From NCBI GenBank assembly GCA_965222075.1, contig OZ244937.1, positions 3,392,001 to 3,456,000 of the forward strand: a stretch of DNA of 64,000 bases. The letters are read 5' to 3'. Source of the DNA: Candidatus Latescibacterota bacterium. GTDB taxonomy: Bacteria > Latescibacterota > UBA2968 > GCA-2709665. The notes under the pieces were generated by a model. It was not told the DNA's origin and searched no databases. It saw nothing but the letters and a program-made list of their open reading frames with translations. The translations under genes were made by a program, and so were the position numbers. Shown here in pieces: positions 1 through 64,000 of the stretch (position 1 is the first letter of the stretch; each line of letters starts with the position of its first letter).

Positions 1-139
1 TCTATGAGGCCAAACTCCGGGGCGCCATTGTGGACAAAGCGCAGTTCGAAGGCGCCATCACCATGGCAGAATCTTATTAATTGCGGATTGCGGAATAAAG
101 GCTTTTCAATCCCAAATCCGCAACCCGAAATTGCTCGAT

Positions 140-1162
140 ATGTCCTACACACTGACAGACACCCTCCACAGGCCTCTCAAAGACCTGAGGATCTCCGTCA
201 CCGACAGGTGCAACTTTCGGTGCCCCTACTGCATGCCTGCTGAAATCTTCGGGGAGAAGTACGAATTCCTCCCCAAAACGGAGATCCTGACCTTCGAGGA
301 AATCGTCCGGCTGGCGCGTCTCTTTGTCCAGCTCGGAGCCGAAAAAATCAGGGTCACAGGCGGAGAACCCCTCCTGCGTCGGGAGCTTGAAACCCTGATT
401 GCTCGGCTCGCAGGCATAAAGGGAGTGAAGGACCTCACCCTCACCACCAACGGCTACCTCCTGCCCCAGAATGCCCGCGCCCTCAAAGAGGCCGGCCTGC
501 ACCGGATCACGGTGAGCGTAGACACCCTGGACGAGGAGACCTTCAAACAGATGAACGGCCGGGGCTACAGCGTGGGCCGGGTGCTCGAGGGCATCCGTAA
601 AGCGGAGGAAGTTGGCTTTCACCCCATCAAAATCAACGCCGTAGTGCAAAAAGGCACCAACGACCACACCCTCGTCGACCTGGCCGGGTATTTCCACGGC
701 ACGGGGCACATCCTCCGCTTCATCGAATACATGGACGTGGGCACCCGGAACGCGTGGGAACTGGGCCATGTCGTCCCTGCCGCCGAAATCGTCCAGCGCA
801 TCCATGCGGTCCTGCCTCTTGAGCCCGTCGAGCCCAATTACATCGGAGAAGTCGCCAGGCGCTACCGCTACTTAGACGGCGGCGGAGAGATCGGAATCAT
901 CGCCTCGGTCACCCGGCCCTTTTGTGGGGACTGCACCCGGGCCCGGCTCTCTACCGACGGAAAGCTCTACACCTGCCTCTTTGCAGGCCAGGGCACCAGC
1001 CTCAGAGACGCCATGCGGGCCGGGGCGGACGACGGGGAACTCCTGGATCTCATCCAGTCCGTCTGGACGCGCAGGGAGGACCGGTATTCCGAACTTAGAA
1101 CCGCCCAGACGGAAAGGGCCGGCCGGCTCCCCAAAATCGAAATGTACCAGATCGGAGGGTAA
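140..1162 (+). CDS. moaA: GTP 3',8-cyclase MoaA (radical SAM, molybdenum cofactor synthesis)
   Basis: LRISVTDRCNFRCPYCM radical SAM motif, FCGDCTRARL C-terminal cluster, terminal IGG. Confidence 0.97.
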   Translation: MSYTLTDTLHRPLKDLRISVTDRCNFRCPYCMPAEIFGEKYEFLPKTEILTFEEIVRLARLFVQLGAEKIRVTGGEPLLRRELETLIARLAGIKGVKDLTLTTNGYLLPQNARALKEAGLHRITVSVDTLDEETFKQMNGRGYSVGRVLEGIRKAEEVGFHPIKINAVVQKGTNDHTLVDLAGYFHGTGHILRFIEYMDVGTRNAWELGHVVPAAEIVQRIHAVLPLEPVEPNYIGEVARRYRYLDGGGEIGIIASVTRPFCGDCTRARLSTDGKLYTCLFAGQGTSLRDAMRAGADDGELLDLIQSVWTRREDRYSELRTAQTERAGRLPKIEMYQIGG

Positions 1163-1210
1163 AGACAGGGGAATAGGGGGTAGAACCTGGAATCTTCTTC
1201 AGAAAATAGC

Positions 1211-1238
1211 TTGACAGACGTCATTTTTCTTTTATTAT
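1211..1238 (+). promoter_or_regulatory. sigma70-type promoter upstream of the nitrite/sulfite reductase
   Basis: TTGACA 1211-1216, 16 bp spacer, TATTAT 1233-1238 in an AT-rich gap. Confidence 0.6.
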
Positions 1239-1310
1239 TAAAAACATATTATTCTTGATCAAGTTACTTAAGAATACACCTCTTCTATCAACCCTCACAG
1301 GGGGTGTCTT

Positions 1311-3569
1311 GTGGGCGAGCCGACGACATGGAAAGAGAAACTGGCCGATCGTATCCCCGACGACCTCGGTCGGGAAGTCGATATTTTCAAGACCCAGATC
1401 GAGCTGAGAAGGCAGGGCAAGCTCGACGAGGTGGTCTTCATGGAAACCCGCCTGCGGCGGGGCATCTACGGGCAGCGTTACGACAACGGGCAGCGTTTTG
1501 ACGGCACGCAGACCCAGACGCTGAACTACCCCTCCGGGGACCTGATCAAAGGTCCGAACACCGTCTGGGACGCCCCGGGGATGCAGCGCATCAAGATCCC
1601 CTTTGGCGGCCTGACCGCAGAACAGATGGACGTCCTGGCCGACCTCTCAGAAGAGTACTCCGACGACATCGCTCACATCACCACCCGCCAGGACATCCAG
1701 CTCCACTACGTCCACATCGACGATACCATCGACCTGATGCGCCGGCTGGCCACAGTTGGCATCACCACTCGCGAGGCCTGCGGAAACTCAGTCCGCAACG
1801 TCACCGCCTGCCCCCTGTCGGGCGTCTGCCAAACCGAGACCTTCGATGTAACGCCCTACGCCAGAGCCTGCGCCGGATTCCTCCTGGGCCATCCGGATGT
1901 CCAGGACTTCGGCCGCAAATTCAAGATCGCCTTCTCCGGCTGCAAGCACGAGGCCTGCGGACTAACCACCATGCACGACATGGGCGCCATTGCCGTCAAA
2001 AAGACCGTCGACGGTAGGGAGGTCCGCGGCTTCGAACTCTACGTGGGCGGGGGACTGGGGGCGGTGCCGCACCAGGCCAAGCGCTTCGACGAATTCCTGC
2101 CCGAAGAGGAACTCCTGCCCACCGCGCAGGCCATAGGTCGGGTATTCGCCCGGCTGGGCGAGAAGAAAAACCGCAACCGCGCCCGGATCAAGTTCCTGGT
2201 GGCCAAACTCGGCATTGAGGAATTTAAACGACTCGTCCTGGAGGAGCGGGAAACGATGCCGGAGGACCCCCGGTGGGTCGCCTTCCTCTCCGACCTGCAC
2301 GCCCACGACGAGGAGCCTCTCAGGATCGCTCAGCCGCTGGACGGCGTCGTCAGGCCCGAAGGATTTGATGAATGGTACCGGACCAATGTCTACCCCCAGC
2401 GCCAGGACGGATACGCAGTCGCCACGGTCACCCTCCCCTTAGGCGACATCACGGCCAATCAGTTTCGCGCCCTGGCCGACATCGCCCGCCGCTTTGTCAA
2501 AGACACCGTTCGCACCACCGTAGAGCAGAACATCCTGCTGCGCTGGGTCAGCGAGGCCGACCTGCCCGAACTCTATGCCGCCCTCAAAGCAATCGGCCTG
2601 CACGAACCGGGCGCGGGCACGATCGTAGACGTCACCGCCTGCCCGGGCACGGACACCTGCAAGCTTGGCATCGCCTCCTCTCGAGGGCTTGCGGGCGAAC
2701 TCCGCACGCGTCTGGCGGAAAAGAGCCTCCAACTTGATCAGGCCGTTGAGAACTTGCGCATCAAAATCAGCGGCTGCTTCAACGCCTGCGGCCAGCACCA
2801 CGCCGCCGACCTCGGTTTCTACGGCATCAGCCGAAAATTCAACGGCTACACCGTCCCCCACTTCCAGGTCGTCTTAGGCGGGCAGTGGACTGAAAATGCC
2901 TCCTCCTACGGGCTGCCCATGGGTGCGATTCCCTCCAAGCGAATCCCGGACGCGGTGGCCCGCATCACCGAAAACTACATCCAGGGCCGGAACAGGGAAG
3001 AGAGCTTCCAGGACTACGTCAAACGCGTCGGCAAAGTGCGGGTTAAAGAACTCTTGAACGACCTCACCGAGGTCCCCGTCTACGACCTCGATTCCTCCTT
3101 CTACAGCGACTGGGGCGATACCCGGGTGTTCACCACCGGAGACATGGGCAAAGGCGAGTGCGCCGGCGAAATCGTCCCGCTGGTCCAGTTTGAACTCACC
3201 GCCTGCGAGCGGGAGGCCTTTGAGGCCCTGGTCCACTTAGACGATGGCAACTACGAAAATGCGGCCAGGACCGCCTGCACCGCCATGCTCCACGCGGCCA
3301 GGGCCCTGATCAAAACCCAGTTTCTGGACATCCCGGAGGAGCCGGACAGGATCATCGAGGAATTCCGCAGGCGTTTCTTAGACACCGAACTCTTCTTCGA
3401 CCCTTTCGCCAAGGACAAGTTTGCCAGATATCTGTTTAAAGCGCACGAGGAAGAGCAGAATGGGGTAGACTACACCCCGGACCTGGCCCACCAGCGGATC
3501 GAGGAGGCCCAGCTCTTCATCGAAGCCACCCACAGCTGCTACGGCCGGATGAACGTAGTCACCGCCTGA
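1311..3569 (+). CDS. Siroheme nitrite/sulfite reductase (NirA/Sir family) with C-terminal HEPN-like extension
   Basis: HITTRQDIQLH, ACGNSVRNVTACP, RKFKIAFSGC, ACPGTDTCKLG and ISGCFNACGQH motifs. Confidence 0.93.
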   Translation: MGEPTTWKEKLADRIPDDLGREVDIFKTQIELRRQGKLDEVVFMETRLRRGIYGQRYDNGQRFDGTQTQTLNYPSGDLIKGPNTVWDAPGMQRIKIPFGGLTAEQMDVLADLSEEYSDDIAHITTRQDIQLHYVHIDDTIDLMRRLATVGITTREACGNSVRNVTACPLSGVCQTETFDVTPYARACAGFLLGHPDVQDFGRKFKIAFSGCKHEACGLTTMHDMGAIAVKKTVDGREVRGFELYVGGGLGAVPHQAKRFDEFLPEEELLPTAQAIGRVFARLGEKKNRNRARIKFLVAKLGIEEFKRLVLEERETMPEDPRWVAFLSDLHAHDEEPLRIAQPLDGVVRPEGFDEWYRTNVYPQRQDGYAVATVTLPLGDITANQFRALADIARRFVKDTVRTTVEQNILLRWVSEADLPELYAALKAIGLHEPGAGTIVDVTACPGTDTCKLGIASSRGLAGELRTRLAEKSLQLDQAVENLRIKISGCFNACGQHHAADLGFYGISRKFNGYTVPHFQVVLGGQWTENASSYGLPMGAIPSKRIPDAVARITENYIQGRNREESFQDYVKRVGKVRVKELLNDLTEVPVYDLDSSFYSDWGDTRVFTTGDMGKGECAGEIVPLVQFELTACEREAFEALVHLDDGNYENAARTACTAMLHAARALIKTQFLDIPEEPDRIIEEFRRRFLDTELFFDPFAKDKFARYLFKAHEEEQNGVDYTPDLAHQRIEEAQLFIEATHSCYGRMNVVTA

Positions 3570-3731
3570 AACGCCGGGCACCGCCCTCCTACGAGGCCAC
3601 TGCACGACGGTCGACCCCAATCGTAATCTCAGGGGCAGCAGGCGTTGGGGGCCTGCACCGCAGGCACCCGGAGCACAGGGCCAGGGCTTGCCACAGGGCC
3701 AAATTTTAAATTTTGAAAATCCATACGCCAC

Positions 3732-4307
3732 ATGGACCTGCACAAAATCAACGTCAAATTCTACCTGCAAGACGGTCAGGACATCGAACCGGAGGCCTGG
3801 TTTCGGACCTTCAGCACCTGGATCCCGGACACCCCGGATGAAGTCCTGGTCGACGTTGCCGATTACAGCCATGTCCACCAGGGCCCCGTCACCCTCCTGG
3901 TGGGGCACGAGGCGAACTACAGCATCGACAATACGGACGGGGAACTCGGCCTGCTCTACAACCGCAAGCAGCCCTTAGATGGCGACCTGTCTGAGCGGCT
4001 CCACACGGTCTTCCGCAACGCCCTGAAGGCCTGCCGCCGCCTCGAAGCCGACCCCACCATCGGCGACAAGCTGAGGTTTCGGGGGAATGCGGCCCTGCTT
4101 GTGCTGAACGACCGACTGCCCAATACAGAAGAGATCCTCACGGCCCTCAGACCCGGCCTGGAAGGCCTTCTGGTGGCCCTCTACGCCGGGGCCAACGTCA
4201 GTTCCCGGCGCAATCCGGACCCAAAACGGCGATTTACCCTGAATATCCAGGCAGAAGGAGACTGGGATACCGCCACCCTCCTGAAAAACCTCGAAGGCCA
4301 TTTTTAG
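3732..4307 (+). CDS. hypothetical protein following the sulfite reductase
   Basis: 191-aa ORF with host-like codon usage and ATG start. Confidence 0.8.
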   Translation: MDLHKINVKFYLQDGQDIEPEAWFRTFSTWIPDTPDEVLVDVADYSHVHQGPVTLLVGHEANYSIDNTDGELGLLYNRKQPLDGDLSERLHTVFRNALKACRRLEADPTIGDKLRFRGNAALLVLNDRLPNTEEILTALRPGLEGLLVALYAGANVSSRRNPDPKRRFTLNIQAEGDWDTATLLKNLEGHF

Positions 4308-4318
4308 CATTTTGAACC

Positions 4319-4346
4319 TTGACAAACCACAAGAAAGTACTATATT
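4319..4346 (+). promoter_or_regulatory. sigma70-type promoter of the ferredoxin gene
   Basis: TTGACA 4319-4324 and TATATT 4341-4346. Confidence 0.5.
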
Positions 4347-4431
4347 TCGATAGGGATCACATTTTGATGTACCAATCGAAAAAAACTGAGCAAGGACTGA
4401 AAAGCATACCTCAAGGAAAGGGGTGAAAAGA

Positions 4432-4701
4432 ATGACCTACATCATCGCCGAACCGTGCATTGATGTCCTGGATAGGGCCTGTGTGGAGGTCTGCCCGGTA
4501 GACTGCATCTACGAGCCGGACGCGGCAGAAATTACCTTGCCTTCGGAAGAACGCTTGAACATGCTCTACATCCATCCGGAGGAGTGCATCGACTGTGGTG
4601 CTTGCGAGCCCGAATGCCCGGTAGAGGCGATCTTCGTGGATGAAGATACGCCCGAAGAATGGAATGAATATATCGAAATCAACGCAAAAGCTTTCGAATA
4701 A
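4432..4701 (+). CDS. dicluster (7Fe/8Fe) ferredoxin
   Basis: [27 protein letters not shown] and [12 protein letters not shown]; alternative GTG start at 4423. Confidence 0.95.
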
Positions 4702-4720
4702 GCGCCCTGTCGGGCCGAGT

Positions 4721-4770
4721 TGAAAAGGAAAATGCCAGAGTCAGGTTCTCGGCCCTGGCATTTTTCATTT
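4721..4770. terminator. probable bidirectional intrinsic terminator between ferredoxin and senB
   Basis: AAAATGCCAG...CTGGCATTTT inverted repeat with A/T tracts between convergent genes. Confidence 0.7.
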
Positions 4771-4824
4771 GAAAAACAGGGCCAATGGTTCGCTCAGCAT
4801 CAGGCAACCAACCGCAGGTAAAAC

Positions 4825-5784
4825 TCAGAATTCACCCTGCAGCTCCTTCAGCAGCCCCTCCCATGCCCCTCGCTCGCGGACAGGGTCAACCAGAGGCTTC
4901 AACCCCTTGCACCACGCCTTCAGCCTCGCATAAAAAGCCAAATCCCGCTCCGCCCGCCCCATCAGCTTCGCCAGCGCCTCTGTATCCCACACCGGGAAGT
5001 ACCCCGGATAGTCTTCGCCCAAAAGCCCGATTGACCCGGAAATCCGCGACGAAAGCACCGGCACCGAACAGGCCAGCGCCTCACACACCGCGTTTGCGCC
5101 CCCCTCCATCACCGACGTCAGCACCAGCAGCCGGCTGCGGGCTAAGATGCGGACCGCCTGCCAACGGGGGTGCTCCCCCACCCAGCGGTAGCGCGGGTTG
5201 GACGCCGCCTCCGCCCGGGCTTGGTCCGCCATCTCCTCGCTGAGCGCCCCGCCCACCTGCACCACTTCAACCCGCGACCCCGGAGGCAGCAGCCGGGCAG
5301 CAGCAGCGGCCCGAAACGGATCCTTCACCTCCCGCAGGTGCCCCAGCACACAAACTTCAAACGCCCCCACCCTGGGGGCAAAACGTCCCGGCGGTCACGT
5401 AAAAGATTGCGTGATCACCCGCGCTTTGGGACGCAAACGCTCCGGCAGCTCGGCGATGCCAGCAGGCTGCAGCAGCACAAATCGAGACGCCATCTCCAGG
5501 GACTCCTGCGCCTGAGGGTCGGTATGGATGTCCCCGTACAGGTCCGTCCCCGTCAATGCCAGGACCAGCGGCAGATCCGGGTGCACGCGGTGAAACCGGT
5601 CGATTGAGGCGTGGCTCCGCCGGGCGTGTAATGCCACCATCATATCGCACCGCTGCCCGCCGTATTCCTCCTCAACGGCAACACGGTGCCCCAGGTCCCG
5701 CAGCATCCTCGTCCAGCGCAGCGCCGTCACCCGGTTGCCTTTCCGGGAGCGGGCCGGCGCCGGTGTAACCAGACAGATTTTCAT
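4825..5784 (-). CDS. senB: Selenosugar synthase SenB (GT-B glycosyltransferase) with one in-frame TGA at 5395-5397 (Sec/readthrough or nonsense mutation)
   Basis: ORFs 5395-5784 and 4825-5370 are in the same frame; GNRVTALRW, ALHARRS, LTGTDLY, GHLREVKDP, EGGANAVCEA motifs; directly downstream of senA. Confidence 0.88.
5359..5397 (-). promoter_or_regulatory. candidate bacterial SECIS hairpin after the in-frame UGA of senB
   Basis: UGA CCGCCGGGACGUUUU GCCCCC AGGGU GGGGGC GUUU: GC stem with loop G about 23 nt after UGA. Confidence 0.4.
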
Positions 5785-5787
5785 GGC

Positions 5788-7122
5788 TCAACCCCCGGTG
5801 CCTGCCAGTGCGCATGTCCTGAACCCCGCCCACACATCCCGGCGATCGGGCGTTTGAAAATTGCGGTAGCCGGTGCGAATCAGCCGGGAACGGGTCACCC
5901 AGCAACCGCCCCGGTAGACCTTGCGCGTGCCGAACCAGGGCTCGGAATACTCCACATACGGATCTGTCTCAAATCCCGGAAAAGGCAGAAAGTCGCTGCT
6001 GGTCCACTCCCACACATTGCCGACCATCTGCCGGCAGCCGAAGGGGCTGTCCCCTTCCGGGAACGCCCCCACATCCACACAGCCCATCCCCCGCCAGTCT
6101 AAGTTGGTCCGCTCCGGCGTGGGCGGCGCATCCCCCCACGGAAAGCGCCGCTTCCCCTGGGCAAGCCCCCTGCCGTCCGCTGCGGGCTCTGCCGCCGCTG
6201 CCGCCTCCCACTCCGCCTCCGTCGGCAGCCGGCGGTCGGCCCAGCGGCAGTACGCCTCCGCCTCGTACCAGTTCACGTGGATCACGGGAAGGTGTGGTTC
6301 CAGCGGCCCCCACCGGTCAAAATGCCGCCGCAGCCAGCCCCCGTTCCCATCCCGCTGCCAGTACACCGGGTGTTCCGCACCGTCGGACTCCCGCCACACC
6401 CACCCTGCCTCGCTCCAGAATTCCCGCGTTCTGTATCCCCCATCTTCTGTAAACGCCGCAAACTCGGCCTGGGTCACCGGCGCCCGCGCAATCGAAAACG
6501 GGGCCACCCCCACCACATGGCCCCACTTCTCGTTGTCAAACACAAACGGCTCCTCCCGGGGCGCGCCCAGCACAAACGCGCCCCCTGCAACCTCCACATC
6601 GCCGGGCAGGGGTCCCCCGCCGGCGTCCGCCTGCCCGGGTTCGGCAACCATCGAAAGGCTCGGAGCGGGATACCCTAAGGTCTGCCGGGCGTAGGTCAGG
6701 GCCTCGGTGTGCATGTCCTCGTGCAGGGTCGTGTAAATAATATGATAGACCTCCGCTTCGGAAAGTCCGCCCTGCTCGATCCGTTCCAGCACCCGGTCCC
6801 GCACCTCGCGCATGTAGGCCAGAGTCTCACCTCGGGAGGGAAGCGGCAGGTCCCACCGCGTATCGTGGGCAACAGCGATCGAATCGTAGAGCGCGTCCTC
6901 GTCACCGCGCACCGGTTCCTGCCCACCCGCATGCCGCAGCGCCCACCTGGACTGGAACCACGCGTGGTGCCCCATCTCCCACAGCAGGGGATTGGTAATA
7001 GGGAGCTGTGGCCCCATCAACTGCTCGTCCGTCAGATCGGCAACCAGTTCAAAAGTCCGCTCGCGGGCATCGCGCACCCACCCGGCAAGTTCGGCAGTTG
7101 TAAAATAACTGGAAAGAGCCAT
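5788..7122 (-). CDS. senA: Selenoneine synthase SenA (EgtB-like: DinB + FGE-sulfatase domains)
   Basis: NPLLWEMGH, HEDMHTEA metal motif, FVFDNEKW, RLPTEAEWE, GNVWEWT, FAG-like WAGFRTC end; adjacent to senB; AGAGGAG RBS. Confidence 0.9.
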   Translation of the reverse strand: MALSSYFTTAELAGWVRDARERTFELVADLTDEQLMGPQLPITNPLLWEMGHHAWFQSRWALRHAGGQEPVRGDEDALYDSIAVAHDTRWDLPLPSRGETLAYMREVRDRVLERIEQGGLSEAEVYHIIYTTLHEDMHTEALTYARQTLGYPAPSLSMVAEPGQADAGGGPLPGDVEVAGGAFVLGAPREEPFVFDNEKWGHVVGVAPFSIARAPVTQAEFAAFTEDGGYRTREFWSEAGWVWRESDGAEHPVYWQRDGNGGWLRRHFDRWGPLEPHLPVIHVNWYEAEAYCRWADRRLPTEAEWEAAAAAEPAADGRGLAQGKRRFPWGDAPPTPERTNLDWRGMGCVDVGAFPEGDSPFGCRQMVGNVWEWTSSDFLPFPGFETDPYVEYSEPWFGTRKVYRGGCWVTRSRLIRTGYRNFQTPDRRDVWAGFRTCALAGTGG

Positions 7123-7230
7123 TGAAAAAAAATCTCCTCTTTAGGGTTGCGCCTGATGTGAATTATCTGTAACTTGGCAGGTTCTGATGCTACATCTGCC
7201 TCACTCTTCAAACATCGAAGAGGTATACCC

Positions 7231-8088
7231 ATGAAAATAATCCTTTTGTCCTGTCTCTTAGTCCTGTCTTCACTGGTGCCTGCGCTCTCCCAGCCCTTTC
7301 GGTTTACGGCGATTCCAGACGAAAACACAGCGCGTCTGAAGGAACGCTTTGACAAAGTTGCGTCCTACCTGTCCGGTAAACTGGGTGTCCAAGTCGAGTA
7401 CGTACCGGTAAAATCCTACAGCGCTTCGGTCGCCGCGTTCAAGAACAACCAGGTGCAGCTGGCCTGGTTTGGCGGCCTCTCCGGGGTCCAGGCCCGCCGC
7501 GTCGTACCCGGCGCCGTGGCCATCGCCCAGGGCGAAGAAGACCTGTTGTTTGTATCCTACTTCATCGCAAATACAAGAACCGGACTGCAGCCTGCAGAAG
7601 GTTTTCCCGAAGGCATCAGGGGACTGACATTCACCTTTGGGTCAAAAGGATCGACTTCGGGTCGGCTTATGCCGGAGTTCTTTATTCGGAAACATTTTAA
7701 TGCTGCCCCAAAAGAGGTCTTCCGGCGCGTGGGGTTCAGCGGCGACCACTCCAAAACCCTTGCCCTGGTACAATCGGGCAGTTATGAAGCGGGGGTTCTC
7801 AACTACAAGGTCTGGGAAAACGAAACCACAGCGGGCAATGTCGACACCAGCAAAGTCCGCATCATCTGGAAAACGCCCCCCTACCCGGACTACAACTGGA
7901 CAATTCGCGGTGATGTGCAGAAGAAATACGGCAAAGGCTTCATACAGAAAGTCCGGAATGCCTTTCTCGGCATGACGGATAGAGACCTGCTCAACGCCTT
8001 CCCGCGCACCCGTTTCATCCCCGCCGACAACGCGACCTACGGGCCAATACTGGAAACCGCAATCGCCGTGGGCATTATCGAAAAATAG
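7231..8088 (+). CDS. putative selenate ABC transporter substrate-binding protein (PhnD-like)
   Basis: signal peptide; FTAIPDE, AWFGGLSGVQAR, FTFGSKGSTSGRLMP, GFSGDHSKT; divergent from senA. Confidence 0.88.
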   Translation: MKIILLSCLLVLSSLVPALSQPFRFTAIPDENTARLKERFDKVASYLSGKLGVQVEYVPVKSYSASVAAFKNNQVQLAWFGGLSGVQARRVVPGAVAIAQGEEDLLFVSYFIANTRTGLQPAEGFPEGIRGLTFTFGSKGSTSGRLMPEFFIRKHFNAAPKEVFRRVGFSGDHSKTLALVQSGSYEAGVLNYKVWENETTAGNVDTSKVRIIWKTPPYPDYNWTIRGDVQKKYGKGFIQKVRNAFLGMTDRDLLNAFPRTRFIPADNATYGPILETAIAVGIIEK

Positions 8089-8091
8089 CCT

Positions 8092-8745
8092 ATGTTCGAT
8101 CTGGACAACATCAGTGTCGCCTACAGTGACACGCCGGTGCTGGTGGACATCTCTCTCAACATTCGGGAAGGAGAGAAAATCGTCATCATCGGCGCCAGCG
8201 GGGCCGGCAAATCGACATTGCTCAGGAAGCTTTACGAGATGCAGAAGGAACGGGCGGCGTTCATCCATCAGGATTATGCGCTCGTACCGCAGCTTTCTGC
8301 CTTTCACAATGTGTGCATCGGCCGCCTCGACCGACACAGCACCGCTTACAACCTGTTCAACCTGATCAAACCTCGAAAAGTGGAACTGGCCAGCGTCACG
8401 CCCATACTTGAGTCGCTGGGCATGCCGGAGAAAACCTTCGAACGCGTCAGCAGCCTGTCGGGCGGCCAGCAACAACGGGTCGCCGTCGCACGCGCGGTTT
8501 ACAGGGAAGCCGACGCCCTGATCGGCGATGAGCCTGTGTCTTCCATCGATCCGCACCAGGCAGGTGCGGTACTGAACCTCCTTAAACAGCGGTCAAAAAC
8601 CCTCATCCTGGCGATGCACGACGTACAGCTCGCGCTCGAGCATTTTGACCGCATCGTCGGGCTGCGCCTCGGTCGAATCGTCTTTGACCTGCCAGGTGTA
8701 GAGGTCAACGACAAAATCCTAACCGATCTGTACCGACCTTGCTGA
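8092..8745 (+). CDS. ABC transporter ATP-binding protein (PhnC-like)
   Basis: Walker A GASGAGKST, LSGGQQQRVAVAR, DEP. Confidence 0.93.
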   Translation: MFDLDNISVAYSDTPVLVDISLNIREGEKIVIIGASGAGKSTLLRKLYEMQKERAAFIHQDYALVPQLSAFHNVCIGRLDRHSTAYNLFNLIKPRKVELASVTPILESLGMPEKTFERVSSLSGGQQQRVAVARAVYREADALIGDEPVSSIDPHQAGAVLNLLKQRSKTLILAMHDVQLALEHFDRIVGLRLGRIVFDLPGVEVNDKILTDLYRPC

Positions 8746-10235
8746 GAGTCAGCCTTTACTTCCTTGTCGTTGCATCCGTCTGTCTCTTATTCGCAGATAT
8801 CGAGATCACGACGCTCGATCCCTGGCAGGAGATCCACCGGGTTGTCCTGGGCTGGGTCACGCCGGACCTGCTCGTACTCTACACCCTCAAAGACGCCCTG
8901 CTCAACACCCTCACCTTTGCGTTTTGCGGCATCACCCTCGGGATCCTGTTCGGCGCCTGTTTCGCCTTCCTTTTTCACATCAACCTCGTCAGACTCTTCT
9001 GCGCTTTCATCAGGGCCATCCACGAAATCCTCTGGGCCTTTATCTTCCTGCCCATCGTTGGATTAAACCCGATCTGCGGCGTCCTGGCCATCGGCGTCCC
9101 CTATGCCGGCGTCTTTGCAAAGGTGTATGCGGAGATCCTGCAGGAAGCCGACCAGAATCCCCTGAAAGGCTTACCGCCCGGTACCCGTTCCATCTCCAGG
9201 TTCATCTATGGAATCTTGCCGGTCACTTACACTGATCTCAAAAACTACACCGCCTACCGGTTCGAATGCGCCCTGCGTTCCAGCGCCATACTGGGCTTCA
9301 TTGGACTGCTCACCCTCGGATTTCACCTGGAAACCGCCTTTCGGGAAGGGCTCTATTCAGAAGCGGCCGCCCTGCTTTACATCTTCTACCTGCTCATTGC
9401 CTCCCTCAAATACTGGCTCAGGCCCAGACTCGTCCCCATATACGTCGGACTCTCCTTCGCCCTCATCTCCAAAGAGACATCCCTGTCGTGGGAGAACATC
9501 ACCCGCTTTCTCACCTACGAAATCCTCCCCTGGCCGATGCGGCGGGAGGGCTTTCTGTCCGGCACCTACGAAATCGCGTTTCCAGCCGGACAGGTCTGGG
9601 AATGGGCGGTCGATATATTCACAAGCGAGGGGCTTGTGGGCGTGTGGAATACGGTCATCCTGACCCAGATTGTTCTGGCGGGCACCGGACTGTTTACGCT
9701 CGTGGGCTTCGCGGCCGTCTGCCGGCACTTCTCGCCTCTCGCCTTTGCCAGGATCTCACACTTCCTCCTCATTATCCTGCGCACCACACCCGAATACATC
9801 CTGGCCTATGCCTTTATCCAGCTCTGGGGACCGTCCATGCTCCCCGCGATCGCCGCCATCGTCCTGCACAACGGCGCAATCCTGTCCTACCTGACCGGCC
9901 AGAACGCCGACCTGGTCAACCTCAGGATAGACGCGTCTGAGAAAAAAACCAATCGCTACTTTTTTGAAGTCCTCCCCCGCATCTACGGACAGTTCCTGGC
10001 CTTTCTGTTCTATCGCTGGGAGGTCATGATGCGAGAATCGGCCATTCTGGGAATTCTGGGCATCTACACGCTGGGATTCTTCATCGACAGCGCCATAGCG
10101 GACGACAAGCTGGACAAGGCCATCTTTCTGATCCTCTTCACCGCGCTGATGACCATGGTCATCGACACCATCTCCCAGAAGATACGCAAAAGGCTGCGGA
10201 TCTCTCCGGGTGCGGTCTTAACCATAAGAGAGTGA
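8739..10235 (+). CDS. ABC transporter permease with duplicated PhnE-like domains
   Basis: multiple TM helices; YRFECALRSSAILG and YRWEVMMRESAILG repeats. Confidence 0.92.
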   Translation: MLRVSLYFLVVASVCLLFADIEITTLDPWQEIHRVVLGWVTPDLLVLYTLKDALLNTLTFAFCGITLGILFGACFAFLFHINLVRLFCAFIRAIHEILWAFIFLPIVGLNPICGVLAIGVPYAGVFAKVYAEILQEADQNPLKGLPPGTRSISRFIYGILPVTYTDLKNYTAYRFECALRSSAILGFIGLLTLGFHLETAFREGLYSEAAALLYIFYLLIASLKYWLRPRLVPIYVGLSFALISKETSLSWENITRFLTYEILPWPMRREGFLSGTYEIAFPAGQVWEWAVDIFTSEGLVGVWNTVILTQIVLAGTGLFTLVGFAAVCRHFSPLAFARISHFLLIILRTTPEYILAYAFIQLWGPSMLPAIAAIVLHNGAILSYLTGQNADLVNLRIDASEKKTNRYFFEVLPRIYGQFLAFLFYRWEVMMRESAILGILGIYTLGFFIDSAIADDKLDKAIFLILFTALMTMVIDTISQKIRKRLRISPGAVLTIRE

Positions 10236-10273
10236 CCCACCCCGTCTTTTGCCCATCGCCCAAATTGCGAGAG

Positions 10274-10296
10274 GCGCATCGCGATGCGCCCCTGGT
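10274..10296. repeat. REP-like palindrome between convergent genes
   Basis: GGCGCATCGCGATGCGCC perfect palindrome. Confidence 0.55.
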
Positions 10297-10330
10297 AAAA
10301 TTCAACATTTCGGAAACGCTTACCCTGAAA

Positions 10331-11416
10331 CTATTCTTCTGCCCCTCTGCCCGCCATCGACAGCGCCATCTTCCCCCCCACCGTACTCGATACCACCCGC
10401 ATCTGGGGATGCTGGTCCAAAACAACCTGCGCCACCCGCCACACCGCCTGCTTCACCCCCCGCGTCGGCCGGGGGCGGCCCATAGGCGAAAGCTTCACCA
10501 GAACCCCCCCATCCGAATGCGGCAGTACCAGCACCCCAAAATGCTGCGTGAGTTCCCCCTCTTTTACCATCACCTCAATCAGCCGGTGCTCACCCTGCGA
10601 ATTCCGGTAGCCCTCCACCAGCTTCACAACCACCCTCACCCCCCGGTGGGTCTCCTGCCAGGTTTGGGACGCGAAAGCATCCAACAGGCGTGTCCGGTCG
10701 TAAGCCCCTTTCAGAATAACGTTCGGCATTGGCCCCACCTTCTCAATAGCCACACCCCGGCGCAGACAGGCCTCCCGACGCCAGACAAAATAGTGGATCG
10801 GCACACCGGCCGCCATCGCCTTTCGCTCGTACCTGGTCGGCGTGCGGCCCGGAAGATCGTGCACCGACGTCGCCGGGAAGCACGAGCGCAGCAGAGGCTG
10901 GCCTTCAAGCACCTTTCCGATCCAGGCGGCGTAGTCTGCGTGGTCAGTCGCAATCGTCACCTCACTCCCCGGTGCAAGCCGTTGTGCAAGCAGCCTGACA
11001 AACCCGGGCTGAATCAACCGGCGCGAATGGTGCCGCTCCTTGGGCCACGGATCCGAGAAGTGAATAAAGACCTGATCGATACCGTCTGGAGCGAAGAGGC
11101 GCTCTAAGACAAAAGCGGCATTGCCCTGAACCAGGCGCATATTGGTCAAAGCGGCCTGATCCAGTCGCTTGAAAATGCGCTGCATCGATCCCCACGACCG
11201 CTCAATTCCCACAAAATTGGACGCCGGGTGTTGTCCCGCTTGCCCGATTAAAAAACCACCGTTGCCAAACCCAATCTCCACCACAAGCGGCCCGGATCGC
11301 CCAAAAGTCGATCCCCAGGCAATGGGCCAGTCCAGCTCAAGCCAGGGCACCATATACCGCCCGATGGCTTCGCTTAAGGGGCGAGCAGACAGCAACGACT
11401 GTTCCGATTGCATCAA
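10331..11416 (-). CDS. trmB: tRNA (guanine-N7)-methyltransferase with long C-terminal extension
   Basis: EIGFGNG, FSDPWPKERH, ATDHADY, TRYERK motifs. Confidence 0.93.
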   Translation of the reverse strand: MMQSEQSLLSARPLSEAIGRYMVPWLELDWPIAWGSTFGRSGPLVVEIGFGNGGFLIGQAGQHPASNFVGIERSWGSMQRIFKRLDQAALTNMRLVQGNAAFVLERLFAPDGIDQVFIHFSDPWPKERHHSRRLIQPGFVRLLAQRLAPGSEVTIATDHADYAAWIGKVLEGQPLLRSCFPATSVHDLPGRTPTRYERKAMAAGVPIHYFVWRREACLRRGVAIEKVGPMPNVILKGAYDRTRLLDAFASQTWQETHRGVRVVVKLVEGYRNSQGEHRLIEVMVKEGELTQHFGVLVLPHSDGGVLVKLSPMGRPRPTRGVKQAVWRVAQVVLDQHPQMRVVSSTVGGKMALSMAGRGAEE

Positions 11417-11452
11417 GATTTCCCTTCAAAACACCCCGGGTTTGGACCATCT

Positions 11453-11481
11453 AACATAGCGTATCTCCCCCGCCCTGTCAA
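11453..11481 (-). promoter_or_regulatory. sigma70 promoter for trmB
   Basis: minus strand TTGACA-17bp-TATGTT. Confidence 0.6.
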
Positions 11482-11484
11482 CAC

Positions 11485-12093
11485 TTATGGCGCCAGCCGC
11501 TCCATCCGCCAGTTCCCACCCTCAACCCGGCGGTAGTGCAGCCGGTCGTTCAGCCGGTCGGGACGGCTCTGGAAGAACTCGATCGTCGTTGGAAAAACCC
11601 GGTATCCCCCCCAGAAGGACGGCCTGGGAACCTCCCGGCCCCGGTACTCTTCCGCCAGCGCCTCAAAGCGTCTCTCCAGCGCCCCCCGATCGGGAATCGC
11701 GCGGCTCTGCGCGGAGGCCCAGGCCCCCAGTTGGCTCCCCCGGTGGCGGTTCCGGAAGTAGGCGTCGGCCTCCGCATCCGGCACCTTCTCCACCTGCCCC
11801 TCAATGCGAACCTGGCGTTCCAAAGGGCTCCACCAGAAGACGAGCGCCGCCCGGGGATTCTCGGCCAGCTCCGCTCCCTTTCGACTCTCTAAATTGGTGT
11901 AAAACAGGAACCCCCGTTCATCCACTTCCTTCAACAGCACCACCCGCGCCGACGGCGCCCCGTCCACCGTCGTCGTCGCCAAAGTCATCCCCTCCGGAAG
12001 GACCGGCACCGCCTCACGCGCCTCTTCAAACCACCGTTTAAACAGCCGGATCGGATCCGGTCCCGCCTCGTCTTCCAGCAACGTCCTTTCCAT
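11485..12093 (-). CDS. pdxH: pyridoxamine 5'-phosphate oxidase
   Basis: ARVVLLK, FYTNLESRKG, RQVRIEG, SQLGAWAS, WGGYR, ERLAP. Confidence 0.96.
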   Translation of the reverse strand: MERTLLEDEAGPDPIRLFKRWFEEAREAVPVLPEGMTLATTTVDGAPSARVVLLKEVDERGFLFYTNLESRKGAELAENPRAALVFWWSPLERQVRIEGQVEKVPDAEADAYFRNRHRGSQLGAWASAQSRAIPDRGALERRFEALAEEYRGREVPRPSFWGGYRVFPTTIEFFQSRPDRLNDRLHYRRVEGGNWRMERLAP

Positions 12094-12105
12094 AACGCCT
12101 CCATT

Positions 12106-12990
12106 TTATGCTTTCTCATACAGTGTAATGCTCACCTGCGTCCCCAAAAAAGGCGCCGAGGGGGGCAGCACGTAGGTCCGCTTCCCCCGAAAGTAGACCC
12201 GCGTGTCCCCCGACCGGATGTGCAGGCTGCCCCGGTACTGCTGACAGATCTGGTTCACAATATAAAGCCCCAGCCCACGTGCAGCGTCCCGGGAAAATTC
12301 CTTCCGCACCGCGTTGGCAATCGCCTGTGCATGCGTCCAACCCGACACGTCAAACCGTTCGGCTAAGCTCTCTCGGATGCCGATGCCCAGGTCGCACACC
12401 CCGATAATCGCAAACTTCCTCCCCAGCTTCTGGTTCAGATACCGCTGTGCCACCAGCACCCCCCGGTCTCCACTGTGATCCAGAATATTGTGACACAGTT
12501 CGGCCACCACATTCTTGAAATCCGTAATCTCCCGCACCGTATACCGCAGCTCCTCGCTCAAGATCGCGCTCACCCGGGCCTCGATCACCCCCAGCACCGA
12601 CTCGATATCCGCCCGCTGCTCAATCCCCATTACCTCTAACAAACTCTCATTGTGCACCGGGGGGCGCCCCGTCTGCGGCATCCGCTCCAGGGTCACGTAC
12701 GCCTTTAAGGCCTCAAACACCCGCATCCGGGTCAGATAGCTCTCGATGCTCGCATCCGCAGGCAGCCTGCAGAAAATATCCCAGTACCGGCCGCCCAGAT
12801 AGCGTCCCAGCAGGCAGAGCATCCCCATCCCGTAGGGGTCCACAAACCCCAGCTCGGACAGGTCCAGCACAATATTGTCCTCGGACCGCCGTTCCATAAA
12901 CGCGTTCAGGTCGGCCAGCACCTCATCACAGGAAACCGCCGAGAGGTTGTCCTGACGAATCGAAAACGTATTGTCGAACACATCGGCCAA
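12106..12990 (-). CDS. STAS-like + HATPase_c (anti-sigma factor/kinase-like) protein
   Basis: LDLSELGFVDP STAS-like N-terminus; ELCHNILDHS (N box), DLGIGI (G1), GLGL (G2). Confidence 0.82.
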   Translation of the reverse strand: MADVFDNTFSIRQDNLSAVSCDEVLADLNAFMERRSEDNIVLDLSELGFVDPYGMGMLCLLGRYLGGRYWDIFCRLPADASIESYLTRMRVFEALKAYVTLERMPQTGRPPVHNESLLEVMGIEQRADIESVLGVIEARVSAILSEELRYTVREITDFKNVVAELCHNILDHSGDRGVLVAQRYLNQKLGRKFAIIGVCDLGIGIRESLAERFDVSGWTHAQAIANAVRKEFSRDAARGLGLYIVNQICQQYRGSLHIRSGDTRVYFRGKRTYVLPPSAPFLGTQVSITLYEKA

Positions 12991-13070
12991 TGCCGTGTGC
13001 TCCCCTTATTGAGAACAACCTTTCGGTAGATGGCCCTGTCGCTCAGTCCCGGGCGGTCTCCGTCATCCGC

Positions 13071-13162
13071 CCCCCATCACTCCCCCCTTGAGGGGGAGTC
13101 GCAGAAGCCGAGCCGGTCCCCTGAGCTTGTCGAAGGGCAGGCGACGGCTGATGCGGTGGGGG
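13071..13162 (+). repeat. intergenic repeat family A, carrying a CCTGAGCTTGTCGAAGGG insert
   Basis: TCACTCCCCCCTTGAGGGGGAGTCGCAGAAGCCGAGCCG...CAGGCGACGGCT matches the reverse complement of 21551-21604. Confidence 0.8.
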
Positions 13163-13239
13163 GTGCTTGTGGTGACTACTGCCATCGCAACAACACAGAC
13201 CCACAACCCCTTCCAGCCCTTCCCATGCCTTCGGCGAGG

Positions 13240-13507
13240 CCTTTTTCTTGCACGCCCAAGAAAAAGGCCCAAAAAGAAAGGCGCCTGCCTGCGCGGCGCA
13301 CCGCGCTGCAGGCAGGCCGCTCAAACGCCGCGGGGGCTGCTTTTCCGCGAATTGCCCCTCTGGTCGATACCTGAGTTTGTGCCCTGCGAGCGCTGGGGAA
13401 TTCACAAGGCGAAGGCGCTGGACGGAACCGCGCGGAAAAGCCCCTTCACCCCCCACCGAACGCGCAGGCAGGCGCGAAGACCGGTGGGGGTTTTAAGACA
13501 GCTTCTT
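13240..13507 (+). repeat. dispersed ~200-260 bp repeat family B, copy 1
   Basis: shares GGGGGCTGCTTTTCCGCGAA...GCGGAAAAGCCCCTTCACCCC blocks with 39340-39530 and 52354-52590 (both inverted). Confidence 0.8.
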
Positions 13508-13514
13508 AAGGTAC

Positions 13515-13546
13515 AAAAAAACGACCGCCCCTTCAAGGGCGGTCGT
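13515..13546 (-). terminator. intrinsic terminator, probably the displaced ssrA terminator
   Basis: ACGACCGCCC-CTTCAA-GGGCGGTCGT stem followed by a T7 tract on the minus strand. Confidence 0.8.
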
Positions 13547-13781
13547 GCAGATGCTCAATCTTTTTCTGGTGGAGGCAGCCACCGACTTTCGCTTTCCAGC
13601 CTCGTCCCGAATCTTCCACGACTAAATCCCCTAAGTAAAAAGGCTTAGTTGTGCAGTGTCGTCTTGACCGATATAGACACTTTCGCTATATTCCCGGAAG
13701 AAATGGGATATAGGGTGGGTCATCGAATGATACCGGAAGACACGGCGAAAGTCGTGAAGGCACTGCACGTGACGATTCGTA

Positions 13782-14729
13782 TTGACGTGGGGAGAGACGA
13801 CATTGGAGTTTGGCGAACTGAAGGACGTGACGCTACGCGAGGTGTGGGGACATGAAGCACACGATTTCACGCCGTGGTTGTTCGCGAACATGGAGCGGCT
13901 TTCGAAGGCGATTGGCCTTTCGATGGAACCGGAGGGCACGGAAGTCGCAGTCGAGCAATTCTCGGCGGATATCGTCGCCCGAAACCCCGCAGATGGCAGC
14001 CTTGTGCTCATCGAAAACCAGTTGGAAGGCTCCGACCACACGCATCTGGGTCAGATTCTTACCTATCTTGCCGGCATGCAGGCGCAGACCGTCATCTGGA
14101 TCGCGCGCGACTTTGATGAGTCGCACCGGTCGGCCATCCGCTGGCTGAACGACCACACAGTAGAACCTTTCGCATTCTTTGCAGTGCGCGTGCGGATTGT
14201 GCGGATTGCCGACTCACCGCTGGTACCGCTGTTCGAGGTTCTGGAGCGTCCCAGCGCGTGGGACCGGAGCGTACGCGCGACCGTTGAGAGTGACACGAGT
14301 GAGCTGACCCAATTCCGACGTGAGTTCTGGACCCACTACGCGAAGCAGTACCCGAATGACGGCGTTTCGGTCGGGTACGAGGCGAGTTCGTTCTGGGTGT
14401 GGATCGAATCAGCGGAACTGAACCTGTCCCTGTACCTGGCGCAGCGCTCCGTGGGCGTATGGGTGCGAGGGAAGAGGGGCGAACCGGCGGAAGCGGTGTG
14501 GGAACGCATCCAGACCTGGGAGCAAAGGCTGCGGGATGAACTTGGGGTGGAGATTGGCGAAGGAACCTCATGGGGCAGTTTCGCCAATAGCCACTACCCC
14601 GCCGATACGAAGGATCGCAGCAATTGGCCCGCCATGGCCGACTGGCTTCACAACAAGATCGCCGATTATCGCCGAGTTCTGGAGAGCACTCCCGCGCCGC
14701 CACCATCGAATGATCCGTCCGACGCATAG
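13782..14729 (+). CDS. PD-(D/E)XK nuclease-like / DUF4268 domain protein
   Basis: LREVWGHEAHDFTPWL, ADI...VLIENQL, DHTHLGQILTYLAG. Confidence 0.85.
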   Translation: MTWGETTLEFGELKDVTLREVWGHEAHDFTPWLFANMERLSKAIGLSMEPEGTEVAVEQFSADIVARNPADGSLVLIENQLEGSDHTHLGQILTYLAGMQAQTVIWIARDFDESHRSAIRWLNDHTVEPFAFFAVRVRIVRIADSPLVPLFEVLERPSAWDRSVRATVESDTSELTQFRREFWTHYAKQYPNDGVSVGYEASSFWVWIESAELNLSLYLAQRSVGVWVRGKRGEPAEAVWERIQTWEQRLRDELGVEIGEGTSWGSFANSHYPADTKDRSNWPAMADWLHNKIADYRRVLESTPAPPPSNDPSDA

Positions 14730-14786
14730 CGCGCGGGGACGCGTACCTGCCAACTCGCGTTGCCGGCAGCATATACCGCGAGCGTG

Positions 14787-14900
14787 GGAAGGCGCACCGT
14801 TGTAACGAGGTTGAAGAATCAGCGGCAGCGGCGATCCCTTCAGCCTGTAGAGGCCGTGAATCTGACGCCAGGTCAGCTTCTGTGTGAAACGGCCACACAT
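14787..14900 (-). pseudogene. SOS response-associated peptidase (SRAP) N-terminal fragment
   Basis: MCGRFT...PRYNGAPS, after which similarity is lost. Confidence 0.75.
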
Positions 14901-14974
14901 CGTCGGGTGCTCTCTGCGTCCTCCGTCTTAGGTTCCTTGTCCTGTCCCCTTCACTCAAAACATCCAAGGGCGCA

Positions 14975-15063
14975 AAACGGACGTCGACTGGTTCCTCAAG
15001 CAGCACTTTCGGAGGAAGATGATCACGCGTATCAGCACGAGCGCCGCAATAAATGCATGACAT
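14975..15063 (-). pseudogene. HNH endonuclease N-terminal fragment
   Basis: SCIYCGARADTRDHLPPKVLL. Confidence 0.6.
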
Positions 15064-15176
15064 GGACGACACATCGCCGAGACGTTCATCAAGAAACAAA
15101 GGTTGGTGACAGGGGTCCACTATTTCTTCAGCGGCAGCATCCGACCTGATTTAAAGAAAAGAAGCTAACTGCCAAC

Positions 15177-15304
15177 TAACAGTAGTTCGTTGGAATCGGT
15201 TTTGGGTGTGATTTCACATCCTTCAACGGCTGATTTTGTCCTATTTTTAAAGATTTAGCAGGATGCCGTAAGGAAGAATTCCTCATGTCAACAAACTACT
15301 GTTA
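15177..15304. mobile_element. MITE-like element
   Basis: TAACAGTAGTTCGTTG ... CAACAAACTACTGTTA inverted repeats (15/16) around a non-coding AT-rich core. Confidence 0.6.
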
Positions 15305-15603
15305 AGTAGTCAGGCAGAAGTAAAAGACTACGCTTGCGCCTTCGACAGCATCTTCTCCAAACGCAGCCAGCGTGAGAGTTTTCGCCGTTACCTGGAGGGG
15401 CTCTTGCTGGGTTGTGAGCGAAACAAGACCCTCATCGGCCTGCCTGCCTGCGCCTGCCTCCTCGGCCGCTGAAGAGCTGTCGTCTCAGGTGACGGAGATG
15501 CATCGTTAGTGGGGAGTTTTCGGCTGAGTCAGGTGCTGAGCGCTCCCGCGCGGCGTTGGAGTGGAACGTGCCTCTCGCATCTAAACACGAAAGGAGATAA
15601 ACA

Positions 15604-16323
15604 GTGACGAAGACCGTCGTAGTTGCGGGGGTCGGTGCCGGCTTAGGCGCCGCACTGGTGCGCAAATTCGCACGGGAGGGGTATCAGGTGGGGATGATGG
15701 CCCGTTCGACCGAATTCATGCAGTCGCTGGCCGACGAGATGGAAGCACAGGGGCATCGAGCGTTGCCGGTGTCCACCGATCTGACCGACCCGGAGCAGGT
15801 CGCGGGCGGTTTTGCCCGGGTTAAAGGGGAGCTGGGGCCGGTGGACGTGTTGATCAACCACGCGGGCAACGCCGCGTGGAAGGACTTCATGGAACTGACT
15901 CTGGAGGATCTGGAGCAGGCGTGGCGGATTTGCGTCGGCGGGTCATTTCTGTGCAGCCAGGCCGTCGTCGGCGACATGGTAGAGCGCGGGGCCGGATCGA
16001 TCCTGTTTACCGGGGCGACGTCGAGTATCCGCGGCCGTGCCGACGGCCTGGCCTTCAGTAGCGCCAAGTTCGCCGTGCGGGGCTTGGCTGAATCGCTGGC
16101 CAGGAAATTCTGGCCCCAGGGCATCCATGTCGCCCACATCATCATCGACGGTTGGCTGGCGACCGAAGCAGTGCGCAAGCAGAATCCGGACGCTGGGGAT
16201 ACGCCGATGCTCGACGTCGACCATGTGGCAGCCTCCTATTGGGCGCTGACCGAACAGGAGCGTGGGGGCTGGTCCTTCGAGATCGAGATGCGGGCCTACA
16301 ACGAGGAGGAATTCTTCGGGTAG
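15604..16323 (+). CDS. SDR family NAD(P)-dependent oxidoreductase
   Basis: GVGAGLG, LINHAG, FTGATSSIRG, FSSAKFAVRG; AAGGAG RBS. Confidence 0.93.
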   Translation: MTKTVVVAGVGAGLGAALVRKFAREGYQVGMMARSTEFMQSLADEMEAQGHRALPVSTDLTDPEQVAGGFARVKGELGPVDVLINHAGNAAWKDFMELTLEDLEQAWRICVGGSFLCSQAVVGDMVERGAGSILFTGATSSIRGRADGLAFSSAKFAVRGLAESLARKFWPQGIHVAHIIIDGWLATEAVRKQNPDAGDTPMLDVDHVAASYWALTEQERGGWSFEIEMRAYNEEEFFG

Positions 16324-16461
16324 CAATTCAAGAAGCCGTCTTATTTTGCCTTCCGGTCAGGCGAACCCGAACGTGACCTGTTGCAAAACAGCCGGGACCT
16401 GCCCGGCTGGGCGGTACCGCTCGCGCGCAGCATCACAAGTGACCAAGCCGTTGCTGTATGA

Positions 16462-16600
16462 GCGGAACGTCTCTATCCAAGGCCATCGGGCTCATCGGCG
16501 GTCCTCAGAAGGCATTGCACCGACCACCTCCACCAGTTCCGCCACCACTGCCACCTCACCCTCGTCGGCGTGCGTCAGGACGATGGGCTCGAACTCGGGA
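16462..16600 (+). repeat. ~140 bp chimeric segment with an AbiEii-like fragment, repeated at 25532-25670
   Basis: near-identical GCGGAACGTC...GGGCTCGAACTCGGG at both sites. Confidence 0.8.
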
Positions 16601-16614
16601 TTGATCGGCTTCAA

Positions 16615-16852
16615 CGTGATCTCCGTGTGCCGCCAGGGCAAGCACCGGAAGGATCGTTACACGATGCTCTGCACGGTCGCACAGAAGACGGTTCAAGACG
16701 ACAGGCGCCAATATCAACCCCGAATATGGCTGTTCCCGGGCGCCAGGCCGGGTGACCGGGCGGTCGGTACAGAAAGCGTTTGACCGGACTTGCAAAAAAG
16801 CCAATATTAACAAGCGGATATCGACACATACGCTGCGGCGCTCCTTTACCAC
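16615..16852 (+). pseudogene. frameshifted tyrosine recombinase C-terminal fragment
   Basis: [25 protein letters not shown]...KRISTHTLRRSF in different frames. Confidence 0.75.
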
Positions 16853-16933
16853 CCCTTTAAAATACACCTTGAAATTCCTGTCTATTCTGGCGATGTTTTC
16901 AAAAATGTTCTTATCACTGACAGGAGGTAGAAA

Positions 16934-17077
16934 GTGAAATTTTTTGTGGATTTATCGGAAAATGAGGCGCAACGTCTTGAAGCGACAGCCAAGCGACTGG
17001 GCGTTCGCCCGGAGGAACTTGCAAAGGCTGCCTTAAGTAACCTTTTAGATTATCCTGAAGAAGATGACGAACCCTAA
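16934..17077 (+). CDS. small DNA-binding/antitoxin-like protein, 47 aa, probably truncated
   Basis: AGGAGG RBS + GTG; MKFFVDLSENEAQRLEATAKRLGVRPEELAKAALSNLL. Confidence 0.6.
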   Translation: MKFFVDLSENEAQRLEATAKRLGVRPEELAKAALSNLLDYPEEDDEP

Positions 17078-17786
17078 ATGGCCACGATTAAGCCTGATGC
17101 TTGAGCAGCTATCCAATCGAGTCTATCGATGGGTCGAAGTGCACGGGGAGGCCCGAGGAGAGCCCTATCGATGGAACAGTTATGCGGTGCATATACCAGA
17201 ACGTGAGGCCCTCGCTTTGATTGATCCTCTCGAGATGGCCGAGGGTGAAGCTTTGGCCCTGGAGAGAATCTGCCGGCCGTCTCACATTATTCTGACTTGC
17301 GAGTATCATCTCAGAGAAGGCGAACAATACCGAAAGCGTTGGGGCTCGACTCTGTTGGCAAATGATGTTGAGCGGGAGAGGTACACCACAGCTCTGGACG
17401 GCTGGTTCAGCGATGGGGACACGCTTCTGGAGACGATCAGATGCGTCCTCGTCCCAGGAGGGTTCTATCCGGAGACGGCACTGCTCGTGCAAGGAGATCC
17501 AGCGGTGCTCATCATCGGCGATATTCTCTCAGGAGCGCGATGTGATGCTGGCATTTCGGATGGCGAGCTTGGTATCGCGTTCCCCGAGTACGTTCCTGAT
17601 CTAAGTTCGATTCGAAGGTCCCTGGAAAGGCTGAACGGCCTGGAGTTCGACGTACTCTGTTTCGGACATGGTGAACCAGTCCGACAACAGCCAAGAAAGA
17701 AGCTCCTGGAGTTGTGGGAGTCGGATGAAGTTTGGTCCAGGCTTGAGGAATTGAAGGAAGAGCGAGGGCCGAAGGAGGCAGAGTAA
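17064..17786 (+). CDS. metallo-beta-lactamase fold protein (cassette gene)
   Basis: ALIDP, IILTCEYHLR, IIGD, LCFGHGEP; start may be ATG 17097. Confidence 0.8.
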   Translation: MTNPKWPRLSLMLEQLSNRVYRWVEVHGEARGEPYRWNSYAVHIPEREALALIDPLEMAEGEALALERICRPSHIILTCEYHLREGEQYRKRWGSTLLANDVERERYTTALDGWFSDGDTLLETIRCVLVPGGFYPETALLVQGDPAVLIIGDILSGARCDAGISDGELGIAFPEYVPDLSSIRRSLERLNGLEFDVLCFGHGEPVRQQPRKKLLELWESDEVWSRLEELKEERGPKEAE

Positions 17787-17829
17787 ATTTGTCCGCCCAT
17801 TGTATTCCGTTTTGGCGGGAGTGGAGAGG

Positions 17830-17861
17830 CCCCAACGCCGTATAACGCGGGAACGTTGGGC
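17830..17861 (+). other. internally deleted attC-like site
   Basis: CCCCAAC...GTTGGGC only 32 bp apart, between two cassette-type genes. Confidence 0.55.
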
Positions 17862-17886
17862 GTAATTGGTAGACTTTTGTGGGACT

Positions 17887-18288
17887 ATGCGCATCCGAGA
17901 ATTTGAGTCATCTGATGCTGAGTGTCTTGTCGAGATCCTGCGACTGAATGGCCAATATTCGAGCGCAGAGGTCGAAGGTCCAGCCGCTATGGAGCGATTC
18001 GCTCAATGCGATGTAGCCCTGTTCCTTGTCGCCGAGGAAGGAGGTCGACCGAAGGGGCTCCTTCGTGCAGTCTATGACGGCTCGAGAGCTATGGTGCACC
18101 TTCTCTCAGTGCATCCCGAATATCATCGTAAGGGAGTCGGTTCAGATCTACTTGTTGCTGCTCAGTCAGAGCTACGGCGTCGTGGCGCTCCTTCACTCAG
18201 TGTGACTGTAACAGAGGAGAGTGCAGATTTCTGGGAGAAACACGGTTTCAGTCGGTTACCGGTATTTCTGATGCTCAAGAAATTCTGA
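17887..18288 (+). CDS. GNAT acetyltransferase (cassette gene)
   Basis: LSVHPEYHRKGVGSDLL motif A; FWEKHGF. Confidence 0.9.
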   Translation: MRIREFESSDAECLVEILRLNGQYSSAEVEGPAAMERFAQCDVALFLVAEEGGRPKGLLRAVYDGSRAMVHLLSVHPEYHRKGVGSDLLVAAQSELRRRGAPSLSVTVTEESADFWEKHGFSRLPVFLMLKKF

Positions 18289-18310
18289 CCATACTGAGTC
18301 TACCAACACC

Positions 18311-18621
18311 GCCCAACAGCACGTTTTGCGCTGCGGCGCTTTCGCGCCTTGGCCTTCGGCAACCCCTCGACACCCTTCGACAGGCTCAGGGTTCAGACTC
18401 AGGGTGCAAGGGTGCAAGCTCAATGATGGTTCGTTGAGCTTGTCGAAACGAACGCATACTCAGGGTGCATACTCAATGATGGTTCGTTGAGCTTGTCGAA
18501 ACGAACGCATACTCAGGGTGCATACTCAATGATGGTTCGTTGAGCTTGTCGAAACGAACGCATACTCAGGGTGCAGGCTCAGCGGCCGAGCTCGGGTTCG
18601 TAAGTGGCGAGAACGTTAAGC
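18311..18621 (+). other. expanded 311-bp attC site
   Basis: GCCCAAC...GTTAAGC; arms match the reverse complement of attC 55684 and attC 63030. Confidence 0.75.
18420..18575 (+). repeat. 3 x 53 bp tandem repeat inside the attC
   Basis: TCAATGATGGTTCGTTGAGCTTGTCGAAACGAACGCATACTCAGGGTGCATAC starting at 18420, 18473 and 18526. Confidence 0.92.
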
Positions 18622-18714
18622 GACAGCGGCAGAAGTCGATGCGTTATCTCTTGTCGTGCTATTGAATACTGCATGTCCCTTTGTCAGGTATGCCATATTG
18701 GGAGCACTCTGATT

Positions 18715-19161
18715 ATGGTTGAAATCTCCGTACGACTTGCCACCGATACCGACATGGACTGGTGCAGATATACACTAACACTCGACTCCAACTACCCAAC
18801 TCATCAGCTCTCCGGTCTGAGTGAGTTGATCGTAGCTGAATTAGATGGCCAATTGGTAGGCGTGTTACACCTTGCGTATTTATGGCCAGGTCAACAAGGA
18901 GGCACCCCTTATATCAGTGGAATCATCGTGATCAAGGAATATCAACGCAGAGGTGTTGGAAAGGCTCTTTTAGGATTTCTGGAGCGTCTTTTGAAAGAAC
19001 GAGATCAGAGGGTTCTGCTAAGCTCGTGTGTTATCAACGAGCATGAACCTCAAACCTGGCATAGGCATGTGGGCTTCAAGAGCTGTGGGAATCTGGAGGG
19101 AATTCCCTTTGATGATGAATTGGGAGAGGTGTTCTTCTACAAACGACTGGATCAGCAGTAA
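18715..19161 (+). CDS. GNAT acetyltransferase (cassette gene)
   Basis: EYQRRGVGKALL; WHRHVGF. Confidence 0.88.
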   Translation: MVEISVRLATDTDMDWCRYTLTLDSNYPTHQLSGLSELIVAELDGQLVGVLHLAYLWPGQQGGTPYISGIIVIKEYQRRGVGKALLGFLERLLKERDQRVLLSSCVINEHEPQTWHRHVGFKSCGNLEGIPFDDELGEVFFYKRLDQQ

Positions 19162-19220
19162 AGTGACAGTGTGCGTCGTCCGTCTTGCCACATCGACGCC
19201 ATACCAACGAAAGGAATCAC

Positions 19221-20291
19221 ATGAAGGAATCCGATCCATTTGAAAAAGGCCTCGCAGCCGGTGAGGCAGCGGCTTCTGCCGCCGGAGGCGCATCACAAAC
19301 ATCGGCGAACGGCGGGCGTATGTATGCGCGCACACAGAGTTTTGGGTCAACCGATGCCGAGTTGCGCTTTTTGCAGCGCTGTGGCGTGCGCCACAAGGCC
19401 GCCACCTTTCCGTTCCACCCCGACCGCGGCTGGGATCTCGACGAGTTGGTCCGGGAAAGAGAGCGCCACGAAGCCTTCGGGCTGACACTGGATATGAGCG
19501 CGCTACCCATATATGAGAGATTTCCCAACATCATCTATTTTGGCAAGAGCCCGGAGCGTGACCGGGAAATCGACCTCGTATGCGAAATGATCCGGACCGC
19601 TTCGCGCGCCGGCATCGATTCTCTGCGCTACAACACTTGCGTCCTGTCCATCGACCGTACGGAACCGGAAGAAGGTCGCGGCGGCTACTACCACACTGCG
19701 TTCCGCCTGGACAAAATTCCGGCAGAAGAACAGGCCAGGCTGACTGAGGCCGGGCGAGTCACGGCAGACATGCGCTGGGAACGAATTGAGTATCTGCTCG
19801 AACGCATGATTCCGGTGGCAGAAGAATTCAAGGTTCGAATGGGCAATTCCCAGGAAGACCCTGCCACACCCCCCGGTTATAGGGGCGTCGACAAAGTCCT
19901 CAATGACTTTGAGGGCATGAAGCGTTTCATCGAGATTCAGCGCAGTCCGTATCACGGCTGGAACTTCTGCGTCGGCTCCATCGCTGAAGGGCTCGAAGAT
20001 CCCGCCAATGAAATCTACCCCTTCATAGAATACTTTGGCAATCGCAATACCATCTTCCTGGTTCACTATCGTAACCTCCTCGGGGGGCGCTACAGCTTCC
20101 GCGAGACTCTGCCCGATGAAGGAGATATGGACTTCCACCGGGTATTAAAGGCACTCAAGGACACAGGCTACTGTTACGGCATCGATCCTGACCATGTCCC
20201 GCGCACCGACGACGATCCGAAGGGCTACTATCAGTCCTATGCTTACTGCTTCGGCTACATCAATGCCATGATCCAGGCGGTCTACGCTTAA
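19221..20291 (+). CDS. uxuA: mannonate dehydratase-like protein (UxuA family)
   Basis: RDREID, YLLERMIPVAEEFKVR, FCVGS, VHYRN, F.E..PDEGDMD, PDHVP. Confidence 0.8.
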   Translation: MKESDPFEKGLAAGEAAASAAGGASQTSANGGRMYARTQSFGSTDAELRFLQRCGVRHKAATFPFHPDRGWDLDELVRERERHEAFGLTLDMSALPIYERFPNIIYFGKSPERDREIDLVCEMIRTASRAGIDSLRYNTCVLSIDRTEPEEGRGGYYHTAFRLDKIPAEEQARLTEAGRVTADMRWERIEYLLERMIPVAEEFKVRMGNSQEDPATPPGYRGVDKVLNDFEGMKRFIEIQRSPYHGWNFCVGSIAEGLEDPANEIYPFIEYFGNRNTIFLVHYRNLLGGRYSFRETLPDEGDMDFHRVLKALKDTGYCYGIDPDHVPRTDDDPKGYYQSYAYCFGYINAMIQAVYA

Positions 20292-20344
20292 TCCATACGC
20301 AGGAGGTAATGGTTCGGATATGAAGAACCCCACTTCACATGTCA

Positions 20345-20434
20345 TCACGCTACACGCTGTTGTTCGTCAGCGGCCTCGCTCAACCCGATTATCTGGTCGA
20401 GATTGAAGCCGTAGCATTCCTCCCATTCTCGTAG
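20345..20434 (+). pseudogene. RidA family C-terminal fragment
   Basis: VSGLAQPDYLVEIEAVA. Confidence 0.6.
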
Positions 20435-20459
20435 AAGCCCGGTCCGGGCTTCTACGAGG
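20428..20459. repeat. perfect palindrome (REP-like or terminator-like)
   Basis: CTCGTAGAAGCCCGG-T-CCGGGCTTCTACGAG. Confidence 0.65.
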
Positions 20460-20513
20460 CGCCCAAAGATCATGGAATTCATAAGCGATTAAAGGGATTG
20501 GTGGATTAAGGAT

Positions 20514-21461
20514 ATGGGCACTTTAGCGATTGCTCCCTGGAAAGACGGAGATATGCAACCGGTGATGGATCTCTGGCAGCGGGTGTTTGCAGACCGGAAA
20601 TATGATTTCCGGATGGATGAAGCGGGGTTTCGGCAACGGGTGCTGGCACATCCGGATTTTGACCCGGAGGGGGCGCTGATTGCAAGGGTGGAAGGCAGGG
20701 TTGTGGGGTTTGTTCTGGCGGTGGCGCCCGGGCGTGGAGAGACGGGCTATCTGAGTGTGCTGATGGTGGATACGGATTTTCGGCAAAAAGGGGTTGGGGG
20801 TATGCTCATGGATGCCGCGGAGGGATTTCTGGCAGGTTGCGGAAATACGGAGATTCGGATCGGTTACAAAGGTAATCCGGTCTCATTTGCAACTGGTGTC
20901 GATGTGAAGACGCCGGCCTATACATTCTTCTTGAATCGGGGGTTCCGCAACCGCGGGTCGGTGAGTCTGTTTATGGAAACGACGTTTGCCGAGTTTAAAC
21001 TTCGGGAGGAGATAGAAGGTTTTATTGAAAATAACCGATCTCGAGGCATCCTGTTCGGGCTGTGCGAAGCAGGACATCGGGAGGCGTTATGTGCGTTTAT
21101 GGAGGCTTTGTTCCCGGGTGGTTGGGAGGCTTCTGTAAAAGGATGTTTGGATGGAGGCCCGCCATATCCCGTGATAATTGCGACGGACGGACCGGCGGTG
21201 GTGGGTTTTGCCGGGCCGATCCGGGTGGGCGCGGATGGTAGCGGCGGTTTTACGGGGATCGGGACACATCCGGATTACCGACGGGGCAAGATCGGAACCG
21301 TGCTGTTCAATCTGATGTGTGCGGAGTTCAAAAAACGGGGTATGGTACGCAATACGCTCCATACGGGACTGAATAATCCGGCGCAGGAGATCTATTTCGG
21401 CGCAGGATACAGGGTGCGACATCTGGTGGATTATCACCTGGTGAAACGGTTGGGGAAATAA
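20514..21461 (+). CDS. tandem GNAT acetyltransferase
   Basis: two motif A copies (FRQKGVGG; YRRGKIGTVLF). Confidence 0.9.
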   Translation: MGTLAIAPWKDGDMQPVMDLWQRVFADRKYDFRMDEAGFRQRVLAHPDFDPEGALIARVEGRVVGFVLAVAPGRGETGYLSVLMVDTDFRQKGVGGMLMDAAEGFLAGCGNTEIRIGYKGNPVSFATGVDVKTPAYTFFLNRGFRNRGSVSLFMETTFAEFKLREEIEGFIENNRSRGILFGLCEAGHREALCAFMEALFPGGWEASVKGCLDGGPPYPVIIATDGPAVVGFAGPIRVGADGSGGFTGIGTHPDYRRGKIGTVLFNLMCAEFKKRGMVRNTLHTGLNNPAQEIYFGAGYRVRHLVDYHLVKRLGK

Positions 21462-21550
21462 GGTTTCACACAGAGGTGTTGTTTTGGTTGAGACATTGGA
21501 GGATATAAGCGTTCTGCCTTCTGGGGCGCTTTTTCGACGTAAATCCTTAT

Positions 21551-21604
21551 TAGCCGTCGCCTGTCGGCTCGGCTTCTGCGACTCCCCCTCCAGGGGGGAG
21601 TGAT
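21551..21604 (-). repeat. repeat family A, copy without the insert
   Basis: reverse-complement match to 13077-13150 lacking the ~21 bp insert. Confidence 0.75.
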
Positions 21605-21626
21605 TGGACCGTCGAAGGGGGCCCTA

Positions 21627-21659
21627 CCTGCCTGCCGCGCGGGGCCTGGCGCAGGCAGG
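21627..21659. repeat. CCTGCCTG...CAGGCAGG palindromic micro-element
   Basis: 33 bp with the same termini as 13284-13316; flanked by A and T. Confidence 0.75.
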
Positions 21660-21814
21660 TCTGGCTGGCATGGACGGCAGCATCGCCGACCTCCTGAGTG
21701 ATTCCGTGTGATTCTGCGACGTTTTTCCTTATGTGGACTTCTGAAACTGAGCAATAGTAGATTTCTTACCGCGCACGGCAACGGGAAACTGTCCGAACCC
21801 CATCGAGAATTGAA

Positions 21815-22966
21815 ATGACCAGGGATGTGTTAATCGTCGGTATCGTTTTGCTATTTGGGCTTCCGGCGGGCGCGGTATCAAAGCCAGGGATTCATCCGGC
21901 CCTGGCGGCATTCATAGCCGGTCAATACGCCGAGGCCGAGAGCAACCTTCAGAAAATGCTGCGGCAGGCGGAGACCGACCGGGCACAAATATACTATCTG
22001 CTGGGCCGTATCAATGCCTGGGAGTGGGATATCAAGGCGGCATTCGATTGGTTTGAGAAGGCCGTTGAGGCCGATCCCGCAAATGCCGACTACCGATATC
22101 GGTTGGGAATGATGTATGGCGCCAAAGCACAAGGTGCCATTATTTTCAGGAAACCGGGATACGCCCGGCGCGCGCGCAAGGCGTTTGAGAACGCGGTCCG
22201 GTTGAACCCCGGTCACCTCGCCGCGCGAACCAAGCTGGTGGAGTACCACCTGTACGCGCCGGGGATTCTGAGTGGCAACAAGAAGAAAGCCCGTGAACAG
22301 GCCGACGAGATCAAGTCTCGCAATCCGACGGAAGGCCATCTCGTGTGGGGCCTGATCCATGCCAGGGAAAAGGCGCAGGATAGCGTTGAAATCGCCTATC
22401 TTGCGGCGGTCGAGTCCGCGTCCGACGACCCGCGTCCGGTTCTCTGGCTGGCGTCTCTCTACGGCCGGACCGAACGGCGTCTCGAGGCAATTCAGGTCTT
22501 AGAGACCTATCTACAGTCCTTTCCCGATGAGGGCGTGGTCCTGCGTAAATTGAGCGCCCTTTATCGTCAGGAGAAAGCGTATGAAAAAGCATCTGAAGCC
22601 GCCCAGCGGAGCCTGAAAGTGGCCATAGATTCTCTTTCAACTCTGAAGGCCGACTCAAACGCATCCGTTCAGTCCTTCGAGAACGCGCTGACCATCCATT
22701 CCAACCGGATCAATGCCCTCTATGAAATCGGTAGATTTTCCGCCACGACCGGGATGAACTTAGATCGGGGTCTTGAGTCGTTGAACGCCTTTCTCAGCCT
22801 GGTTCCGGAGCGGTGGCGTGCGCATAGGGCACGGGGGTACTACAGGCTTGGTGGCATCTATGTCCATCTCGGGGATCGAGACCTGGCACGCAATGCCTAC
22901 AGAAAGGTTCTGCACTTGAACAAGAAGCATAAAGGCGCGCAAAAAGCGCTCAAGGACCTGGAGTAA
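21815..22966 (+). CDS. exported tetratricopeptide repeat protein
   Basis: N-terminal signal peptide; repeated TPR helices (YYLLG, YRLG, AYRKVL). Confidence 0.88.
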   Translation: MTRDVLIVGIVLLFGLPAGAVSKPGIHPALAAFIAGQYAEAESNLQKMLRQAETDRAQIYYLLGRINAWEWDIKAAFDWFEKAVEADPANADYRYRLGMMYGAKAQGAIIFRKPGYARRARKAFENAVRLNPGHLAARTKLVEYHLYAPGILSGNKKKAREQADEIKSRNPTEGHLVWGLIHAREKAQDSVEIAYLAAVESASDDPRPVLWLASLYGRTERRLEAIQVLETYLQSFPDEGVVLRKLSALYRQEKAYEKASEAAQRSLKVAIDSLSTLKADSNASVQSFENALTIHSNRINALYEIGRFSATTGMNLDRGLESLNAFLSLVPERWRAHRARGYYRLGGIYVHLGDRDLARNAYRKVLHLNKKHKGAQKALKDLE

Positions 22967-23039
22967 GCTTTGAAGCTGGCCGGTGCATAGCGGGCAAATC
23001 AGAAGCGCGTTTCCACGATACCGGACGCGCAGAAGTCGA

Positions 23040-23090
23040 ACTTCCCTGGTAACTTCCCTGGTAACTTCCCCGGTAACTTCCCCGGTGACG
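23040..23090 (-). repeat. 4 x 12 bp tandem repeat encoding T(G/R)EV, a remnant linker
   Basis: AACTTCCCYGGT units; TGEV repeats are typical linkers of Fic/wHTH proteins. Confidence 0.7.
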
Positions 23091-23093
23091 GGC

Positions 23094-23536
23094 TCTACCA
23101 CCGGTTGCCCGACGGACATCCGAAACTGTTCTTCAAGGGAGGGACATCGCTTTCCAAAGCCTTCGGTCTCATTCGACGGTTCTCGGAAGATATCGATCTC
23201 GTCGTCCATCGCGACGACCTGGGGTTCGCAGGTGACCGCGACCCGACCGTTGCGGGCCATCTGTCGAACAAGAAGCGGGCCGACCTGCTCCGCAGGTTGG
23301 GTATCGAAGCCGTGCCCCATGGATTTCGATCCAGCTTCGATGGTTGGGCGTCCGAGAGAACCGATGCATCTCGCGAAGTCATTGACCTGGCGCTCGCCCA
23401 CGTAGAAGCAAACAAGAAGCGGGCCGCCTACGCCCGTTCGGATCTGTTCGAGCGGCGGCGGCGGTTGATGGAGCAGTGGGCGGAGTTTTTGGCCAGCGCG
23501 AGTTGCGAATCGAAGGTCGCGCCGACCCACCGATGA
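23094..23536 (+). pseudogene. chimeric remnant: AbiEii-like nucleotidyltransferase N-terminus fused to a P4-type integrase C-terminus
   Basis: FKGGTSLSKAFGLIRRFSEDIDL followed by HGFRSSF...ALAH...AYARSDLFERRRRLMEQWAEFL. Confidence 0.85.
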
Positions 23537-23759
23537 ATCCAATTGTCCCATAGACTGGCCGGGGACACGGAAGAGTTTCCGCGGCTCGGCGCAGCTCTAC
23601 CGCCGCCAAAGCGTCGCCGAACGCCCCAACGAGGATACTGATCCTCCCACTCCCGGACGGCGTTAGACTGTCCGTTGATTCGGGAAAGCTGTGTGACAAC
23701 CCGGCTCCGGCTGTCAGGGCATACTGTCCAATGACCTTTTGAGTTGTACACTTCACGCT

Positions 23760-24434
23760 ATGAGTCACTCCGTCCGTAGCCATCTTCGCCTTGAGATCGA
23801 TGCCTACGACGAAGCCATCCGACGGTTCATCCCGGGCTACGAGGAAGGATTGGCCCGGGCTGCCCGTGAAATCGCTGCTGTCCGCCCCACCCTGGTGCTG
23901 GACCTCGGCGCGGGAACGGGGGCACTTTCCAAGGCGATGCTGGAACATGAAGGCGTGGGTGCCGTTGAAGCGATCGACGTGGATGCGGAGATGCTAGACC
24001 GGGCGCGCATCCGGCTAGAGCGATTCGGAGCTCGCGCGCGTTTACGTGAGTGTTCCTTCGATGCTCCGCTCCCGGAATGTGACGCCGTGGCAGCTTCCTT
24101 GGCCCTGCATCACGTGCCCGAGATGGAGCGCAAGCGTGCATTGTACAAGCGCATTTTTCAGGCGCTCCGTCCCGGCGGGCTGTTCGTGAACGCTGACCTG
24201 ACCATGAGCGCCGACCCAATGGTTCGGGAGCAATGCTACCGCATATGGGCCGCCCATTTGGTTTCCTGCGGCATCGAGGAATGGCGTGCCTATGAGCACT
24301 TCGACAAGTGGGCGGACGAAGACACCTACTTCCCGCTCGACGACGAACTTGCCGCCTTGCGCGAAGCTGGGTTTCACGCCGAATGCGCGTGGCGAGACCA
24401 ACCGAACACCCTCCTTGTAGGAAGCAAGGAATAA
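23760..24434 (+). CDS. class I SAM-dependent methyltransferase
   Basis: VLDLGAGTG, SLALHH, ALRPGGLFVNAD. Confidence 0.92.
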   Translation: MSHSVRSHLRLEIDAYDEAIRRFIPGYEEGLARAAREIAAVRPTLVLDLGAGTGALSKAMLEHEGVGAVEAIDVDAEMLDRARIRLERFGARARLRECSFDAPLPECDAVAASLALHHVPEMERKRALYKRIFQALRPGGLFVNADLTMSADPMVREQCYRIWAAHLVSCGIEEWRAYEHFDKWADEDTYFPLDDELAALREAGFHAECAWRDQPNTLLVGSKE

Positions 24435-25320
24435 GGTTTCAGCGTACGAGCCAGCGTCATCGGTTCGAGAGCCTTCCCGTAGGGATGAATTAGACGGGAG
24501 TGACCCCCCGCGGGCGTGCAGGGTGCGTGTGAAAACCCGCCCCATGCCACGCCCGCACTAGTGCATCGCGGTGTAAATCTTTACACATGACAGCACTGCG
24601 GCTAATCTACTTGAGTCCCACGTTTTGGCGGAACTACATGGCGATCAGGGAAATGGGTAATAACTTTCGCCACGATGCACTAGCAGCCTGTTCCACACGC
24701 CTAAGGCGTGTTGGTTCGGAATGCTCATGCTCTTCAAGACTGTTGAAGAATCCTACGCGGTGCCTCCATCACCCGGAGTTGCCACTTTTTCATCTGATCA
24801 TCGACGTACATTTGTGTGGTCTCAATATCCATGTCCGATTGGAGTTTCTCAAGGTGCTCTCGCATATATTCAACGGATCTCATATTGGATCTCTTTAGCC
24901 TAAAGACAGTGCTGCCGGATAGCAACATCGGCCCGCACGGTCCTCTTGGATAAACTCAGCCGAATCTCCAGACAGTATCTCGTCCCCGAATATTTCAGTC
25001 TGGAGCGCCGCAAACCGGTCTATGGCTTCGCACTCTCCACTCCCTGAGCCCCGTTTTTGGCCAGTTCCTTGTCGATGGCGGTCTGGCAGTACTGGCGCAC
25101 GCTTATGCCCTTGAGCGCAACGACCGACATTCTGCCCACCTACCTTCGCGTCCTGTGAATCCAGTTCCGCTTTCTTCTCAACGAGCCGTTTCACGAGCAA
25201 TGGGAGCGGCACCCGTTTGCCATTTTCCAGTTGGATCACGGTGCTGGGCTTAGGCTACCTTTGAAACGTCGTCCAACCGCAATGCGGAACTCGGTCTTGT
25301 TTGATCTCGATTTCTGCCAC

Positions 25321-25460
25321 TTATTGCGATTCCTGGATTTGCCTCAGGTATTCGCACCCCGCCGACGTCAGACGATAGCGCTGGTTCCTGCTGCGTGGTT
25401 TGTCCGGGATGGTCATTTCGATCAGACGAGCCTGAAGAGCGGGCAATAGATACGCCTTGC
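25321..25460 (-). pseudogene. Fic-associated winged-helix C-terminal fragment
   Basis: HFRKAYLLPAL...IEMTIPDKPRSRNQRYRLT. Confidence 0.7.
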
Positions 25461-25464
25461 GAAA

Positions 25465-25670
25465 GTGGTCCTCGTGCTCGACGCGCTCTACCACCGGCTG
25501 CCCGACGGGCATCCGGGATTGCTCTTCAAGGGCGGAACGTCCCTCTCCAGGGCCATCGGGCTCATCAACGGCCCTCAGAAGGCATTGCACCGACCACCTC
25601 CACCAGTTCCGCCACGACTTCCACCTCACCCTCGTCGTCGTGCGTCAGGACGATGGGCTCGAACTCGGGG
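25465..25670 (+). pseudogene. AbiEii-like nucleotidyltransferase fragment (further copy)
   Basis: VLDALYHRLPDGHPGLLFKGGTSLSRAIGLI. Confidence 0.75.
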
Positions 25671-25672
25671 TC

Positions 25673-25762
25673 GAAGCCGTCTCCGGCAACGGAGGCGTAA
25701 CCATTCGCCAGAAGATGCGCTTCAATGACGGTCTCAAAGGCGGCCTCGTTGGTCCAGTTCAT
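25673..25762 (-). pseudogene. hsdR: type I restriction subunit R, N-terminal fragment
   Basis: MNWTNEAAFETVIEAHLLANGY; last position of the R-M operon. Confidence 0.7.
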
Positions 25763-26010
25763 GGAGCGTCCTCGGACTTCCAGCCTGGGACATTCGCGAC
25801 CATAAAAGTACCCATGTCAGTCAATACAGCGTACGCAACCTGTTCAGCAACGCCCTGGCGTGTGGACAGGTGGCTTCGACGCAGGCAGGTCGCCGAGTCC
25901 AGCACGATCGAAGAAAGTCTTCCATCCCTGGCGAAAACGAAGGACAACGCCTTCGCACGATGACTGCGTTTGTCACCACCGCCTTCGATGTACAGCTTGG
26001 CGGTTACCAT
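25759..26010 (-). pseudogene. DUF4276/TOPRIM-like partner of the ATPase, internally deleted
   Basis: KLYIEGGGD N-terminus; overlaps the ATPase stop. Confidence 0.6.
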
Positions 26011-27302
26011 CGATTTCCGCCCAGTTCTCCCGATGTCCAGAGATCGCCGAGGGTGTAGTCTTTCAACCACTTCGCCAGCCGATCCTTGTCGAGACGGCGC
26101 ATCTCGGTCTGCCCGTCGCGCTGTTCGCAGACGACGACGCTCTCCGGGTGATCGGTCAACGCATCGACAAGCACGTCCGAGTGGGTCGTAACAACCAGTT
26201 GACTCCGCGCGGACGCTTCGACCAACAAATCGCTCAACGCAGGCAGCAGATCCGGGTGCAGCCCCAACTCCGGCTCCTCAATACAGACGAGGGACGGCGG
26301 TTCGGGATGCAACAAGATCGCCAACAGGCTCAGGTAGCGAAGCGTCCCGTCCGAAAGGCGGCTTGCCGGAATCTGGCGGCCGCCCCGCTCCTCGAGGAAA
26401 AGCGCAACGCCCCCGCCTGCCGCCACCGGACAGTTGATGTCCACGATACCGTCATAGAGCGCCTGCAACGCCGCGACGAGCTTCCTTTTTTCGTCCCCCA
26501 GGAACTGTGACAACACGAGCGCCAAGTTTGTCCCGCCTTCGACCAGAAAGTCGGTGCGGTCGTGAGCGCTCGGGTTGCGACGCAATGCCGCCGAAGGACC
26601 GAATGCCCAATCCCGGAACAGACGAATGTCCTGGTAACCTTCCTGCAGACAGTTCAGCGCGGGATAGCGTTGCGCGTCGCGGACCTCCGACAGCACGGAT
26701 CGTCCGGGATTGGACCTCGGTTGGGAGACACTTGTTCTGAGCGTATCAGACACCGTGACGTTGTCCGAGGAGCTGACTTCCAGGTTTGAATCCGTGCGGG
26801 CGCCCGGGTCTTCCTGCGACGCCTCATCCGCGTCCCGGCAAGTGGGTGCCAAGGCTCGATCCGCTCCTGCTTCCGGCATGGATGGGCCGTCGAAAACGTG
26901 GTTTTCTCCACAAAGATGGTAGGAGACGCCGGGACCCTGCTGCGAAGAATTTCCTTCAAGGTATTCGATCCTTTCGTCGATTACTCTGAAGTGTTCTCCG
27001 TAATTGGCGAAAACCATCTGATGACGAACCGAAAGTCCGTCCTTTGGATCGTGAACAATGGCCTCTACACCCGCTTCGCCCGGCGTCCCTTCGCCCTTCC
27101 AGAGCCACGCCCACACGCCGTCTCTCCGAATCGCTTCGTCGAGTTCACGTGGCGCATGTTGGAGTAGCGCGAGCACTTCCAGCAAGTTGGACTTTCCGGA
27201 ACCGTTCGGACCGATGAGGACGTTCAGGGGCTCCATCGGCAGATTGACCCCGTTTGGCCCAAACGACAATAACCCCGAAATCTTCAGTTTATGAATCAGC
27301 AT
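26004..27302 (-). CDS. AAA_21/ABC-type ATPase (defence-associated type)
   Basis: GPNGSGKSN, LSDGTLR, IEEPELGLHP, TTHS, LGDLWTSGELGG. Confidence 0.9.
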   Translation of the reverse strand: MLIHKLKISGLLSFGPNGVNLPMEPLNVLIGPNGSGKSNLLEVLALLQHAPRELDEAIRRDGVWAWLWKGEGTPGEAGVEAIVHDPKDGLSVRHQMVFANYGEHFRVIDERIEYLEGNSSQQGPGVSYHLCGENHVFDGPSMPEAGADRALAPTCRDADEASQEDPGARTDSNLEVSSSDNVTVSDTLRTSVSQPRSNPGRSVLSEVRDAQRYPALNCLQEGYQDIRLFRDWAFGPSAALRRNPSAHDRTDFLVEGGTNLALVLSQFLGDEKRKLVAALQALYDGIVDINCPVAAGGGVALFLEERGGRQIPASRLSDGTLRYLSLLAILLHPEPPSLVCIEEPELGLHPDLLPALSDLLVEASARSQLVVTTHSDVLVDALTDHPESVVVCEQRDGQTEMRRLDKDRLAKWLKDYTLGDLWTSGELGGNRW

Positions 27303-27312
27303 TCCGGCTCCT

Positions 27313-27594
27313 CAATTGAAGAAGTCCTTCCTCAACTTTGTTCGTCACCTCTGTTTACGGCGTGATCTTCGCAATCACCACATCGCCATCGAAGAACTGC
27401 GAGTAACCCGCCTTGAGATTCTCAATTGGACGAATCGCGGACAGATCAAGCTGTCCTTGCTCCCCGATGGCCTCCATCGGCAAGAAAGACGCCTCAGAGA
27501 CGTGAGCCAGCCGTGCGCGTCTGCTGTCGGAAGAATTTCGCGACGTGAGATAACGAAGGCGTTTGATCGGCCACTGTTTGGATAAGGCGGTCAT
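27313..27594 (-). pseudogene. hsdS: type I R-M specificity subunit, internally deleted
   Basis: W..KRLRY, SFLPME, YSQFFDGDVVIAKITP then a stop. Confidence 0.8.
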
Positions 27595-27702
27595 TCCGTC
27601 ATCTCCTGCAGCAGCACAAACCTCTTACGCTTTTTCATATACCCATCAACCGGAGATCAGGTGTCGTCGAGACCGCTGGTTGTATGCTTCGTTCGTACGC
27701 CA

Positions 27703-28080
27703 TCAGGCAGGGTCCATACGATACTGCCAGCCACGAAGCATCGCCGCACGCGTCAAGTATTTCGCCTTCGTCTTGATTTCCGCGTTAGAATAGTCGCTGA
27801 AGTCAATCACGACATGCTCCGGAAACGGTTCAGGATCAGGCGTTACAGGCAACTCCTGTTGTCGGCACTCTACTACGGTTAAGGCTATGACACCAGCCGA
27901 TGTCAGTTTCAACCGTTGGGTGTAGTGGCGATAGGCCTCCTGAGCCGTCATCTGATCTCCGTCGTAGACGGACAGTTTCTTTTGGTCCTTTGCCGTCGGC
28001 TTGAACGCCTGGGAGGTGACTCTTCCTTCGCGAATCCAGTGTGGGTTAACTTGTCGGAGAAGCAGGGTGTCGGAGGTCAT
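27703..28080 (-). CDS. hypothetical 125-aa protein, possible ART/RES-like toxin fold
   Basis: ATGA overlap with upstream gene; LLR, SQAFKP, KLSVYD, H..IDF pattern. Confidence 0.75.
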   Translation of the reverse strand: MTSDTLLLRQVNPHWIREGRVTSQAFKPTAKDQKKLSVYDGDQMTAQEAYRHYTQRLKLTSAGVIALTVVECRQQELPVTPDPEPFPEHVVIDFSDYSNAEIKTKAKYLTRAAMLRGWQYRMDPA

Positions 28081-29204
28081 ACGTCGCCCGCAGTCATGTC
28101 CTTGATCTGGGCGACCAGCCACCTCCAATCCTCGCCATCGTCACAATTCAACGTGCGCTCGGAAGCGTCATCGGACACCATGTTGAGCACGTGCCATTCA
28201 CCGGAATGGGTTTCGAGGTTCACATCAAACGTGACCTCGTTCGGGTCGAAGGACCACTCAGCTTGAACGCCTCCAGTCTCCGTTGGGTAGAGGTACGGCA
28301 GGGGTGCCTCATCGGGGAAGTGCCGGTCGAAGGCGTCGTGCAGCCAATCGAGGCCCGCGCTGGGTGGCGCTATCCCTTCCCCTTCGAGCCAGCCGTCCTG
28401 CAATAGCCGCAGTTCGTCGAGTTGTGCGCCGAAATCCAGGGGGTCGAGAATGCTCAGATGTTCAATCGAATCGAAGCCAATAAGCTGATCGCCGCGGCTG
28501 AAGCGACCGATGCCCTGAAATAGCGCGCGCATGCCGTTCTGGTATCCATTGAATACTTCGAGGATAGTGTCGAGGTGCTGTGACGCAATCGGAGCTTTGA
28601 CCTTGCGGCCGTCTATCAACTGAATCTCGAAGGTCATGTCGTCCTGATCAGCCTCGGGCACTGTACCTCGAATCGAAATTTCCTCGGTCAGTTCCTTCAC
28701 TTTGGGCGACGCAAGAACCAGTCGCCGCCGTACATCCTTGGTGAGCTTCGCTGTGGTTTTTCGGTCCGGACTATCGAATTCGACCACTTCACCCTCCTTC
28801 AGGCTTCGCCCCAACTTGTCGAAGTAGCTTAGCGTCCTCTCCGGCAAATGCGATTCGATGGGCTGTCCGTTTTCCGCTGCACTAATAGCTTCGATGATCG
28901 CATCGCGCGCGTATCCGGAATAGTTTTGGCTGACTGTCGGGAGCAAGGTCGGTGGTTCCGGGGCAAGTCGGATATCCAGAGTGGCGCTGCCAGGATCGAT
29001 CGCCGCGAGCATCAGGTGGATGTTTCTCGTGAAGCCACGGGGTGACCGCTGACGGTTGGGGTGATCCGCGAGGAACTTGGACTTGGCGACTTCAACGACC
29101 ATTTCTTCCAGCACTGCAACATCTCTCAAGAATTCCAGCGGGATGGAGTGGTCGTCGTAGCGCTTCCCAACGAGACGCAGGCGCATGAAAGGCTGTGCAC
29201 TCAT
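28077..29204 (-). CDS. hypothetical 375-aa protein translationally coupled to hsdM
   Basis: intact ORF with ATGA overlaps at both ends; C-terminal PYLYPTETGGVQAEW domain. Confidence 0.85.
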   Translation of the reverse strand: MSAQPFMRLRLVGKRYDDHSIPLEFLRDVAVLEEMVVEVAKSKFLADHPNRQRSPRGFTRNIHLMLAAIDPGSATLDIRLAPEPPTLLPTVSQNYSGYARDAIIEAISAAENGQPIESHLPERTLSYFDKLGRSLKEGEVVEFDSPDRKTTAKLTKDVRRRLVLASPKVKELTEEISIRGTVPEADQDDMTFEIQLIDGRKVKAPIASQHLDTILEVFNGYQNGMRALFQGIGRFSRGDQLIGFDSIEHLSILDPLDFGAQLDELRLLQDGWLEGEGIAPPSAGLDWLHDAFDRHFPDEAPLPYLYPTETGGVQAEWSFDPNEVTFDVNLETHSGEWHVLNMVSDDASERTLNCDDGEDWRWLVAQIKDMTAGDV

Positions 29205-29923
29205 GACGTCACCTCCCTCAACAGCCGCAAGATCGTTTTCTCAGCCTTCTTCAGATCCGCGTCAATCTCTTCCAGCGGGCGCGGCGGCGTATACTTGTAG
29301 AAGTGCCGGTTGAAGTTGATCTCGTAGCCGACTTTGTCCTTGCTGCGGTCCATCCAGGCGTCGGGGACGTGGGGTAGCACCTCACGCTCGAAGTAGGCGT
29401 CGACATCCACGGCGAGCGGCACGTTCTCGAAATCGCGCAGCCCGGTGTCAGGCTCGTAGCCTTTCTCCCGGCCATCCTTCCTGACCGGCTCGGCCTCCGG
29501 ACCCTTTTTAGTGAAGACATCTCTGAAGAGCTTCTGTTCCGCCTTTTTCCAGCGCGACTGCCGCCCATGCAGAAGATCGACAATATGCTCCCACGTCGCG
29601 TTCCAGTCGCGCAGAGGCTCGCGTCCCAACGCCTTGTCTATGGCCTGAACGTCGTCGAGCAGGTACGGGCAGGCGTCGAGAAAGCGAGCCTTGTCTTCTA
29701 TGGTCATCCGGTAGCGCAGGCGCAGGGGGCGCTCCACGGTAACGCGCGTGTAGCCGAAATCGGCGCTATCGAAGACCCTGGAGCGCTCGCCATCCTCGAA
29801 GCAGCCGTAAAGCCGCACGATCTCCTCAATCTGGCTCGCTGTAATGTGCCGCCGCTTGTCACCAAGGCTGCGCCTGCTCTCCTCGCTGCCCCCGGCCGTC
29901 CAGAAGTCGCGGGCGTCGAGAAG
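29201..29923 (-). pseudogene. hsdM: type I R-M methyltransferase, C-terminal part, 5'-truncated at an IS end
   Basis: RSLGDKR, DFGYTRVTVERPLRL, LRDFENVPL, YFEREVLPHVPDAW, GYEINFNRHFYKYTPPRPLEEI. Confidence 0.9.
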
Positions 29924-30250
29924 TGGAGTTACCCCGGGTTTTGTGGACGGTTTTAAGCTTGGGTGTCAAGCCCATGCCTGGTGTTTTTCCTCGTAGGTTG
30001 TGGGTGAGTCGTACCCCAAAGCTGAACGTCTGCGATGTGGATTATACTACCCCTCGATATACGCGAAGAGTGCCTGGAGAGCGACCCGCTCGTACCAACG
30101 CCACCATCTGCTGCCTGTCTGCGTGCCACGCACAGGCAGGCCGAAACTCCGGCGGATAGAGAGGATGCGTCTGAGACGTGATGAACCTCCTTTCTCCTCT
30201 CAAGATAACAAGAAAAGATGGGTGTCCACCAAATCATCGGGGCAAGTCCA
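29924..30250 (-). mobile_element. internally deleted IS3-family element
   Basis: TG...CA ends with ~25 bp imperfect IRs; orfA start MSQTHPLYPPEFRQQMVALVRAGR once the 27 bp insert 30114-30140 is removed. Confidence 0.8.
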
Positions 30251-30252
30251 TT

Positions 30253-30870
30253 TCAACTTACCCAGTCCTCGATGAACCCGACATACTCAGGCACAGGCAT
30301 CATTTGTAGATCTTTGTCCCTAAAGCCCTCGGCCTCTCTCTTCTGGTAGAAATCCGCCATAAACTCGTTGAACTCATCCCAAATCACGGTCCCGCCAGGC
30401 AGACCTCCGATGCCCACCTCAACAAACCAGTTCCTCACTTGATGGACGATTTCCTCAGGCTCATTCTGGTGTCGCTTAATGTCGGAGTTCGACAGATCAG
30501 ACAAGGCCTTTTGGTAATCGTACTGTTCAGTTTCCAAGATCAAACACCGCTTTTGACTCCGTAGGCCGCAAGAGAAAACCCTACAGCCGATGTCGAGACC
30601 CAGTTCGAAGGGCATGTTCATCCTGTGAATTTCGCCCTCGAATGACGCCCGCATCCTCGACAGATCATGCACACTGTATTTTGACTCACCTATCAATTTA
30701 CAGATTCGATTGATCCTCGCAATCCCAGAGTCAAAAGTCTCCGAAGCAATCCTCACCGTCAGGCCTGCTCGAACCACACTGAATAGCAGAGGTCTTAAGA
30801 GAGGGGTATACTCGTCATCGAAGGGGCAGTTGATGAAGACGTTGGTATGGAATTCTCCTCCGTTGTTCAC
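30253..30870 (-). CDS. hypothetical protein, TIR/nucleoside deoxyribosyltransferase-like fold
   Basis: VFINCPFD, SVHDLSR, NMPFELGLD; GTGA overlap with upstream gene. Confidence 0.8.
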   Translation of the reverse strand: MNNGGEFHTNVFINCPFDDEYTPLLRPLLFSVVRAGLTVRIASETFDSGIARINRICKLIGESKYSVHDLSRMRASFEGEIHRMNMPFELGLDIGCRVFSCGLRSQKRCLILETEQYDYQKALSDLSNSDIKRHQNEPEEIVHQVRNWFVEVGIGGLPGGTVIWDEFNEFMADFYQKREAEGFRDKDLQMMPVPEYVGFIEDWVS

Positions 30871-31082
30871 TTAGCCCGTTTCCATTTTTGTATGGATCCA
30901 TCTCGTTTGTGAATGACGACATCCCTACCTTTTGAAATCTTGCTTGCGCTTCTTTCGGCATCGGACTTAGTGCTGTAGATCTTTGAAGCTTTGGAATTCC
31001 CTTCCTTCTTGACTGCCCAACCATCTTTTCTTGAGATGACATGCACTCTTTTGCCACTGGTTGCTTGTGAATTTTTTGCCAT
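30867..31082 (-). CDS. DUF2188-like small protein
   Basis: VHV...GWAVKKEG..KAS...TK..A...VIHKRDGSIQ. Confidence 0.8.
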   Translation of the reverse strand: MAKNSQATSGKRVHVISRKDGWAVKKEGNSKASKIYSTKSDAERSASKISKGRDVVIHKRDGSIQKWKRAK

Positions 31083-31149
31083 GACAGGTCCTTTCTCTCC
31101 CTCGCAGGTGCTTATCTAAACGTTTGGTGTGAGTTATTTTCAGTGTCAC

Positions 31150-31315
31150 CATTCAATCAATTCAGCAAAAGCCAACCGAGACCTCCCTAACTGTTCATTG
31201 AATCAGATACAGAAGTTGTGAAGCGCCATCTTCGCAGCCAGCCGGACGTGGAAGCCAGAGAGATGGTGAGGCCGTTCTTTCACCAATCGGAAAGTATTGT
31301 GAAGTGGAGTTATCC
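31150..31315 (-). pseudogene. transposase C-terminal remnant (IS982-like)
   Basis: ERPHHLSGFHVRLAAKMALHNFCI. Confidence 0.45.
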
Positions 31316-31972
31316 CGGTTTGGTGGCCGTTTAGAAGAGAGGAAGTCCGTCGTGCCGCAGGCATCCTCCACATGGACGCCTCCCGGCGCGATTCTTGGCC
31401 TGCCCTGAGTCCGCGCGAGGCGGCAGAGAACAGGCGCAGCGGCGTCGTGCTGATGACTTCCCGGATGGTGGGGAAATCGTCATTTGGCCAGTGTTTCTCT
31501 CGAGAAATGCGCCATGACCGAGTCGCGGGGCTTTTCCCAGTTTTCAATGTATTCCCGCATGGCCTCTTCCAGCACCGCCTCGACCCTCCTTCCGGGCAAT
31601 CTCCCGCATTGTACCCAACAACTCCGGCGAGACCTGGCTGGAGAATTTCTCTCGTGACACAGCCATCACGTATACGCCTCTCTATTACGTTCCATTATCG
31701 GATGATGAAGTCAGTGTGTCAAGAAATATCTTGATGGAAATGGGCAGAAAGCGTCACGGGTCACCGCGAGGCAGCAAAGCGGTCGCACAGGAGCGTCCGA
31801 AATCGTTTATCACGCCCGGATCGCTATGTGCAACTCCCGAACTGCGCGATCAGGAAGCGCTGGCCGGCGGCCCTGTTCAGCCTGGCGTCGAGCGCATCGC
31901 CGTCGAGCCTGTCACCCCAGCGATCGTGCTCAGCCAGGACTCTGCCCTCGAAGGGTGACGCCAGTTGACTGA

Positions 31973-33613
31973 CTATGTTGCGACTTTTTCTCGGGCTTCC
32001 AGGACCTTTGCAACCACGGCTTCGATGTCGCCTTCATCGACGAACGGCGACAGGATATACGATTTTAAAGCGAAGATGGGCTCCTGATAGCTGGTGCGCC
32101 GATAACAGTCGGTCGAGGAAATGACGACGCCGCGTCCAGCCATGGCCTCCGAGTGCACATATCGAAATATCTCTCGATTATAGTCGTTATGAGCGAGCAA
32201 GGTATCCCGGTACGCGGGGTTGCCAAATTCCTGGTCCTTGATTGCAAAGGTATCGACGCCCAGGGGATATGCGCGGAAGAGCGTTACCGTGCCGAAATTG
32301 TCCCGGTTCAGCACGGTCGTGCCTTCGTGGCCTTCGAGATGCTCGCGCAGGAGTTGGGCCATCTCGACGATGTGTCCGACTACGACCTGTAACCCTTGCT
32401 CGCCAAACAAGCGAAAATTGGCGAGGGCCGCAAGAGGCCCTGTCCCCGCTCTCGATGTTTCAAGGGTGTACATCCCGGGTCGGTGTTCGCCAAAATGATA
32501 GAGGTAGGGCATCTGTTCCGCGTGCCGCGTCACCAGCTGCAGATCCTCCCGGTTTTTGACGAGGACGAGGCTGGAGATATAAGGAGCAAAACCGGTCTTG
32601 TGAAAGTCGACGCCAATGGAATCGGCCAGCGACAAATGGCGTATTCGACGACACGTGCCTGCCAGGGCACGGAGTGTGCGCGGCCGAAATCCCAGGGGGT
32701 TACTCTCAAAATCGTACTCGTTGAAGACCGACCAGGCCCAGCCGATGACAGCGTCGGCGTGAATGTGCGGACAATAGGCGAGCTGGAATTCCTCCACCAG
32801 GGTGTCTCGCAGGGCCACGATCCCCTGTAAATCGTCCAACCCGAACGCATCGGTGGTCCCCAGGGTCGCAATGATGGCGGCGATCTTTTTTCCGCTTGAC
32901 AATGCCGTCCGAGCGGCTTGTTCGAGATGGAGGAGGTCGATTTCGTTTTCAGCTGTCGTCGGAATCGCGACCAAATTGTCGGTTCCTATTCCGAGCCACC
33001 CGGCAATGTTCGTGGCACAGTAATGTCCGGCCTCTGAAACCAACACGACAACGTCCTCCGATACGCCCTTGTGCACGGCCTGCGGACAGGCCTTTTCCAG
33101 TCCAATTTTCACCCCGTACAGCGATGTTCCAGTGCCGCCAAATGTAAACACGCCGCTCGCCAGTTCCGGGTTGTACCCGATCAAGTTCGCGGTGATACCA
33201 ACCGCCTCAACTTCGGCCAGCGCCACGAGGCGGCTGTATTCATCCCAGGCGACATTGGGGTTGTACAGCGAAGAGAGCAGAACGCCGACCAGGCTCGGAA
33301 TGGTCGGCGGAGGGATGACGTTTTGTTGGGTGCGAGGATGACCGAAGATGGTCATGCCTCGCAGATAGCTTACGAGGTCGGATGTGACCGACTCAACCGA
33401 GGCCATTTGGACGGATAACTTCGCGTTCCTCGCCGCATCGAAATCGCCTGGGACGACGGAACCGAGAATCGGCAACTGCGTTTTAAGCACGTCAACCTGA
33501 TCCAGGGCGCGCATTATGGAGTGCACGAAATAGGAGTCGTGGATCGGGTCGGATACCGGTTGGGGAAATGCAAGCCGGACTTTCTTCAGGATTTCGCGAT
33601 AGGGCGTGGTCAT
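31973..33613 (-). CDS. group II PLP-dependent decarboxylase
   Basis: GVFTFGGT, TLGTTDAFGLD, HADAVIG, DSIGVDFHK; start ATG 33613 chosen (ORF open to 33670). Confidence 0.9.
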   Translation of the reverse strand: MTTPYREILKKVRLAFPQPVSDPIHDSYFVHSIMRALDQVDVLKTQLPILGSVVPGDFDAARNAKLSVQMASVESVTSDLVSYLRGMTIFGHPRTQQNVIPPPTIPSLVGVLLSSLYNPNVAWDEYSRLVALAEVEAVGITANLIGYNPELASGVFTFGGTGTSLYGVKIGLEKACPQAVHKGVSEDVVVLVSEAGHYCATNIAGWLGIGTDNLVAIPTTAENEIDLLHLEQAARTALSSGKKIAAIIATLGTTDAFGLDDLQGIVALRDTLVEEFQLAYCPHIHADAVIGWAWSVFNEYDFESNPLGFRPRTLRALAGTCRRIRHLSLADSIGVDFHKTGFAPYISSLVLVKNREDLQLVTRHAEQMPYLYHFGEHRPGMYTLETSRAGTGPLAALANFRLFGEQGLQVVVGHIVEMAQLLREHLEGHEGTTVLNRDNFGTVTLFRAYPLGVDTFAIKDQEFGNPAYRDTLLAHNDYNREIFRYVHSEAMAGRGVVISSTDCYRRTSYQEPIFALKSYILSPFVDEGDIEAVVAKVLEAREKVAT

Positions 33614-33650
33614 GGCTCTGAACATGTAAAAATAAAAGGTTATAGGACGC

Positions 33651-33683
33651 ACGTCTCCCCGGAGAATCACCCCGGAGAGACGT
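33651..33683 (-). terminator. hairpin downstream of tmRNA
   Basis: ACGTCTC.CCGG...CCGG.GAGACGT inverted repeat. Confidence 0.5.
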
Positions 33684-33699
33684 GTTGTGTTTTAAAGAT

Positions 33700-34064
33700 T
33701 GGTGGAGGCGGCGGGAATCGAACCCGCGTCCGAAGGCAGTTCAACGACAGCGTCTACGTGTGTAGTCTACCTTTTGAGTCTCACGCGCCGACACCCCGGT
33801 AAACAGGGTTGCCCACACGCCAGCCCGATTAAAATCTCACCCGGAACCCTCGGGGCGGAGGCGCCCGGGCCAGCCTGCATCAGTCGACGCCCCGGCCATA
33901 TCCTGCAAGCGGGATCTGACGGGACGGGCTGCGCTTTAGTTACGCAGCCAGTGCGTACGAGTTATCGTTCGCAGTTGTGTTTTTCCCCACTGGTTTAACG
34001 AGGTAAATGGGACCTCGACACGCAGCTCTCGTCTCCCCCCCTCCGTCGAAGCCTTGTCGCCCCC
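33700..34064 (-). ncRNA. ssrA: tmRNA, tag peptide ANDNSYALAA (33940-33972)
   Basis: 5' GGGGGCGACAAGGCTTCGAC; 3' GCGGGTTCGATTCCCGCCGCCTCCACCA; internal tag ORF ending ALAA-TAA. Confidence 0.96.
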
Positions 34065-34112
34065 ACGCAAAATAAAGAAACAGGCCGGATCATCCGAACT
34101 TCCGACCTTGAA

Positions 34113-34141
34113 AAGATAACCACGCGCCCCCACGCTGTCAA
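34113..34141 (-). promoter_or_regulatory. ssrA promoter, back-to-back with a +strand TTGACA at 34143
   Basis: minus strand TTGACA-17bp-TATCTT. Confidence 0.7.
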
Positions 34142-34224
34142 GTTGACACACCCACAGATCATATTGTGTATATTACCGGAAACAGCGCTGTTACCTCCTG
34201 ACACACCCGCAGAGGAGGAAGCCC

Positions 34225-35235
34225 ATGAAAATCGCCATACTCCACGGTCCGCGCGACCTCCGCATCGAAGAACGTCCCCTGGATACCGCGAACCTGAAAC
34301 CCGACCGGATCTGGGTAGAGACCGAAATTTCCGCCCTGAAAATCGGCACGGATCGGGGCAATTACGAAGGCGCGGAACAGGTCCCCGGAGCGCCGGACTA
34401 TCCCCGCTGGGTCGGAGACAGCAACCTGGGGATTGTACGCGGCATCGGCAGTGCGGTCACCCGCTTTCAGGTCGGCGACCGGGTCGTGTCCCGCTATTAC
34501 CACCAGTCAGAGTATATCGCCGGCGAGTCGGAGTCCATCGTCAAGGTGCCCGAATCGGTCCACCCGGAAGACGGGGTATTTGCCCACCTCTACACCCTCA
34601 GCGCCCACTGCTATCGCAAAGCGTTCTTCCGCCCCGGGGAAAACGTCGCCGTAATCGGCCTGGGCGTCCTCGGGCTGGGCGCCGTGGCCATAGGCCCGCT
34701 CTTCGGCGCCCGCGTCGTCGGCCTGGGCAACAGCCCGGTCCGCCTGAAAATGGCCGAACGCATGGGCGCGCATGCGGCCTTATTGTCCGACGATCCGGAC
34801 CTCGAAACCAGACTCGACGCGTTTACCGACGGCGTGGGCATCGACCTGGTTATTCTCACCGCAAACCCCTGGCCGGCCTTCCGCACCGCCGTGCAGATCG
34901 TTCGCCCCAACGGCCGCGTCTCCATCGTCAGCCTGCTGGGACGGGGCGAACCGCCCCTCGATTTCAACCCCCTGGCCATGGAGTGGTTCTACAACAAAGG
35001 CATCTCCCTGATTGCGGTAAGCCAGCAGGCAGGCTATTTATACCCCACCCCCGAAAACCGTTTTGACGACATCCGCGCCTGTGCGCACACCCTCTCGCTG
35101 ATGGCCGAAGGCCGCTTAGAGCCCAAACGCCTGATCACGCACCGGTTCCACTACACGGAAATGGTCGAGGCCTACGAGATGGCGTTTCACCGGGAAAAGT
35201 CCATGCTCGGCGTAATCTTCAACTGGGACACATAG
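34225..35235 (+). CDS. zinc-binding (MDR) alcohol dehydrogenase family protein
   Basis: GPRDLRIEE, GLGVLG, LITHRF; GAGGAGG RBS. Confidence 0.92.
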   Translation: MKIAILHGPRDLRIEERPLDTANLKPDRIWVETEISALKIGTDRGNYEGAEQVPGAPDYPRWVGDSNLGIVRGIGSAVTRFQVGDRVVSRYYHQSEYIAGESESIVKVPESVHPEDGVFAHLYTLSAHCYRKAFFRPGENVAVIGLGVLGLGAVAIGPLFGARVVGLGNSPVRLKMAERMGAHAALLSDDPDLETRLDAFTDGVGIDLVILTANPWPAFRTAVQIVRPNGRVSIVSLLGRGEPPLDFNPLAMEWFYNKGISLIAVSQQAGYLYPTPENRFDDIRACAHTLSLMAEGRLEPKRLITHRFHYTEMVEAYEMAFHREKSMLGVIFNWDT

Positions 35236-35246
35236 CCCTTAAACGC

Positions 35247-36242
35247 TCACTCATCTTCGGTTATGGCGTCGAAAAACTTGACCACGTTCCCCCTGTCCTC
35301 CGTGGTGTTGAACGCCATAGCAGAACGCGGATGCTGGTTCAAAATTCCCGTGATCATATACGGTAGGTCGAACCCCCACAGCAGCTCTGACCGCATCGGC
35401 TCAATATGCTCCTGAATGCACTGGAGAATCGGCCGGAGGCGGAACTTCGGGTTGTGCAAAAAACCGATCAACAGCTCAATCGGACAGTTGCCGGCCCCGC
35501 GTCCCAGTCCCGCCATCGTCGCGTCAATCATCGTTGCGCCCAGAACAATCCCCTCAATCGTATTGGCATAGGCCAGTTGCTGGTTGTTGTGTGCGTGTAT
35601 TCCCACCTGCTTCCCCGCCGGTTCCGAGCGCTCGAGAAACCGCTTCATAAATGTCTGAATCTGTTCGCTGTAGAGGTGCCCGAAACTGTCCACCACGTAG
35701 ATGGCATCCACCTCCGAATTCACCAGGAGTTCCAGCCCTTTGTCCAGCTCCCGTTCCTGAACGGTTGAAACCGCCATCAGGTTGACGGTGGTTTCGTAGC
35801 CCTTGTCGTGGGCGTCTTTGATCATATCTAAGGCCGTGGGAATCTGGTGGATGTAGGTCGCCACCCGGATCATATCCAGCACGCTTTCGCTTTTGGGCAG
35901 AACGTCCTCGCGGTAATCGCTCTTCTCCGCGTCCGCCATCGCCGAAAGTTTCAGGGGCGTATCGTTTTCTCCCACAATGCGCCGGATATGCTCCTCGTCG
36001 CAGAACTTCCACGCGCCGTGCTCGGTCGAGGCAAAAAGCTTTTTGGAGTTCTTGTACCCAATCTCCATATAGTCGATACCGCTCTCCACGCAGGCGTTGT
36101 ACACGGCCTTTACGACGTCATCGTCGAACTGGTGATCGTTCATCAACCCCCCATCCCGAATCGTACAGTCCAGAACCTTGATCTCCTCGCGGTAGGACAC
36201 CCACTGCCCGGCAGCACTCTCTTTCGACTTCGGCATTTCCAT
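35247..36242 (-). CDS. HMGL-like (DRE-TIM) aldolase catalytic domain protein
   Basis: LDCTIRDGG, VDSFG, GIHAHNNQQLAYAN, GLGRGAGN. Confidence 0.92.
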   Translation of the reverse strand: MEMPKSKESAAGQWVSYREEIKVLDCTIRDGGLMNDHQFDDDVVKAVYNACVESGIDYMEIGYKNSKKLFASTEHGAWKFCDEEHIRRIVGENDTPLKLSAMADAEKSDYREDVLPKSESVLDMIRVATYIHQIPTALDMIKDAHDKGYETTVNLMAVSTVQERELDKGLELLVNSEVDAIYVVDSFGHLYSEQIQTFMKRFLERSEPAGKQVGIHAHNNQQLAYANTIEGIVLGATMIDATMAGLGRGAGNCPIELLIGFLHNPKFRLRPILQCIQEHIEPMRSELLWGFDLPYMITGILNQHPRSAMAFNTTEDRGNVVKFFDAITEDE

Positions 36243-36388
36243 ACTGGTCTCTCCTTTACCTCTGTCCATTCACGATTACCAACACACCGTCAAGTCGGTT
36301 GAAAACCAACAGCCCACGGTAGAATTTATCCCGGCTAAATATGGCTTTTTCAGCCCTCTGAATCAAGTTCAAATGTGTCTGGATGGGA

Positions 36389-37645
36389 TTATTGGTCGTC
36401 CAAACCAATATAAATTGTAAACCGCACCCGCTTAAACCGCCGGCCCAGCGCAATCGCCCGGTCTTTAACACCCTCCAGATCCCGCTGGTTCAGCACATCC
36501 ACAATACAATCGGCGATCTCGGGCGCATCCGCCTCCGTCATCCCGTACCGGGTCACCTCCTGCACCCCGATGCGTAGCCCGTGCCTCCCCAGTTCTTCGG
36601 GAATTCCCGCTGCCCCGGCAATGATATGGCACGCCTCAAGCCGGTCGGCAACCACCTTGCCCTCACCAAATTCATCCACAATCGGCAGGAGCATGTGAGA
36701 CTCTGTAATCCCGAACTGCGCCCCCACCACAGGAATGCCGCGCTCGTAGAGCGCCCTGCCCAACGCCTTTGCATTGCCGGTAATCGCATCTGCATGCGCC
36801 CCCCCGCAGGCCATCCACTCCAGAAACGTCCCGGCAAGCGCGGGCAGGCGGCCGAGGTGGTGGTTGGCAATCATCAAAGGGGAAGTTGCCGACCCGATTC
36901 GTTCGGCAATCGACCGATCGTTGGCCAGAATCATGCCCCCCTGAGGACCGGCAAGGGTCTTGTGGGTGCTGGTAATCACCACATCGGCCCCTTCCTGGAG
37001 CGGGGATTGAAATCGCCCACCCGCAATCAGCCCCAGAACGTGGGCCGCGTCGTAGATCAAATAAGAACCGGGAGAGTACTTCTCCATGGCCTCCTTGAGC
37101 TCCCGCACCGGCAGGGGAAAGAGAAAAGTGGACGACCCAATACTCACGATTCTGGGCCGATGCTTGCGAATGAGCGAAACGGTCTGGTCCAGGTCCACGT
37201 TGAACCGCACCCCATCCCAGGGAATCGGAACCGGCTGGAGGTCCACTTTCAAAGCCGACGAGGCCAGCTTCTCTGCATACCGGTGCCCGTTCTGAGCCTC
37301 CAGCACCGTATCGCCCGGACTGCCCAGTGCAAACGCGGCGATAATCCCCGCAATATTTCCCGACAGCGGACGAAGTTCCACAAACCCCGCGCCAAACAGC
37401 TCCTTCGCCAGTTCCTGCGTAAACACCTCAATCTCTCCGACAAACCTGCCCCCCTGGTAAGCCTGCATTCTCGGATCGATACCGCTGTAATACCCGTACC
37501 GACGGTCCAGATCCTCGGTAATCAGCCTTTCCACCAGAGGACTGGGTGTATTCTCAGACGCAATGAGATTCAAACAGTTTTCTCGAAACGTCTTGTGCTT
37601 CTCAATCAGCGACTCGACATTCTGAATTTTAAGATCAAAATCCAT
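36389..37645 (-). CDS. serine hydroxymethyltransferase-like PLP enzyme (divergent paralog)
   Basis: LNLIASEN, YDAAHVLGLIAGG, STHKTLAGPQGG, GLRIGVQEVTR; GAGGAG RBS. Confidence 0.88.
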   Translation of the reverse strand: MDFDLKIQNVESLIEKHKTFRENCLNLIASENTPSPLVERLITEDLDRRYGYYSGIDPRMQAYQGGRFVGEIEVFTQELAKELFGAGFVELRPLSGNIAGIIAAFALGSPGDTVLEAQNGHRYAEKLASSALKVDLQPVPIPWDGVRFNVDLDQTVSLIRKHRPRIVSIGSSTFLFPLPVRELKEAMEKYSPGSYLIYDAAHVLGLIAGGRFQSPLQEGADVVITSTHKTLAGPQGGMILANDRSIAERIGSATSPLMIANHHLGRLPALAGTFLEWMACGGAHADAITGNAKALGRALYERGIPVVGAQFGITESHMLLPIVDEFGEGKVVADRLEACHIIAGAAGIPEELGRHGLRIGVQEVTRYGMTEADAPEIADCIVDVLNQRDLEGVKDRAIALGRRFKRVRFTIYIGLDDQ

Positions 37646-37687
37646 CCCCGTCTCCTCAATCCAAGATTTTTCAATCCGCAATTGAGC

Positions 37688-39325
37688 CTACCACCCAATC
37701 GCATACCCATCCCGCCTCGGATCGGCGCCCCCCATAAAGGAACCCGTCTCCGGGTCTACCATTATGCCCTGCCCGCCGCCCACGCCGGGGGACCAGTCTC
37801 CCAGACGGTTGAACCGGTGCCCCATCTCCTCCAGCGCGGCCAGCACCTCCTGGGCAATCCGCGTCTCCACACACACTGTGTACCCCGGCGAAGTGGCCTT
37901 CACACGGGGCGCTTCAATTGCCGCCTGAACGTTCATATTGTGATCCAGCACATTCATAATCATCTGAGGCGTCGTCTGCAAAATACCGTAACTGCCCGGT
38001 GTGCCGATCAGCAGGCGCAACCCCTGGTCATCCCACACCTGGGCCGGCGACATGCACATCTCGATCTTCTTGGACGGCCCCACAGCGTTGGGACTCTGCG
38101 GCTCCAGATCGAACCACCGCATCATGTTGTTCAGCGCAATCCCCGTACCCGGCACAACCATGGCCGAACCGAACCCGCTGCCCAGGCTCTGGGTCACTGC
38201 AACCGCATTGCCATCCGCATCGGCCGTATCGAAGTGCGTCGTACACTCGGTCTGCATCCACGCGTATGGATCTCCGGCCAGCACCTCATCCGCCATCTTC
38301 GTCGCCGTGTAGACCTCACCCCCCGTAGGCCGTGCCCGTTCCCCGATTCGTTTGCGTCGCTCGCTTGCGTACTCCTTGGAGAGCAGGCCGGCCACAGGCG
38401 GAGCCTCGATTCCGGTGTACTCCGCCCGGTCCGCCGTCGCCAGTTTCGCCGCTTCGATAAACCGGTGCAGCGTCGCCGCCGTATTGTGACCCATCCCGCC
38501 CACATCGAACCCCTCCATCATATTGAGCATCTCCAGATACTGCACGGCCTGGCAGGGCGGGGGCGGCACAAAAACCCTGTACCCCCGGTAATCCACGTGG
38601 ACCGGATCGAGCCAGACCGGTTCAAATCCGCTTAAATCTTCGTGGGTGATCAACCCGCCGCTCTCCTCCATATACCGTACAATCCGATCTGCGATCTCCC
38701 CCCTGTAAAAAACATCCGGCCCGCCCTCAACAACCGCACAAAACGTGCGGGCGAGGTCCTGCTGAACCAGAACCTCGCCGGGCCTCGGCGCCCTGCCGTC
38801 AATCAAATAGGTCGCCGCCGAAGAGGGATACTTGCTCAGATCCGCCGCATTGGACCCGGTAAACAGGTGATTCTTAACGGTAAACGCAAACCCCTGCTCC
38901 GCGTACTCGATCGCCGGTGCAAAAACCGTCCCCACATCCATTGTCCCGTACCGGCGCAGCGCCTCCAGCCACCCCCCGCAGGCGCCGGGAACCAGGGGCG
39001 TAAGCGGCCCCCGGTCCCGCCTCTCCGGGCTGTCGTAGAGTGCAAGCTCTGCAGCCTTGGGCGAAAGCCCCATGTAGTCGAGCACCCTGTGCGCTTTCTC
39101 CCGCACGCTGTAAACATGCATGAACCCATCCCCACCAATGCCCGACATATAAGGCTCAACCACGTTCAGCGCAGCCGCAGTGGCCACGGCCGCATCGATC
39201 GCATTGCCCCCCTGCATCAGAATGCGCAAACCGGCAATCGACGCAAGTGGGTGGGCCGACGCAATCATCCCCCGGGTACCTGTGACCGTCGCGCGGTTGA
39301 CACTACCTGTAGCAGAAAAAGCCAT
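37688..39325 (-). CDS. ggt: gamma-glutamyltransferase
   Basis: GGNAIDAAVA, MSGIGGDGF, TTHF, TGIALNN, GGADPRRDG; true start MAFSATG at 39325. Confidence 0.93.
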   Translation of the reverse strand: MAFSATGSVNRATVTGTRGMIASAHPLASIAGLRILMQGGNAIDAAVATAAALNVVEPYMSGIGGDGFMHVYSVREKAHRVLDYMGLSPKAAELALYDSPERRDRGPLTPLVPGACGGWLEALRRYGTMDVGTVFAPAIEYAEQGFAFTVKNHLFTGSNAADLSKYPSSAATYLIDGRAPRPGEVLVQQDLARTFCAVVEGGPDVFYRGEIADRIVRYMEESGGLITHEDLSGFEPVWLDPVHVDYRGYRVFVPPPPCQAVQYLEMLNMMEGFDVGGMGHNTAATLHRFIEAAKLATADRAEYTGIEAPPVAGLLSKEYASERRKRIGERARPTGGEVYTATKMADEVLAGDPYAWMQTECTTHFDTADADGNAVAVTQSLGSGFGSAMVVPGTGIALNNMMRWFDLEPQSPNAVGPSKKIEMCMSPAQVWDDQGLRLLIGTPGSYGILQTTPQMIMNVLDHNMNVQAAIEAPRVKATSPGYTVCVETRIAQEVLAALEEMGHRFNRLGDWSPGVGGGQGIMVDPETGSFMGGADPRRDGYAIGW

Positions 39326-39339
39326 AGGACAACACTCCT

Positions 39340-39530
39340 TGGAAGGGGTGAAGGGGCTTTTCCGCGCAGATCCCTCCAGCACCATCGTCCAAAAACGCCC
39401 CAAAGGTCCGCTGGGCACAAACGCCCGCTTCCACCACAGGCGCAGTTCGCGGAAAAGCAGCCCCCGCGGCGTCTGAGCGGCGCCCTTCTTTTTCGGCCTT
39501 TTTCTTGGGCGAACAAGAAAAAGGCCAAAA
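39340..39530 (-). repeat. dispersed repeat family B, copy 2
   Basis: reverse-complement similarity to 13240-13455; empty at both micro-element sites. Confidence 0.8.
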
Positions 39531-39689
39531 GCAAAAGAACAATTGAACCCGGGTATCTGCTGAACGAACCTGGTCAAGAGAACCACTAAGAGACACGGTT
39601 GAAGACCCCTTGACATTCGCAACCCGCTTTCTTTCTTTTCAGCACCCGACGAAACGTATCAATCCATAACCCAACACCACGAGGCATCC

Positions 39690-40514
39690 ATGAAACTGGG
39701 CTACAGCACTTACGCCATGCAGCGCCTCGATATTTTTGAGGCCCTGCCCCGGATTCGGGCCATCGGCTACGATGCCATGGAGATCGCCGTGGGCGACGAC
39801 TGGCCCACGGCCCCCCACAAACTCGACGCGGCCGCCCGTCAGAAACTGGCGGACCTGCTGCAGGACCTGGGCTTCCCGCCGCCCGTCCTCTTCGGTCCCG
39901 TACCCACCTGTGCCCGGGGGGACGCGCGGCAGGCCATGCTCGGCCGGTTCGCCGGGATCTGCGCCCTGGCCCGGGACCTGAATTTCGGCGGCGAACCGGC
40001 CGTGGTCACCAGCACCCTGAGCGGCCGCCAACTCGACTGGGACGCCGACAAGCAGGCTGTTGCCGACGACCTCCTCGAACTGGCGGACCTGGCGGCCGGA
40101 GCCAGCGCCATCCTGGCAATCGAACCGCACGTGGGCGGTGCGTTCGACACCCCCGAGAAAGCCGCCTGGCTCATGCAGCAGACCGATCACTCCCACCTGA
40201 AGCTCAACTTCGACTACAGCCACTTCTTCGTCCAGGACATGGACCTGCAGCGCTGCGTTGACCTGTGCCTGCCCTGTGCCGCCCACATCCACATCAAGGA
40301 CGGAACCCTGGCCGGCAACCGGGTCAAATTCCTCCTGCCCGGCGAAGGCAAGTTAAATCTGACGACCTACATCAAAGCCTTAATCCAGGCCGGCCTCACG
40401 GTCCCCGTCACCGCCGAAGTCAGCGCCATGATATGGAGAGAGCCGGACTACGACCCCTGGGCCGCAGCGGAATTCTGTTACCGTGCCCTGAACCAGGCCC
40501 GCCGGGACGCCTGA
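39690..40514 (+). CDS. sugar phosphate isomerase/epimerase (xylose isomerase-like TIM barrel)
   Basis: GYDAMEI, AIEPH, LNFDYSHF, HIHIKD, PGEG. Confidence 0.92.
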   Translation: MKLGYSTYAMQRLDIFEALPRIRAIGYDAMEIAVGDDWPTAPHKLDAAARQKLADLLQDLGFPPPVLFGPVPTCARGDARQAMLGRFAGICALARDLNFGGEPAVVTSTLSGRQLDWDADKQAVADDLLELADLAAGASAILAIEPHVGGAFDTPEKAAWLMQQTDHSHLKLNFDYSHFFVQDMDLQRCVDLCLPCAAHIHIKDGTLAGNRVKFLLPGEGKLNLTTYIKALIQAGLTVPVTAEVSAMIWREPDYDPWAAAEFCYRALNQARRDA

Positions 40515-40617
40515 TGCATCTCAAAATACGTTGCGTTGACAGATCCACCGCCTTCGGGTCAAACGCTTCCACCACCGGGTACAGTTAGAAACCCAGGGAA
40601 ACCCATCTACCGAAAGG

Positions 40618-41688
40618 CTATTTTTCAAGAAGCTCCTCCAGCGCGAGAGAATCCGAATAGGCGAACAGCGCCGGAAGGCCTCCGGTATGAATGAAAAGGA
40701 CCTTTCGACCCGGATCGATTAAACCGCGTCGGACGTGATCGATCAGACCCGCCATCGCCTTCGACGTATACACCGGATCGAGCAGCAGCCCGTCGCTGCG
40801 CCCGACCAGCCGCATCGCCTCCTTCCCTTCATCCGTCACCACCGCGTAACCGGGCCCGACATAGTCGACCGTGCTGATGATCTCATCGGGGGTAAGCCGG
40901 GTCGGCAGCCCGAGAATCTCCGCACACTCGTTTCCGATGTGGGAGATGCACTCCGGAAAGGTCCAGCCCGGGGTGATCGGGTCGGGAAGCGCCGGAAGGC
41001 CGACCAGGCGAATGGGAGACTCAAGGTGTTTCAGCGCAATGGCAAGCCCGGCCTGGGTCGTGTCCGACGAGCAGACCCAGATCTCGTCGATCTTCAAATT
41101 CAGATCCTCCGCCTGTTCCACCATTTCCACAAACGCTTGCGCGTACCCGCAGGCGTAAAGCCCCAGCCTCGACTCGTCTCCAAGGCGGGCCACGTAAACC
41201 CGCTTCCCCTGCGCCTCCAGCTCCTTTCCCCGCTGCCGGATGCGCTTGCCCTGAACCGTCCAATCTTCCCCTTCGAAAACTTCTACCTGAGCGCCCACGA
41301 TGAGGTCCAGAAGAAAGTTCCCCTGGATCTCGTCGTCCCGCTTCCCCCGGACCTTCCGAAGGACCAGGTGGCACGCCAGCCCCAGCTTCGCACAGGACGC
41401 CGCGAGCTGCCGGCAAAAGTTGGACTGAACCGCAGCGCCGGCAACAACCGCATCCGCCCCACTTTCCACGGCCTCACCCAAAACATACTCGAACATCCGG
41501 GTCTTATTTCCACCTGCTGCCAGGCCGGTGAGATCGTCCCGTTTTACCCAGATCTCAGGCCCGCCCAGTTCGCGCGTCAAGCCTGGACAGGGCTCAAGAT
41601 CCGTAGGTAAGTTGGCCAGAGAAACCCGTGGAAGCGCATCCAGCGCCTCCTTCAACTCGGCCAGACGCCGTTCGCTTGCGTTTTTCAT
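40618..41688 (-). CDS. D-cysteine desulfhydrase / ACC deaminase family PLP enzyme
   Basis: KRDDLTGLAAGGNKTR, QSN, LLDPVYTSKAM, FIHTGG. Confidence 0.92.
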   Translation of the reverse strand: MKNASERRLAELKEALDALPRVSLANLPTDLEPCPGLTRELGGPEIWVKRDDLTGLAAGGNKTRMFEYVLGEAVESGADAVVAGAAVQSNFCRQLAASCAKLGLACHLVLRKVRGKRDDEIQGNFLLDLIVGAQVEVFEGEDWTVQGKRIRQRGKELEAQGKRVYVARLGDESRLGLYACGYAQAFVEMVEQAEDLNLKIDEIWVCSSDTTQAGLAIALKHLESPIRLVGLPALPDPITPGWTFPECISHIGNECAEILGLPTRLTPDEIISTVDYVGPGYAVVTDEGKEAMRLVGRSDGLLLDPVYTSKAMAGLIDHVRRGLIDPGRKVLFIHTGGLPALFAYSDSLALEELLEK

Positions 41689-41742
41689 GAAATACCCTTT
41701 CCACTTCTGGTGCCAATGTGAATTTCAGGTCTGCTATCTTCT

Positions 41743-42006
41743 TCACTTCCTGGACATCCCCCTGGTATAAACCTTCCCCTGAATCATCTTGTGAGCCGGA
41801 CAGCCTCCGATCAGTATCAACCTGGCAAACTTCTGTTCACACTGCGGGCATGTTAACCCCCCTCCGGTGCGATCCTCAACAATCCGCTCCACAAAACATT
41901 TGACCAGACCGCCCCGGCCCCCTTTACGATACTTGTAAAGAAGCGTCTTACACTTCGCGCAGTAAATCGAGATTGTCCGGCGGTCTATCTTCGCTTTCCT
42001 GGCCAT
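41743..42006 (-). CDS. small zinc-ribbon protein
   Basis: CAKC...YRKGGRGGLVKC...CPQC. Confidence 0.75.
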   Translation of the reverse strand: MARKAKIDRRTISIYCAKCKTLLYKYRKGGRGGLVKCFVERIVEDRTGGGLTCPQCEQKFARLILIGGCPAHKMIQGKVYTRGMSRK

Positions 42007-42074
42007 CGCCCACAGCTCCAACAGCCTGCATCAACCGAGCTGAGAAAGAATACGCTCCATGAGAAACAATATAC

Positions 42075-42245
42075 ACCCTCCGAAGTGGAAAAGGTAGCCA
42101 AAGATGAAGCGATCCTGAGTCCGGAGAGGCTGCTTCGAGCCGGTGCCCGCAAGATGCAGCAGGACGTCCCTGTGATACCTTCTCTGTTTCCTATCCAAAG
42201 AGGCTCTCACCCGCTGTCGAAACCATTTGACAGCGGGCTTTTTTA
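42075..42245 (+). ncRNA. unidentified structured RNA or leader followed by an intrinsic terminator
   Basis: nested complementary segments (GAAAAGGTA/TACCTTCTC, TCCTG/CAGGA, CCGG..GGCT/AGCCGG), then a terminator. Confidence 0.35.
42210..42245 (+). terminator. intrinsic terminator
   Basis: CCCGCTGTC...GACAGCGGG followed by CTTTTTT. Confidence 0.8.
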
Positions 42246-42325
42246 TGGCTTTTCTGTTAGGCGAGAGACAAAATCCCAGGGCAGGTTCCGCAACCGCCGG
42301 CATATGCGCACAGGAGAGGAAAACC

Positions 42326-43405
42326 GTGAAGAGAGAAGAAAAACGCACAGGGAATGGCCGGGGCTGGGATAACCGCAGCCAGGCGAAACCGGCGGCGGAA
42401 TATGAATTTCGCTACGGCTCCGGGCTGTTGAAGAAAGAGAGCGCCGGGTGGCCGCGCACCTTAGTGGTAACCACACCCAGCGCGTACAGGACCGCCCGCC
42501 CATACCTGTCCCGGGAACCGGCCGGCGTAGCCTGCGTACGGTGGCTGGACTGGGATCACCTGCACGAAACCAGCAAACAGCTGCCCGACGATGCGGGGCT
42601 GGTCATAGGCCTCGGCGGTGGACGCGCCGTGGACGCAGCCAAATTCGTGGCGCTCGAAAAAGGCCTGCCTCTGATCACAGTTCCGACGATCGCATCCACC
42701 GGTGCGATTATCCACGGCGTGTGTGCAAAATGGAAGGGCAGGGAGCCTGTACAGGATACTGACTGGCCGTGGGTCGATTGCGAGTATGTCCTGGTGGATT
42801 ACGACCTGGTGCTGGAAGCGCCTTATTATCTGAATACGGCCGGGCTGGGCGATATCCTCTGTGGGTACGCCGGGCTGGCGGAGTGGCGGTGGAGGGCCAG
42901 GAACGGCCAGGGACCTGCCTGTGACGAGGCGGCCATGGCCACGGTTATCGAACACCACGAAGCGTTCACCCGGAGGTTTGAGGAAACGCTCGACGGTGAG
43001 GGCAACCTGACGGCCGACAGCGTACATCACATGATGACATGCTTGCAGGAGCGGGACGGCAGGGCGCTCCGGCACCCGGGCATGAGGAGCGGGGACCATC
43101 ATTTCTTGATCGCCCTGGAGTTTGTGAATAACAGGAGCTGGGTTCACGGTGAGCTTGTTGCCTTAGGCGCGCTCACTATCGCCTGGCTGTGCGATGCGCA
43201 GCCGGAAGACCTGATCGGAAGGCTGGAGAGGTGCAGGGTGCGGCGCCGGCCGACGGAGATGGAACTGGGCCGTGAGCAGCTGCGCAAAGGGCTGGCATTT
43301 GTGCCGGACTATATGGCGCAGCGGAACATCGACTCGATCCTGCGCCACGAGCCCGTTAAGGGCGCGCAGTTCGAGGCGCTCTGGGAATTTCTGGAAACCG
43401 GGTAA
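42326..43405 (+). CDS. glycerol / glycerol-1-phosphate dehydrogenase-like protein (dehydroquinate synthase-like fold)
   Basis: GLGGGRAVDAAK, PTIAST, AGLGD, SGDHH, HGELVALG; GTG start after AGGAGAGG. Confidence 0.88.
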   Translation: MKREEKRTGNGRGWDNRSQAKPAAEYEFRYGSGLLKKESAGWPRTLVVTTPSAYRTARPYLSREPAGVACVRWLDWDHLHETSKQLPDDAGLVIGLGGGRAVDAAKFVALEKGLPLITVPTIASTGAIIHGVCAKWKGREPVQDTDWPWVDCEYVLVDYDLVLEAPYYLNTAGLGDILCGYAGLAEWRWRARNGQGPACDEAAMATVIEHHEAFTRRFEETLDGEGNLTADSVHHMMTCLQERDGRALRHPGMRSGDHHFLIALEFVNNRSWVHGELVALGALTIAWLCDAQPEDLIGRLERCRVRRRPTEMELGREQLRKGLAFVPDYMAQRNIDSILRHEPVKGAQFEALWEFLETG

Positions 43406-43462
43406 CGCGTGGACACGGTCTGAAATTCCACCTCTCATTACGAACCGAAAGGAGTCAGCAGG

Positions 43463-46438
43463 ATGCCGAACAGAAAAAAGCGCAGCCGATTCGTTAGCGC
43501 CGGGATGCGGGCCAATGCGCTGGCGAATGCGGAGAAACACGAGTGGGTGCGGCAGCAGCAGGAACGCGCGGTCGCAGCGGCCGAGGCGTGGGTGAGCCGC
43601 ACGGATAATACGCTGTGGACAATGGTTACCGCGCAAGAGCTGCCCCGGACGACTTACACGAATGAAGGCGTGGTTTACAGGGGCCAGAAGCCTTACTGCC
43701 CCGGCTGCGGGGAGGCGGCGCCGGCGAAATCGGGGCGAGAATGGTGGGATTTTGACCAGGACAGGCCGTGGAAGGTTCAGTGCGAACACTGCGATGAGAT
43801 CTATCCCAAGAATGACTTCGAAGCATTCTACAAGACGGCTCTGGATGCGCACGGTATGTTCCAACGGAAGTTGGGCGACCGATCGCTGCTGTTTAATGCG
43901 GACCATCCCGATCCCACCGATCCGCTGCACAAGCTCTACGTTGACGACGGCTATGGGATGTTCGACGAGAAGGGAAACCGGCACGACATCATCGCATACT
44001 ACAATTTTGAAGCGGTGTGGCGGCGGGTCCAGTCGGGCGTAGCCGCGCTGGCCGAAGCGTATGCGCTCACCAGCGATAAGCGCTATGCCCACAAGGCAGG
44101 TGTGCTGCTGGACCGGATCGCCGATGTCTACCCCGAGATGGACTACCTGCCTTTGCACGAATTGGGCTTTCAGCACAGCCAGGGCGGCTCGGGGAGGGGA
44201 CGCATCGAGGGGTGCATCTGGGAGACGTTTGTGGCCCAGCGCCTGGCCCGGAGCTACGATGTGATCTTCGACGGGCTCCAGGGCGACGGTGAACTGGTGA
44301 CGTTCTGCTCGGATCAGGCAGAGCAATACGACCTGGGCGACAAGGGCAGTATTGCCGCGATCTGCGAGCATATTCGCGATCACCTGCTGCTGGAGGCGCT
44401 GGCGTCGGTGAAAGACGGCCGGATTAACGGCAACACGGGTATGAACCACACTTCGCTGGCTACCTCGGCGATCGCGTTGGACGATCCCGAGTTGACGCCG
44501 CAGTGGCTGGACTGGTTGTTCCACCCCGATTTTCCCGGCGACCACTCGAACCGGAAAGACCCGGTGCCGTGGGTGCTGACCGAGGGCCTCGACCGGGATG
44601 GCATGGGCAGCGAGTGCGGAGGTTACGGCCTCATCTGGACGCGCCACATGCAAGACCTGGTCGAAATTCTGGCCGTCTATCCCGAGTATGTGAAACACAA
44701 CCTGGTTGCCGATTACCCGAAGCTCAAACAGGCATTTCTTGTGGAGTCCCGGCTGAATGTGCTGGATGGGATGATGCCCAACACAGGCGACAGCGGCGCG
44801 GTCGGCGCCTGGGGAAGACAGGGCAGTGCTGCGACCTACCTCCTGGCGTATAAGCTGTACCGGGACCCGCGTTTTGCCACCCTGGCGTGGTTCGAGCACG
44901 AGGCCCACGGGTCGTCCCTGCGCCTCGACGACGACATCTACCAGGAGGATCCGGACGCGCTGATCCGTGAGGTGCGGGAGATCGCTCAGGACGAGCCGTC
45001 CAAACTGAAGAGCGAGCACTTTGGCCGGTACGGGCAGGCGTACCTCCAGACTGGAAATCCCGAGAATGGCCGCGCCGTGTTCATCCACTACGGGCAGGAC
45101 AAAGGGCACTCGCACCACGATTGTCTCAACCTGGGATTGCTGGCGAAAAATGTGGCCATGATTCCGGATCTGGGCTACCCGGAGTACACCGGAACCTGGC
45201 CGAAGCGGCATGCCTGGACGGCCAACACGATCAGTCACAATACACTGGGGGTGGGCGATACCGGATCGGGATACAGCCCGGGCGGACAGATTGAGTTTTT
45301 CGCGGTTGAAACGCCCCTGCGCGTGATGCAGGTGGATGCGCCCAACGCTTATGAAGGTATGCGGACCTACCGGCGCACGGTTGCGCTGGTGGACGTGGGC
45401 GAGGACGACAGCTACGTTTTCGATCTGTTCCGGGGGCGGGGTGGGAGCAACCACCGCCTTTCCTGGCACGGGGCGGCAGAAGCGGCACAGGTTGCGGGCC
45501 TTGAGCCGGTCAGACAGGAGAGCGGCACGTTCGCCGGTCCGGATGTGCCGTTCGCCAGGCTCGACGGCGAGGATGCCGACTTCTACAAACGGAGCGGTTT
45601 CACCTACCTCTATGACGTGGAGCGCTCCACCGGTCCTGTGGAGACGCCCTACACCGTCGACTGGAAGATCGAAGATATCCAGGACCGCATCCGGGAAGGC
45701 CACGAACCGCATCTGTGCCTGCACGCGCTAACGTCCTGCGATGAGGTCGCGCTGGCCACGGGGGATTCGCCGCGCAGGCTGCAGCGGCCCAGATATCTCA
45801 TCCAGAGCCGGCTGGGCGAGGATGTGCAGAGCCAGTTTGTCAACGTGCTTGAACCCTATGACACCAGGCCGTTCATCAATCAGGTTCGCCGACTGAGGGT
45901 GGAGCACAACGGGGATGCCGATGCGGCCGCCGCCGTGGCCGTGGAGTTGGCCGATGGTCGCATGGATATCCTGATCAGCTGCGAGGAGACGACAGAGGGT
46001 ACGGTCGAAGGCGGGATCACATTCAACGGTACCTTCTGCATGATTCGCCTGGTTGACGATGAGGTGAAGCTGATGCGGTTGATCGGTGGCACGTTGCTCG
46101 CCTGTGGGGATGCGAAGCTGACGGCAGACCGGGCCGCCTGGCGCGGGAAGGTATCGCGAATTGACGCTTCCGACGCCGGGAACAACCAGGTCTTCCTCGA
46201 TCCCCCGCTGCCGCAGGATGACGACCTCGCTGGCCGCACGATCCATTTCATCAACGGTTTGCCGATGGATACGAGTTACAAGATCAGGGCGGTCACGGCC
46301 GAGGGCATCTCCACGGGCGACATTACGATTGTGAGAGGGCTGAAGGAAGGCACCGACCTCGCCAGTGGACACACGTACCTGGTCAATCCTGGAGATGAAT
46401 ACGTCGTGCCAGTGATCGCCAGGAGCGGAGATGCGTGA
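43463..46438 (+). CDS. heparinase II/III family protein with N-terminal CxxC pair
   Basis: GHSHHDCLNL, PDLGYP, WTANTISHNT; CPGC and CEHC near the N-terminus. Confidence 0.88.
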   Translation: MPNRKKRSRFVSAGMRANALANAEKHEWVRQQQERAVAAAEAWVSRTDNTLWTMVTAQELPRTTYTNEGVVYRGQKPYCPGCGEAAPAKSGREWWDFDQDRPWKVQCEHCDEIYPKNDFEAFYKTALDAHGMFQRKLGDRSLLFNADHPDPTDPLHKLYVDDGYGMFDEKGNRHDIIAYYNFEAVWRRVQSGVAALAEAYALTSDKRYAHKAGVLLDRIADVYPEMDYLPLHELGFQHSQGGSGRGRIEGCIWETFVAQRLARSYDVIFDGLQGDGELVTFCSDQAEQYDLGDKGSIAAICEHIRDHLLLEALASVKDGRINGNTGMNHTSLATSAIALDDPELTPQWLDWLFHPDFPGDHSNRKDPVPWVLTEGLDRDGMGSECGGYGLIWTRHMQDLVEILAVYPEYVKHNLVADYPKLKQAFLVESRLNVLDGMMPNTGDSGAVGAWGRQGSAATYLLAYKLYRDPRFATLAWFEHEAHGSSLRLDDDIYQEDPDALIREVREIAQDEPSKLKSEHFGRYGQAYLQTGNPENGRAVFIHYGQDKGHSHHDCLNLGLLAKNVAMIPDLGYPEYTGTWPKRHAWTANTISHNTLGVGDTGSGYSPGGQIEFFAVETPLRVMQVDAPNAYEGMRTYRRTVALVDVGEDDSYVFDLFRGRGGSNHRLSWHGAAEAAQVAGLEPVRQESGTFAGPDVPFARLDGEDADFYKRSGFTYLYDVERSTGPVETPYTVDWKIEDIQDRIREGHEPHLCLHALTSCDEVALATGDSPRRLQRPRYLIQSRLGEDVQSQFVNVLEPYDTRPFINQVRRLRVEHNGDADAAAAVAVELADGRMDILISCEETTEGTVEGGITFNGTFCMIRLVDDEVKLMRLIGGTLLACGDAKLTADRAAWRGKVSRIDASDAGNNQVFLDPPLPQDDDLAGRTIHFINGLPMDTSYKIRAVTAEGISTGDITIVRGLKEGTDLASGHTYLVNPGDEYVVPVIARSGDA

Positions 46439-46540
46439 GACAATCGAGCCGAAAGGGTGGAGGGATGCCGATCTGAAAGACGCTCAGACCGTGTTGAAAG
46501 ATGGGATCATCTTGCCGGATTACGATTGGAGGTCTGGAGC

Positions 46541-48007
46541 ATGGTAGCTTTTGACAAGCACCGCAAGCGACGCATGATCTGCAACGATGACGGGGATCAG
46601 CAGAGGTCCGCCAGCGACCGCGCCTTCGGGTACAACGTCCACGACGAGCAGTCATTCCTCGACGCGCGTACGACGGTTACGTTCGATTCGCACGTGGACA
46701 CGTACGTGTGGTGCGTGGGAAACGGCGCGGACCCGCCTTATGGTGACGCTTCACTCGTTCCAGGTGTGAAGTCGGCTTCCCACGCCAACGACATGGTCGT
46801 GGAAAAGTGCCACGCCTGCGGAATGGAGGTATGGGCGTCACTGCGCATGAACGACATCCACGACTCGCGGGCCAAAGGTCTGGAGCACGTCCACGATGAC
46901 CTGAAGCGGCAGCACCCGGAACTGCTCGTTGCGCCGGAGGAGAACCGCCACCTGCCGGTCGAACTGGCCGAGCGCAGCCAGTGGACGGTCTTCAACTACG
47001 CCCGGCCCGAAGTGCGGCAGCACCGGCTCAACTTTATCCGGCACAACGCCTCCGCCCACGATTTCGACGGCTACGAACTGGACTTCACCCGCCACGGGTT
47101 CTACTTTCCACTGGGCCAGGAGCGCGAGTTGGCCCCGAAGATGACCGACCTGATCCGGCAGGTGCGGGCACTCCTGAACGACATAGGCGAAAAGCGAGGA
47201 CGGCCCTTCACCTTTGTTGTGCACGTCAACGACTCGGTCGAATCCTCGCTCGGCCAGGGTCACGACGTCGTAACGTGGTTGAAGGAGGGCCTGATTGACG
47301 TGTTGATCGTCGGGGCAGGGTATCTCCCTTATGGGGTGCCCTGCCATGAATGGGTGTCACTGGGCAAACACTACGGCGTGCCGATCTATCCGTCCGTGAA
47401 CACCAATACGTATCTCCCCTTGTGCCGAGACCTGCTCAAGCGGCCGCTGGCTTTCCCGGAAGCGGTCCGCGCCCATGCCGCGCACTACTGGCACCAGGGG
47501 TTTGAGGGCCAGTACCTGTTCAACCTCTTCTGCATGGATGAGAAGGAACGGGCGGGGTCTCCGGAGATCGCCTACCAGGTGCTCAACCAGATCGGCGACC
47601 CGGCGGCGCTGGTGGGCACCAGCAAGATCTACTGCATCCAGGGCGCGCAGGACTCAGGCGGCAATGCCCGGTTCGGCTCCGGCCCGACCCCCCTGCCCAT
47701 CGCCCTGGTTGGACAGGAGCACAAGCTGCCGCTCCAGCTCGGCCCCGACGGCGGCGATCCGAATGCAAAGATCACGATCACCGCCCTGGCCAACGGCGAC
47801 GCAACGGACCGCCGTGTGTGGCTTCGGTTGAACCATCGCCTGCTGCCCGCACCGACGCGCACCGACCTGGGCTTCGTCGTCCAGGCACCGGCGGGATTTG
47901 CCCGACCCGGTCAGAATGAACTGTCCATCTGGGCCAGCGACAACACCGCGTTGTCGGATCGACCCATTGTCGTTTATCAGGTTGTTGCGCATGTGGAATA
48001 CGAGTGA
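46541..48007 (+). CDS. glycoside hydrolase-like TIM barrel protein (GHL10-like)
   Basis: ICNDDG, SLRMNDIH, NYARPEVR, FDGYELDFTR, YLFN. Confidence 0.82.
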   Translation: MVAFDKHRKRRMICNDDGDQQRSASDRAFGYNVHDEQSFLDARTTVTFDSHVDTYVWCVGNGADPPYGDASLVPGVKSASHANDMVVEKCHACGMEVWASLRMNDIHDSRAKGLEHVHDDLKRQHPELLVAPEENRHLPVELAERSQWTVFNYARPEVRQHRLNFIRHNASAHDFDGYELDFTRHGFYFPLGQERELAPKMTDLIRQVRALLNDIGEKRGRPFTFVVHVNDSVESSLGQGHDVVTWLKEGLIDVLIVGAGYLPYGVPCHEWVSLGKHYGVPIYPSVNTNTYLPLCRDLLKRPLAFPEAVRAHAAHYWHQGFEGQYLFNLFCMDEKERAGSPEIAYQVLNQIGDPAALVGTSKIYCIQGAQDSGGNARFGSGPTPLPIALVGQEHKLPLQLGPDGGDPNAKITITALANGDATDRRVWLRLNHRLLPAPTRTDLGFVVQAPAGFARPGQNELSIWASDNTALSDRPIVVYQVVAHVEYE

Positions 48008-48074
48008 TGAATAGGCCTGCTTTTCAACTGGAAGTGGTCGATGATCGATTTCTGCAGGAAAGGAGGTCGAGACG

Positions 48075-49655
48075 ATGATATCAGCTACTGAAAGCCCGCG
48101 GGGCGCCCGACGGGTGATTCACACCAGCGACCTGGGCTCACATTTTGGCGAGGGAACCTGGCTCTTTGGCGACCCGACAACCGCCGAAGAGCTGCGGAAT
48201 TGGATTTGCAATGTGGCCGCAGGCGGCGCAGACACCTACGTGCCGGAGGTCTATTTTGATGGCCTGAACGCCTACTATCGCAGCGACCGATGTCCGAACT
48301 GGGATTCGCCGAGGTACAGGCGCTTCGACGCCATCATGGATTCCGGAACCATGCCACTTGAAATTTTCGTCGAGGAAGCGCACCGACAGGGAATGGAATT
48401 ACTGGCCGGTTTTCGGATAAACGACCGTCACCGCGTCCACAAGTCCTTTTTTGAGGAGCATCCGGACTGGATGTTGAAGGACCTCGGACACGGCGTGGAC
48501 TACTCGCTGCCGGAGGTGCGGGACTGGATGTTTTCTATTGTAGAGGAAGTGCCCGACCGGTTTGACGTGGACGGAATCGAGTTCAACTTCATTCGTCACG
48601 GCTATTGTTTTCCGCCGGCAACGGCCGCAGATCAGCATCCGATTATGACGGACTTTATGCGGCGCGTCCGTAAGATGCTCAATGATATCGGCAAGAGAAG
48701 GGGACGTCATCTCCTGCTGGGCGTGCGGGTGCCCACCACGCTGGAGGAATGCCGCCACTTTGGGTTCGATCTGCCCACGTGGGTTGCGGAAAAGTTGATC
48801 GATTATGTGGCTCCGACCGACTATCACTACACGAATTTCAACATGGAGGTTGAGGCGTTCTCCGAGCTGACCCGGTCCTCGGATTCCTGTTTCCTCTATC
48901 CGGCCATCCAGGCCGATGTGCCCGGGAACTGTGCGATCATGTCGCTGGACAACTACCGGGCCGCAGTGCAAAATTTCTATGGCGCGGGCGCCGACGGTAC
49001 CTCCACGCACAACTACGACGTCTATATGTGGGGGCAATTGCGGAGCAAGAGCTACCCCGGCCCGGCGGACATGTACCCGAAAGCTCTGGATTATTTCAAA
49101 ACCCTGAAGCATCCCGATGCAGTGGTCGCCGGGGACCGGCATTATCTGTTTCTCCCCCTCTGGCCCCACGAACTCCACCCTGCCGGGTATCGCGGGATTA
49201 CAATTCCGCACCCCAGAGCGGTGCTGAAGCGCAGTGAGCCAGACCACCGCGCCGAATACCGGTTCCGCATTTGCGAGGATCTGCCCGAGCGTGTCGATCT
49301 GCCGAGGGATAACCGCGGCGTGTACGCAGGGCAATTCAACAGCACAGGTAAGGCTCCGGGCGTCTGGCTCATCTTCAGAGCGATCGGGTTGGGACCGGGC
49401 GATGAGATTGCGGTGGACATAAACGGACAGGAGGTTCCAGCCGACCGTGTCCGACAGATCTGGTACCGGGAGGGCCGGCCTGCATGGGAGGGAAGGCCGC
49501 TGCCGCCGTATACCGAATGCCGGTTGAACTTGACTGCGCCCCCAGGGGTCTACGGCGATAACAACCTGGGTTTCAAGCTCCTTGGAAGTGACGAGGGGGC
49601 CGAAGGGGATGTTGTTGTTGACGAACTTGAGGTTATTGTGCACGTGAAAGACTGA
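48075..49655 (+). CDS. glycoside hydrolase-like TIM barrel protein (GHL10-like), paralog of the upstream gene
   Basis: FRINDRH, DYSLPEVR, DVDGIEFNFIR, GADG. Confidence 0.82.
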   Translation: MISATESPRGARRVIHTSDLGSHFGEGTWLFGDPTTAEELRNWICNVAAGGADTYVPEVYFDGLNAYYRSDRCPNWDSPRYRRFDAIMDSGTMPLEIFVEEAHRQGMELLAGFRINDRHRVHKSFFEEHPDWMLKDLGHGVDYSLPEVRDWMFSIVEEVPDRFDVDGIEFNFIRHGYCFPPATAADQHPIMTDFMRRVRKMLNDIGKRRGRHLLLGVRVPTTLEECRHFGFDLPTWVAEKLIDYVAPTDYHYTNFNMEVEAFSELTRSSDSCFLYPAIQADVPGNCAIMSLDNYRAAVQNFYGAGADGTSTHNYDVYMWGQLRSKSYPGPADMYPKALDYFKTLKHPDAVVAGDRHYLFLPLWPHELHPAGYRGITIPHPRAVLKRSEPDHRAEYRFRICEDLPERVDLPRDNRGVYAGQFNSTGKAPGVWLIFRAIGLGPGDEIAVDINGQEVPADRVRQIWYREGRPAWEGRPLPPYTECRLNLTAPPGVYGDNNLGFKLLGSDEGAEGDVVVDELEVIVHVKD

Positions 49656-49712
49656 CGTCGGATGGGTTCTGACCGTGAGCGGAAGCGCCTGTTCAACCCG
49701 GGAGAATACCCA

Positions 49713-50924
49713 ATGAGCAAGCCGGATATCTACCAGCGCACGATGATTGACGTGCTGACGCCCCAGTTGAAGAAACGCGTCAAGGACCACTTTACCATGC
49801 ACCAGTTCGCCATCTGCGGCTGCACGCGCGAGGATGGGTTCGCCGGGCAGGGGGTCGTGCCGCTGTATGAAATGGAACGGCACTACGTTTTCAAGACTTC
49901 CACCGATCTGGGGACCTACAACCATCACCCGAACCTCGTCAAGTGGAAGGGCGAGTATTGGTTTGCCTGGGACAACTGCATGGTCAACGAGGAATGGCCG
50001 GGACAGCGGACGTTCATTTCGCATTCGACCGATGGTGTGGCGTGGTCCGAGCGCATCCTCGTGGCCGACGGGGATGAGAAGAGAGGGATGCTGCGCAATC
50101 TCGGCGGGGTCTACGCGCGCGGCAACACGCTCTACGCGTTCATCCAGGAGAAGTGGGACCTGGCCCATGCTACGGATCCCGAGATGAGCGTTCACGACAA
50201 CACGAAGGTGTCGGTCCGCAACGATCTCTGGGCAAGCAGGGACGGCAAGAATTGGGAACTGCTGAAACAGAACTACGTGGATGTGCGCTGGATGTTCGAG
50301 AACCCGAGGCTGACCAACGGTGGACGTCTGATGGGGCCGATCACGGACCACGACGGAGCGCCCGGTGTCGCGCTGTGGCCCGGTGACGATCCCGAAGAGA
50401 CGCCGGAGGTGATCCACCAGCCCTGGCACGGCAACAGGGACGACTACTTCGCCGGCCACGACGAAGGCCGGTTTATCTACGGCGAGGCGACCTGGTACAC
50501 CGATGACGAGAATCGCATCTGGATGTACTGGCGCGACGAGAGCGGGTCCACGTACCTCGGTCTGACGCTCTCCGAGGACGGGGGCGGGACGTGGACCGAG
50601 GTGATGCGCACGAACTTCCCCGATTCAAAATCGCGCACCTTTGCGGGACGCCTCTACGACGGGCGCTTTTTCCAGGTCGGTAACTCGACCCGTGTCTACA
50701 TGGACCGCAATTTCTTCGCGCTGAGCCTCTCCGACGACGGCGCCAGGTTCAGCAAGATGTACCAGCTCATCAAAGAACCCGCCTACCAGCGTTTCCAGGG
50801 GCATCTGAAGGCCCACGGCTACCAGTATCCAAGCTGCGTGGTAGATGGCCACAGGCTTTTGATCGGTTACTCGGTCAACAAGGAGGACATCGCGGTCGGG
50901 ATCGTGGATACAACAGAGATTTGA
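49713..50924 (+). CDS. sialidase-like BNR/Asp-box beta-propeller protein
   Basis: STDGVAW, SRDGKNW, SEDGGGTW, SDDG Asp-boxes; YQYP, YSVNKE. Confidence 0.88.
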   Translation: MSKPDIYQRTMIDVLTPQLKKRVKDHFTMHQFAICGCTREDGFAGQGVVPLYEMERHYVFKTSTDLGTYNHHPNLVKWKGEYWFAWDNCMVNEEWPGQRTFISHSTDGVAWSERILVADGDEKRGMLRNLGGVYARGNTLYAFIQEKWDLAHATDPEMSVHDNTKVSVRNDLWASRDGKNWELLKQNYVDVRWMFENPRLTNGGRLMGPITDHDGAPGVALWPGDDPEETPEVIHQPWHGNRDDYFAGHDEGRFIYGEATWYTDDENRIWMYWRDESGSTYLGLTLSEDGGGTWTEVMRTNFPDSKSRTFAGRLYDGRFFQVGNSTRVYMDRNFFALSLSDDGARFSKMYQLIKEPAYQRFQGHLKAHGYQYPSCVVDGHRLLIGYSVNKEDIAVGIVDTTEI

Positions 50925-51005
50925 AGCATGGTCCAATTCACAGGTACAGGGGCCTGTCTGCGAAGGACGAACAGGAGGAGGCAATGAATCGAAAGGAGAG
51001 GACCG

Positions 51006-52355
51006 ATGGCCCGGTTGCAATTCGGCATGGCCGTTCGTGACATTACACCCCGCTACCCGGTCTGGGCGCACGGGTACTCCGCACGTACGCGCAAGTCCTC
51101 CGGCGTGCGGGAACCGCTGTCTGTGGGATGTCTGGCCGTTACCAACGGCCAGACCCGGGTGCTGATTTTTGCGCTGGACATGATCGGCGTTCGGGCCGAT
51201 GTGTGCGACGAGCTGTATGCGCTGCTGGAGAAGGAGACGGGTGTGGGCTACCCCAATATCCTGATCTCGGGGTCGCACACGCACTTTGCCCCGGCGCTGC
51301 ACGGGACGGCCTTCGCCGATCCGGCGATTGCCTTTGTGGATCGCGACGAGAAGTATGTGAATGGGGTAAAGACCCGGCTCGTGGAGGCGGCCGGGGAGGC
51401 TCTGGCCGACGCGCGCGCCATGCGCCTTGAGACGGCCCGGATTCAGGTGCCTCAGGTGGTGTACAACCGGCGAACGGTGCGAAGGTCGGACGGCATGGTG
51501 CAGATGAACCTGATGTACCCGGAAAACCCCTCTCCGTACACGTTCAGCCCGGTGGATTCCGAACTGACGGTTCATCGTCTGGTGGACGAGAGGGGGGTGC
51601 ACGGCGTGCTGATGAACTTCGGCTGTCATCCGGTCACAGGGTGCTGGCCCGACGAGGACAACTACAAATTCTCAGCCGACTATCCGTACCACGCACGGCA
51701 AACCATTTCCGAAAAATGGCATTGCCCGGTGCTGTTCACACTGGGCGCCGCCGGAGACGCCGTGCCGATCAATCGCCGCGACGACTGCAGGGAACGCATC
51801 GGCAGTGTGCTGGGAAACGCGGCGGTGCTGGCAGAGCGCACGTTTCAGGCCGATCCCTCCACCGACCTGAATGCCGATACGGTAGAAGTGGAGGCCGAGA
51901 CGATTCTGAAGACGCACCCGTCCAGGGCCGAGGCCGAGTACGAAGCGGCGAGGCAGGCGGTTCTTGCGGTAGAAGACAGGAAGGGTGAACAATTTCGCGA
52001 ACGCAATGAGGCGTTCACGCAGAAGTTGCGGGATTGCGGACGGGCCCGCCTCTATCCCGAAAACAGGTGGCGAATCAGGGTTCAGTTCGTCCGGATCGGG
52101 AAGACGACGCTGGTGGGTCTGCCGTTCGAGGTGCTGGCCGAGATCGGCCTCAGGATGAAGGAACGCTTTCCGGACAGCGTTCTGGTGTCCTGCTGCGGAG
52201 GCTACCAGGCCTACCTGCCCCTTGCCTACGAATACGACCGCGTGGGCTATGAAGCCACGGCGTCTTCAACGCATTTCGTACCGGGCACGGGCGACCGGGT
52301 ACTTGAGGCCATTCTGGAGCGGCTTGAAAAGAAGACCATCCCGGGGAGCTTATGA
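51006..52355 (+). CDS. neutral/alkaline ceramidase-like metallohydrolase
   Basis: DITP, SHTHFAP, NRR, NFGCHP, SADYP, GAAGD, YE. Confidence 0.85.
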   Translation: MARLQFGMAVRDITPRYPVWAHGYSARTRKSSGVREPLSVGCLAVTNGQTRVLIFALDMIGVRADVCDELYALLEKETGVGYPNILISGSHTHFAPALHGTAFADPAIAFVDRDEKYVNGVKTRLVEAAGEALADARAMRLETARIQVPQVVYNRRTVRRSDGMVQMNLMYPENPSPYTFSPVDSELTVHRLVDERGVHGVLMNFGCHPVTGCWPDEDNYKFSADYPYHARQTISEKWHCPVLFTLGAAGDAVPINRRDDCRERIGSVLGNAAVLAERTFQADPSTDLNADTVEVEAETILKTHPSRAEAEYEAARQAVLAVEDRKGEQFRERNEAFTQKLRDCGRARLYPENRWRIRVQFVRIGKTTLVGLPFEVLAEIGLRMKERFPDSVLVSCCGGYQAYLPLAYEYDRVGYEATASSTHFVPGTGDRVLEAILERLEKKTIPGSL

Positions 52356-52590
52356 GAAGCTGTTTTAAAATTCCCGGTGAGTTCCCCAGCGCGAGCGAAA
52401 AAGTATCGGTCTCGCCTCCTCCACCTTCGTTGCGGAGTGGTGGGGCTTTTCTGCGCGGTTCCGTTCACCGCCTTCGCCCAGAAACGCCCCAAAGGTCCGC
52501 AGGGCAGACCTGCCTGTGCCGTGCCCGGCACGGCAGACAGGAGCTTCCGTTTCCACCCCAGGGGCAATTTGCGGAAAAGCAGCCGCTTAA
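52354..52590 (-). repeat. dispersed repeat family B, copy 3, with a 33-bp insert at 52509-52541
   Basis: shares blocks and the AGAAGCTGTYTTAAAA terminus with copy 1. Confidence 0.7.
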
Positions 52591-52668
52591 ACCCAAGAAA
52601 CACAACAAGTTCTGTTACAATCTGAAAGCCTATTTTCCAAGTAGCAGCTTCATAAAAAGGGGGATCCG

Positions 52669-53595
52669 ATGTCGATGGCATCTCAGAGCGCAGTGGTCGA
52701 GAAGCTGGATGGGGAAGATGGATCTGTTGAACTTCCCTGCCGGGTGCTGGGCAAGACGGGCGAGCGCGTGCCGATCCTGGGGTACGGCACAGCGCCTGGC
52801 GGTATGGGGTTGAGCGATGAAGAGGCGATTGCGCTGATTCACAGGGCGATTGACCTGGGAGTTACCTGTATGGACACGGCACCGGGGTACGGACGAGCGC
52901 ATGTGCAGCTGGGGACGGTGATGGCAGAGCGGCGTGAGGAGGTCTTTCTGGTGACCAAGACGGGTGCGGATGATGCGGAAAAGGCGCTGGAGATCCTGGA
53001 GCAGAGTCTGAAAGATCTGCAGACCGAGCAGGTGGATCTGACCTACGTCCACTCCCTGGGCAACCGGGATGTGGACCGGGTGCTGGCTGTGGATGGGTCT
53101 CTGGCGGGCCTCCGAGAGGCGCAGCGGCGAGGGTGGACGCGTTATGTGGGGTTTTCGGCGCACAATACGCCCTGGAAGGCGGCCAGGGCGCTTGAGGAGG
53201 CGGATGTGGATGTGGTGATGCTGGCGATGAATCTTGCGGACCGGCACACGTACAATTTTGAAGAAGCGGTCCTGCCCCTGGCCCGCGAGCGTGGGGTGGG
53301 GGTGGTGGCGATGAAGGTCTACGGCGGGGCGCTGGAGATGAAATACGACCGTCCGACCCCTTCGGCGCTGGCAGCACACGGCGCACACGACCACCAGGCT
53401 GCCCTGAATTATGCGCTGGGCCTGCCGGGGGTGGCAACGGCGGTTGTGGGGGTGTATACCGGGGCGGAGTTGATCCAGAACCTCGAATGGGCTCGAAATC
53501 ACACGCCCCTGTTCGCTGAAGCGGAAGCCGGGCTGGAGAAGCTGGGCAGGGAGATTGCCGCCGACTGGGGGGCGCACTACGGCTCGGTACGATAG
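52669..53595 (+). CDS. aldo/keto reductase
   Basis: LGKTG, DTAPGYG, FLVTK, SLKDLQTEQVDL, AMKVYGG. Confidence 0.93.
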   Translation: MSMASQSAVVEKLDGEDGSVELPCRVLGKTGERVPILGYGTAPGGMGLSDEEAIALIHRAIDLGVTCMDTAPGYGRAHVQLGTVMAERREEVFLVTKTGADDAEKALEILEQSLKDLQTEQVDLTYVHSLGNRDVDRVLAVDGSLAGLREAQRRGWTRYVGFSAHNTPWKAARALEEADVDVVMLAMNLADRHTYNFEEAVLPLARERGVGVVAMKVYGGALEMKYDRPTPSALAAHGAHDHQAALNYALGLPGVATAVVGVYTGAELIQNLEWARNHTPLFAEAEAGLEKLGREIAADWGAHYGSVR

Positions 53596-53648
53596 AAGCT
53601 GCTGCTTCGGAGTGTAAGTGCTGCTCAACTTTCGTAGTAACACATTCT

Positions 53649-54089
53649 TCAGCAGCAACTTCTCAGAGATTCGGCGCTCCATCGCTCTTTCGGTGGATAC
53701 CACCGTCCCTGACCGAGCAACTGGTCTACCACCGCCGCAAATTCTGCTGTCATGGCTTCTCGGAAGATGCGAGATTTCCTCACGGATCGGCTGACTCCTC
53801 CCGGGTACTTTCGCCAGGTCGCAGGGGCATCCCGCTGTACGCCCTCCATCTCCAGCCGACGCCAGATCGTTGATTCCATCTCTGCGGCGTCTTCGGCCGT
53901 AAACGCGCGCACCTTGACGTAGCCCCGGGTGCAGAGCTGCTCAAGGTCCTGTTCGTTCAGTGGTCCGTCAGTCGGCGATGTGTTATTTGTCTCTGAGCGA
54001 AAGGATTCCAAATACTTCCCCCGGACACCAGGACCGAGATCTCCACGGCGATATCCTGGACGCAGCTCGTCTGGATCAGCCTTCTTCAT
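53649..54089 (-). pseudogene. chimera of a BrnA-like antitoxin N-terminus (copy of 60590-60686) and a PhyH-like dioxygenase fragment
   Basis: first ~33 aa nearly identical to ORF 60459-60686; then LNEQDLEQ..RGYVKV...W...VDQLLG. Confidence 0.7.
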
Positions 54090-54142
54090 AGATTCTCCTG
54101 TTGACGTCCACTGCCTGTAGCGCCTTGGCAGACGGCGTTGTC

Positions 54143-54397
54143 TTACAAAGACTGCAGCATGGCTTCAGCTCCGATTTCCGCTCGCTCTACCTCGTAACCT
54201 GCCGATTTCACATTTGCGATGGCTGAACGAATAGCTGCTTCCAGGGAGTCCCCCTCTCGGTGAAAATCAATCGAGAACACACCGTTGCAGATCCCTGGTG
54301 TTCCATCGTCACAACCGGCCTCGAACAATTCGTCTGCAATCTCTTCGGTCAGCTCGAATTGTCCTTTGAGAATCAAGGTAAAACCATATTTGGTCAT
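54143..54397 (-). CDS. small acidic protein, probable antitoxin (HicB-like)
   Basis: LFEAGCDD...FHREGDSLEAAIRSAI; follows a HicA-like gene. Confidence 0.75.
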   Translation of the reverse strand: MTKYGFTLILKGQFELTEEIADELFEAGCDDGTPGICNGVFSIDFHREGDSLEAAIRSAIANVKSAGYEVERAEIGAEAMLQSL

Positions 54398-54423
54398 TGG
54401 GCTTAACCTTTCCAATTTACAGT

Positions 54424-54654
54424 CTACAACATGTGATGCGGGCAACGGTCAATAGCCCGACGGATGTCTTTGGCATGGTCTTCAGGACTCTTTGGGGTTG
54501 AGTATACAGCTCTCGCACAGCCAGTCTGATCGCTCAGTGGGCAATACAAGCGGCCCCAGGTGTGGGCACGTGGTCCCGCTTTCCGAACCGTCCAGCCATG
54601 GTCTAATGCGTAAGCAATGGCTGCACGAATATGCTTATTGGGATGATCTGACAC
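54424..54654 (-). CDS. HicA-like small basic protein, probable toxin
   Basis: HPNKHIRAAI..A...GW, HTWG.LYC, STPK. Confidence 0.75.
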   Translation of the reverse strand: MSDHPNKHIRAAIAYALDHGWTVRKAGPRAHTWGRLYCPLSDQTGCARAVYSTPKSPEDHAKDIRRAIDRCPHHML

Positions 54655-54746
54655 TGGATTCTTATAACGTCATTTATGTTTTGGCTTGATTTCTTCGTGC
54701 GCGATTTGTTGAAGTGGGGTCTGAGAGCTTTTTTTGCGCCAGTTTT

Positions 54747-54829
54747 GCATAACGTTTCTCCGGTTTGCGAACCGCGCAGCGGTTGCGCGGAGGGGCGGAT
54801 GCCCCGTAGCCGGGGGCACGGTGTTACAG
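54747..54829 (-). other. attC site
   Basis: GCATAAC...GTTACAG, family consensus. Confidence 0.8.
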
Positions 54830-54900
54830 GATGTGCCAGTTCAGGATATTGGGCTCCCAGCTTGCTACGGACGGCAAGACCGCTACATAAAAGATACCAC

Positions 54901-55614
54901 TCAGTTTCGATCTATCCCTAATATTGCAGGTAGGTCAGCCAATGAAGTAATTTCGTGGTCAGCTTTGATCTCAGTGTCGTTCATCAGACCTTCACGATTC
55001 AGCCAGACCGCATGCGCTCCGGCCTCACGCGCTCCGGCAACATCGTTTTCCAGGGAATCCCCCACGTGTAATAGCTGCTCCAGCGGACAGCACGCCCTCC
55101 GTGCGGTGATCTGGAAGATGCGTCGATCGGGCTTCTCAACACGCACATCCTGGGAAAGGACAGCAAAGACAAACCGGCCCTCAAGCCCACAGCGGTCGGG
55201 GTAACTATTCCCATTGGACAAAAGTCCGATCTTGAAATGAGGCGCTAGAATGTCAAGAGCAGGCAAGACATCCTGATACAACTCAATATCTTCGAAACGA
55301 TGCTTCAGATATATCTCATTCAAATGAACAGCCAGACTGCGGTCCTCACAGCCAACGCGTTCAAGCGTCCTCTCAAATGCAAGTCGTCTGATCTCCTCAA
55401 GATTCCAGGTCTTGCCCTTCACTTCCTCGGCAAGCCGATTGCGAATCACAATCATTTCGTCCACCGTAAGGGCCACAGCTCGCTCTGCCGGAACGTGCCT
55501 ACGCAGTTCCACTAACGTGTGCTTTAGTGAATGTCTCATGACCTTCTGAAAATCCCACAAAGTCATGTCGCCATCAAAAGAGATCGCTGAAATTCGCAAG
55601 GTACTCGCCTCCAC
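54901..55614 (-). CDS. HAD family hydrolase (cassette)
   Basis: FDGDMTLWD, LSNGN, KPD, HVGDSLENDVAGA; start uncertain. Confidence 0.9.
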   Translation of the reverse strand: MEASTLRISAISFDGDMTLWDFQKVMRHSLKHTLVELRRHVPAERAVALTVDEMIVIRNRLAEEVKGKTWNLEEIRRLAFERTLERVGCEDRSLAVHLNEIYLKHRFEDIELYQDVLPALDILAPHFKIGLLSNGNSYPDRCGLEGRFVFAVLSQDVRVEKPDRRIFQITARRACCPLEQLLHVGDSLENDVAGAREAGAHAVWLNREGLMNDTEIKADHEITSLADLPAILGIDRN

Positions 55615-55683
55615 TAAATGGACAAAGATGCCTCGGCGTATGATGACGACGGTTCTGCCGCTTCCAGAGCTGGGTGGCACTTC

Positions 55684-55804
55684 CTATAACGTTTCGCCGA
55701 TTCGCGAACCCCGAGCTCGGCCGCTGAGCCTGTCGAAGCGTGTCGAAGGGTTGCCCTTAGGGCCAAGGCGCGAATGCGCCGCAGCGCAAAACGTGATGTT
55801 AACT
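55684..55804 (-). other. attC site with nested insert
   Basis: CTATAAC...GTTAACT. Confidence 0.82.
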
Positions 55805-55849
55805 GCTGGCGACCCTTTTTTAGGAAATCCTTCAGTATGCATAGGATCG

Positions 55850-56281
55850 TCAGCTTTCCATTAGGGCTTGTTTGACCCGGTCTGCATATGAATCCAATTC
55901 CTCATCAGGGATACGATCTAGCCACCGTGGATAAACTCTCAATAAACCATCGTCTACTTTTCTAGGATGGATATGAAAATGCACGTGGGGGACTTCCTGG
56001 TGAGCACCTGGCCCATTGCTCTGCCATATGCTTAATCCGTCTAGCTCGAAGGCTTTTCTGACGGTTCGAGAAAGTAAGATCATAGCTTTCATAATCTCAG
56101 ATCCTGTTTCCTCTGACAGGGCATAGATGTCTGGAAAGTGCTCTTTGGGAATGACCAGAATATGCCCAGGGTTTGCTTGCCTTGGATCTATCAGCGCGAT
56201 GACAGAATCCGACTCGTATACCACCCTCGCACTCTTAGTTCCCTCCACGATTTCACAGAAGACACATCTTGATTCATCCAT
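55850..56281 (-). CDS. HIT family protein (cassette)
   Basis: CVFC, GHILVIPKEH, NG..AHQEVPHVHFHIHPR. Confidence 0.94.
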   Translation of the reverse strand: MDESRCVFCEIVEGTKSARVVYESDSVIALIDPRQANPGHILVIPKEHFPDIYALSEETGSEIMKAMILLSRTVRKAFELDGLSIWQSNGPGAHQEVPHVHFHIHPRKVDDGLLRVYPRWLDRIPDEELDSYADRVKQALMES

Positions 56282-56377
56282 ACATCCTTCACCTTGCTTT
56301 GTGCAAGAGATATAATGACGTACGAAAAGGCTCTCCGCGGTAATGGGTGTGTGCTATTCTTTGGTTTTTTCGCTTGC

Positions 56378-56471
56378 AGTTAACGTTCTGGCCACTTGCG
56401 AACCCGCGCAGCGGGTTGCCGAATGGCCGGAGGGAGCGAACGCGCCGGAGCCGCAGCCCGTCGTGTTATGT
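56378..56471 (-). other. attC site
   Basis: AGTTAAC...GTTATGT. Confidence 0.82.
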
Positions 56472-56487
56472 GTAGTTGCAGTCCCGG

Positions 56488-57333
56488 TTATCGCCGGCCT
56501 TGCCATGCATGGCAAGGCCGGAAATGGGCTGATACCTCAAACTTCAATCTGGCTTTCTTCCTGCGAAATGCTAAAGCAGTTTCGTAGTGCTTGGTGATCG
56601 ATCCTCCGTAGTTCTTGTTTATCAGGTCAGCGATACCATCAAATAGGTGCGTGCGATTGAATTCGGGCAGCGCGATGTGGTCAGAATAGGTGCCAATGAG
56701 TTTGATGTACTGTTCCGCAGAATAGTTCGCTGTCCACGCGTACACTCGGTGGATAGGATCGGCAAAAGCGGTAGTTCCGGGTTCTGGGGACTCTGATGTC
56801 GTCGGAGTACTGGGATCCCGAGGGGAATCTGAAACTACATAATGCTTGCTATAAACTTCCTGGACTTCCGCAAAGAAACCTTCGTGTTTTCTTACGTGTT
56901 GGTTGGAGAAGATGGCCAATGATCCCCTGGCCTTCAGGGTGTCACGGGCTTTAATGAATCTGACTCTTGGACTCACCCAGTGGAATGCAGTCGCGGAGAT
57001 CACAAGGTCAAACTTGCTAGCCGAGTCCCAATCTTCGAAAGGACACAGGACGAAGCAAACGTTCTTGTAGTTGTTGAGTCGCGCCCTCGCAACCTCGATC
57101 AAATCTTGGCCAATATCCAAACAGGTCATTTCGCAACCGATGGTGGCAAATAATCTCGAAGCCTGTCCGGTTCCACACCCGACTTCCAGGATTTTTCCGC
57201 TTCTATCCATTCCGGAGAGGTCCAAAACATCCCTGACAAGCTCATCAGGGTATCCGGGCCTCACTTCGTCATAGAGCGAGGCAACGGTATTGAAAGTGGT
57301 TTTGAGATCAGGGCGGGGCATTAGAATTCCCAT
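56488..57333 (-). CDS. class I SAM-dependent methyltransferase (cassette)
   Basis: YDEVRPGYP, LEVGCGTGQ, SATAFHWV. Confidence 0.92.
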   Translation of the reverse strand: MGILMPRPDLKTTFNTVASLYDEVRPGYPDELVRDVLDLSGMDRSGKILEVGCGTGQASRLFATIGCEMTCLDIGQDLIEVARARLNNYKNVCFVLCPFEDWDSASKFDLVISATAFHWVSPRVRFIKARDTLKARGSLAIFSNQHVRKHEGFFAEVQEVYSKHYVVSDSPRDPSTPTTSESPEPGTTAFADPIHRVYAWTANYSAEQYIKLIGTYSDHIALPEFNRTHLFDGIADLINKNYGGSITKHYETALAFRRKKARLKFEVSAHFRPCHAWQGRR

Positions 57334-57383
57334 GATTTGGGTTTAGGCGGCGCAGGGAGGCGTCGCTCTGGGACTACAATTGC

Positions 57384-57468
57384 ACATAACGTCCCGGCTG
57401 TTCCTGAACCGTGTAGCAGTTGGGTCAGAAGGAGCCAAGCGACTGGAGCCAGGAACAGCCTGTTATGT
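57384..57468 (-). other. attC site
   Basis: ACATAAC...GTTATGT with GGCTGTTCCTG/CAGGAACAGCC stem. Confidence 0.85.
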
Positions 57469-57534
57469 GTCTGTAGCAGTTTGCGATCGGAAAAGCGATA
57501 GAGAGGCGACCATCACCCTTCTGTTTTGTGTCTT

Positions 57535-58080
57535 TCAGGGTTTTACAGCCTGAGCAAAGAACAGACTCTGAGAATAATCGTCATACACCTTCCACTTAAA
57601 GATTTCAAAACCTGCTGTCTCGACTTCCTGAACCAGACTCTCTGGCAAGCCCCAGAAACGCGTTGCGATTCCATTCTCTATTTTGCATCGGGTCACAGGA
57701 TCAAACGGATAATCTGCATTCTTTGGCTCACCACATTTTGTCATGACGATGAATAACCCCTGAGACTTCAGTACACGATGCACATTCTTCAAGAATGCAA
57801 TGCGATCTTCGCCGATGATACAATGTAGGCAAAGGGCGTCTATGATCACGTCGAAAAACCCATCCTCATACGGCAAATCGAGGACGTTCCCAACTCGGAA
57901 ATCCGCTCTCAAATTCTGTTCCTCACCCTTTTCCTCTGCCCAAGCAATCGCCGTCGGAGAGATATCGATTCCATAGGCTTGAAAGCCCTTCTCCGAAAGG
58001 AGCAAAGAAAGATCGCCGGCACCACATCCTAACTCAAGCAAAGTTCCCGATTCCAACTCCAACTCTCGCAATACATTGGT
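57535..58080 (-). pseudogene. class I methyltransferase (cassette), 5' end disrupted by an IS4 remnant
   Basis: LLELGCGAG, GIDISPTAI, CLHCIIG; N-terminus replaced by transposase sequence. Confidence 0.8.
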
Positions 58081-58870
58081 CACTTTGCCGAAGTTCCAGG
58101 TCGTCCGACCTGCCTGTGCGTTGCACGCACGCAGACAGGTCAAGCGAGATGGTGAAGTCACACTTGACTGGCAACAGACCTGCCTGTGCGTTGCACGCAC
58201 GCAGACAGGTGCAAGATCAAGTCGACCACCAGATCATAGGGCAGATGAAATCCACTGAAGAAACGTTGAATCCTGCGATAGTTGGACTTCTGCTTGGCTT
58301 TGCCGTTGAGAACGTTGGCCAGTTTGCTGAAGTTCACTGTTGTCAGTTTGATGAGGGATAGGATGAACGCGCTGACCTGCCTGTGCGTTACCGCACGCTT
58401 GCCTGCGCGCAGCGCGTCTGCCTGTGCCGAAGGCAGACAGGCAAGCAGGCAGACAGGTGAATTTCACTCGGGCTTTATGCCAGAGAAAATGCCATTGCAT
58501 TACCTCTTGCAATTGGTTAACTTGGGGAGACATGGACCTGTGCCTTTCTTATGAATGAGTGGTTGGATTGTGGCCAACCCAAACCTAACTCATTTCATCT
58601 AAAAACGCAGGTCTTTTCTATTGAGTGTGTAGGAAATCGCGGGCGCTTTGAAAGGGCCTTCAGACAGCATAAATGCCTGCTCGACATTTCCCAAATCCCA
58701 TTTTGGCCCCTGAGGCTGCTCATTGAGACCAAACATCGAGGATACTTTAAATGTTTGGCCTGAAAAGCAAGAAAATTCACGATAACAAATTTCGTAAGTG
58801 ATTTTTTTTCAGACTGTTATTTCGCCTGTAAAATCCTACACACTCTTTTCTATTTTGTCGTGTACCTTGA
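58081..58870 (-). mobile_element. truncated IS4-family element with three palindromic inserts in the transposase
   Basis: removing the inserts restores HKARVKFISAFIL...SNYRRIQRFF...ISLDRTTWNFGK; probable end CAAGGTACACGACAAAA near 58870. Confidence 0.8.
58109..58457. repeat. CCTG...CAGG palindromic micro-elements: 58109-58139 and 58179-58209 (identical 31 bp) and nested 58376-58457
   Basis: CCTGCCTGTGCGTTGCACGCACGCAGACAGG, each inserted at GA^T. Confidence 0.9.
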
Positions 58871-58901
58871 TCCGGTCCATAAATCCCAAAACTGCCATGG
58901 C

Positions 58902-59006
58902 ACATAACGTTCTGGCCACTTGCGAACCCGCCGAGCACAGCGAAGGTGGGTTGCCGCTAGGCCGAAGGGAGCGAATGCGACCGAAGCGCAAGTGGACGTG
59001 TTACAC
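58902..59006 (-). other. attC site
   Basis: ACATAAC...GTTACAC with CCACTTGCG/CGCAAGTGG stem. Confidence 0.85.
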
Positions 59007-59067
59007 GCCGGCGCCTTGATAGCGAAGCTCATTTGGCGCAGGAGTTGCGCACCCGGCATCTCGCCAA

Positions 59068-59772
59068 TCAATCCCCAGCCAGCAGGAATCCGATCCGCCA
59101 TCTACCTTTGAGATACTCGAACTGGGCACGGTAGCCGATGGGGCTTCTACAATCTGAGGCCAAAACGTAACCAGAAACTCCATCCAAGGTCGTGACCCTC
59201 TTCCATTCTCTTCCGGCCTTGTCTCGCGGATTCGGCTCGTTCACATCTTTGACGATTTCGTAGCTCAGAGTATCAATTGCCGCTGAACTTAGGCTCATCT
59301 CGGGCCGCAGTGGAGCAGCCTCTGACTTGATAGCCGAATAGAAATAGGCGTCGTAAGCGTCTGGCCATCGAGAAAAGAAGTATGGAATTATGAAAACTGT
59401 GCAGCTGTCATTCTCACACGTCGCGCCAAGTGCCAGCAATTCCTCTAGGGTGCTCCACAACCTAGACTTCTTTGGCTTCGATCTCAGGTTCCAGTAATCG
59501 AGAAACCCTTCCCTTCCGAATCGTCCTCCGTAACTAACGTGAATATCTGGTTTCAGATGATCTAGGACAAAATCGAGGTCTTTCCGCTCAACGGCTGAGG
59601 CCAACTCTGAGCGAAAGTTACCGAAGGAGTCGCTGAGATAAGTTTCGTCAATCGGTAGCAGTCGAGTAACACCCGTACCTGCCAGGAGACTCAAGGGTAG
59701 GGCTATAACCAGGAACGTAGCTCTGAGTATCATGTCAAATCGTTGGTGCGAAGGTAGTTGGTTTGTCTTCAT
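59068..59772 (-). CDS. exported protein with C-terminal SH3b-like domain (cassette)
   Basis: signal-like hydrophobic stretch; W..V.T.DG..GYV...RSPIGYRA. Confidence 0.8.
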   Translation of the reverse strand: MKTNQLPSHQRFDMILRATFLVIALPLSLLAGTGVTRLLPIDETYLSDSFGNFRSELASAVERKDLDFVLDHLKPDIHVSYGGRFGREGFLDYWNLRSKPKKSRLWSTLEELLALGATCENDSCTVFIIPYFFSRWPDAYDAYFYSAIKSEAAPLRPEMSLSSAAIDTLSYEIVKDVNEPNPRDKAGREWKRVTTLDGVSGYVLASDCRSPIGYRAQFEYLKGRWRIGFLLAGD

Positions 59773-59807
59773 ACACCTGTCGGGTGCCTCCGACTTCCGA
59801 CGCTGGC

Positions 59808-59889
59808 GTGTAACGTTTCAGTGCCCCCGAACCGCGAAGCGGTTGGGCGAAGGGCCGAATGGCCCGAAGCCGGGGGCACAATGTTAGGC
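59808..59889 (-). other. attC site
   Basis: GTGTAAC...GTTAGGC with GTGCCCCCG/CGGGGGCAC stem. Confidence 0.85.
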
Positions 59890-59899
59890 GAAGTCTCCG

Positions 59900-60328
59900 T
59901 TACTGAAAGCGGACCACGCATTTGTATCGTTGAACACCCGGATATTTCTCGCCGAGAGGTTCTATTTCAAATCCACATGATCTGTAGAAGCCAACGGCAT
60001 CGTCGTCAGTTTCTGCCTCTAACTGGCCAAACCTCAGATCGTCACGAACGAACGCAATCAGTCTCCGTCCTATGCCTACACCCCTCCATTCAGGATGAAC
60101 GGCGATGTGGGTGATGATACACCGGCTTCGATCGGATGAATCCAAACGTACGATTCCAACGGGCGCGTCCTCGCATCTGGCAACCCATAACGTCGTGAGG
60201 GAGTTCGAAGTGCAAGACTGCATGAGCTCTCCAATAGCAGCCTCTGTGGGTGCACCAACGGACTCGGCAAGAATACTCGCCACATCCTTTGCGTCCGACT
60301 CATCAGCATGAAAACGATGGATCTGCAT
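59900..60328 (-). CDS. GNAT acetyltransferase (cassette)
   Basis: IAVHPEWRGVGIGR, ETDDDAVGFYRSCGF. Confidence 0.92.
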   Translation of the reverse strand: MQIHRFHADESDAKDVASILAESVGAPTEAAIGELMQSCTSNSLTTLWVARCEDAPVGIVRLDSSDRSRCIITHIAVHPEWRGVGIGRRLIAFVRDDLRFGQLEAETDDDAVGFYRSCGFEIEPLGEKYPGVQRYKCVVRFQ

Positions 60329-60340
60329 CTTGGAAATGTC

Positions 60341-60430
60341 GCCTAACGTCTCATGATTTGCGAACTCGCGAAGCGGGTTGCCGAAGGCCAAGGCGCGATC
60401 AGCGCCGCAGCGCAAATCGCTGTGTTACAG
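60341..60430 (-). other. attC site
   Basis: GCCTAAC...GTTACAG with GATTTGCG/CGCAAATC stem. Confidence 0.85.
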
Positions 60431-60458
60431 GAAGAGAGAAAGATACAGCCTGTGTATG

Positions 60459-60686
60459 TCAACTGGTGCTCTTGGTAGAGTCCTCCGGTCCCTCTGCCGC
60501 GTCCATAAACGACCGAAGAGCATTGTTTACGGCCTCGTCCGTGGGAAATGCCTTCGCAACGTCTGGGTGGAGTAGAACCAAATTTGTCCCTGAGCAAAAG
60601 GATTCCAAATACTTACCCCGGACACCAGGACCGAGATCTCCACGGCGATATTCTGGACGCAGTTCGTCTGGATCAGCCTTCTTCAT
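60459..60686 (-). CDS. BrnA-like antitoxin
   Basis: DELRPEY...GVRGKY...LHPDVAKAFPTDEAVNNALR; overlaps brnT. Confidence 0.85.
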   Translation of the reverse strand: MKKADPDELRPEYRRGDLGPGVRGKYLESFCSGTNLVLLHPDVAKAFPTDEAVNNALRSFMDAAEGPEDSTKSTS

Positions 60687-60945
60687 AGATCCTCCTTTCC
60701 TGACGCGTCATTAAACGTGCACTGATTATTCTCGTCTTTCCGGCTCGTTGGGTATGCAAGATGACTACCAATCGATTCAATCTCGACAGGCCAAAAGTAA
60801 GATATCGTTCTTCATCCACCGAGTGATCGGGATCGGGGAAGGTTATTGCCAGCGGGTCCCCAAAAACAGTGGCCCCTTCGTGAAAACTGAGGTCGTGTTT
60901 TCGCTCGTTCGCTTTGGCTTTTTCTGAATCCCATTCAAATTCCAT
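60673..60945 (-). CDS. brnT: BrnT family toxin
   Basis: FEWDSEKAKANERKH..F, DPDHS..EER, RIISAR. Confidence 0.93.
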   Translation of the reverse strand: MEFEWDSEKAKANERKHDLSFHEGATVFGDPLAITFPDPDHSVDEERYLTFGLSRLNRLVVILHTQRAGKTRIISARLMTRQERRIYEEG

Positions 60946-61026
60946 CAGTTGACGGCTTCCTCATCAATAACAGTAGCCCCAGTGTTTTATTATCCCACAG
61001 CAAAAGCGATTCTCTGTTCTCTTTTC

Positions 61027-61101
61027 CTGTAACGTCTGCCGGTTTGCAAACCTGCGAAGCGGGTTGCCAGAAGGGCCAAGGCGCGAAACGTGCTGTTATG
61101 G
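61027..61101 (-). other. attC site, partly deleted
   Basis: CTGTAAC...GTTATGG. Confidence 0.75.
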
Positions 61102-61156
61102 GCCGTGGCACGCAATAGCCTCATCGAAAGTTCATGAGGTGGTGGGTAACACGTCT

Positions 61157-61366
61157 CTAATCATGTAAGATCTCACCCGCCAATGGAGGGCGTACTGCTG
61201 AATCTTCCAGAGTCAGAACCGCAATGGTGGTGCCCTGAGTATCCACGAACTCTACCTCCGACGCCTCGTCGTCCGCATATCTATGTACCACTGTGCCCAC
61301 ATCTCCGGCCACCAGACCGTGCTCTACAATCGACTCCTTGAGAACCACCAGATCCAATTCAGCCAT
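61157..61366 (-). CDS. DUF4926-like small protein
   Basis: ELDLVVL...GL..GDVGTVV...EVEF...G.T.AV.TL; AAGGAGG RBS. Confidence 0.85.
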   Translation of the reverse strand: MAELDLVVLKESIVEHGLVAGDVGTVVHRYADDEASEVEFVDTQGTTIAVLTLEDSAVRPPLAGEILHD

Positions 61367-61381
61367 TTCAATCCTCCTTGA

Positions 61382-61714
61382 TCAAGCTGGATAGGCTGTC
61401 ACCAGACGAGGCCTATCTGAACCAGGTTCAACAATCCAGACCGTCCGAATCCGAACACTCGAACCCGATGGGGTTTTCACACGACCATCCAAAATATACT
61501 TGGTGCCATGACGTGTCTGTATAACTTCGGAGACCTGCTCATTGCGCGCAATGGATGCTAAATCAGCTTTGAGGACAGAGGGGTCCTCCTGCCCATACCC
61601 AACACCACGGAAGAATCTCGCCTTTGCTCGACCTACGGCATGTATATCGGAAAGCAGATATTGCTCGACTTTCTCAGTAGGTATCGCCACATTTATTCCG
61701 TTAGGCAACTTCAT
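61382..61714 (-). CDS. DUF6883-like putative toxin/nuclease
   Basis: MKLPN...YLL...H..G..KARFF...HGTKY...TVWI...PRLVTAYP. Confidence 0.85.
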   Translation of the reverse strand: MKLPNGINVAIPTEKVEQYLLSDIHAVGRAKARFFRGVGYGQEDPSVLKADLASIARNEQVSEVIQTRHGTKYILDGRVKTPSGSSVRIRTVWIVEPGSDRPRLVTAYPA

Positions 61715-61757
61715 AGAATCAGTATTTGTGAATCAGATCCAATTTTCACGCCAGGGC

Positions 61758-61850
61758 CCATAACATTTCGCCGGTTTGCGAACCTGCGAAGCAGGTTGCC
61801 CGAAGGGCCAAGCTGCCGCAGGCGGCGCAGCGCAAACCGCTGTGTTCTGG
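61758..61850 (-). other. attC site
   Basis: CCATAAC...GTTCTGG with GGTTTGCG/CGCAAACC stem. Confidence 0.82.
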
Positions 61851-62030
61851 GAAATTGGAATCCACTTGAAAATATGTCTAAATTCCTGCGCAATAAGTGT
61901 CAAGGCGTTGAACCGTGGCTATCGCGATATGCTGCCCAACTACGGTTTCATCGTCATTCCTGCCCCTCAGGCTATGCATAAGGGCGTCTGCGCAATCACT
62001 TGTTTGGTGACAAAACCGGAAAAACAAACA

Positions 62031-62984
62031 TCAAAACTGGACAACAAAATCAATGTACGGCACACCGGGGAAAAATGCTTCCTCTCCTATCATATTGATA
62101 AGCGCGAGGTCTACACTCAATCGTCTGCCAAAGAATCGCAGTCCATAAGAGATCAAGGTCTCGTCTACACCCGGAAAGATCCAGTTTTCCGAAACAAATG
62201 CTATCCGTCGAGTCAAGCGTTTCTCTCCGCCAACCATCACCATAGGATGATCTGCTAAATCTCGGTCGACAAAGCCATAACCGAGTCCTGCAGTCAGGCT
62301 TGCATCGGGTTGCCCAAACGTTATTACACCATACAATATGCCCACAACTGAGTACTCATCAGGGACACGCACAAGAAGCGCGCCCACGGAAAACTGAACG
62401 GGATCTTCTTGTACTAAACCAAATTTTGGCGCGAAAAAAAAGAGTTGCTCATCCATATCTACGCCGGGAAAGATAGAAACCCCACCTCCCAGTGTAAAAC
62501 GATCAGTTACCCCATAAGCAAATCCTGGAAAAAAGAGATAATAATCGGAAAAATAACCTCTGCCCTGTTCCAGCATACGCGCCGTAGGTGCAAAGAACAG
62601 GCGCGTTGTATTGGGATTTTTAAACCAGATCTCACCATCGTGTATCGAAGTAACAGGTACTGTTTCAATGTGTTTAATCTTTGAAATGGGAATGTGGATT
62701 ATGCCCAGGTCCGTCTCAAATGCAATCTCTTCATCACCAATCTGCACGATGCGTCCGACATTTGTCGATGCATCCATTGTCTCAATCACCTGAATATGAT
62801 TAGAATCGGGAATTGCCAACTGGGCCATTAGGCATGCGCTTTTAAGTTGCGTATCCTTCGCACGTTCTTCTGCAAAGGCAATACTCATGGCGTCCAGAGA
62901 AATCGTAGTCCAGGTGGAGAACAAGAGTAACCATAGCATCCGTGTGCCAACTACAGGGGTATCGATGCATACTTTAGGTACCAT
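62031..62984 (-). CDS. exported, probable outer-membrane beta-barrel hypothetical protein (cassette)
   Basis: signal-like N-terminus; NPNTTRLFFAPTAR; amphipathic strands; C-terminal Phe. Confidence 0.8.
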   Translation of the reverse strand: MVPKVCIDTPVVGTRMLWLLLFSTWTTISLDAMSIAFAEERAKDTQLKSACLMAQLAIPDSNHIQVIETMDASTNVGRIVQIGDEEIAFETDLGIIHIPISKIKHIETVPVTSIHDGEIWFKNPNTTRLFFAPTARMLEQGRGYFSDYYLFFPGFAYGVTDRFTLGGGVSIFPGVDMDEQLFFFAPKFGLVQEDPVQFSVGALLVRVPDEYSVVGILYGVITFGQPDASLTAGLGYGFVDRDLADHPMVMVGGEKRLTRRIAFVSENWIFPGVDETLISYGLRFFGRRLSVDLALINMIGEEAFFPGVPYIDFVVQF

Positions 62985-63029
62985 GAGATCTCATTCTTTC
63001 GAGAATACTGATGGCCGTTCTCCAATTTC

Positions 63030-63171
63030 CCATAACGTCTGACGGTTTGCGAACCCCGAGCTCGGTCGCTGAGCCTGAACCCTGAGCCTGTCGAAGGGTG
63101 TCGAAGCGTGTCGAGGGGTTGCCGAAGGCCAAGGCGCGAATGCGCCGTAGCGCAACACCGTGCTGTTAGAC
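63030..63171 (-). other. attC site with doubly nested insert
   Basis: CCATAAC...GTTAGAC. Confidence 0.82.
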
Positions 63172-63188
63172 GATCGCGGCGACCAACC

Positions 63189-63524
63189 TTATTCGCAGTT
63201 CTGCCTCTCGAAATTTCGAACAACCATTCCCACACACTCCGTGAAACCTTGCTTAACGTAGAAATCAGACACATCTCGGTCGCACACAAGGTCAATCATG
63301 TAAAAATGCCCAAACTCCTTGAGCATTCGCCTGACAAGCTCAGCTCCAATGCCCATACCATGGTAGTCGGGCAGTACACCGAGGTGAGGAATATATGCAC
63401 AGGACACACCATCCGAGATGGCAGAAATCCAACCGACGACCTCTCCTTCTGGCGAAATAGCCAGAACAAAGAAATCGCTGCCCTGCAAAATTCTAAGATG
63501 CGCCTCTGGGGAGGGAGGATTAGG
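63189..63524 (-). pseudogene. GNAT acetyltransferase cassette gene, 5' end cut by the IS
   Basis: PNPPSPEAHLRILQGS...AISDG..AYI..L.VLPDY.G.GIG; frame runs into the IS end. Confidence 0.8.
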
Positions 63525-64000
63525 CCTTAAATAAGCGAGTTCCTTAAATAAGCGAGGTTTTGTTGTTTGCTGAACAGAAAGGCCATTTTGTGTTACGATT
63601 TGGTTGATAGAAGTATCCGTGCTGCCTAATATGGTGCGCGGGAGGTCGTTCTGGCGTTTGTTGAGTGTTTGTTGGAGTGGTAAAGCGAACCGTTATTTGT
63701 CGGGTGGGCGTATTTGTCCGTTGCGTCGCCGTGGGCGTCGTGGGTCCCCTGGTACAAGGTCACGGTTCGTGCCGGTGTCAGGTGAAGCCGGTTCGTTCGA
63801 TGGTAGCCCAAGCGCTCAAGAGTCTTTTCAGGGATGGCTGATAGCCGATGATGCGCACCCTCGTGCTTCGGGCGTGTCGCACGACACGACAGGGAAACAG
63901 GATGATGTGTGTGAGGAAGGTCCGAAAGTCCATACGGATATATTGTCGGCGATGGTTTTTTTGATGCATCATCAGGGCAAACCACGACTTGATGTTCCAG
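63525..64000 (-). mobile_element. IS1380-family element, 3' end (continues beyond window)
   Basis: terminal CCTTAAATAAGCGAG present twice; transposase C-terminus. Confidence 0.75.
63778..64000 (-). CDS. IS1380-family transposase C-terminus (partial)
   Basis: WNIKSWFALMM...MDFRTFL..II..PCRVVRHAR...RIIGY. Confidence 0.75.
   Translation of the reverse strand, partial: WNIKSWFALMMHQKNHRRQYIRMDFRTFLTHIILFPCRVVRHARSTRVRIIGYQPSLKRLLSAWATIERTGFT

Follow-up and report, generated by a model that had tools for sequence, protein, structure and literature searches.

Short GC-rich hairpins of the form CCTGYCTG...CAGRCAGG are present or absent at their sites as exact units, with the flanking bases neither duplicated nor lost, and there is little doubt in our minds that they are real mobile elements. 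It is probable, on the evidence below, that these units are very small non-autonomous mobile elements moved by an enzyme acting in trans, through strand cutting and rejoining of the HUH/Y1 kind. Strand-specific HUH-like chemistry, judged as a separate matter, has somewhat less than an even chance, and that the RAYT homologue of this genome is itself the mobiliser is unlikely. The description of the units as very small and non-autonomous, put forward in an earlier note on this DNA, agrees with their size (19–36 nt) and precise insertion, and our verdict is that they are an orphan nano-element, REP-like or SDR-like. The window referred to throughout is the whole stretch of 64,000 nucleotides that was analysed.

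REP-like repeats are usually taken to be lineage-specific, extragenic and bound to a resident RAYT. In the present case, a hairpin of less than 40 nt nests in itself, follows a target rule that can be measured and has filled and empty sites that agree to the base, with no visible cognate transposase; near-identical copies are found in phage genes for capsid and terminase as well as in metagenome-assembled genomes (MAGs) labelled as many phyla. It thereby offers a tractable system for the old question of how orphan REP-type and SDR-type repeats move, with a substrate that is defined and synthesisable (CCGA^hairpin^T) and with genomes whose range of copy numbers, from none to 292, allows gene-association work.

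Sequence, size and structure of the family

The pattern CCTGYCTG-N(5-25)-CAGRCAGG has six matches in the window and none in 100 dinucleotide shuffles. A genome-wide search, which the earlier note had proposed, found 248 CCTGYCTG...CAGRCAGG matches of 19–46 nt in the 5.36-Mb genome, with modal sizes of 33 and 27 nt, and flanks were tabulated for 229 copies; a control with the reversed pattern gave 0 in this genome and 0–2 in 38 of 40 other genomes of the same order. Single hairpin units measure 19–36 nt, and nested composites reach 82 nt. The units in this genome comprise 113 distinct sequences, and by simple arithmetic all copies together account for about 0.13% of the genome.

The units are GC-rich hairpins with conserved 8-nt inverted termini and an inner stem and loop that vary freely; the copies found genome-wide agree with the proposal of fixed CCTGYCTG/CAGRCAGG termini and variable loops. 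The inner parts pair better than shuffled sequences, with 5.07 vs 3.74 base pairs and folding energies of -11.3 vs -8.8 kcal/mol. Moreover, 42 of 43 asymmetric variants are stabler on the strand that turns mismatches into G-T(U) wobbles. Such a preference for the G-U strand is what movement via an RNA intermediate, as proposed for cyanobacterial small dispersed repeats (SDRs), would lead one to expect, and the many copies in transcribed contexts inside ORFs, as well as the analogy with SDR elements, point the same way. Single-stranded DNA hairpins tolerate G-T wobbles too, however, and junctions that are exact, polar and placed at a defined flank motif are in keeping with DNA strand transfer, so that we consider an RNA route highly improbable.

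A comparison with Rfam gave no matching family. Word searches of the PubMed Central and bioRxiv literature returned papers on REP, REPIN and HIP1 and no description of this hairpin family. One of four 10–12-nt end strings occurs in 59 papers, and the 15 of these that were listed concern seemingly unrelated uses such as primers and miRNAs.

Copies in the window and exact empty sites

Seven copies had been noted in the window, and all seven positions contain the sequences described. Three of them, all on the plus strand, interrupt the 5' fragment of an IS4-family (DDE_Tnp_1) insertion sequence that lies on the minus strand at 58070..58631. The first is a 31-nt hairpin, CCTGCCTG...CAGACAGG, inserted at CCGA^T (58109..58139), and an identical 31-nt hairpin is found 39 nt downstream at CAGA^T (58179..58209). 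The third is an 82-nt nest at CTGA^T (58376..58457), which is three deep as had been claimed: an outer 30-mer (58376-58397 and 58450-58457) contains a 27-mer (58398-58416 and 58442-58449), which in turn contains a 25-mer (58417-58441). Altered first bases in two of the layers keep the 82-nt copy outside the search pattern.

The reference for these three sites was L008, one intact IS copy in the relative genome G004, which holds 95 matches to a 54-aa stretch of the IS4-family transposase; the ORF of L008 carries a DDE_Tnp_1 domain. Window segments 58060-58108, 58140-58178, 58210-58375 and 58458-58618 are colinear with L008 and base-exact at the joints, which fall between L008 positions 1459 and 1460, 1498 and 1499, and 1664 and 1665, and all three sites read GA^T with no duplication. 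Judged from where the similarity to L008 stops, the low-coordinate end of the fragment would lie at about 58070, where the fragment is fused to a SAM-methyltransferase ORF (57535-58107). Its sister within the genome (genome positions 2932240-2932611) is filled, carrying the same nest with a 23-nt internal deletion.

Two further copies belong to a repeat termed repeat B. One is a 33-nt element at 13284..13316 (plus strand), located at G^C in a copy of about 240 nt (13238-13477), and the other is a 33-nt element at 52509..52541 (plus strand), located at CAGA^A in another repeat-B-related copy; at both sites, many paralogs cross the junction without the element. In an alignment of 43 repeat-B copies and a query, the latter being one of those copies minus its 33-mer, the first site holds the plain 33-mer in 12 copies and the 33-mer with further nested inserts in two more.

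The claim that removal of the element restores the host sequence at six sites stands for five of them, the three in the IS4-family fragment and the two in repeat B. The sixth, at 30114..30140 (plus strand), is merely an in-frame insert of 27 nt, or nine codons, which interrupts the remnant of a transposase-like ORF at G^C (PPEFR[PACAWHADR]QQMV in translation); no empty copy was found, and the only paralog, at genome position 2697834, is likewise filled. As a Pfam search of the host ORF fragment gave no match, the label 'IS3 orfA' for this host is a tentative one. For the seventh copy, a 33-nt element at CCTA^T (21627..21659, plus strand), no empty paralog was found.

Over the whole genome, joining the flanks gives a junction-spanning match for 65 of the 248 elements, and 19 of the 248 are empty-site cases in the strict sense. 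Three strict cases match at 98.75–100% over 80 nt between an ISLre2-family copy and its paralog. In addition, a 33-mer plus a degenerate 21-mer (together 54 nt, 18 aa) in PurL is absent from that of a congener, G001, while the remainder is colinear. No target duplication is seen at any verified site, and the IS4-family sites, repeat B and PurL all bear out precise insertion without it.

Twenty public runs hold part of window positions 51000-60000, and four of these, from four studies, were compared over 44001-64000. The four consist of contigs only, which end in or near repeats, and they gave no clear empty allele and no direct evidence of present movement. The sole exact skip among the joints listed, 52508->52542 (33 nt, run X10, 3 contigs, side 31), falls in the multi-copy repeat B and may derive from empty paralogs; at the three sites of the IS4-family fragment, no skip was present among the joints listed, 81 further joints existing. 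As a separate matter, hairpin copies break short-read assemblies.

Nesting, host DNA and reading frame

Twenty-two of the 229 copies are nested in another copy, which supports the notion of a self-targeting element. The more particular rule, by which insertion occurs at G^C and 8 nt short of the host copy's 3' end, is true for the layers of the 82-mer and fails genome-wide, where nesting sites lie 6–18 nt from the nearest end and at 8 nt in just 4 of 22 cases. The proposed accumulation in other mobile DNA likewise held in part: at least one flank is in repeated DNA for 103 of 229 copies, compared with 81 of 600 random points, but the elements are not restricted to mobile DNA, as ordinary ORFs are also hit.

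Twenty-nine copies lie deep within strong ORFs, the hosts including PurL, UvrA-like, AcrB and UvrD-like proteins. In 28 of these 29 the length is a multiple of 3, against 96 of 131 intergenic copies, an excess that is selection for frame. Proteins such as PurL and UvrA gain 9–12 residues, and the UvrA-like ORF of this genome bears two inserts.

Target site and polarity

Insertion takes place between a purine and a pyrimidine (R^Y), the flanking bases of the 229 copies being G^C in 80, A^T in 59, G^T in 21 and A^C in 21. Complementarity from flank to flank stops after one base in this genome. Insertion at palindrome centres as a general rule, suggested by several cross-phylum loci, was rejected, contiguous flank complementarity being here a matter of chance past the first base.

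Polarity was evaluated in 93 non-redundant asymmetric copies, oriented CCTGCCTG..CAGACAGG. The 5' flank is strand-specific: C occupies position -4 in 74 of the 93, G occupies position +4 in only 33 of 93 (Fisher p = 1.5e-9), and 18 of 93 follow CCGA^. This CCGA pre-exists in empty sites and is thus part of the target. The 3' end of the element itself is always CAGG^, which places a C at -4 of the second junction as well. The rule is not the same elsewhere: at 120 listed loci of other genomes, G occupies -1 in 86%, but C is found at +1 in only 51% and at -4 in only 33%. The motif is also degenerate.

What we infer is an enzyme, supplied in trans, that would cleave a single DNA strand precisely at the two hairpin feet and rejoin the ends, by the chemistry of HUH/Y1 transposases and of other 5'-phosphotyrosine enzymes. 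Integration would then occur 3' of a short flank motif, C-N-N-R^, typically CCGA^ in this genome. One could instead take the hairpins for minimal MITEs, the 8-bp termini of which are recognised by a double-strand (DDE or other) transposase that integrates them bluntly at G^C or A^T. Conservation in all subfamilies is confined to the 8-nt termini, and 139 of the 229 copies sit in these self-complementary steps, as a symmetric blunt cut predicts. Nevertheless, the flank signal is strand-asymmetric, no longer element with these termini was found in this genome, and DDE transposases, from which classical MITEs derive, normally leave target duplications, of which there are none here despite the 8-nt inverted termini; we regard a double-strand transposase as very doubtful.

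Search for the mobilising enzyme

The mobiliser gene had been placed outside the window, and indeed the window contains no Y1 or RAYT gene; the PF01797 or RAYT-like loci of the genome, at 2071937, 3018501 and 3242104, lie before the window start at 3392001. No enzyme could be tied to the hairpins in the genome and the relatives examined. The attribution to a HUH transposase of the Y1 or RAYT type, also made in the earlier note, remains a suggestion: IS200 ends are unrelated, the hairpins do not track PF01797 counts, RAYTs go with other REPs, and one hairpin-rich genome has no RAYT.

IS200/IS605 elements cause no target duplication, insert 3' of a short specific flank and form hairpins on one strand, and they are expected to show a strong replichore orientation bias. 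They and their miniature derivatives (PATEs) measure tens to hundreds of nt and bear two subterminal hairpins that differ from each other, and known Y1 transposases use a two-hairpin substrate, not a single hairpin. The elements described here share the precise junctions and the absence of target duplication, and they have a polar 5' flank, C-N-N-R^, which is degenerate and differs in other genomes. Unlike IS200/IS605, each consists of one hairpin whose feet are the ends. Relative to the replichores, the orientation of the copies is only weakly biased: the favoured direction accounts for 60 of 100 asymmetric copies, and symmetric 33-mers show no bias. The IS200 TnpA was rejected as mobiliser: its only intact copy has unrelated end hairpins, and the counts fail to follow the hairpins, with PF01797 (Y1) matches and hairpins numbering 32 and 2 in G004, 68 and 1 in G038, and 0 and 139 in G019.

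The RAYT homologue deserves more attention. It is intact (3242104-3242871 of the genome, 255 aa), has the HUH and Tyr motifs and matches NCBIfam NF047646 (E = 5e-15); the RAYT family profile matches PDB 4ER8 (E = 1.4e-11). The hairpins might accordingly be ordinary REPs that a resident RAYT homologue moves in trans or by cross-recognition. Within family f1, a strong full-length RAYT-like match is present in each of the 12 genomes that carry at least 16 hairpins, and the eight genomes that have no strong match carry at most six hairpins; as the f1 genomes are related and not independent, this co-occurrence may reflect shared ancestry. One RAYT gene, at locus L191 of G021, has a 33-mer 7 nt past its stop codon, and the 9-mers CCTGTCTGC and GCAGACAGG of the hairpin termini recur in the REP of the 'type 2' RAYTs. 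On the other hand, every RAYT examined, in this genome and at five relatives' loci, has REPs of its own on its flanks, and these differ from the hairpins. That of this genome has GTAG-headed REP doublets (GTAGCRCAAAC..GTTTG, seven copies genome-wide), to which it looks committed, and those of the relatives have two other types, CGAGGGCA..TGCCCTCG or GGTGGAGCAGACA..TGTCTGC. According to a passage in Nunvar et al. (PMC2817692), a REP flanking the RAYT gene is obligatory; the look for a RAYT flanked by the hairpins, as the earlier note had suggested, gave the G021 gene alone among eight relatives' loci and none at the locus of this genome. The hairpins, moreover, are without the GT(A/G)G or CGTC head of REPs. 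G024, a single contig that is 97% complete, has 133 hairpins and no RAYT, its best RAYT-like match being a fragment of 36 positions (E = 3.5e-5), whereas G015 and G014 possess a RAYT and just 4 and 2 hairpins. RAYT-like genes are just as frequent in distant genomes that have one hairpin, G169 having 12 RAYT-like matches. Taken together, we hold movement by the resident RAYT to be unlikely, and a trans-acting enzyme with HUH/Y1-like chemistry continues to be the reading that we prefer.

Other candidates were pursued as well. Y1 genes were found in none of five viral records of hairpin-bearing phages, one of which is rated 100% complete. A scan for longer elements bounded by the hairpin termini yielded 26 candidate pairs and no such element in this genome: the listing resembles pairs of separate hairpins, and the sole perfect 16-nt pair, the one pair inspected in sequence, consists of two independent nested composites around a 4.8-kb region. 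Recurrent families of neighbouring ORFs proved to be paralogous host genes or spurious repeat-B ORFs, and a match between hairpin subfamilies and RAYT subtypes was dropped, the counts of asymmetric classes giving no clean pattern.

Spread among relatives, phyla and phages

The 41 genomes searched, from two families of a single order, carry between 0 and 292 copies. Over the 53 genomes of the order, G024 included, the range is likewise 0–292, and G168 and G170 are hairpin-rich genomes from other phyla. G019 and G024, with 139 and 133 hairpins, each contain many identical copies of their own variants; separate 'master' variants have multiplied in separate genomes. One subfamily occurs at no fewer than 120 loci in MAGs labelled as many phyla, and the matches listed carry non-cyanobacterial labels. 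It is also present in 26 viral contigs, within capsid and terminase ORFs. Near-identical sequences come from short-read and long-read assemblies alike.

It is difficult to reconcile these observations with immobile hairpins, produced at GC-rich palindromes by slippage during replication, by gene conversion or by errors of assembly. Identical units lie at unrelated sites with exact boundaries, near-identical ones recur in viral contigs and in assemblies of both kinds from many phyla, orthologous sites are filled in one genome and empty in another, and there is selection for frame; all this speaks against such an origin, to which we give almost no credence.

The same breadth could be accounted for by a ubiquitous host 5'-phosphotyrosine enzyme, for example type IA topoisomerase, which would need no dedicated transposase and would thus be at hand in many phyla and for phages. 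Bacterial topoisomerase I prefers C at -4, and both junctions follow a tetranucleotide with C at that position, mostly on the left and always in CAGG^; the searches made found no cognate transposase. The C at -4 nevertheless falls to a third of the 120 listed loci from other genomes, close relatives, each of which presumably has a topoisomerase I, differ in copy number over the full range, and we know of no precedent for hairpins moved by a topoisomerase, which makes this explanation very unlikely. A bolder and rather unlikely proposition is that, of all broadly distributed mobile DNA seen so far, these hairpins are the smallest, using either a conserved host enzyme that cuts and rejoins single strands (such as type IA topoisomerase, both junctions following C-N-N-R) in place of a dedicated transposase or an unrecognised, widely shared mobiliser, crossing phyla inside phages and writing inserts of 9–12 residues into essential proteins.

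Comparison with known repeat families

The closest parallels are found in the REP/RAYT (REPIN) systems, which also consist of GC-rich imperfect palindromes of 20–40 nt in tens to hundreds of copies, with G-T pairs in the stems and some copies within genes, notably repair genes such as uvrA. In O. terrae, both uvrA genes have dual REP inserts, as mentioned in a section of PMC3733652. The hairpins differ in being singlets, not doublets, in nesting within one another and in not flanking a RAYT gene as a rule. Furthermore, REPIN-RAYT systems are described in part of 10.1101/2022.05.22.493013 as mostly vertically inherited, whereas the present hairpins are near-identical across phyla and in phages.

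Rickettsia palindromic elements (RPEs) are about 100–150 bp, hence several times longer, and are lineage-restricted, nesting and exact empty sites not being their hallmark. They resemble the hairpins in their insertion in frame, an excerpt of PMC3733652 placing them in ORFs that likely encode functional proteins; as size and sequence differ, this is a likeness only, not membership.

SDR1-8 of heterocyst-forming cyanobacteria, as reportedly described by Elhai et al. in 2008, are 21–27 nt long and include nested copies. Their hairpin is said to be backed by compensatory changes, their mobiliser not known and their movement proposed to involve an RNA intermediate, and they are reportedly confined to one cyanobacterial subgroup. 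Size, hairpin, self-nesting and a mobiliser that was not found are common to both. The sequences are probably unrelated, and the present hairpins, in contrast to SDRs, occur in MAGs labelled as many phyla, with in-frame copies documented here in housekeeping and phage genes.

Hairpin units in the window and the genome

Mobile palindromic units of the form CCTGYCTG...CAGRCAGG, referred to here as hairpins, are matched six times in the window by the pattern CCTGYCTG-N(5-25)-CAGRCAGG and not once in 100 dinucleotide-preserving shuffles. The genome-wide search called for in the earlier note returned 248 matches (interior 3–30 nt) in the source genome, G000, a single contig of 5,360,005 bases and 59.3% G+C in which the window spans 3392001–3456000. 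Unit sizes among all 248 include 33 nt (93), 27 (50), 30 (19), 25 (17), 36 (13) and 19 (8), and exclusion of 19 matches that enclose another terminal motif, by which nests are counted twice, leaves 229 simple copies with 113 distinct sequences. Such exact-terminus counts understate the family, because a degenerate 21-mer is present in the insert of PurL.

The IS4-family frame of the window holds two 31-nt units of the same sequence, CCTGCCTG...CAGACAGG, at 58109–58139 and 58179–58209, and an 82-nt nested block at 58376–58457, in which a 25-mer (58417–58441) lies in a 27-mer (58398–58416 and 58442–58449) that itself lies in a 30-mer (58376–58397 and 58450–58457). The layer boundaries of this three-deep nest are exactly those first described, and every inserted layer sits at G^C (^ marks the insertion point), 8 nt short of the 3′ end of the layer that hosts it, again as described. 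As a rule, the 8-nt distance did not hold up, being found in only 4 of the 22 nests of the genome, with a range of 6–18 nt from the nearer end; the insertion step is G^C in 13 of them. Since all units combined make up about 0.13% of the genome by an arithmetic estimate, the nesting of 22 of the 229 units within other units signifies strong self-targeting.

Exactness of insertion

Hairpins are present or absent unit by unit, exactly and without duplication of the target. No empty copy of the three IS4-frame sites exists within G000. The relative G004 has 95 matches to a 54-residue translation taken from between the units, and its copy L008 carries an ORF of 372 codons with a DDE_Tnp_1 domain. 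Window segments 58060–58108, 58140–58178, 58210–58375 and 58458–58618 align to L008 1411–1459, 1460–1498, 1499–1664 and 1665–1823, and removal of the units, inserted at CCGA^T, CAGA^T and CTGA^T, regenerates the IS base for base, with flanks neither duplicated nor lost, which bears out the exact restoration claimed in the earlier note. The sole sister of the IS4 fragment in G000 (genome 2932240–2932611) has the same three-deep nest minus 23 nt inside, spanning two layers, and nests therefore also decay via internal deletion.

The units at 13284 and 52509, for which empty sister copies had likewise been claimed, sit within repeat B, a repeat of ~240 nt with about 45–50 genome copies, numerous of which do run across the junction without a unit. 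In an alignment of 43 full copies and the search query (one of these copies with its 33-mer deleted), one site holds the plain 33-mer in 12 copies and a 33-mer bearing extra nested units in two more, and two further sites are filled, in one and five copies. Repeat B (window 13238–13477, with ~45–50 other genome copies), a dispersed repeat, is a frequent landing pad for hairpins, and spurious ORFs cross it.

Across the genome, the joined flanks match contiguous sequence elsewhere for 65 of the 248 matches, and 19 of the 248 pass strict empty-site criteria (at least 20 nt per side, 10 nt per side perfect). An ISLre2-family (UPF0236) copy at genome 3463714–3465240 offers the clearest example: three of its units are absent from its paralog, with flanks 98.75–100% identical over 80 nt. 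The unit at 30114–30140 is a 27-nt in-frame insert, for which a search for an empty copy found none and whose label as IS3 orfA is unsupported by Pfam; for the unit at 21627, no empty paralog was found in G000.

Target sites and strand polarity

The target rule is purine^pyrimidine, with self-complementary steps preferred: the flanking base pairs are G^C in 80 of 229 units, A^T in 59, G^T in 21, A^C in 21 and others in 48. Complementarity between the two flanks of G000 copies goes no further than this single base. A flank lies in repeated DNA for 103 of the 229 units, compared with 81 of 600 random points.

In 100 of the 229 simple units the two termini differ, reading CCTGCCTG...CAGACAGG or its reverse complement, and removal of same-flank copies (229 to 216) leaves 93 such units. 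With these 93 turned to a common orientation, C occupies −4 of the 5′ flank in 74, but G occupies +4 of the 3′ flank in only 33 (Fisher p = 1.5e-9). The 5′ flank reads CCGA^ in 18 oriented copies, CAGA^ in nine and CCCA^ in six, and CCGA belongs to the target, since empty sites already have it. Units at 120 loci in other genomes, turned the same way, have G at −1 in 86% but C at +1 in only 51%. The constraint is thus confined to one flank on a single strand, which favours a strand-specific reaction over a symmetric double-strand one, such as a blunt double-strand transposase, one of the rival movers, would perform. The unit's own 3′ end, CAGG^, matches the C-N-N-R form of the flank. One possible scheme, to which we give somewhat less than an even chance, is that an enzyme acting in trans would cut one strand at the hairpin's two feet, following C-N-N-R in the flank and CAGG in the unit, whereupon the ends would be exchanged in the manner of HUH/Y1 transposases.

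The hairpins could also be moved by a ubiquitous host 5′-phosphotyrosine enzyme, such as topoisomerase I, which prefers C at −4; this preference agrees with the G000 flanks but disagrees with other phyla. The inner parts of the units form 5.07 pairs, compared with 3.74 in shuffled versions, and of 43 asymmetric variants, 42 fold more stably on the strand that converts mismatches to G-T(U) wobbles; movement by an RNA route is a further rival to single-strand cutting and exchange. Measured against replichores assigned from GC skew, asymmetric units show only a weak orientation bias (60 of 100) and symmetric 33-mers show none.

Units within genes

A crude gene map (3839 genes, 85% coding), built from codon-usage log-odds trained on ORFs of at least 500 codons, places 98 of the 229 units within ORFs and 126 in intergenic sequence, with five straddling an ORF end. 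Frame selection acts on units in genes, as the length is a multiple of three in 28 of 29 units lying at least 90 nt within high-scoring ORFs, compared with 96 of 131 units not wholly in an ORF. Seven of these high-scoring host ORFs were named by Pfam: a UvrA-like protein (two units), an AcrB-family transporter, PurL, a UvrD-like helicase (two units), a type I restriction R subunit, a molybdenum hydroxylase and a C25 peptidase. The PurL loop of G000 contains a 33-mer and the degenerate 21-mer (54 nt, 18 residues), both missing in the congener G001, where the remainder is colinear.

On the minus strand at window 57535–58631, a hairpin unit links, in frame, the 5′ portion of an IS4-family transposase gene to a SAM-methyltransferase ORF without its own start region. 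A multi-copy ORF of 510–518 residues without a Pfam match (genome 4162988–4164544, 3028909–3030441 and 5238150–5239706, with a fragment at 1872029; the first two extracted as L170 and L171) is possibly an unclassified transposase, and one of its copies is broken by a hairpin. The window also holds a full-length tmRNA gene at 33700–34064 on the minus strand (Rfam RF00023, 205 bits).

Distribution among bacteria and viruses

Among 41 genomes from two families of the same order, hairpin counts run from 0 to 292, the whole range being spanned within one genus, and from 0 to 133 in the second family; the remainder of the phylum (168 genomes) has traces only. Relatives amplified their own variants in lineage-specific bursts, with dozens of one 27-mer and one 36-mer in G019 and 30-, 31- and 20-mers of its own in G024. 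IS loads are large in G004 (95 matches to the IS4-family stretch, 32 Y1_Tnp) and G038 (68 Y1_Tnp), yet these genomes have two hairpins and one, respectively. In G117, of the same class, the reversed control GGACRGAC...GTCYGTCC has 55 matches per strand, compared with 0–2 in most genomes, which suggests that a different hairpin repeat family may reside there.

A scan across phyla with one genome per species, using the subfamily CCTGCCTGTGCG-N(3-16)-CGCAGACAGG with 22 fixed bases, gave at least 120 loci. Among the matches listed, MAG titles name Latescibacterota, Thermodesulfobacteriota, Brocadiaceae/Kuenenia, Methylomirabilis, Zetaproteobacteria, Gallionellaceae, Verrucomicrobia/Kiritimatiellae/Lentisphaeria, Nitrospirota, Acidobacteriota, Anaerolineales, WOR-3, Bipolaricaulota, Firmicutes, Spirochaeta, Campylobacterota and Patescibacteria. 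The matches include long contigs (273, 419 and 462 kb); units nest in these genomes too, and their surroundings, frequently AT-rich, bear no relation to one another. Counted over whole genomes, five of these MAGs hold 21 (Kuenenia-labelled), 47 (Opitutales-labelled), 44 (Binatia-labelled, unpublished and not relied on here), 1 and 1 units. IMG/VR has this subfamily at 34 loci on 26 contigs, and some of the viral units lie within ORFs matching PHROGs for a major head-protease protein (L214) and a large terminase (L215), which makes phages targets of the hairpins and plausible vehicles for them.

Relation to known repeat systems

The hairpins work like REPs (short palindromic repeats) and like the small dispersed repeats (SDRs) of cyanobacteria. 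A 2008 study of SDRs reportedly described nested repeats of 21–27 nt. That study is cited in PMC4390886, and for REPs, PMC3733652 already presents intragenic copies, including dual uvrA inserts, G-T stem pairs and orphan CGTC REPs. Membership in three known classes failed: unlike REP/RAYT systems (RAYT, REP-associated tyrosine transposase), the hairpins have neither a GTAG or CGTC head nor a flanked RAYT; unlike IS200/IS605 derivatives, the unit is one hairpin with no matching TnpA; and unlike classical MITEs, there is no target duplication. A literature search of PubMed Central and bioRxiv papers, supplements excepted, found no published description of the hairpin family or of a cross-phylum REP-like element. 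What is new here is the spread across phyla and phages and the evidence for base-exact insertion.

Candidate mobilisers

No mobiliser of the hairpins was found among IS200-type Y1 genes, RAYTs, longer elements or viral Y1 genes. A search of G000 with PF01797, the Y1 class, gave two loci, an intact IS200-type TnpA and a broken copy with one 25-mer ~150 nt upstream. The intact TnpA was rejected, its end hairpins bearing no relation to the units. PF01797 counts do not track hairpin counts across 53 genomes, no longer element bounded by hairpin termini was found in G000, and none of five hairpin-bearing viral records has a Y1 gene.

A cross-acting RAYT is a further rival as mover of the hairpins. 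RAYT homologues were reached through weak PF01797 matches in relatives; the family matches the NCBIfam 'REP-associated tyrosine transposase' and PDB 4ER8, and G000 has an intact homologue of 255 residues at genome 3242104–3242871, between trpA and a DAHP-synthase-like gene (neighbours named from translations). Among the 22 genomes of the window's own family, each of the 12 with at least 16 hairpins has a strong full-length hit, as do two with fewer, and the eight without a strong hit have at most six hairpins. Repeats flanking the RAYT gene are the defining arrangement of the REP/RAYT system according to PMC2817692. The G000 gene is flanked on both sides by GTAG-headed GTAGCRCAAAC..GTTTG doublets (7 copies genome-wide), and at five relatives' loci the flanking REPs are CGAGGGCA..TGCCCTCG doublets or GGTGGAGCAGACA..TGTCTGC; the arrangement is therefore made by other repeats and not by the hairpins. 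G024 (one contig, 97% complete; 133 hairpins, many identical) has no RAYT, its best hit covering 36 positions with E = 3.5e-5, and in distant genomes RAYT-like genes are equally common with one hairpin as with dozens. All three findings speak against a RAYT moving the hairpins.

The G000 locus at genome 3241503–3242933 (L197 1503–2933) is a classical RAYT unit, an intact gene amid GTAG-headed palindrome doublets. The REP that flanks the 'type 2' RAYTs, GGTGGAGCAGACATTCCTGTCTGC (L196 1519–1684 and 2352–2516 in G015; L195 in G001), contains the 9-mers CCTGTCTGC and GCAGACAGG, which are hairpin termini placed inside-out, with the loop at the opposite end of the same helix; the likeness may be coincidental or may hint at ancestry. 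In the distant genome G170, a type I restriction R subunit (L199, G170:C3:357780–361331; HSDR_N, SWI2/SNF2, T1R_D3) carries a RAYT-like Y1 domain between its nuclease and ATPase parts, and strong RAYT-like matches also lie in ORFs of 1021–1441 aa in G002, G003, G020, G021 and G169.
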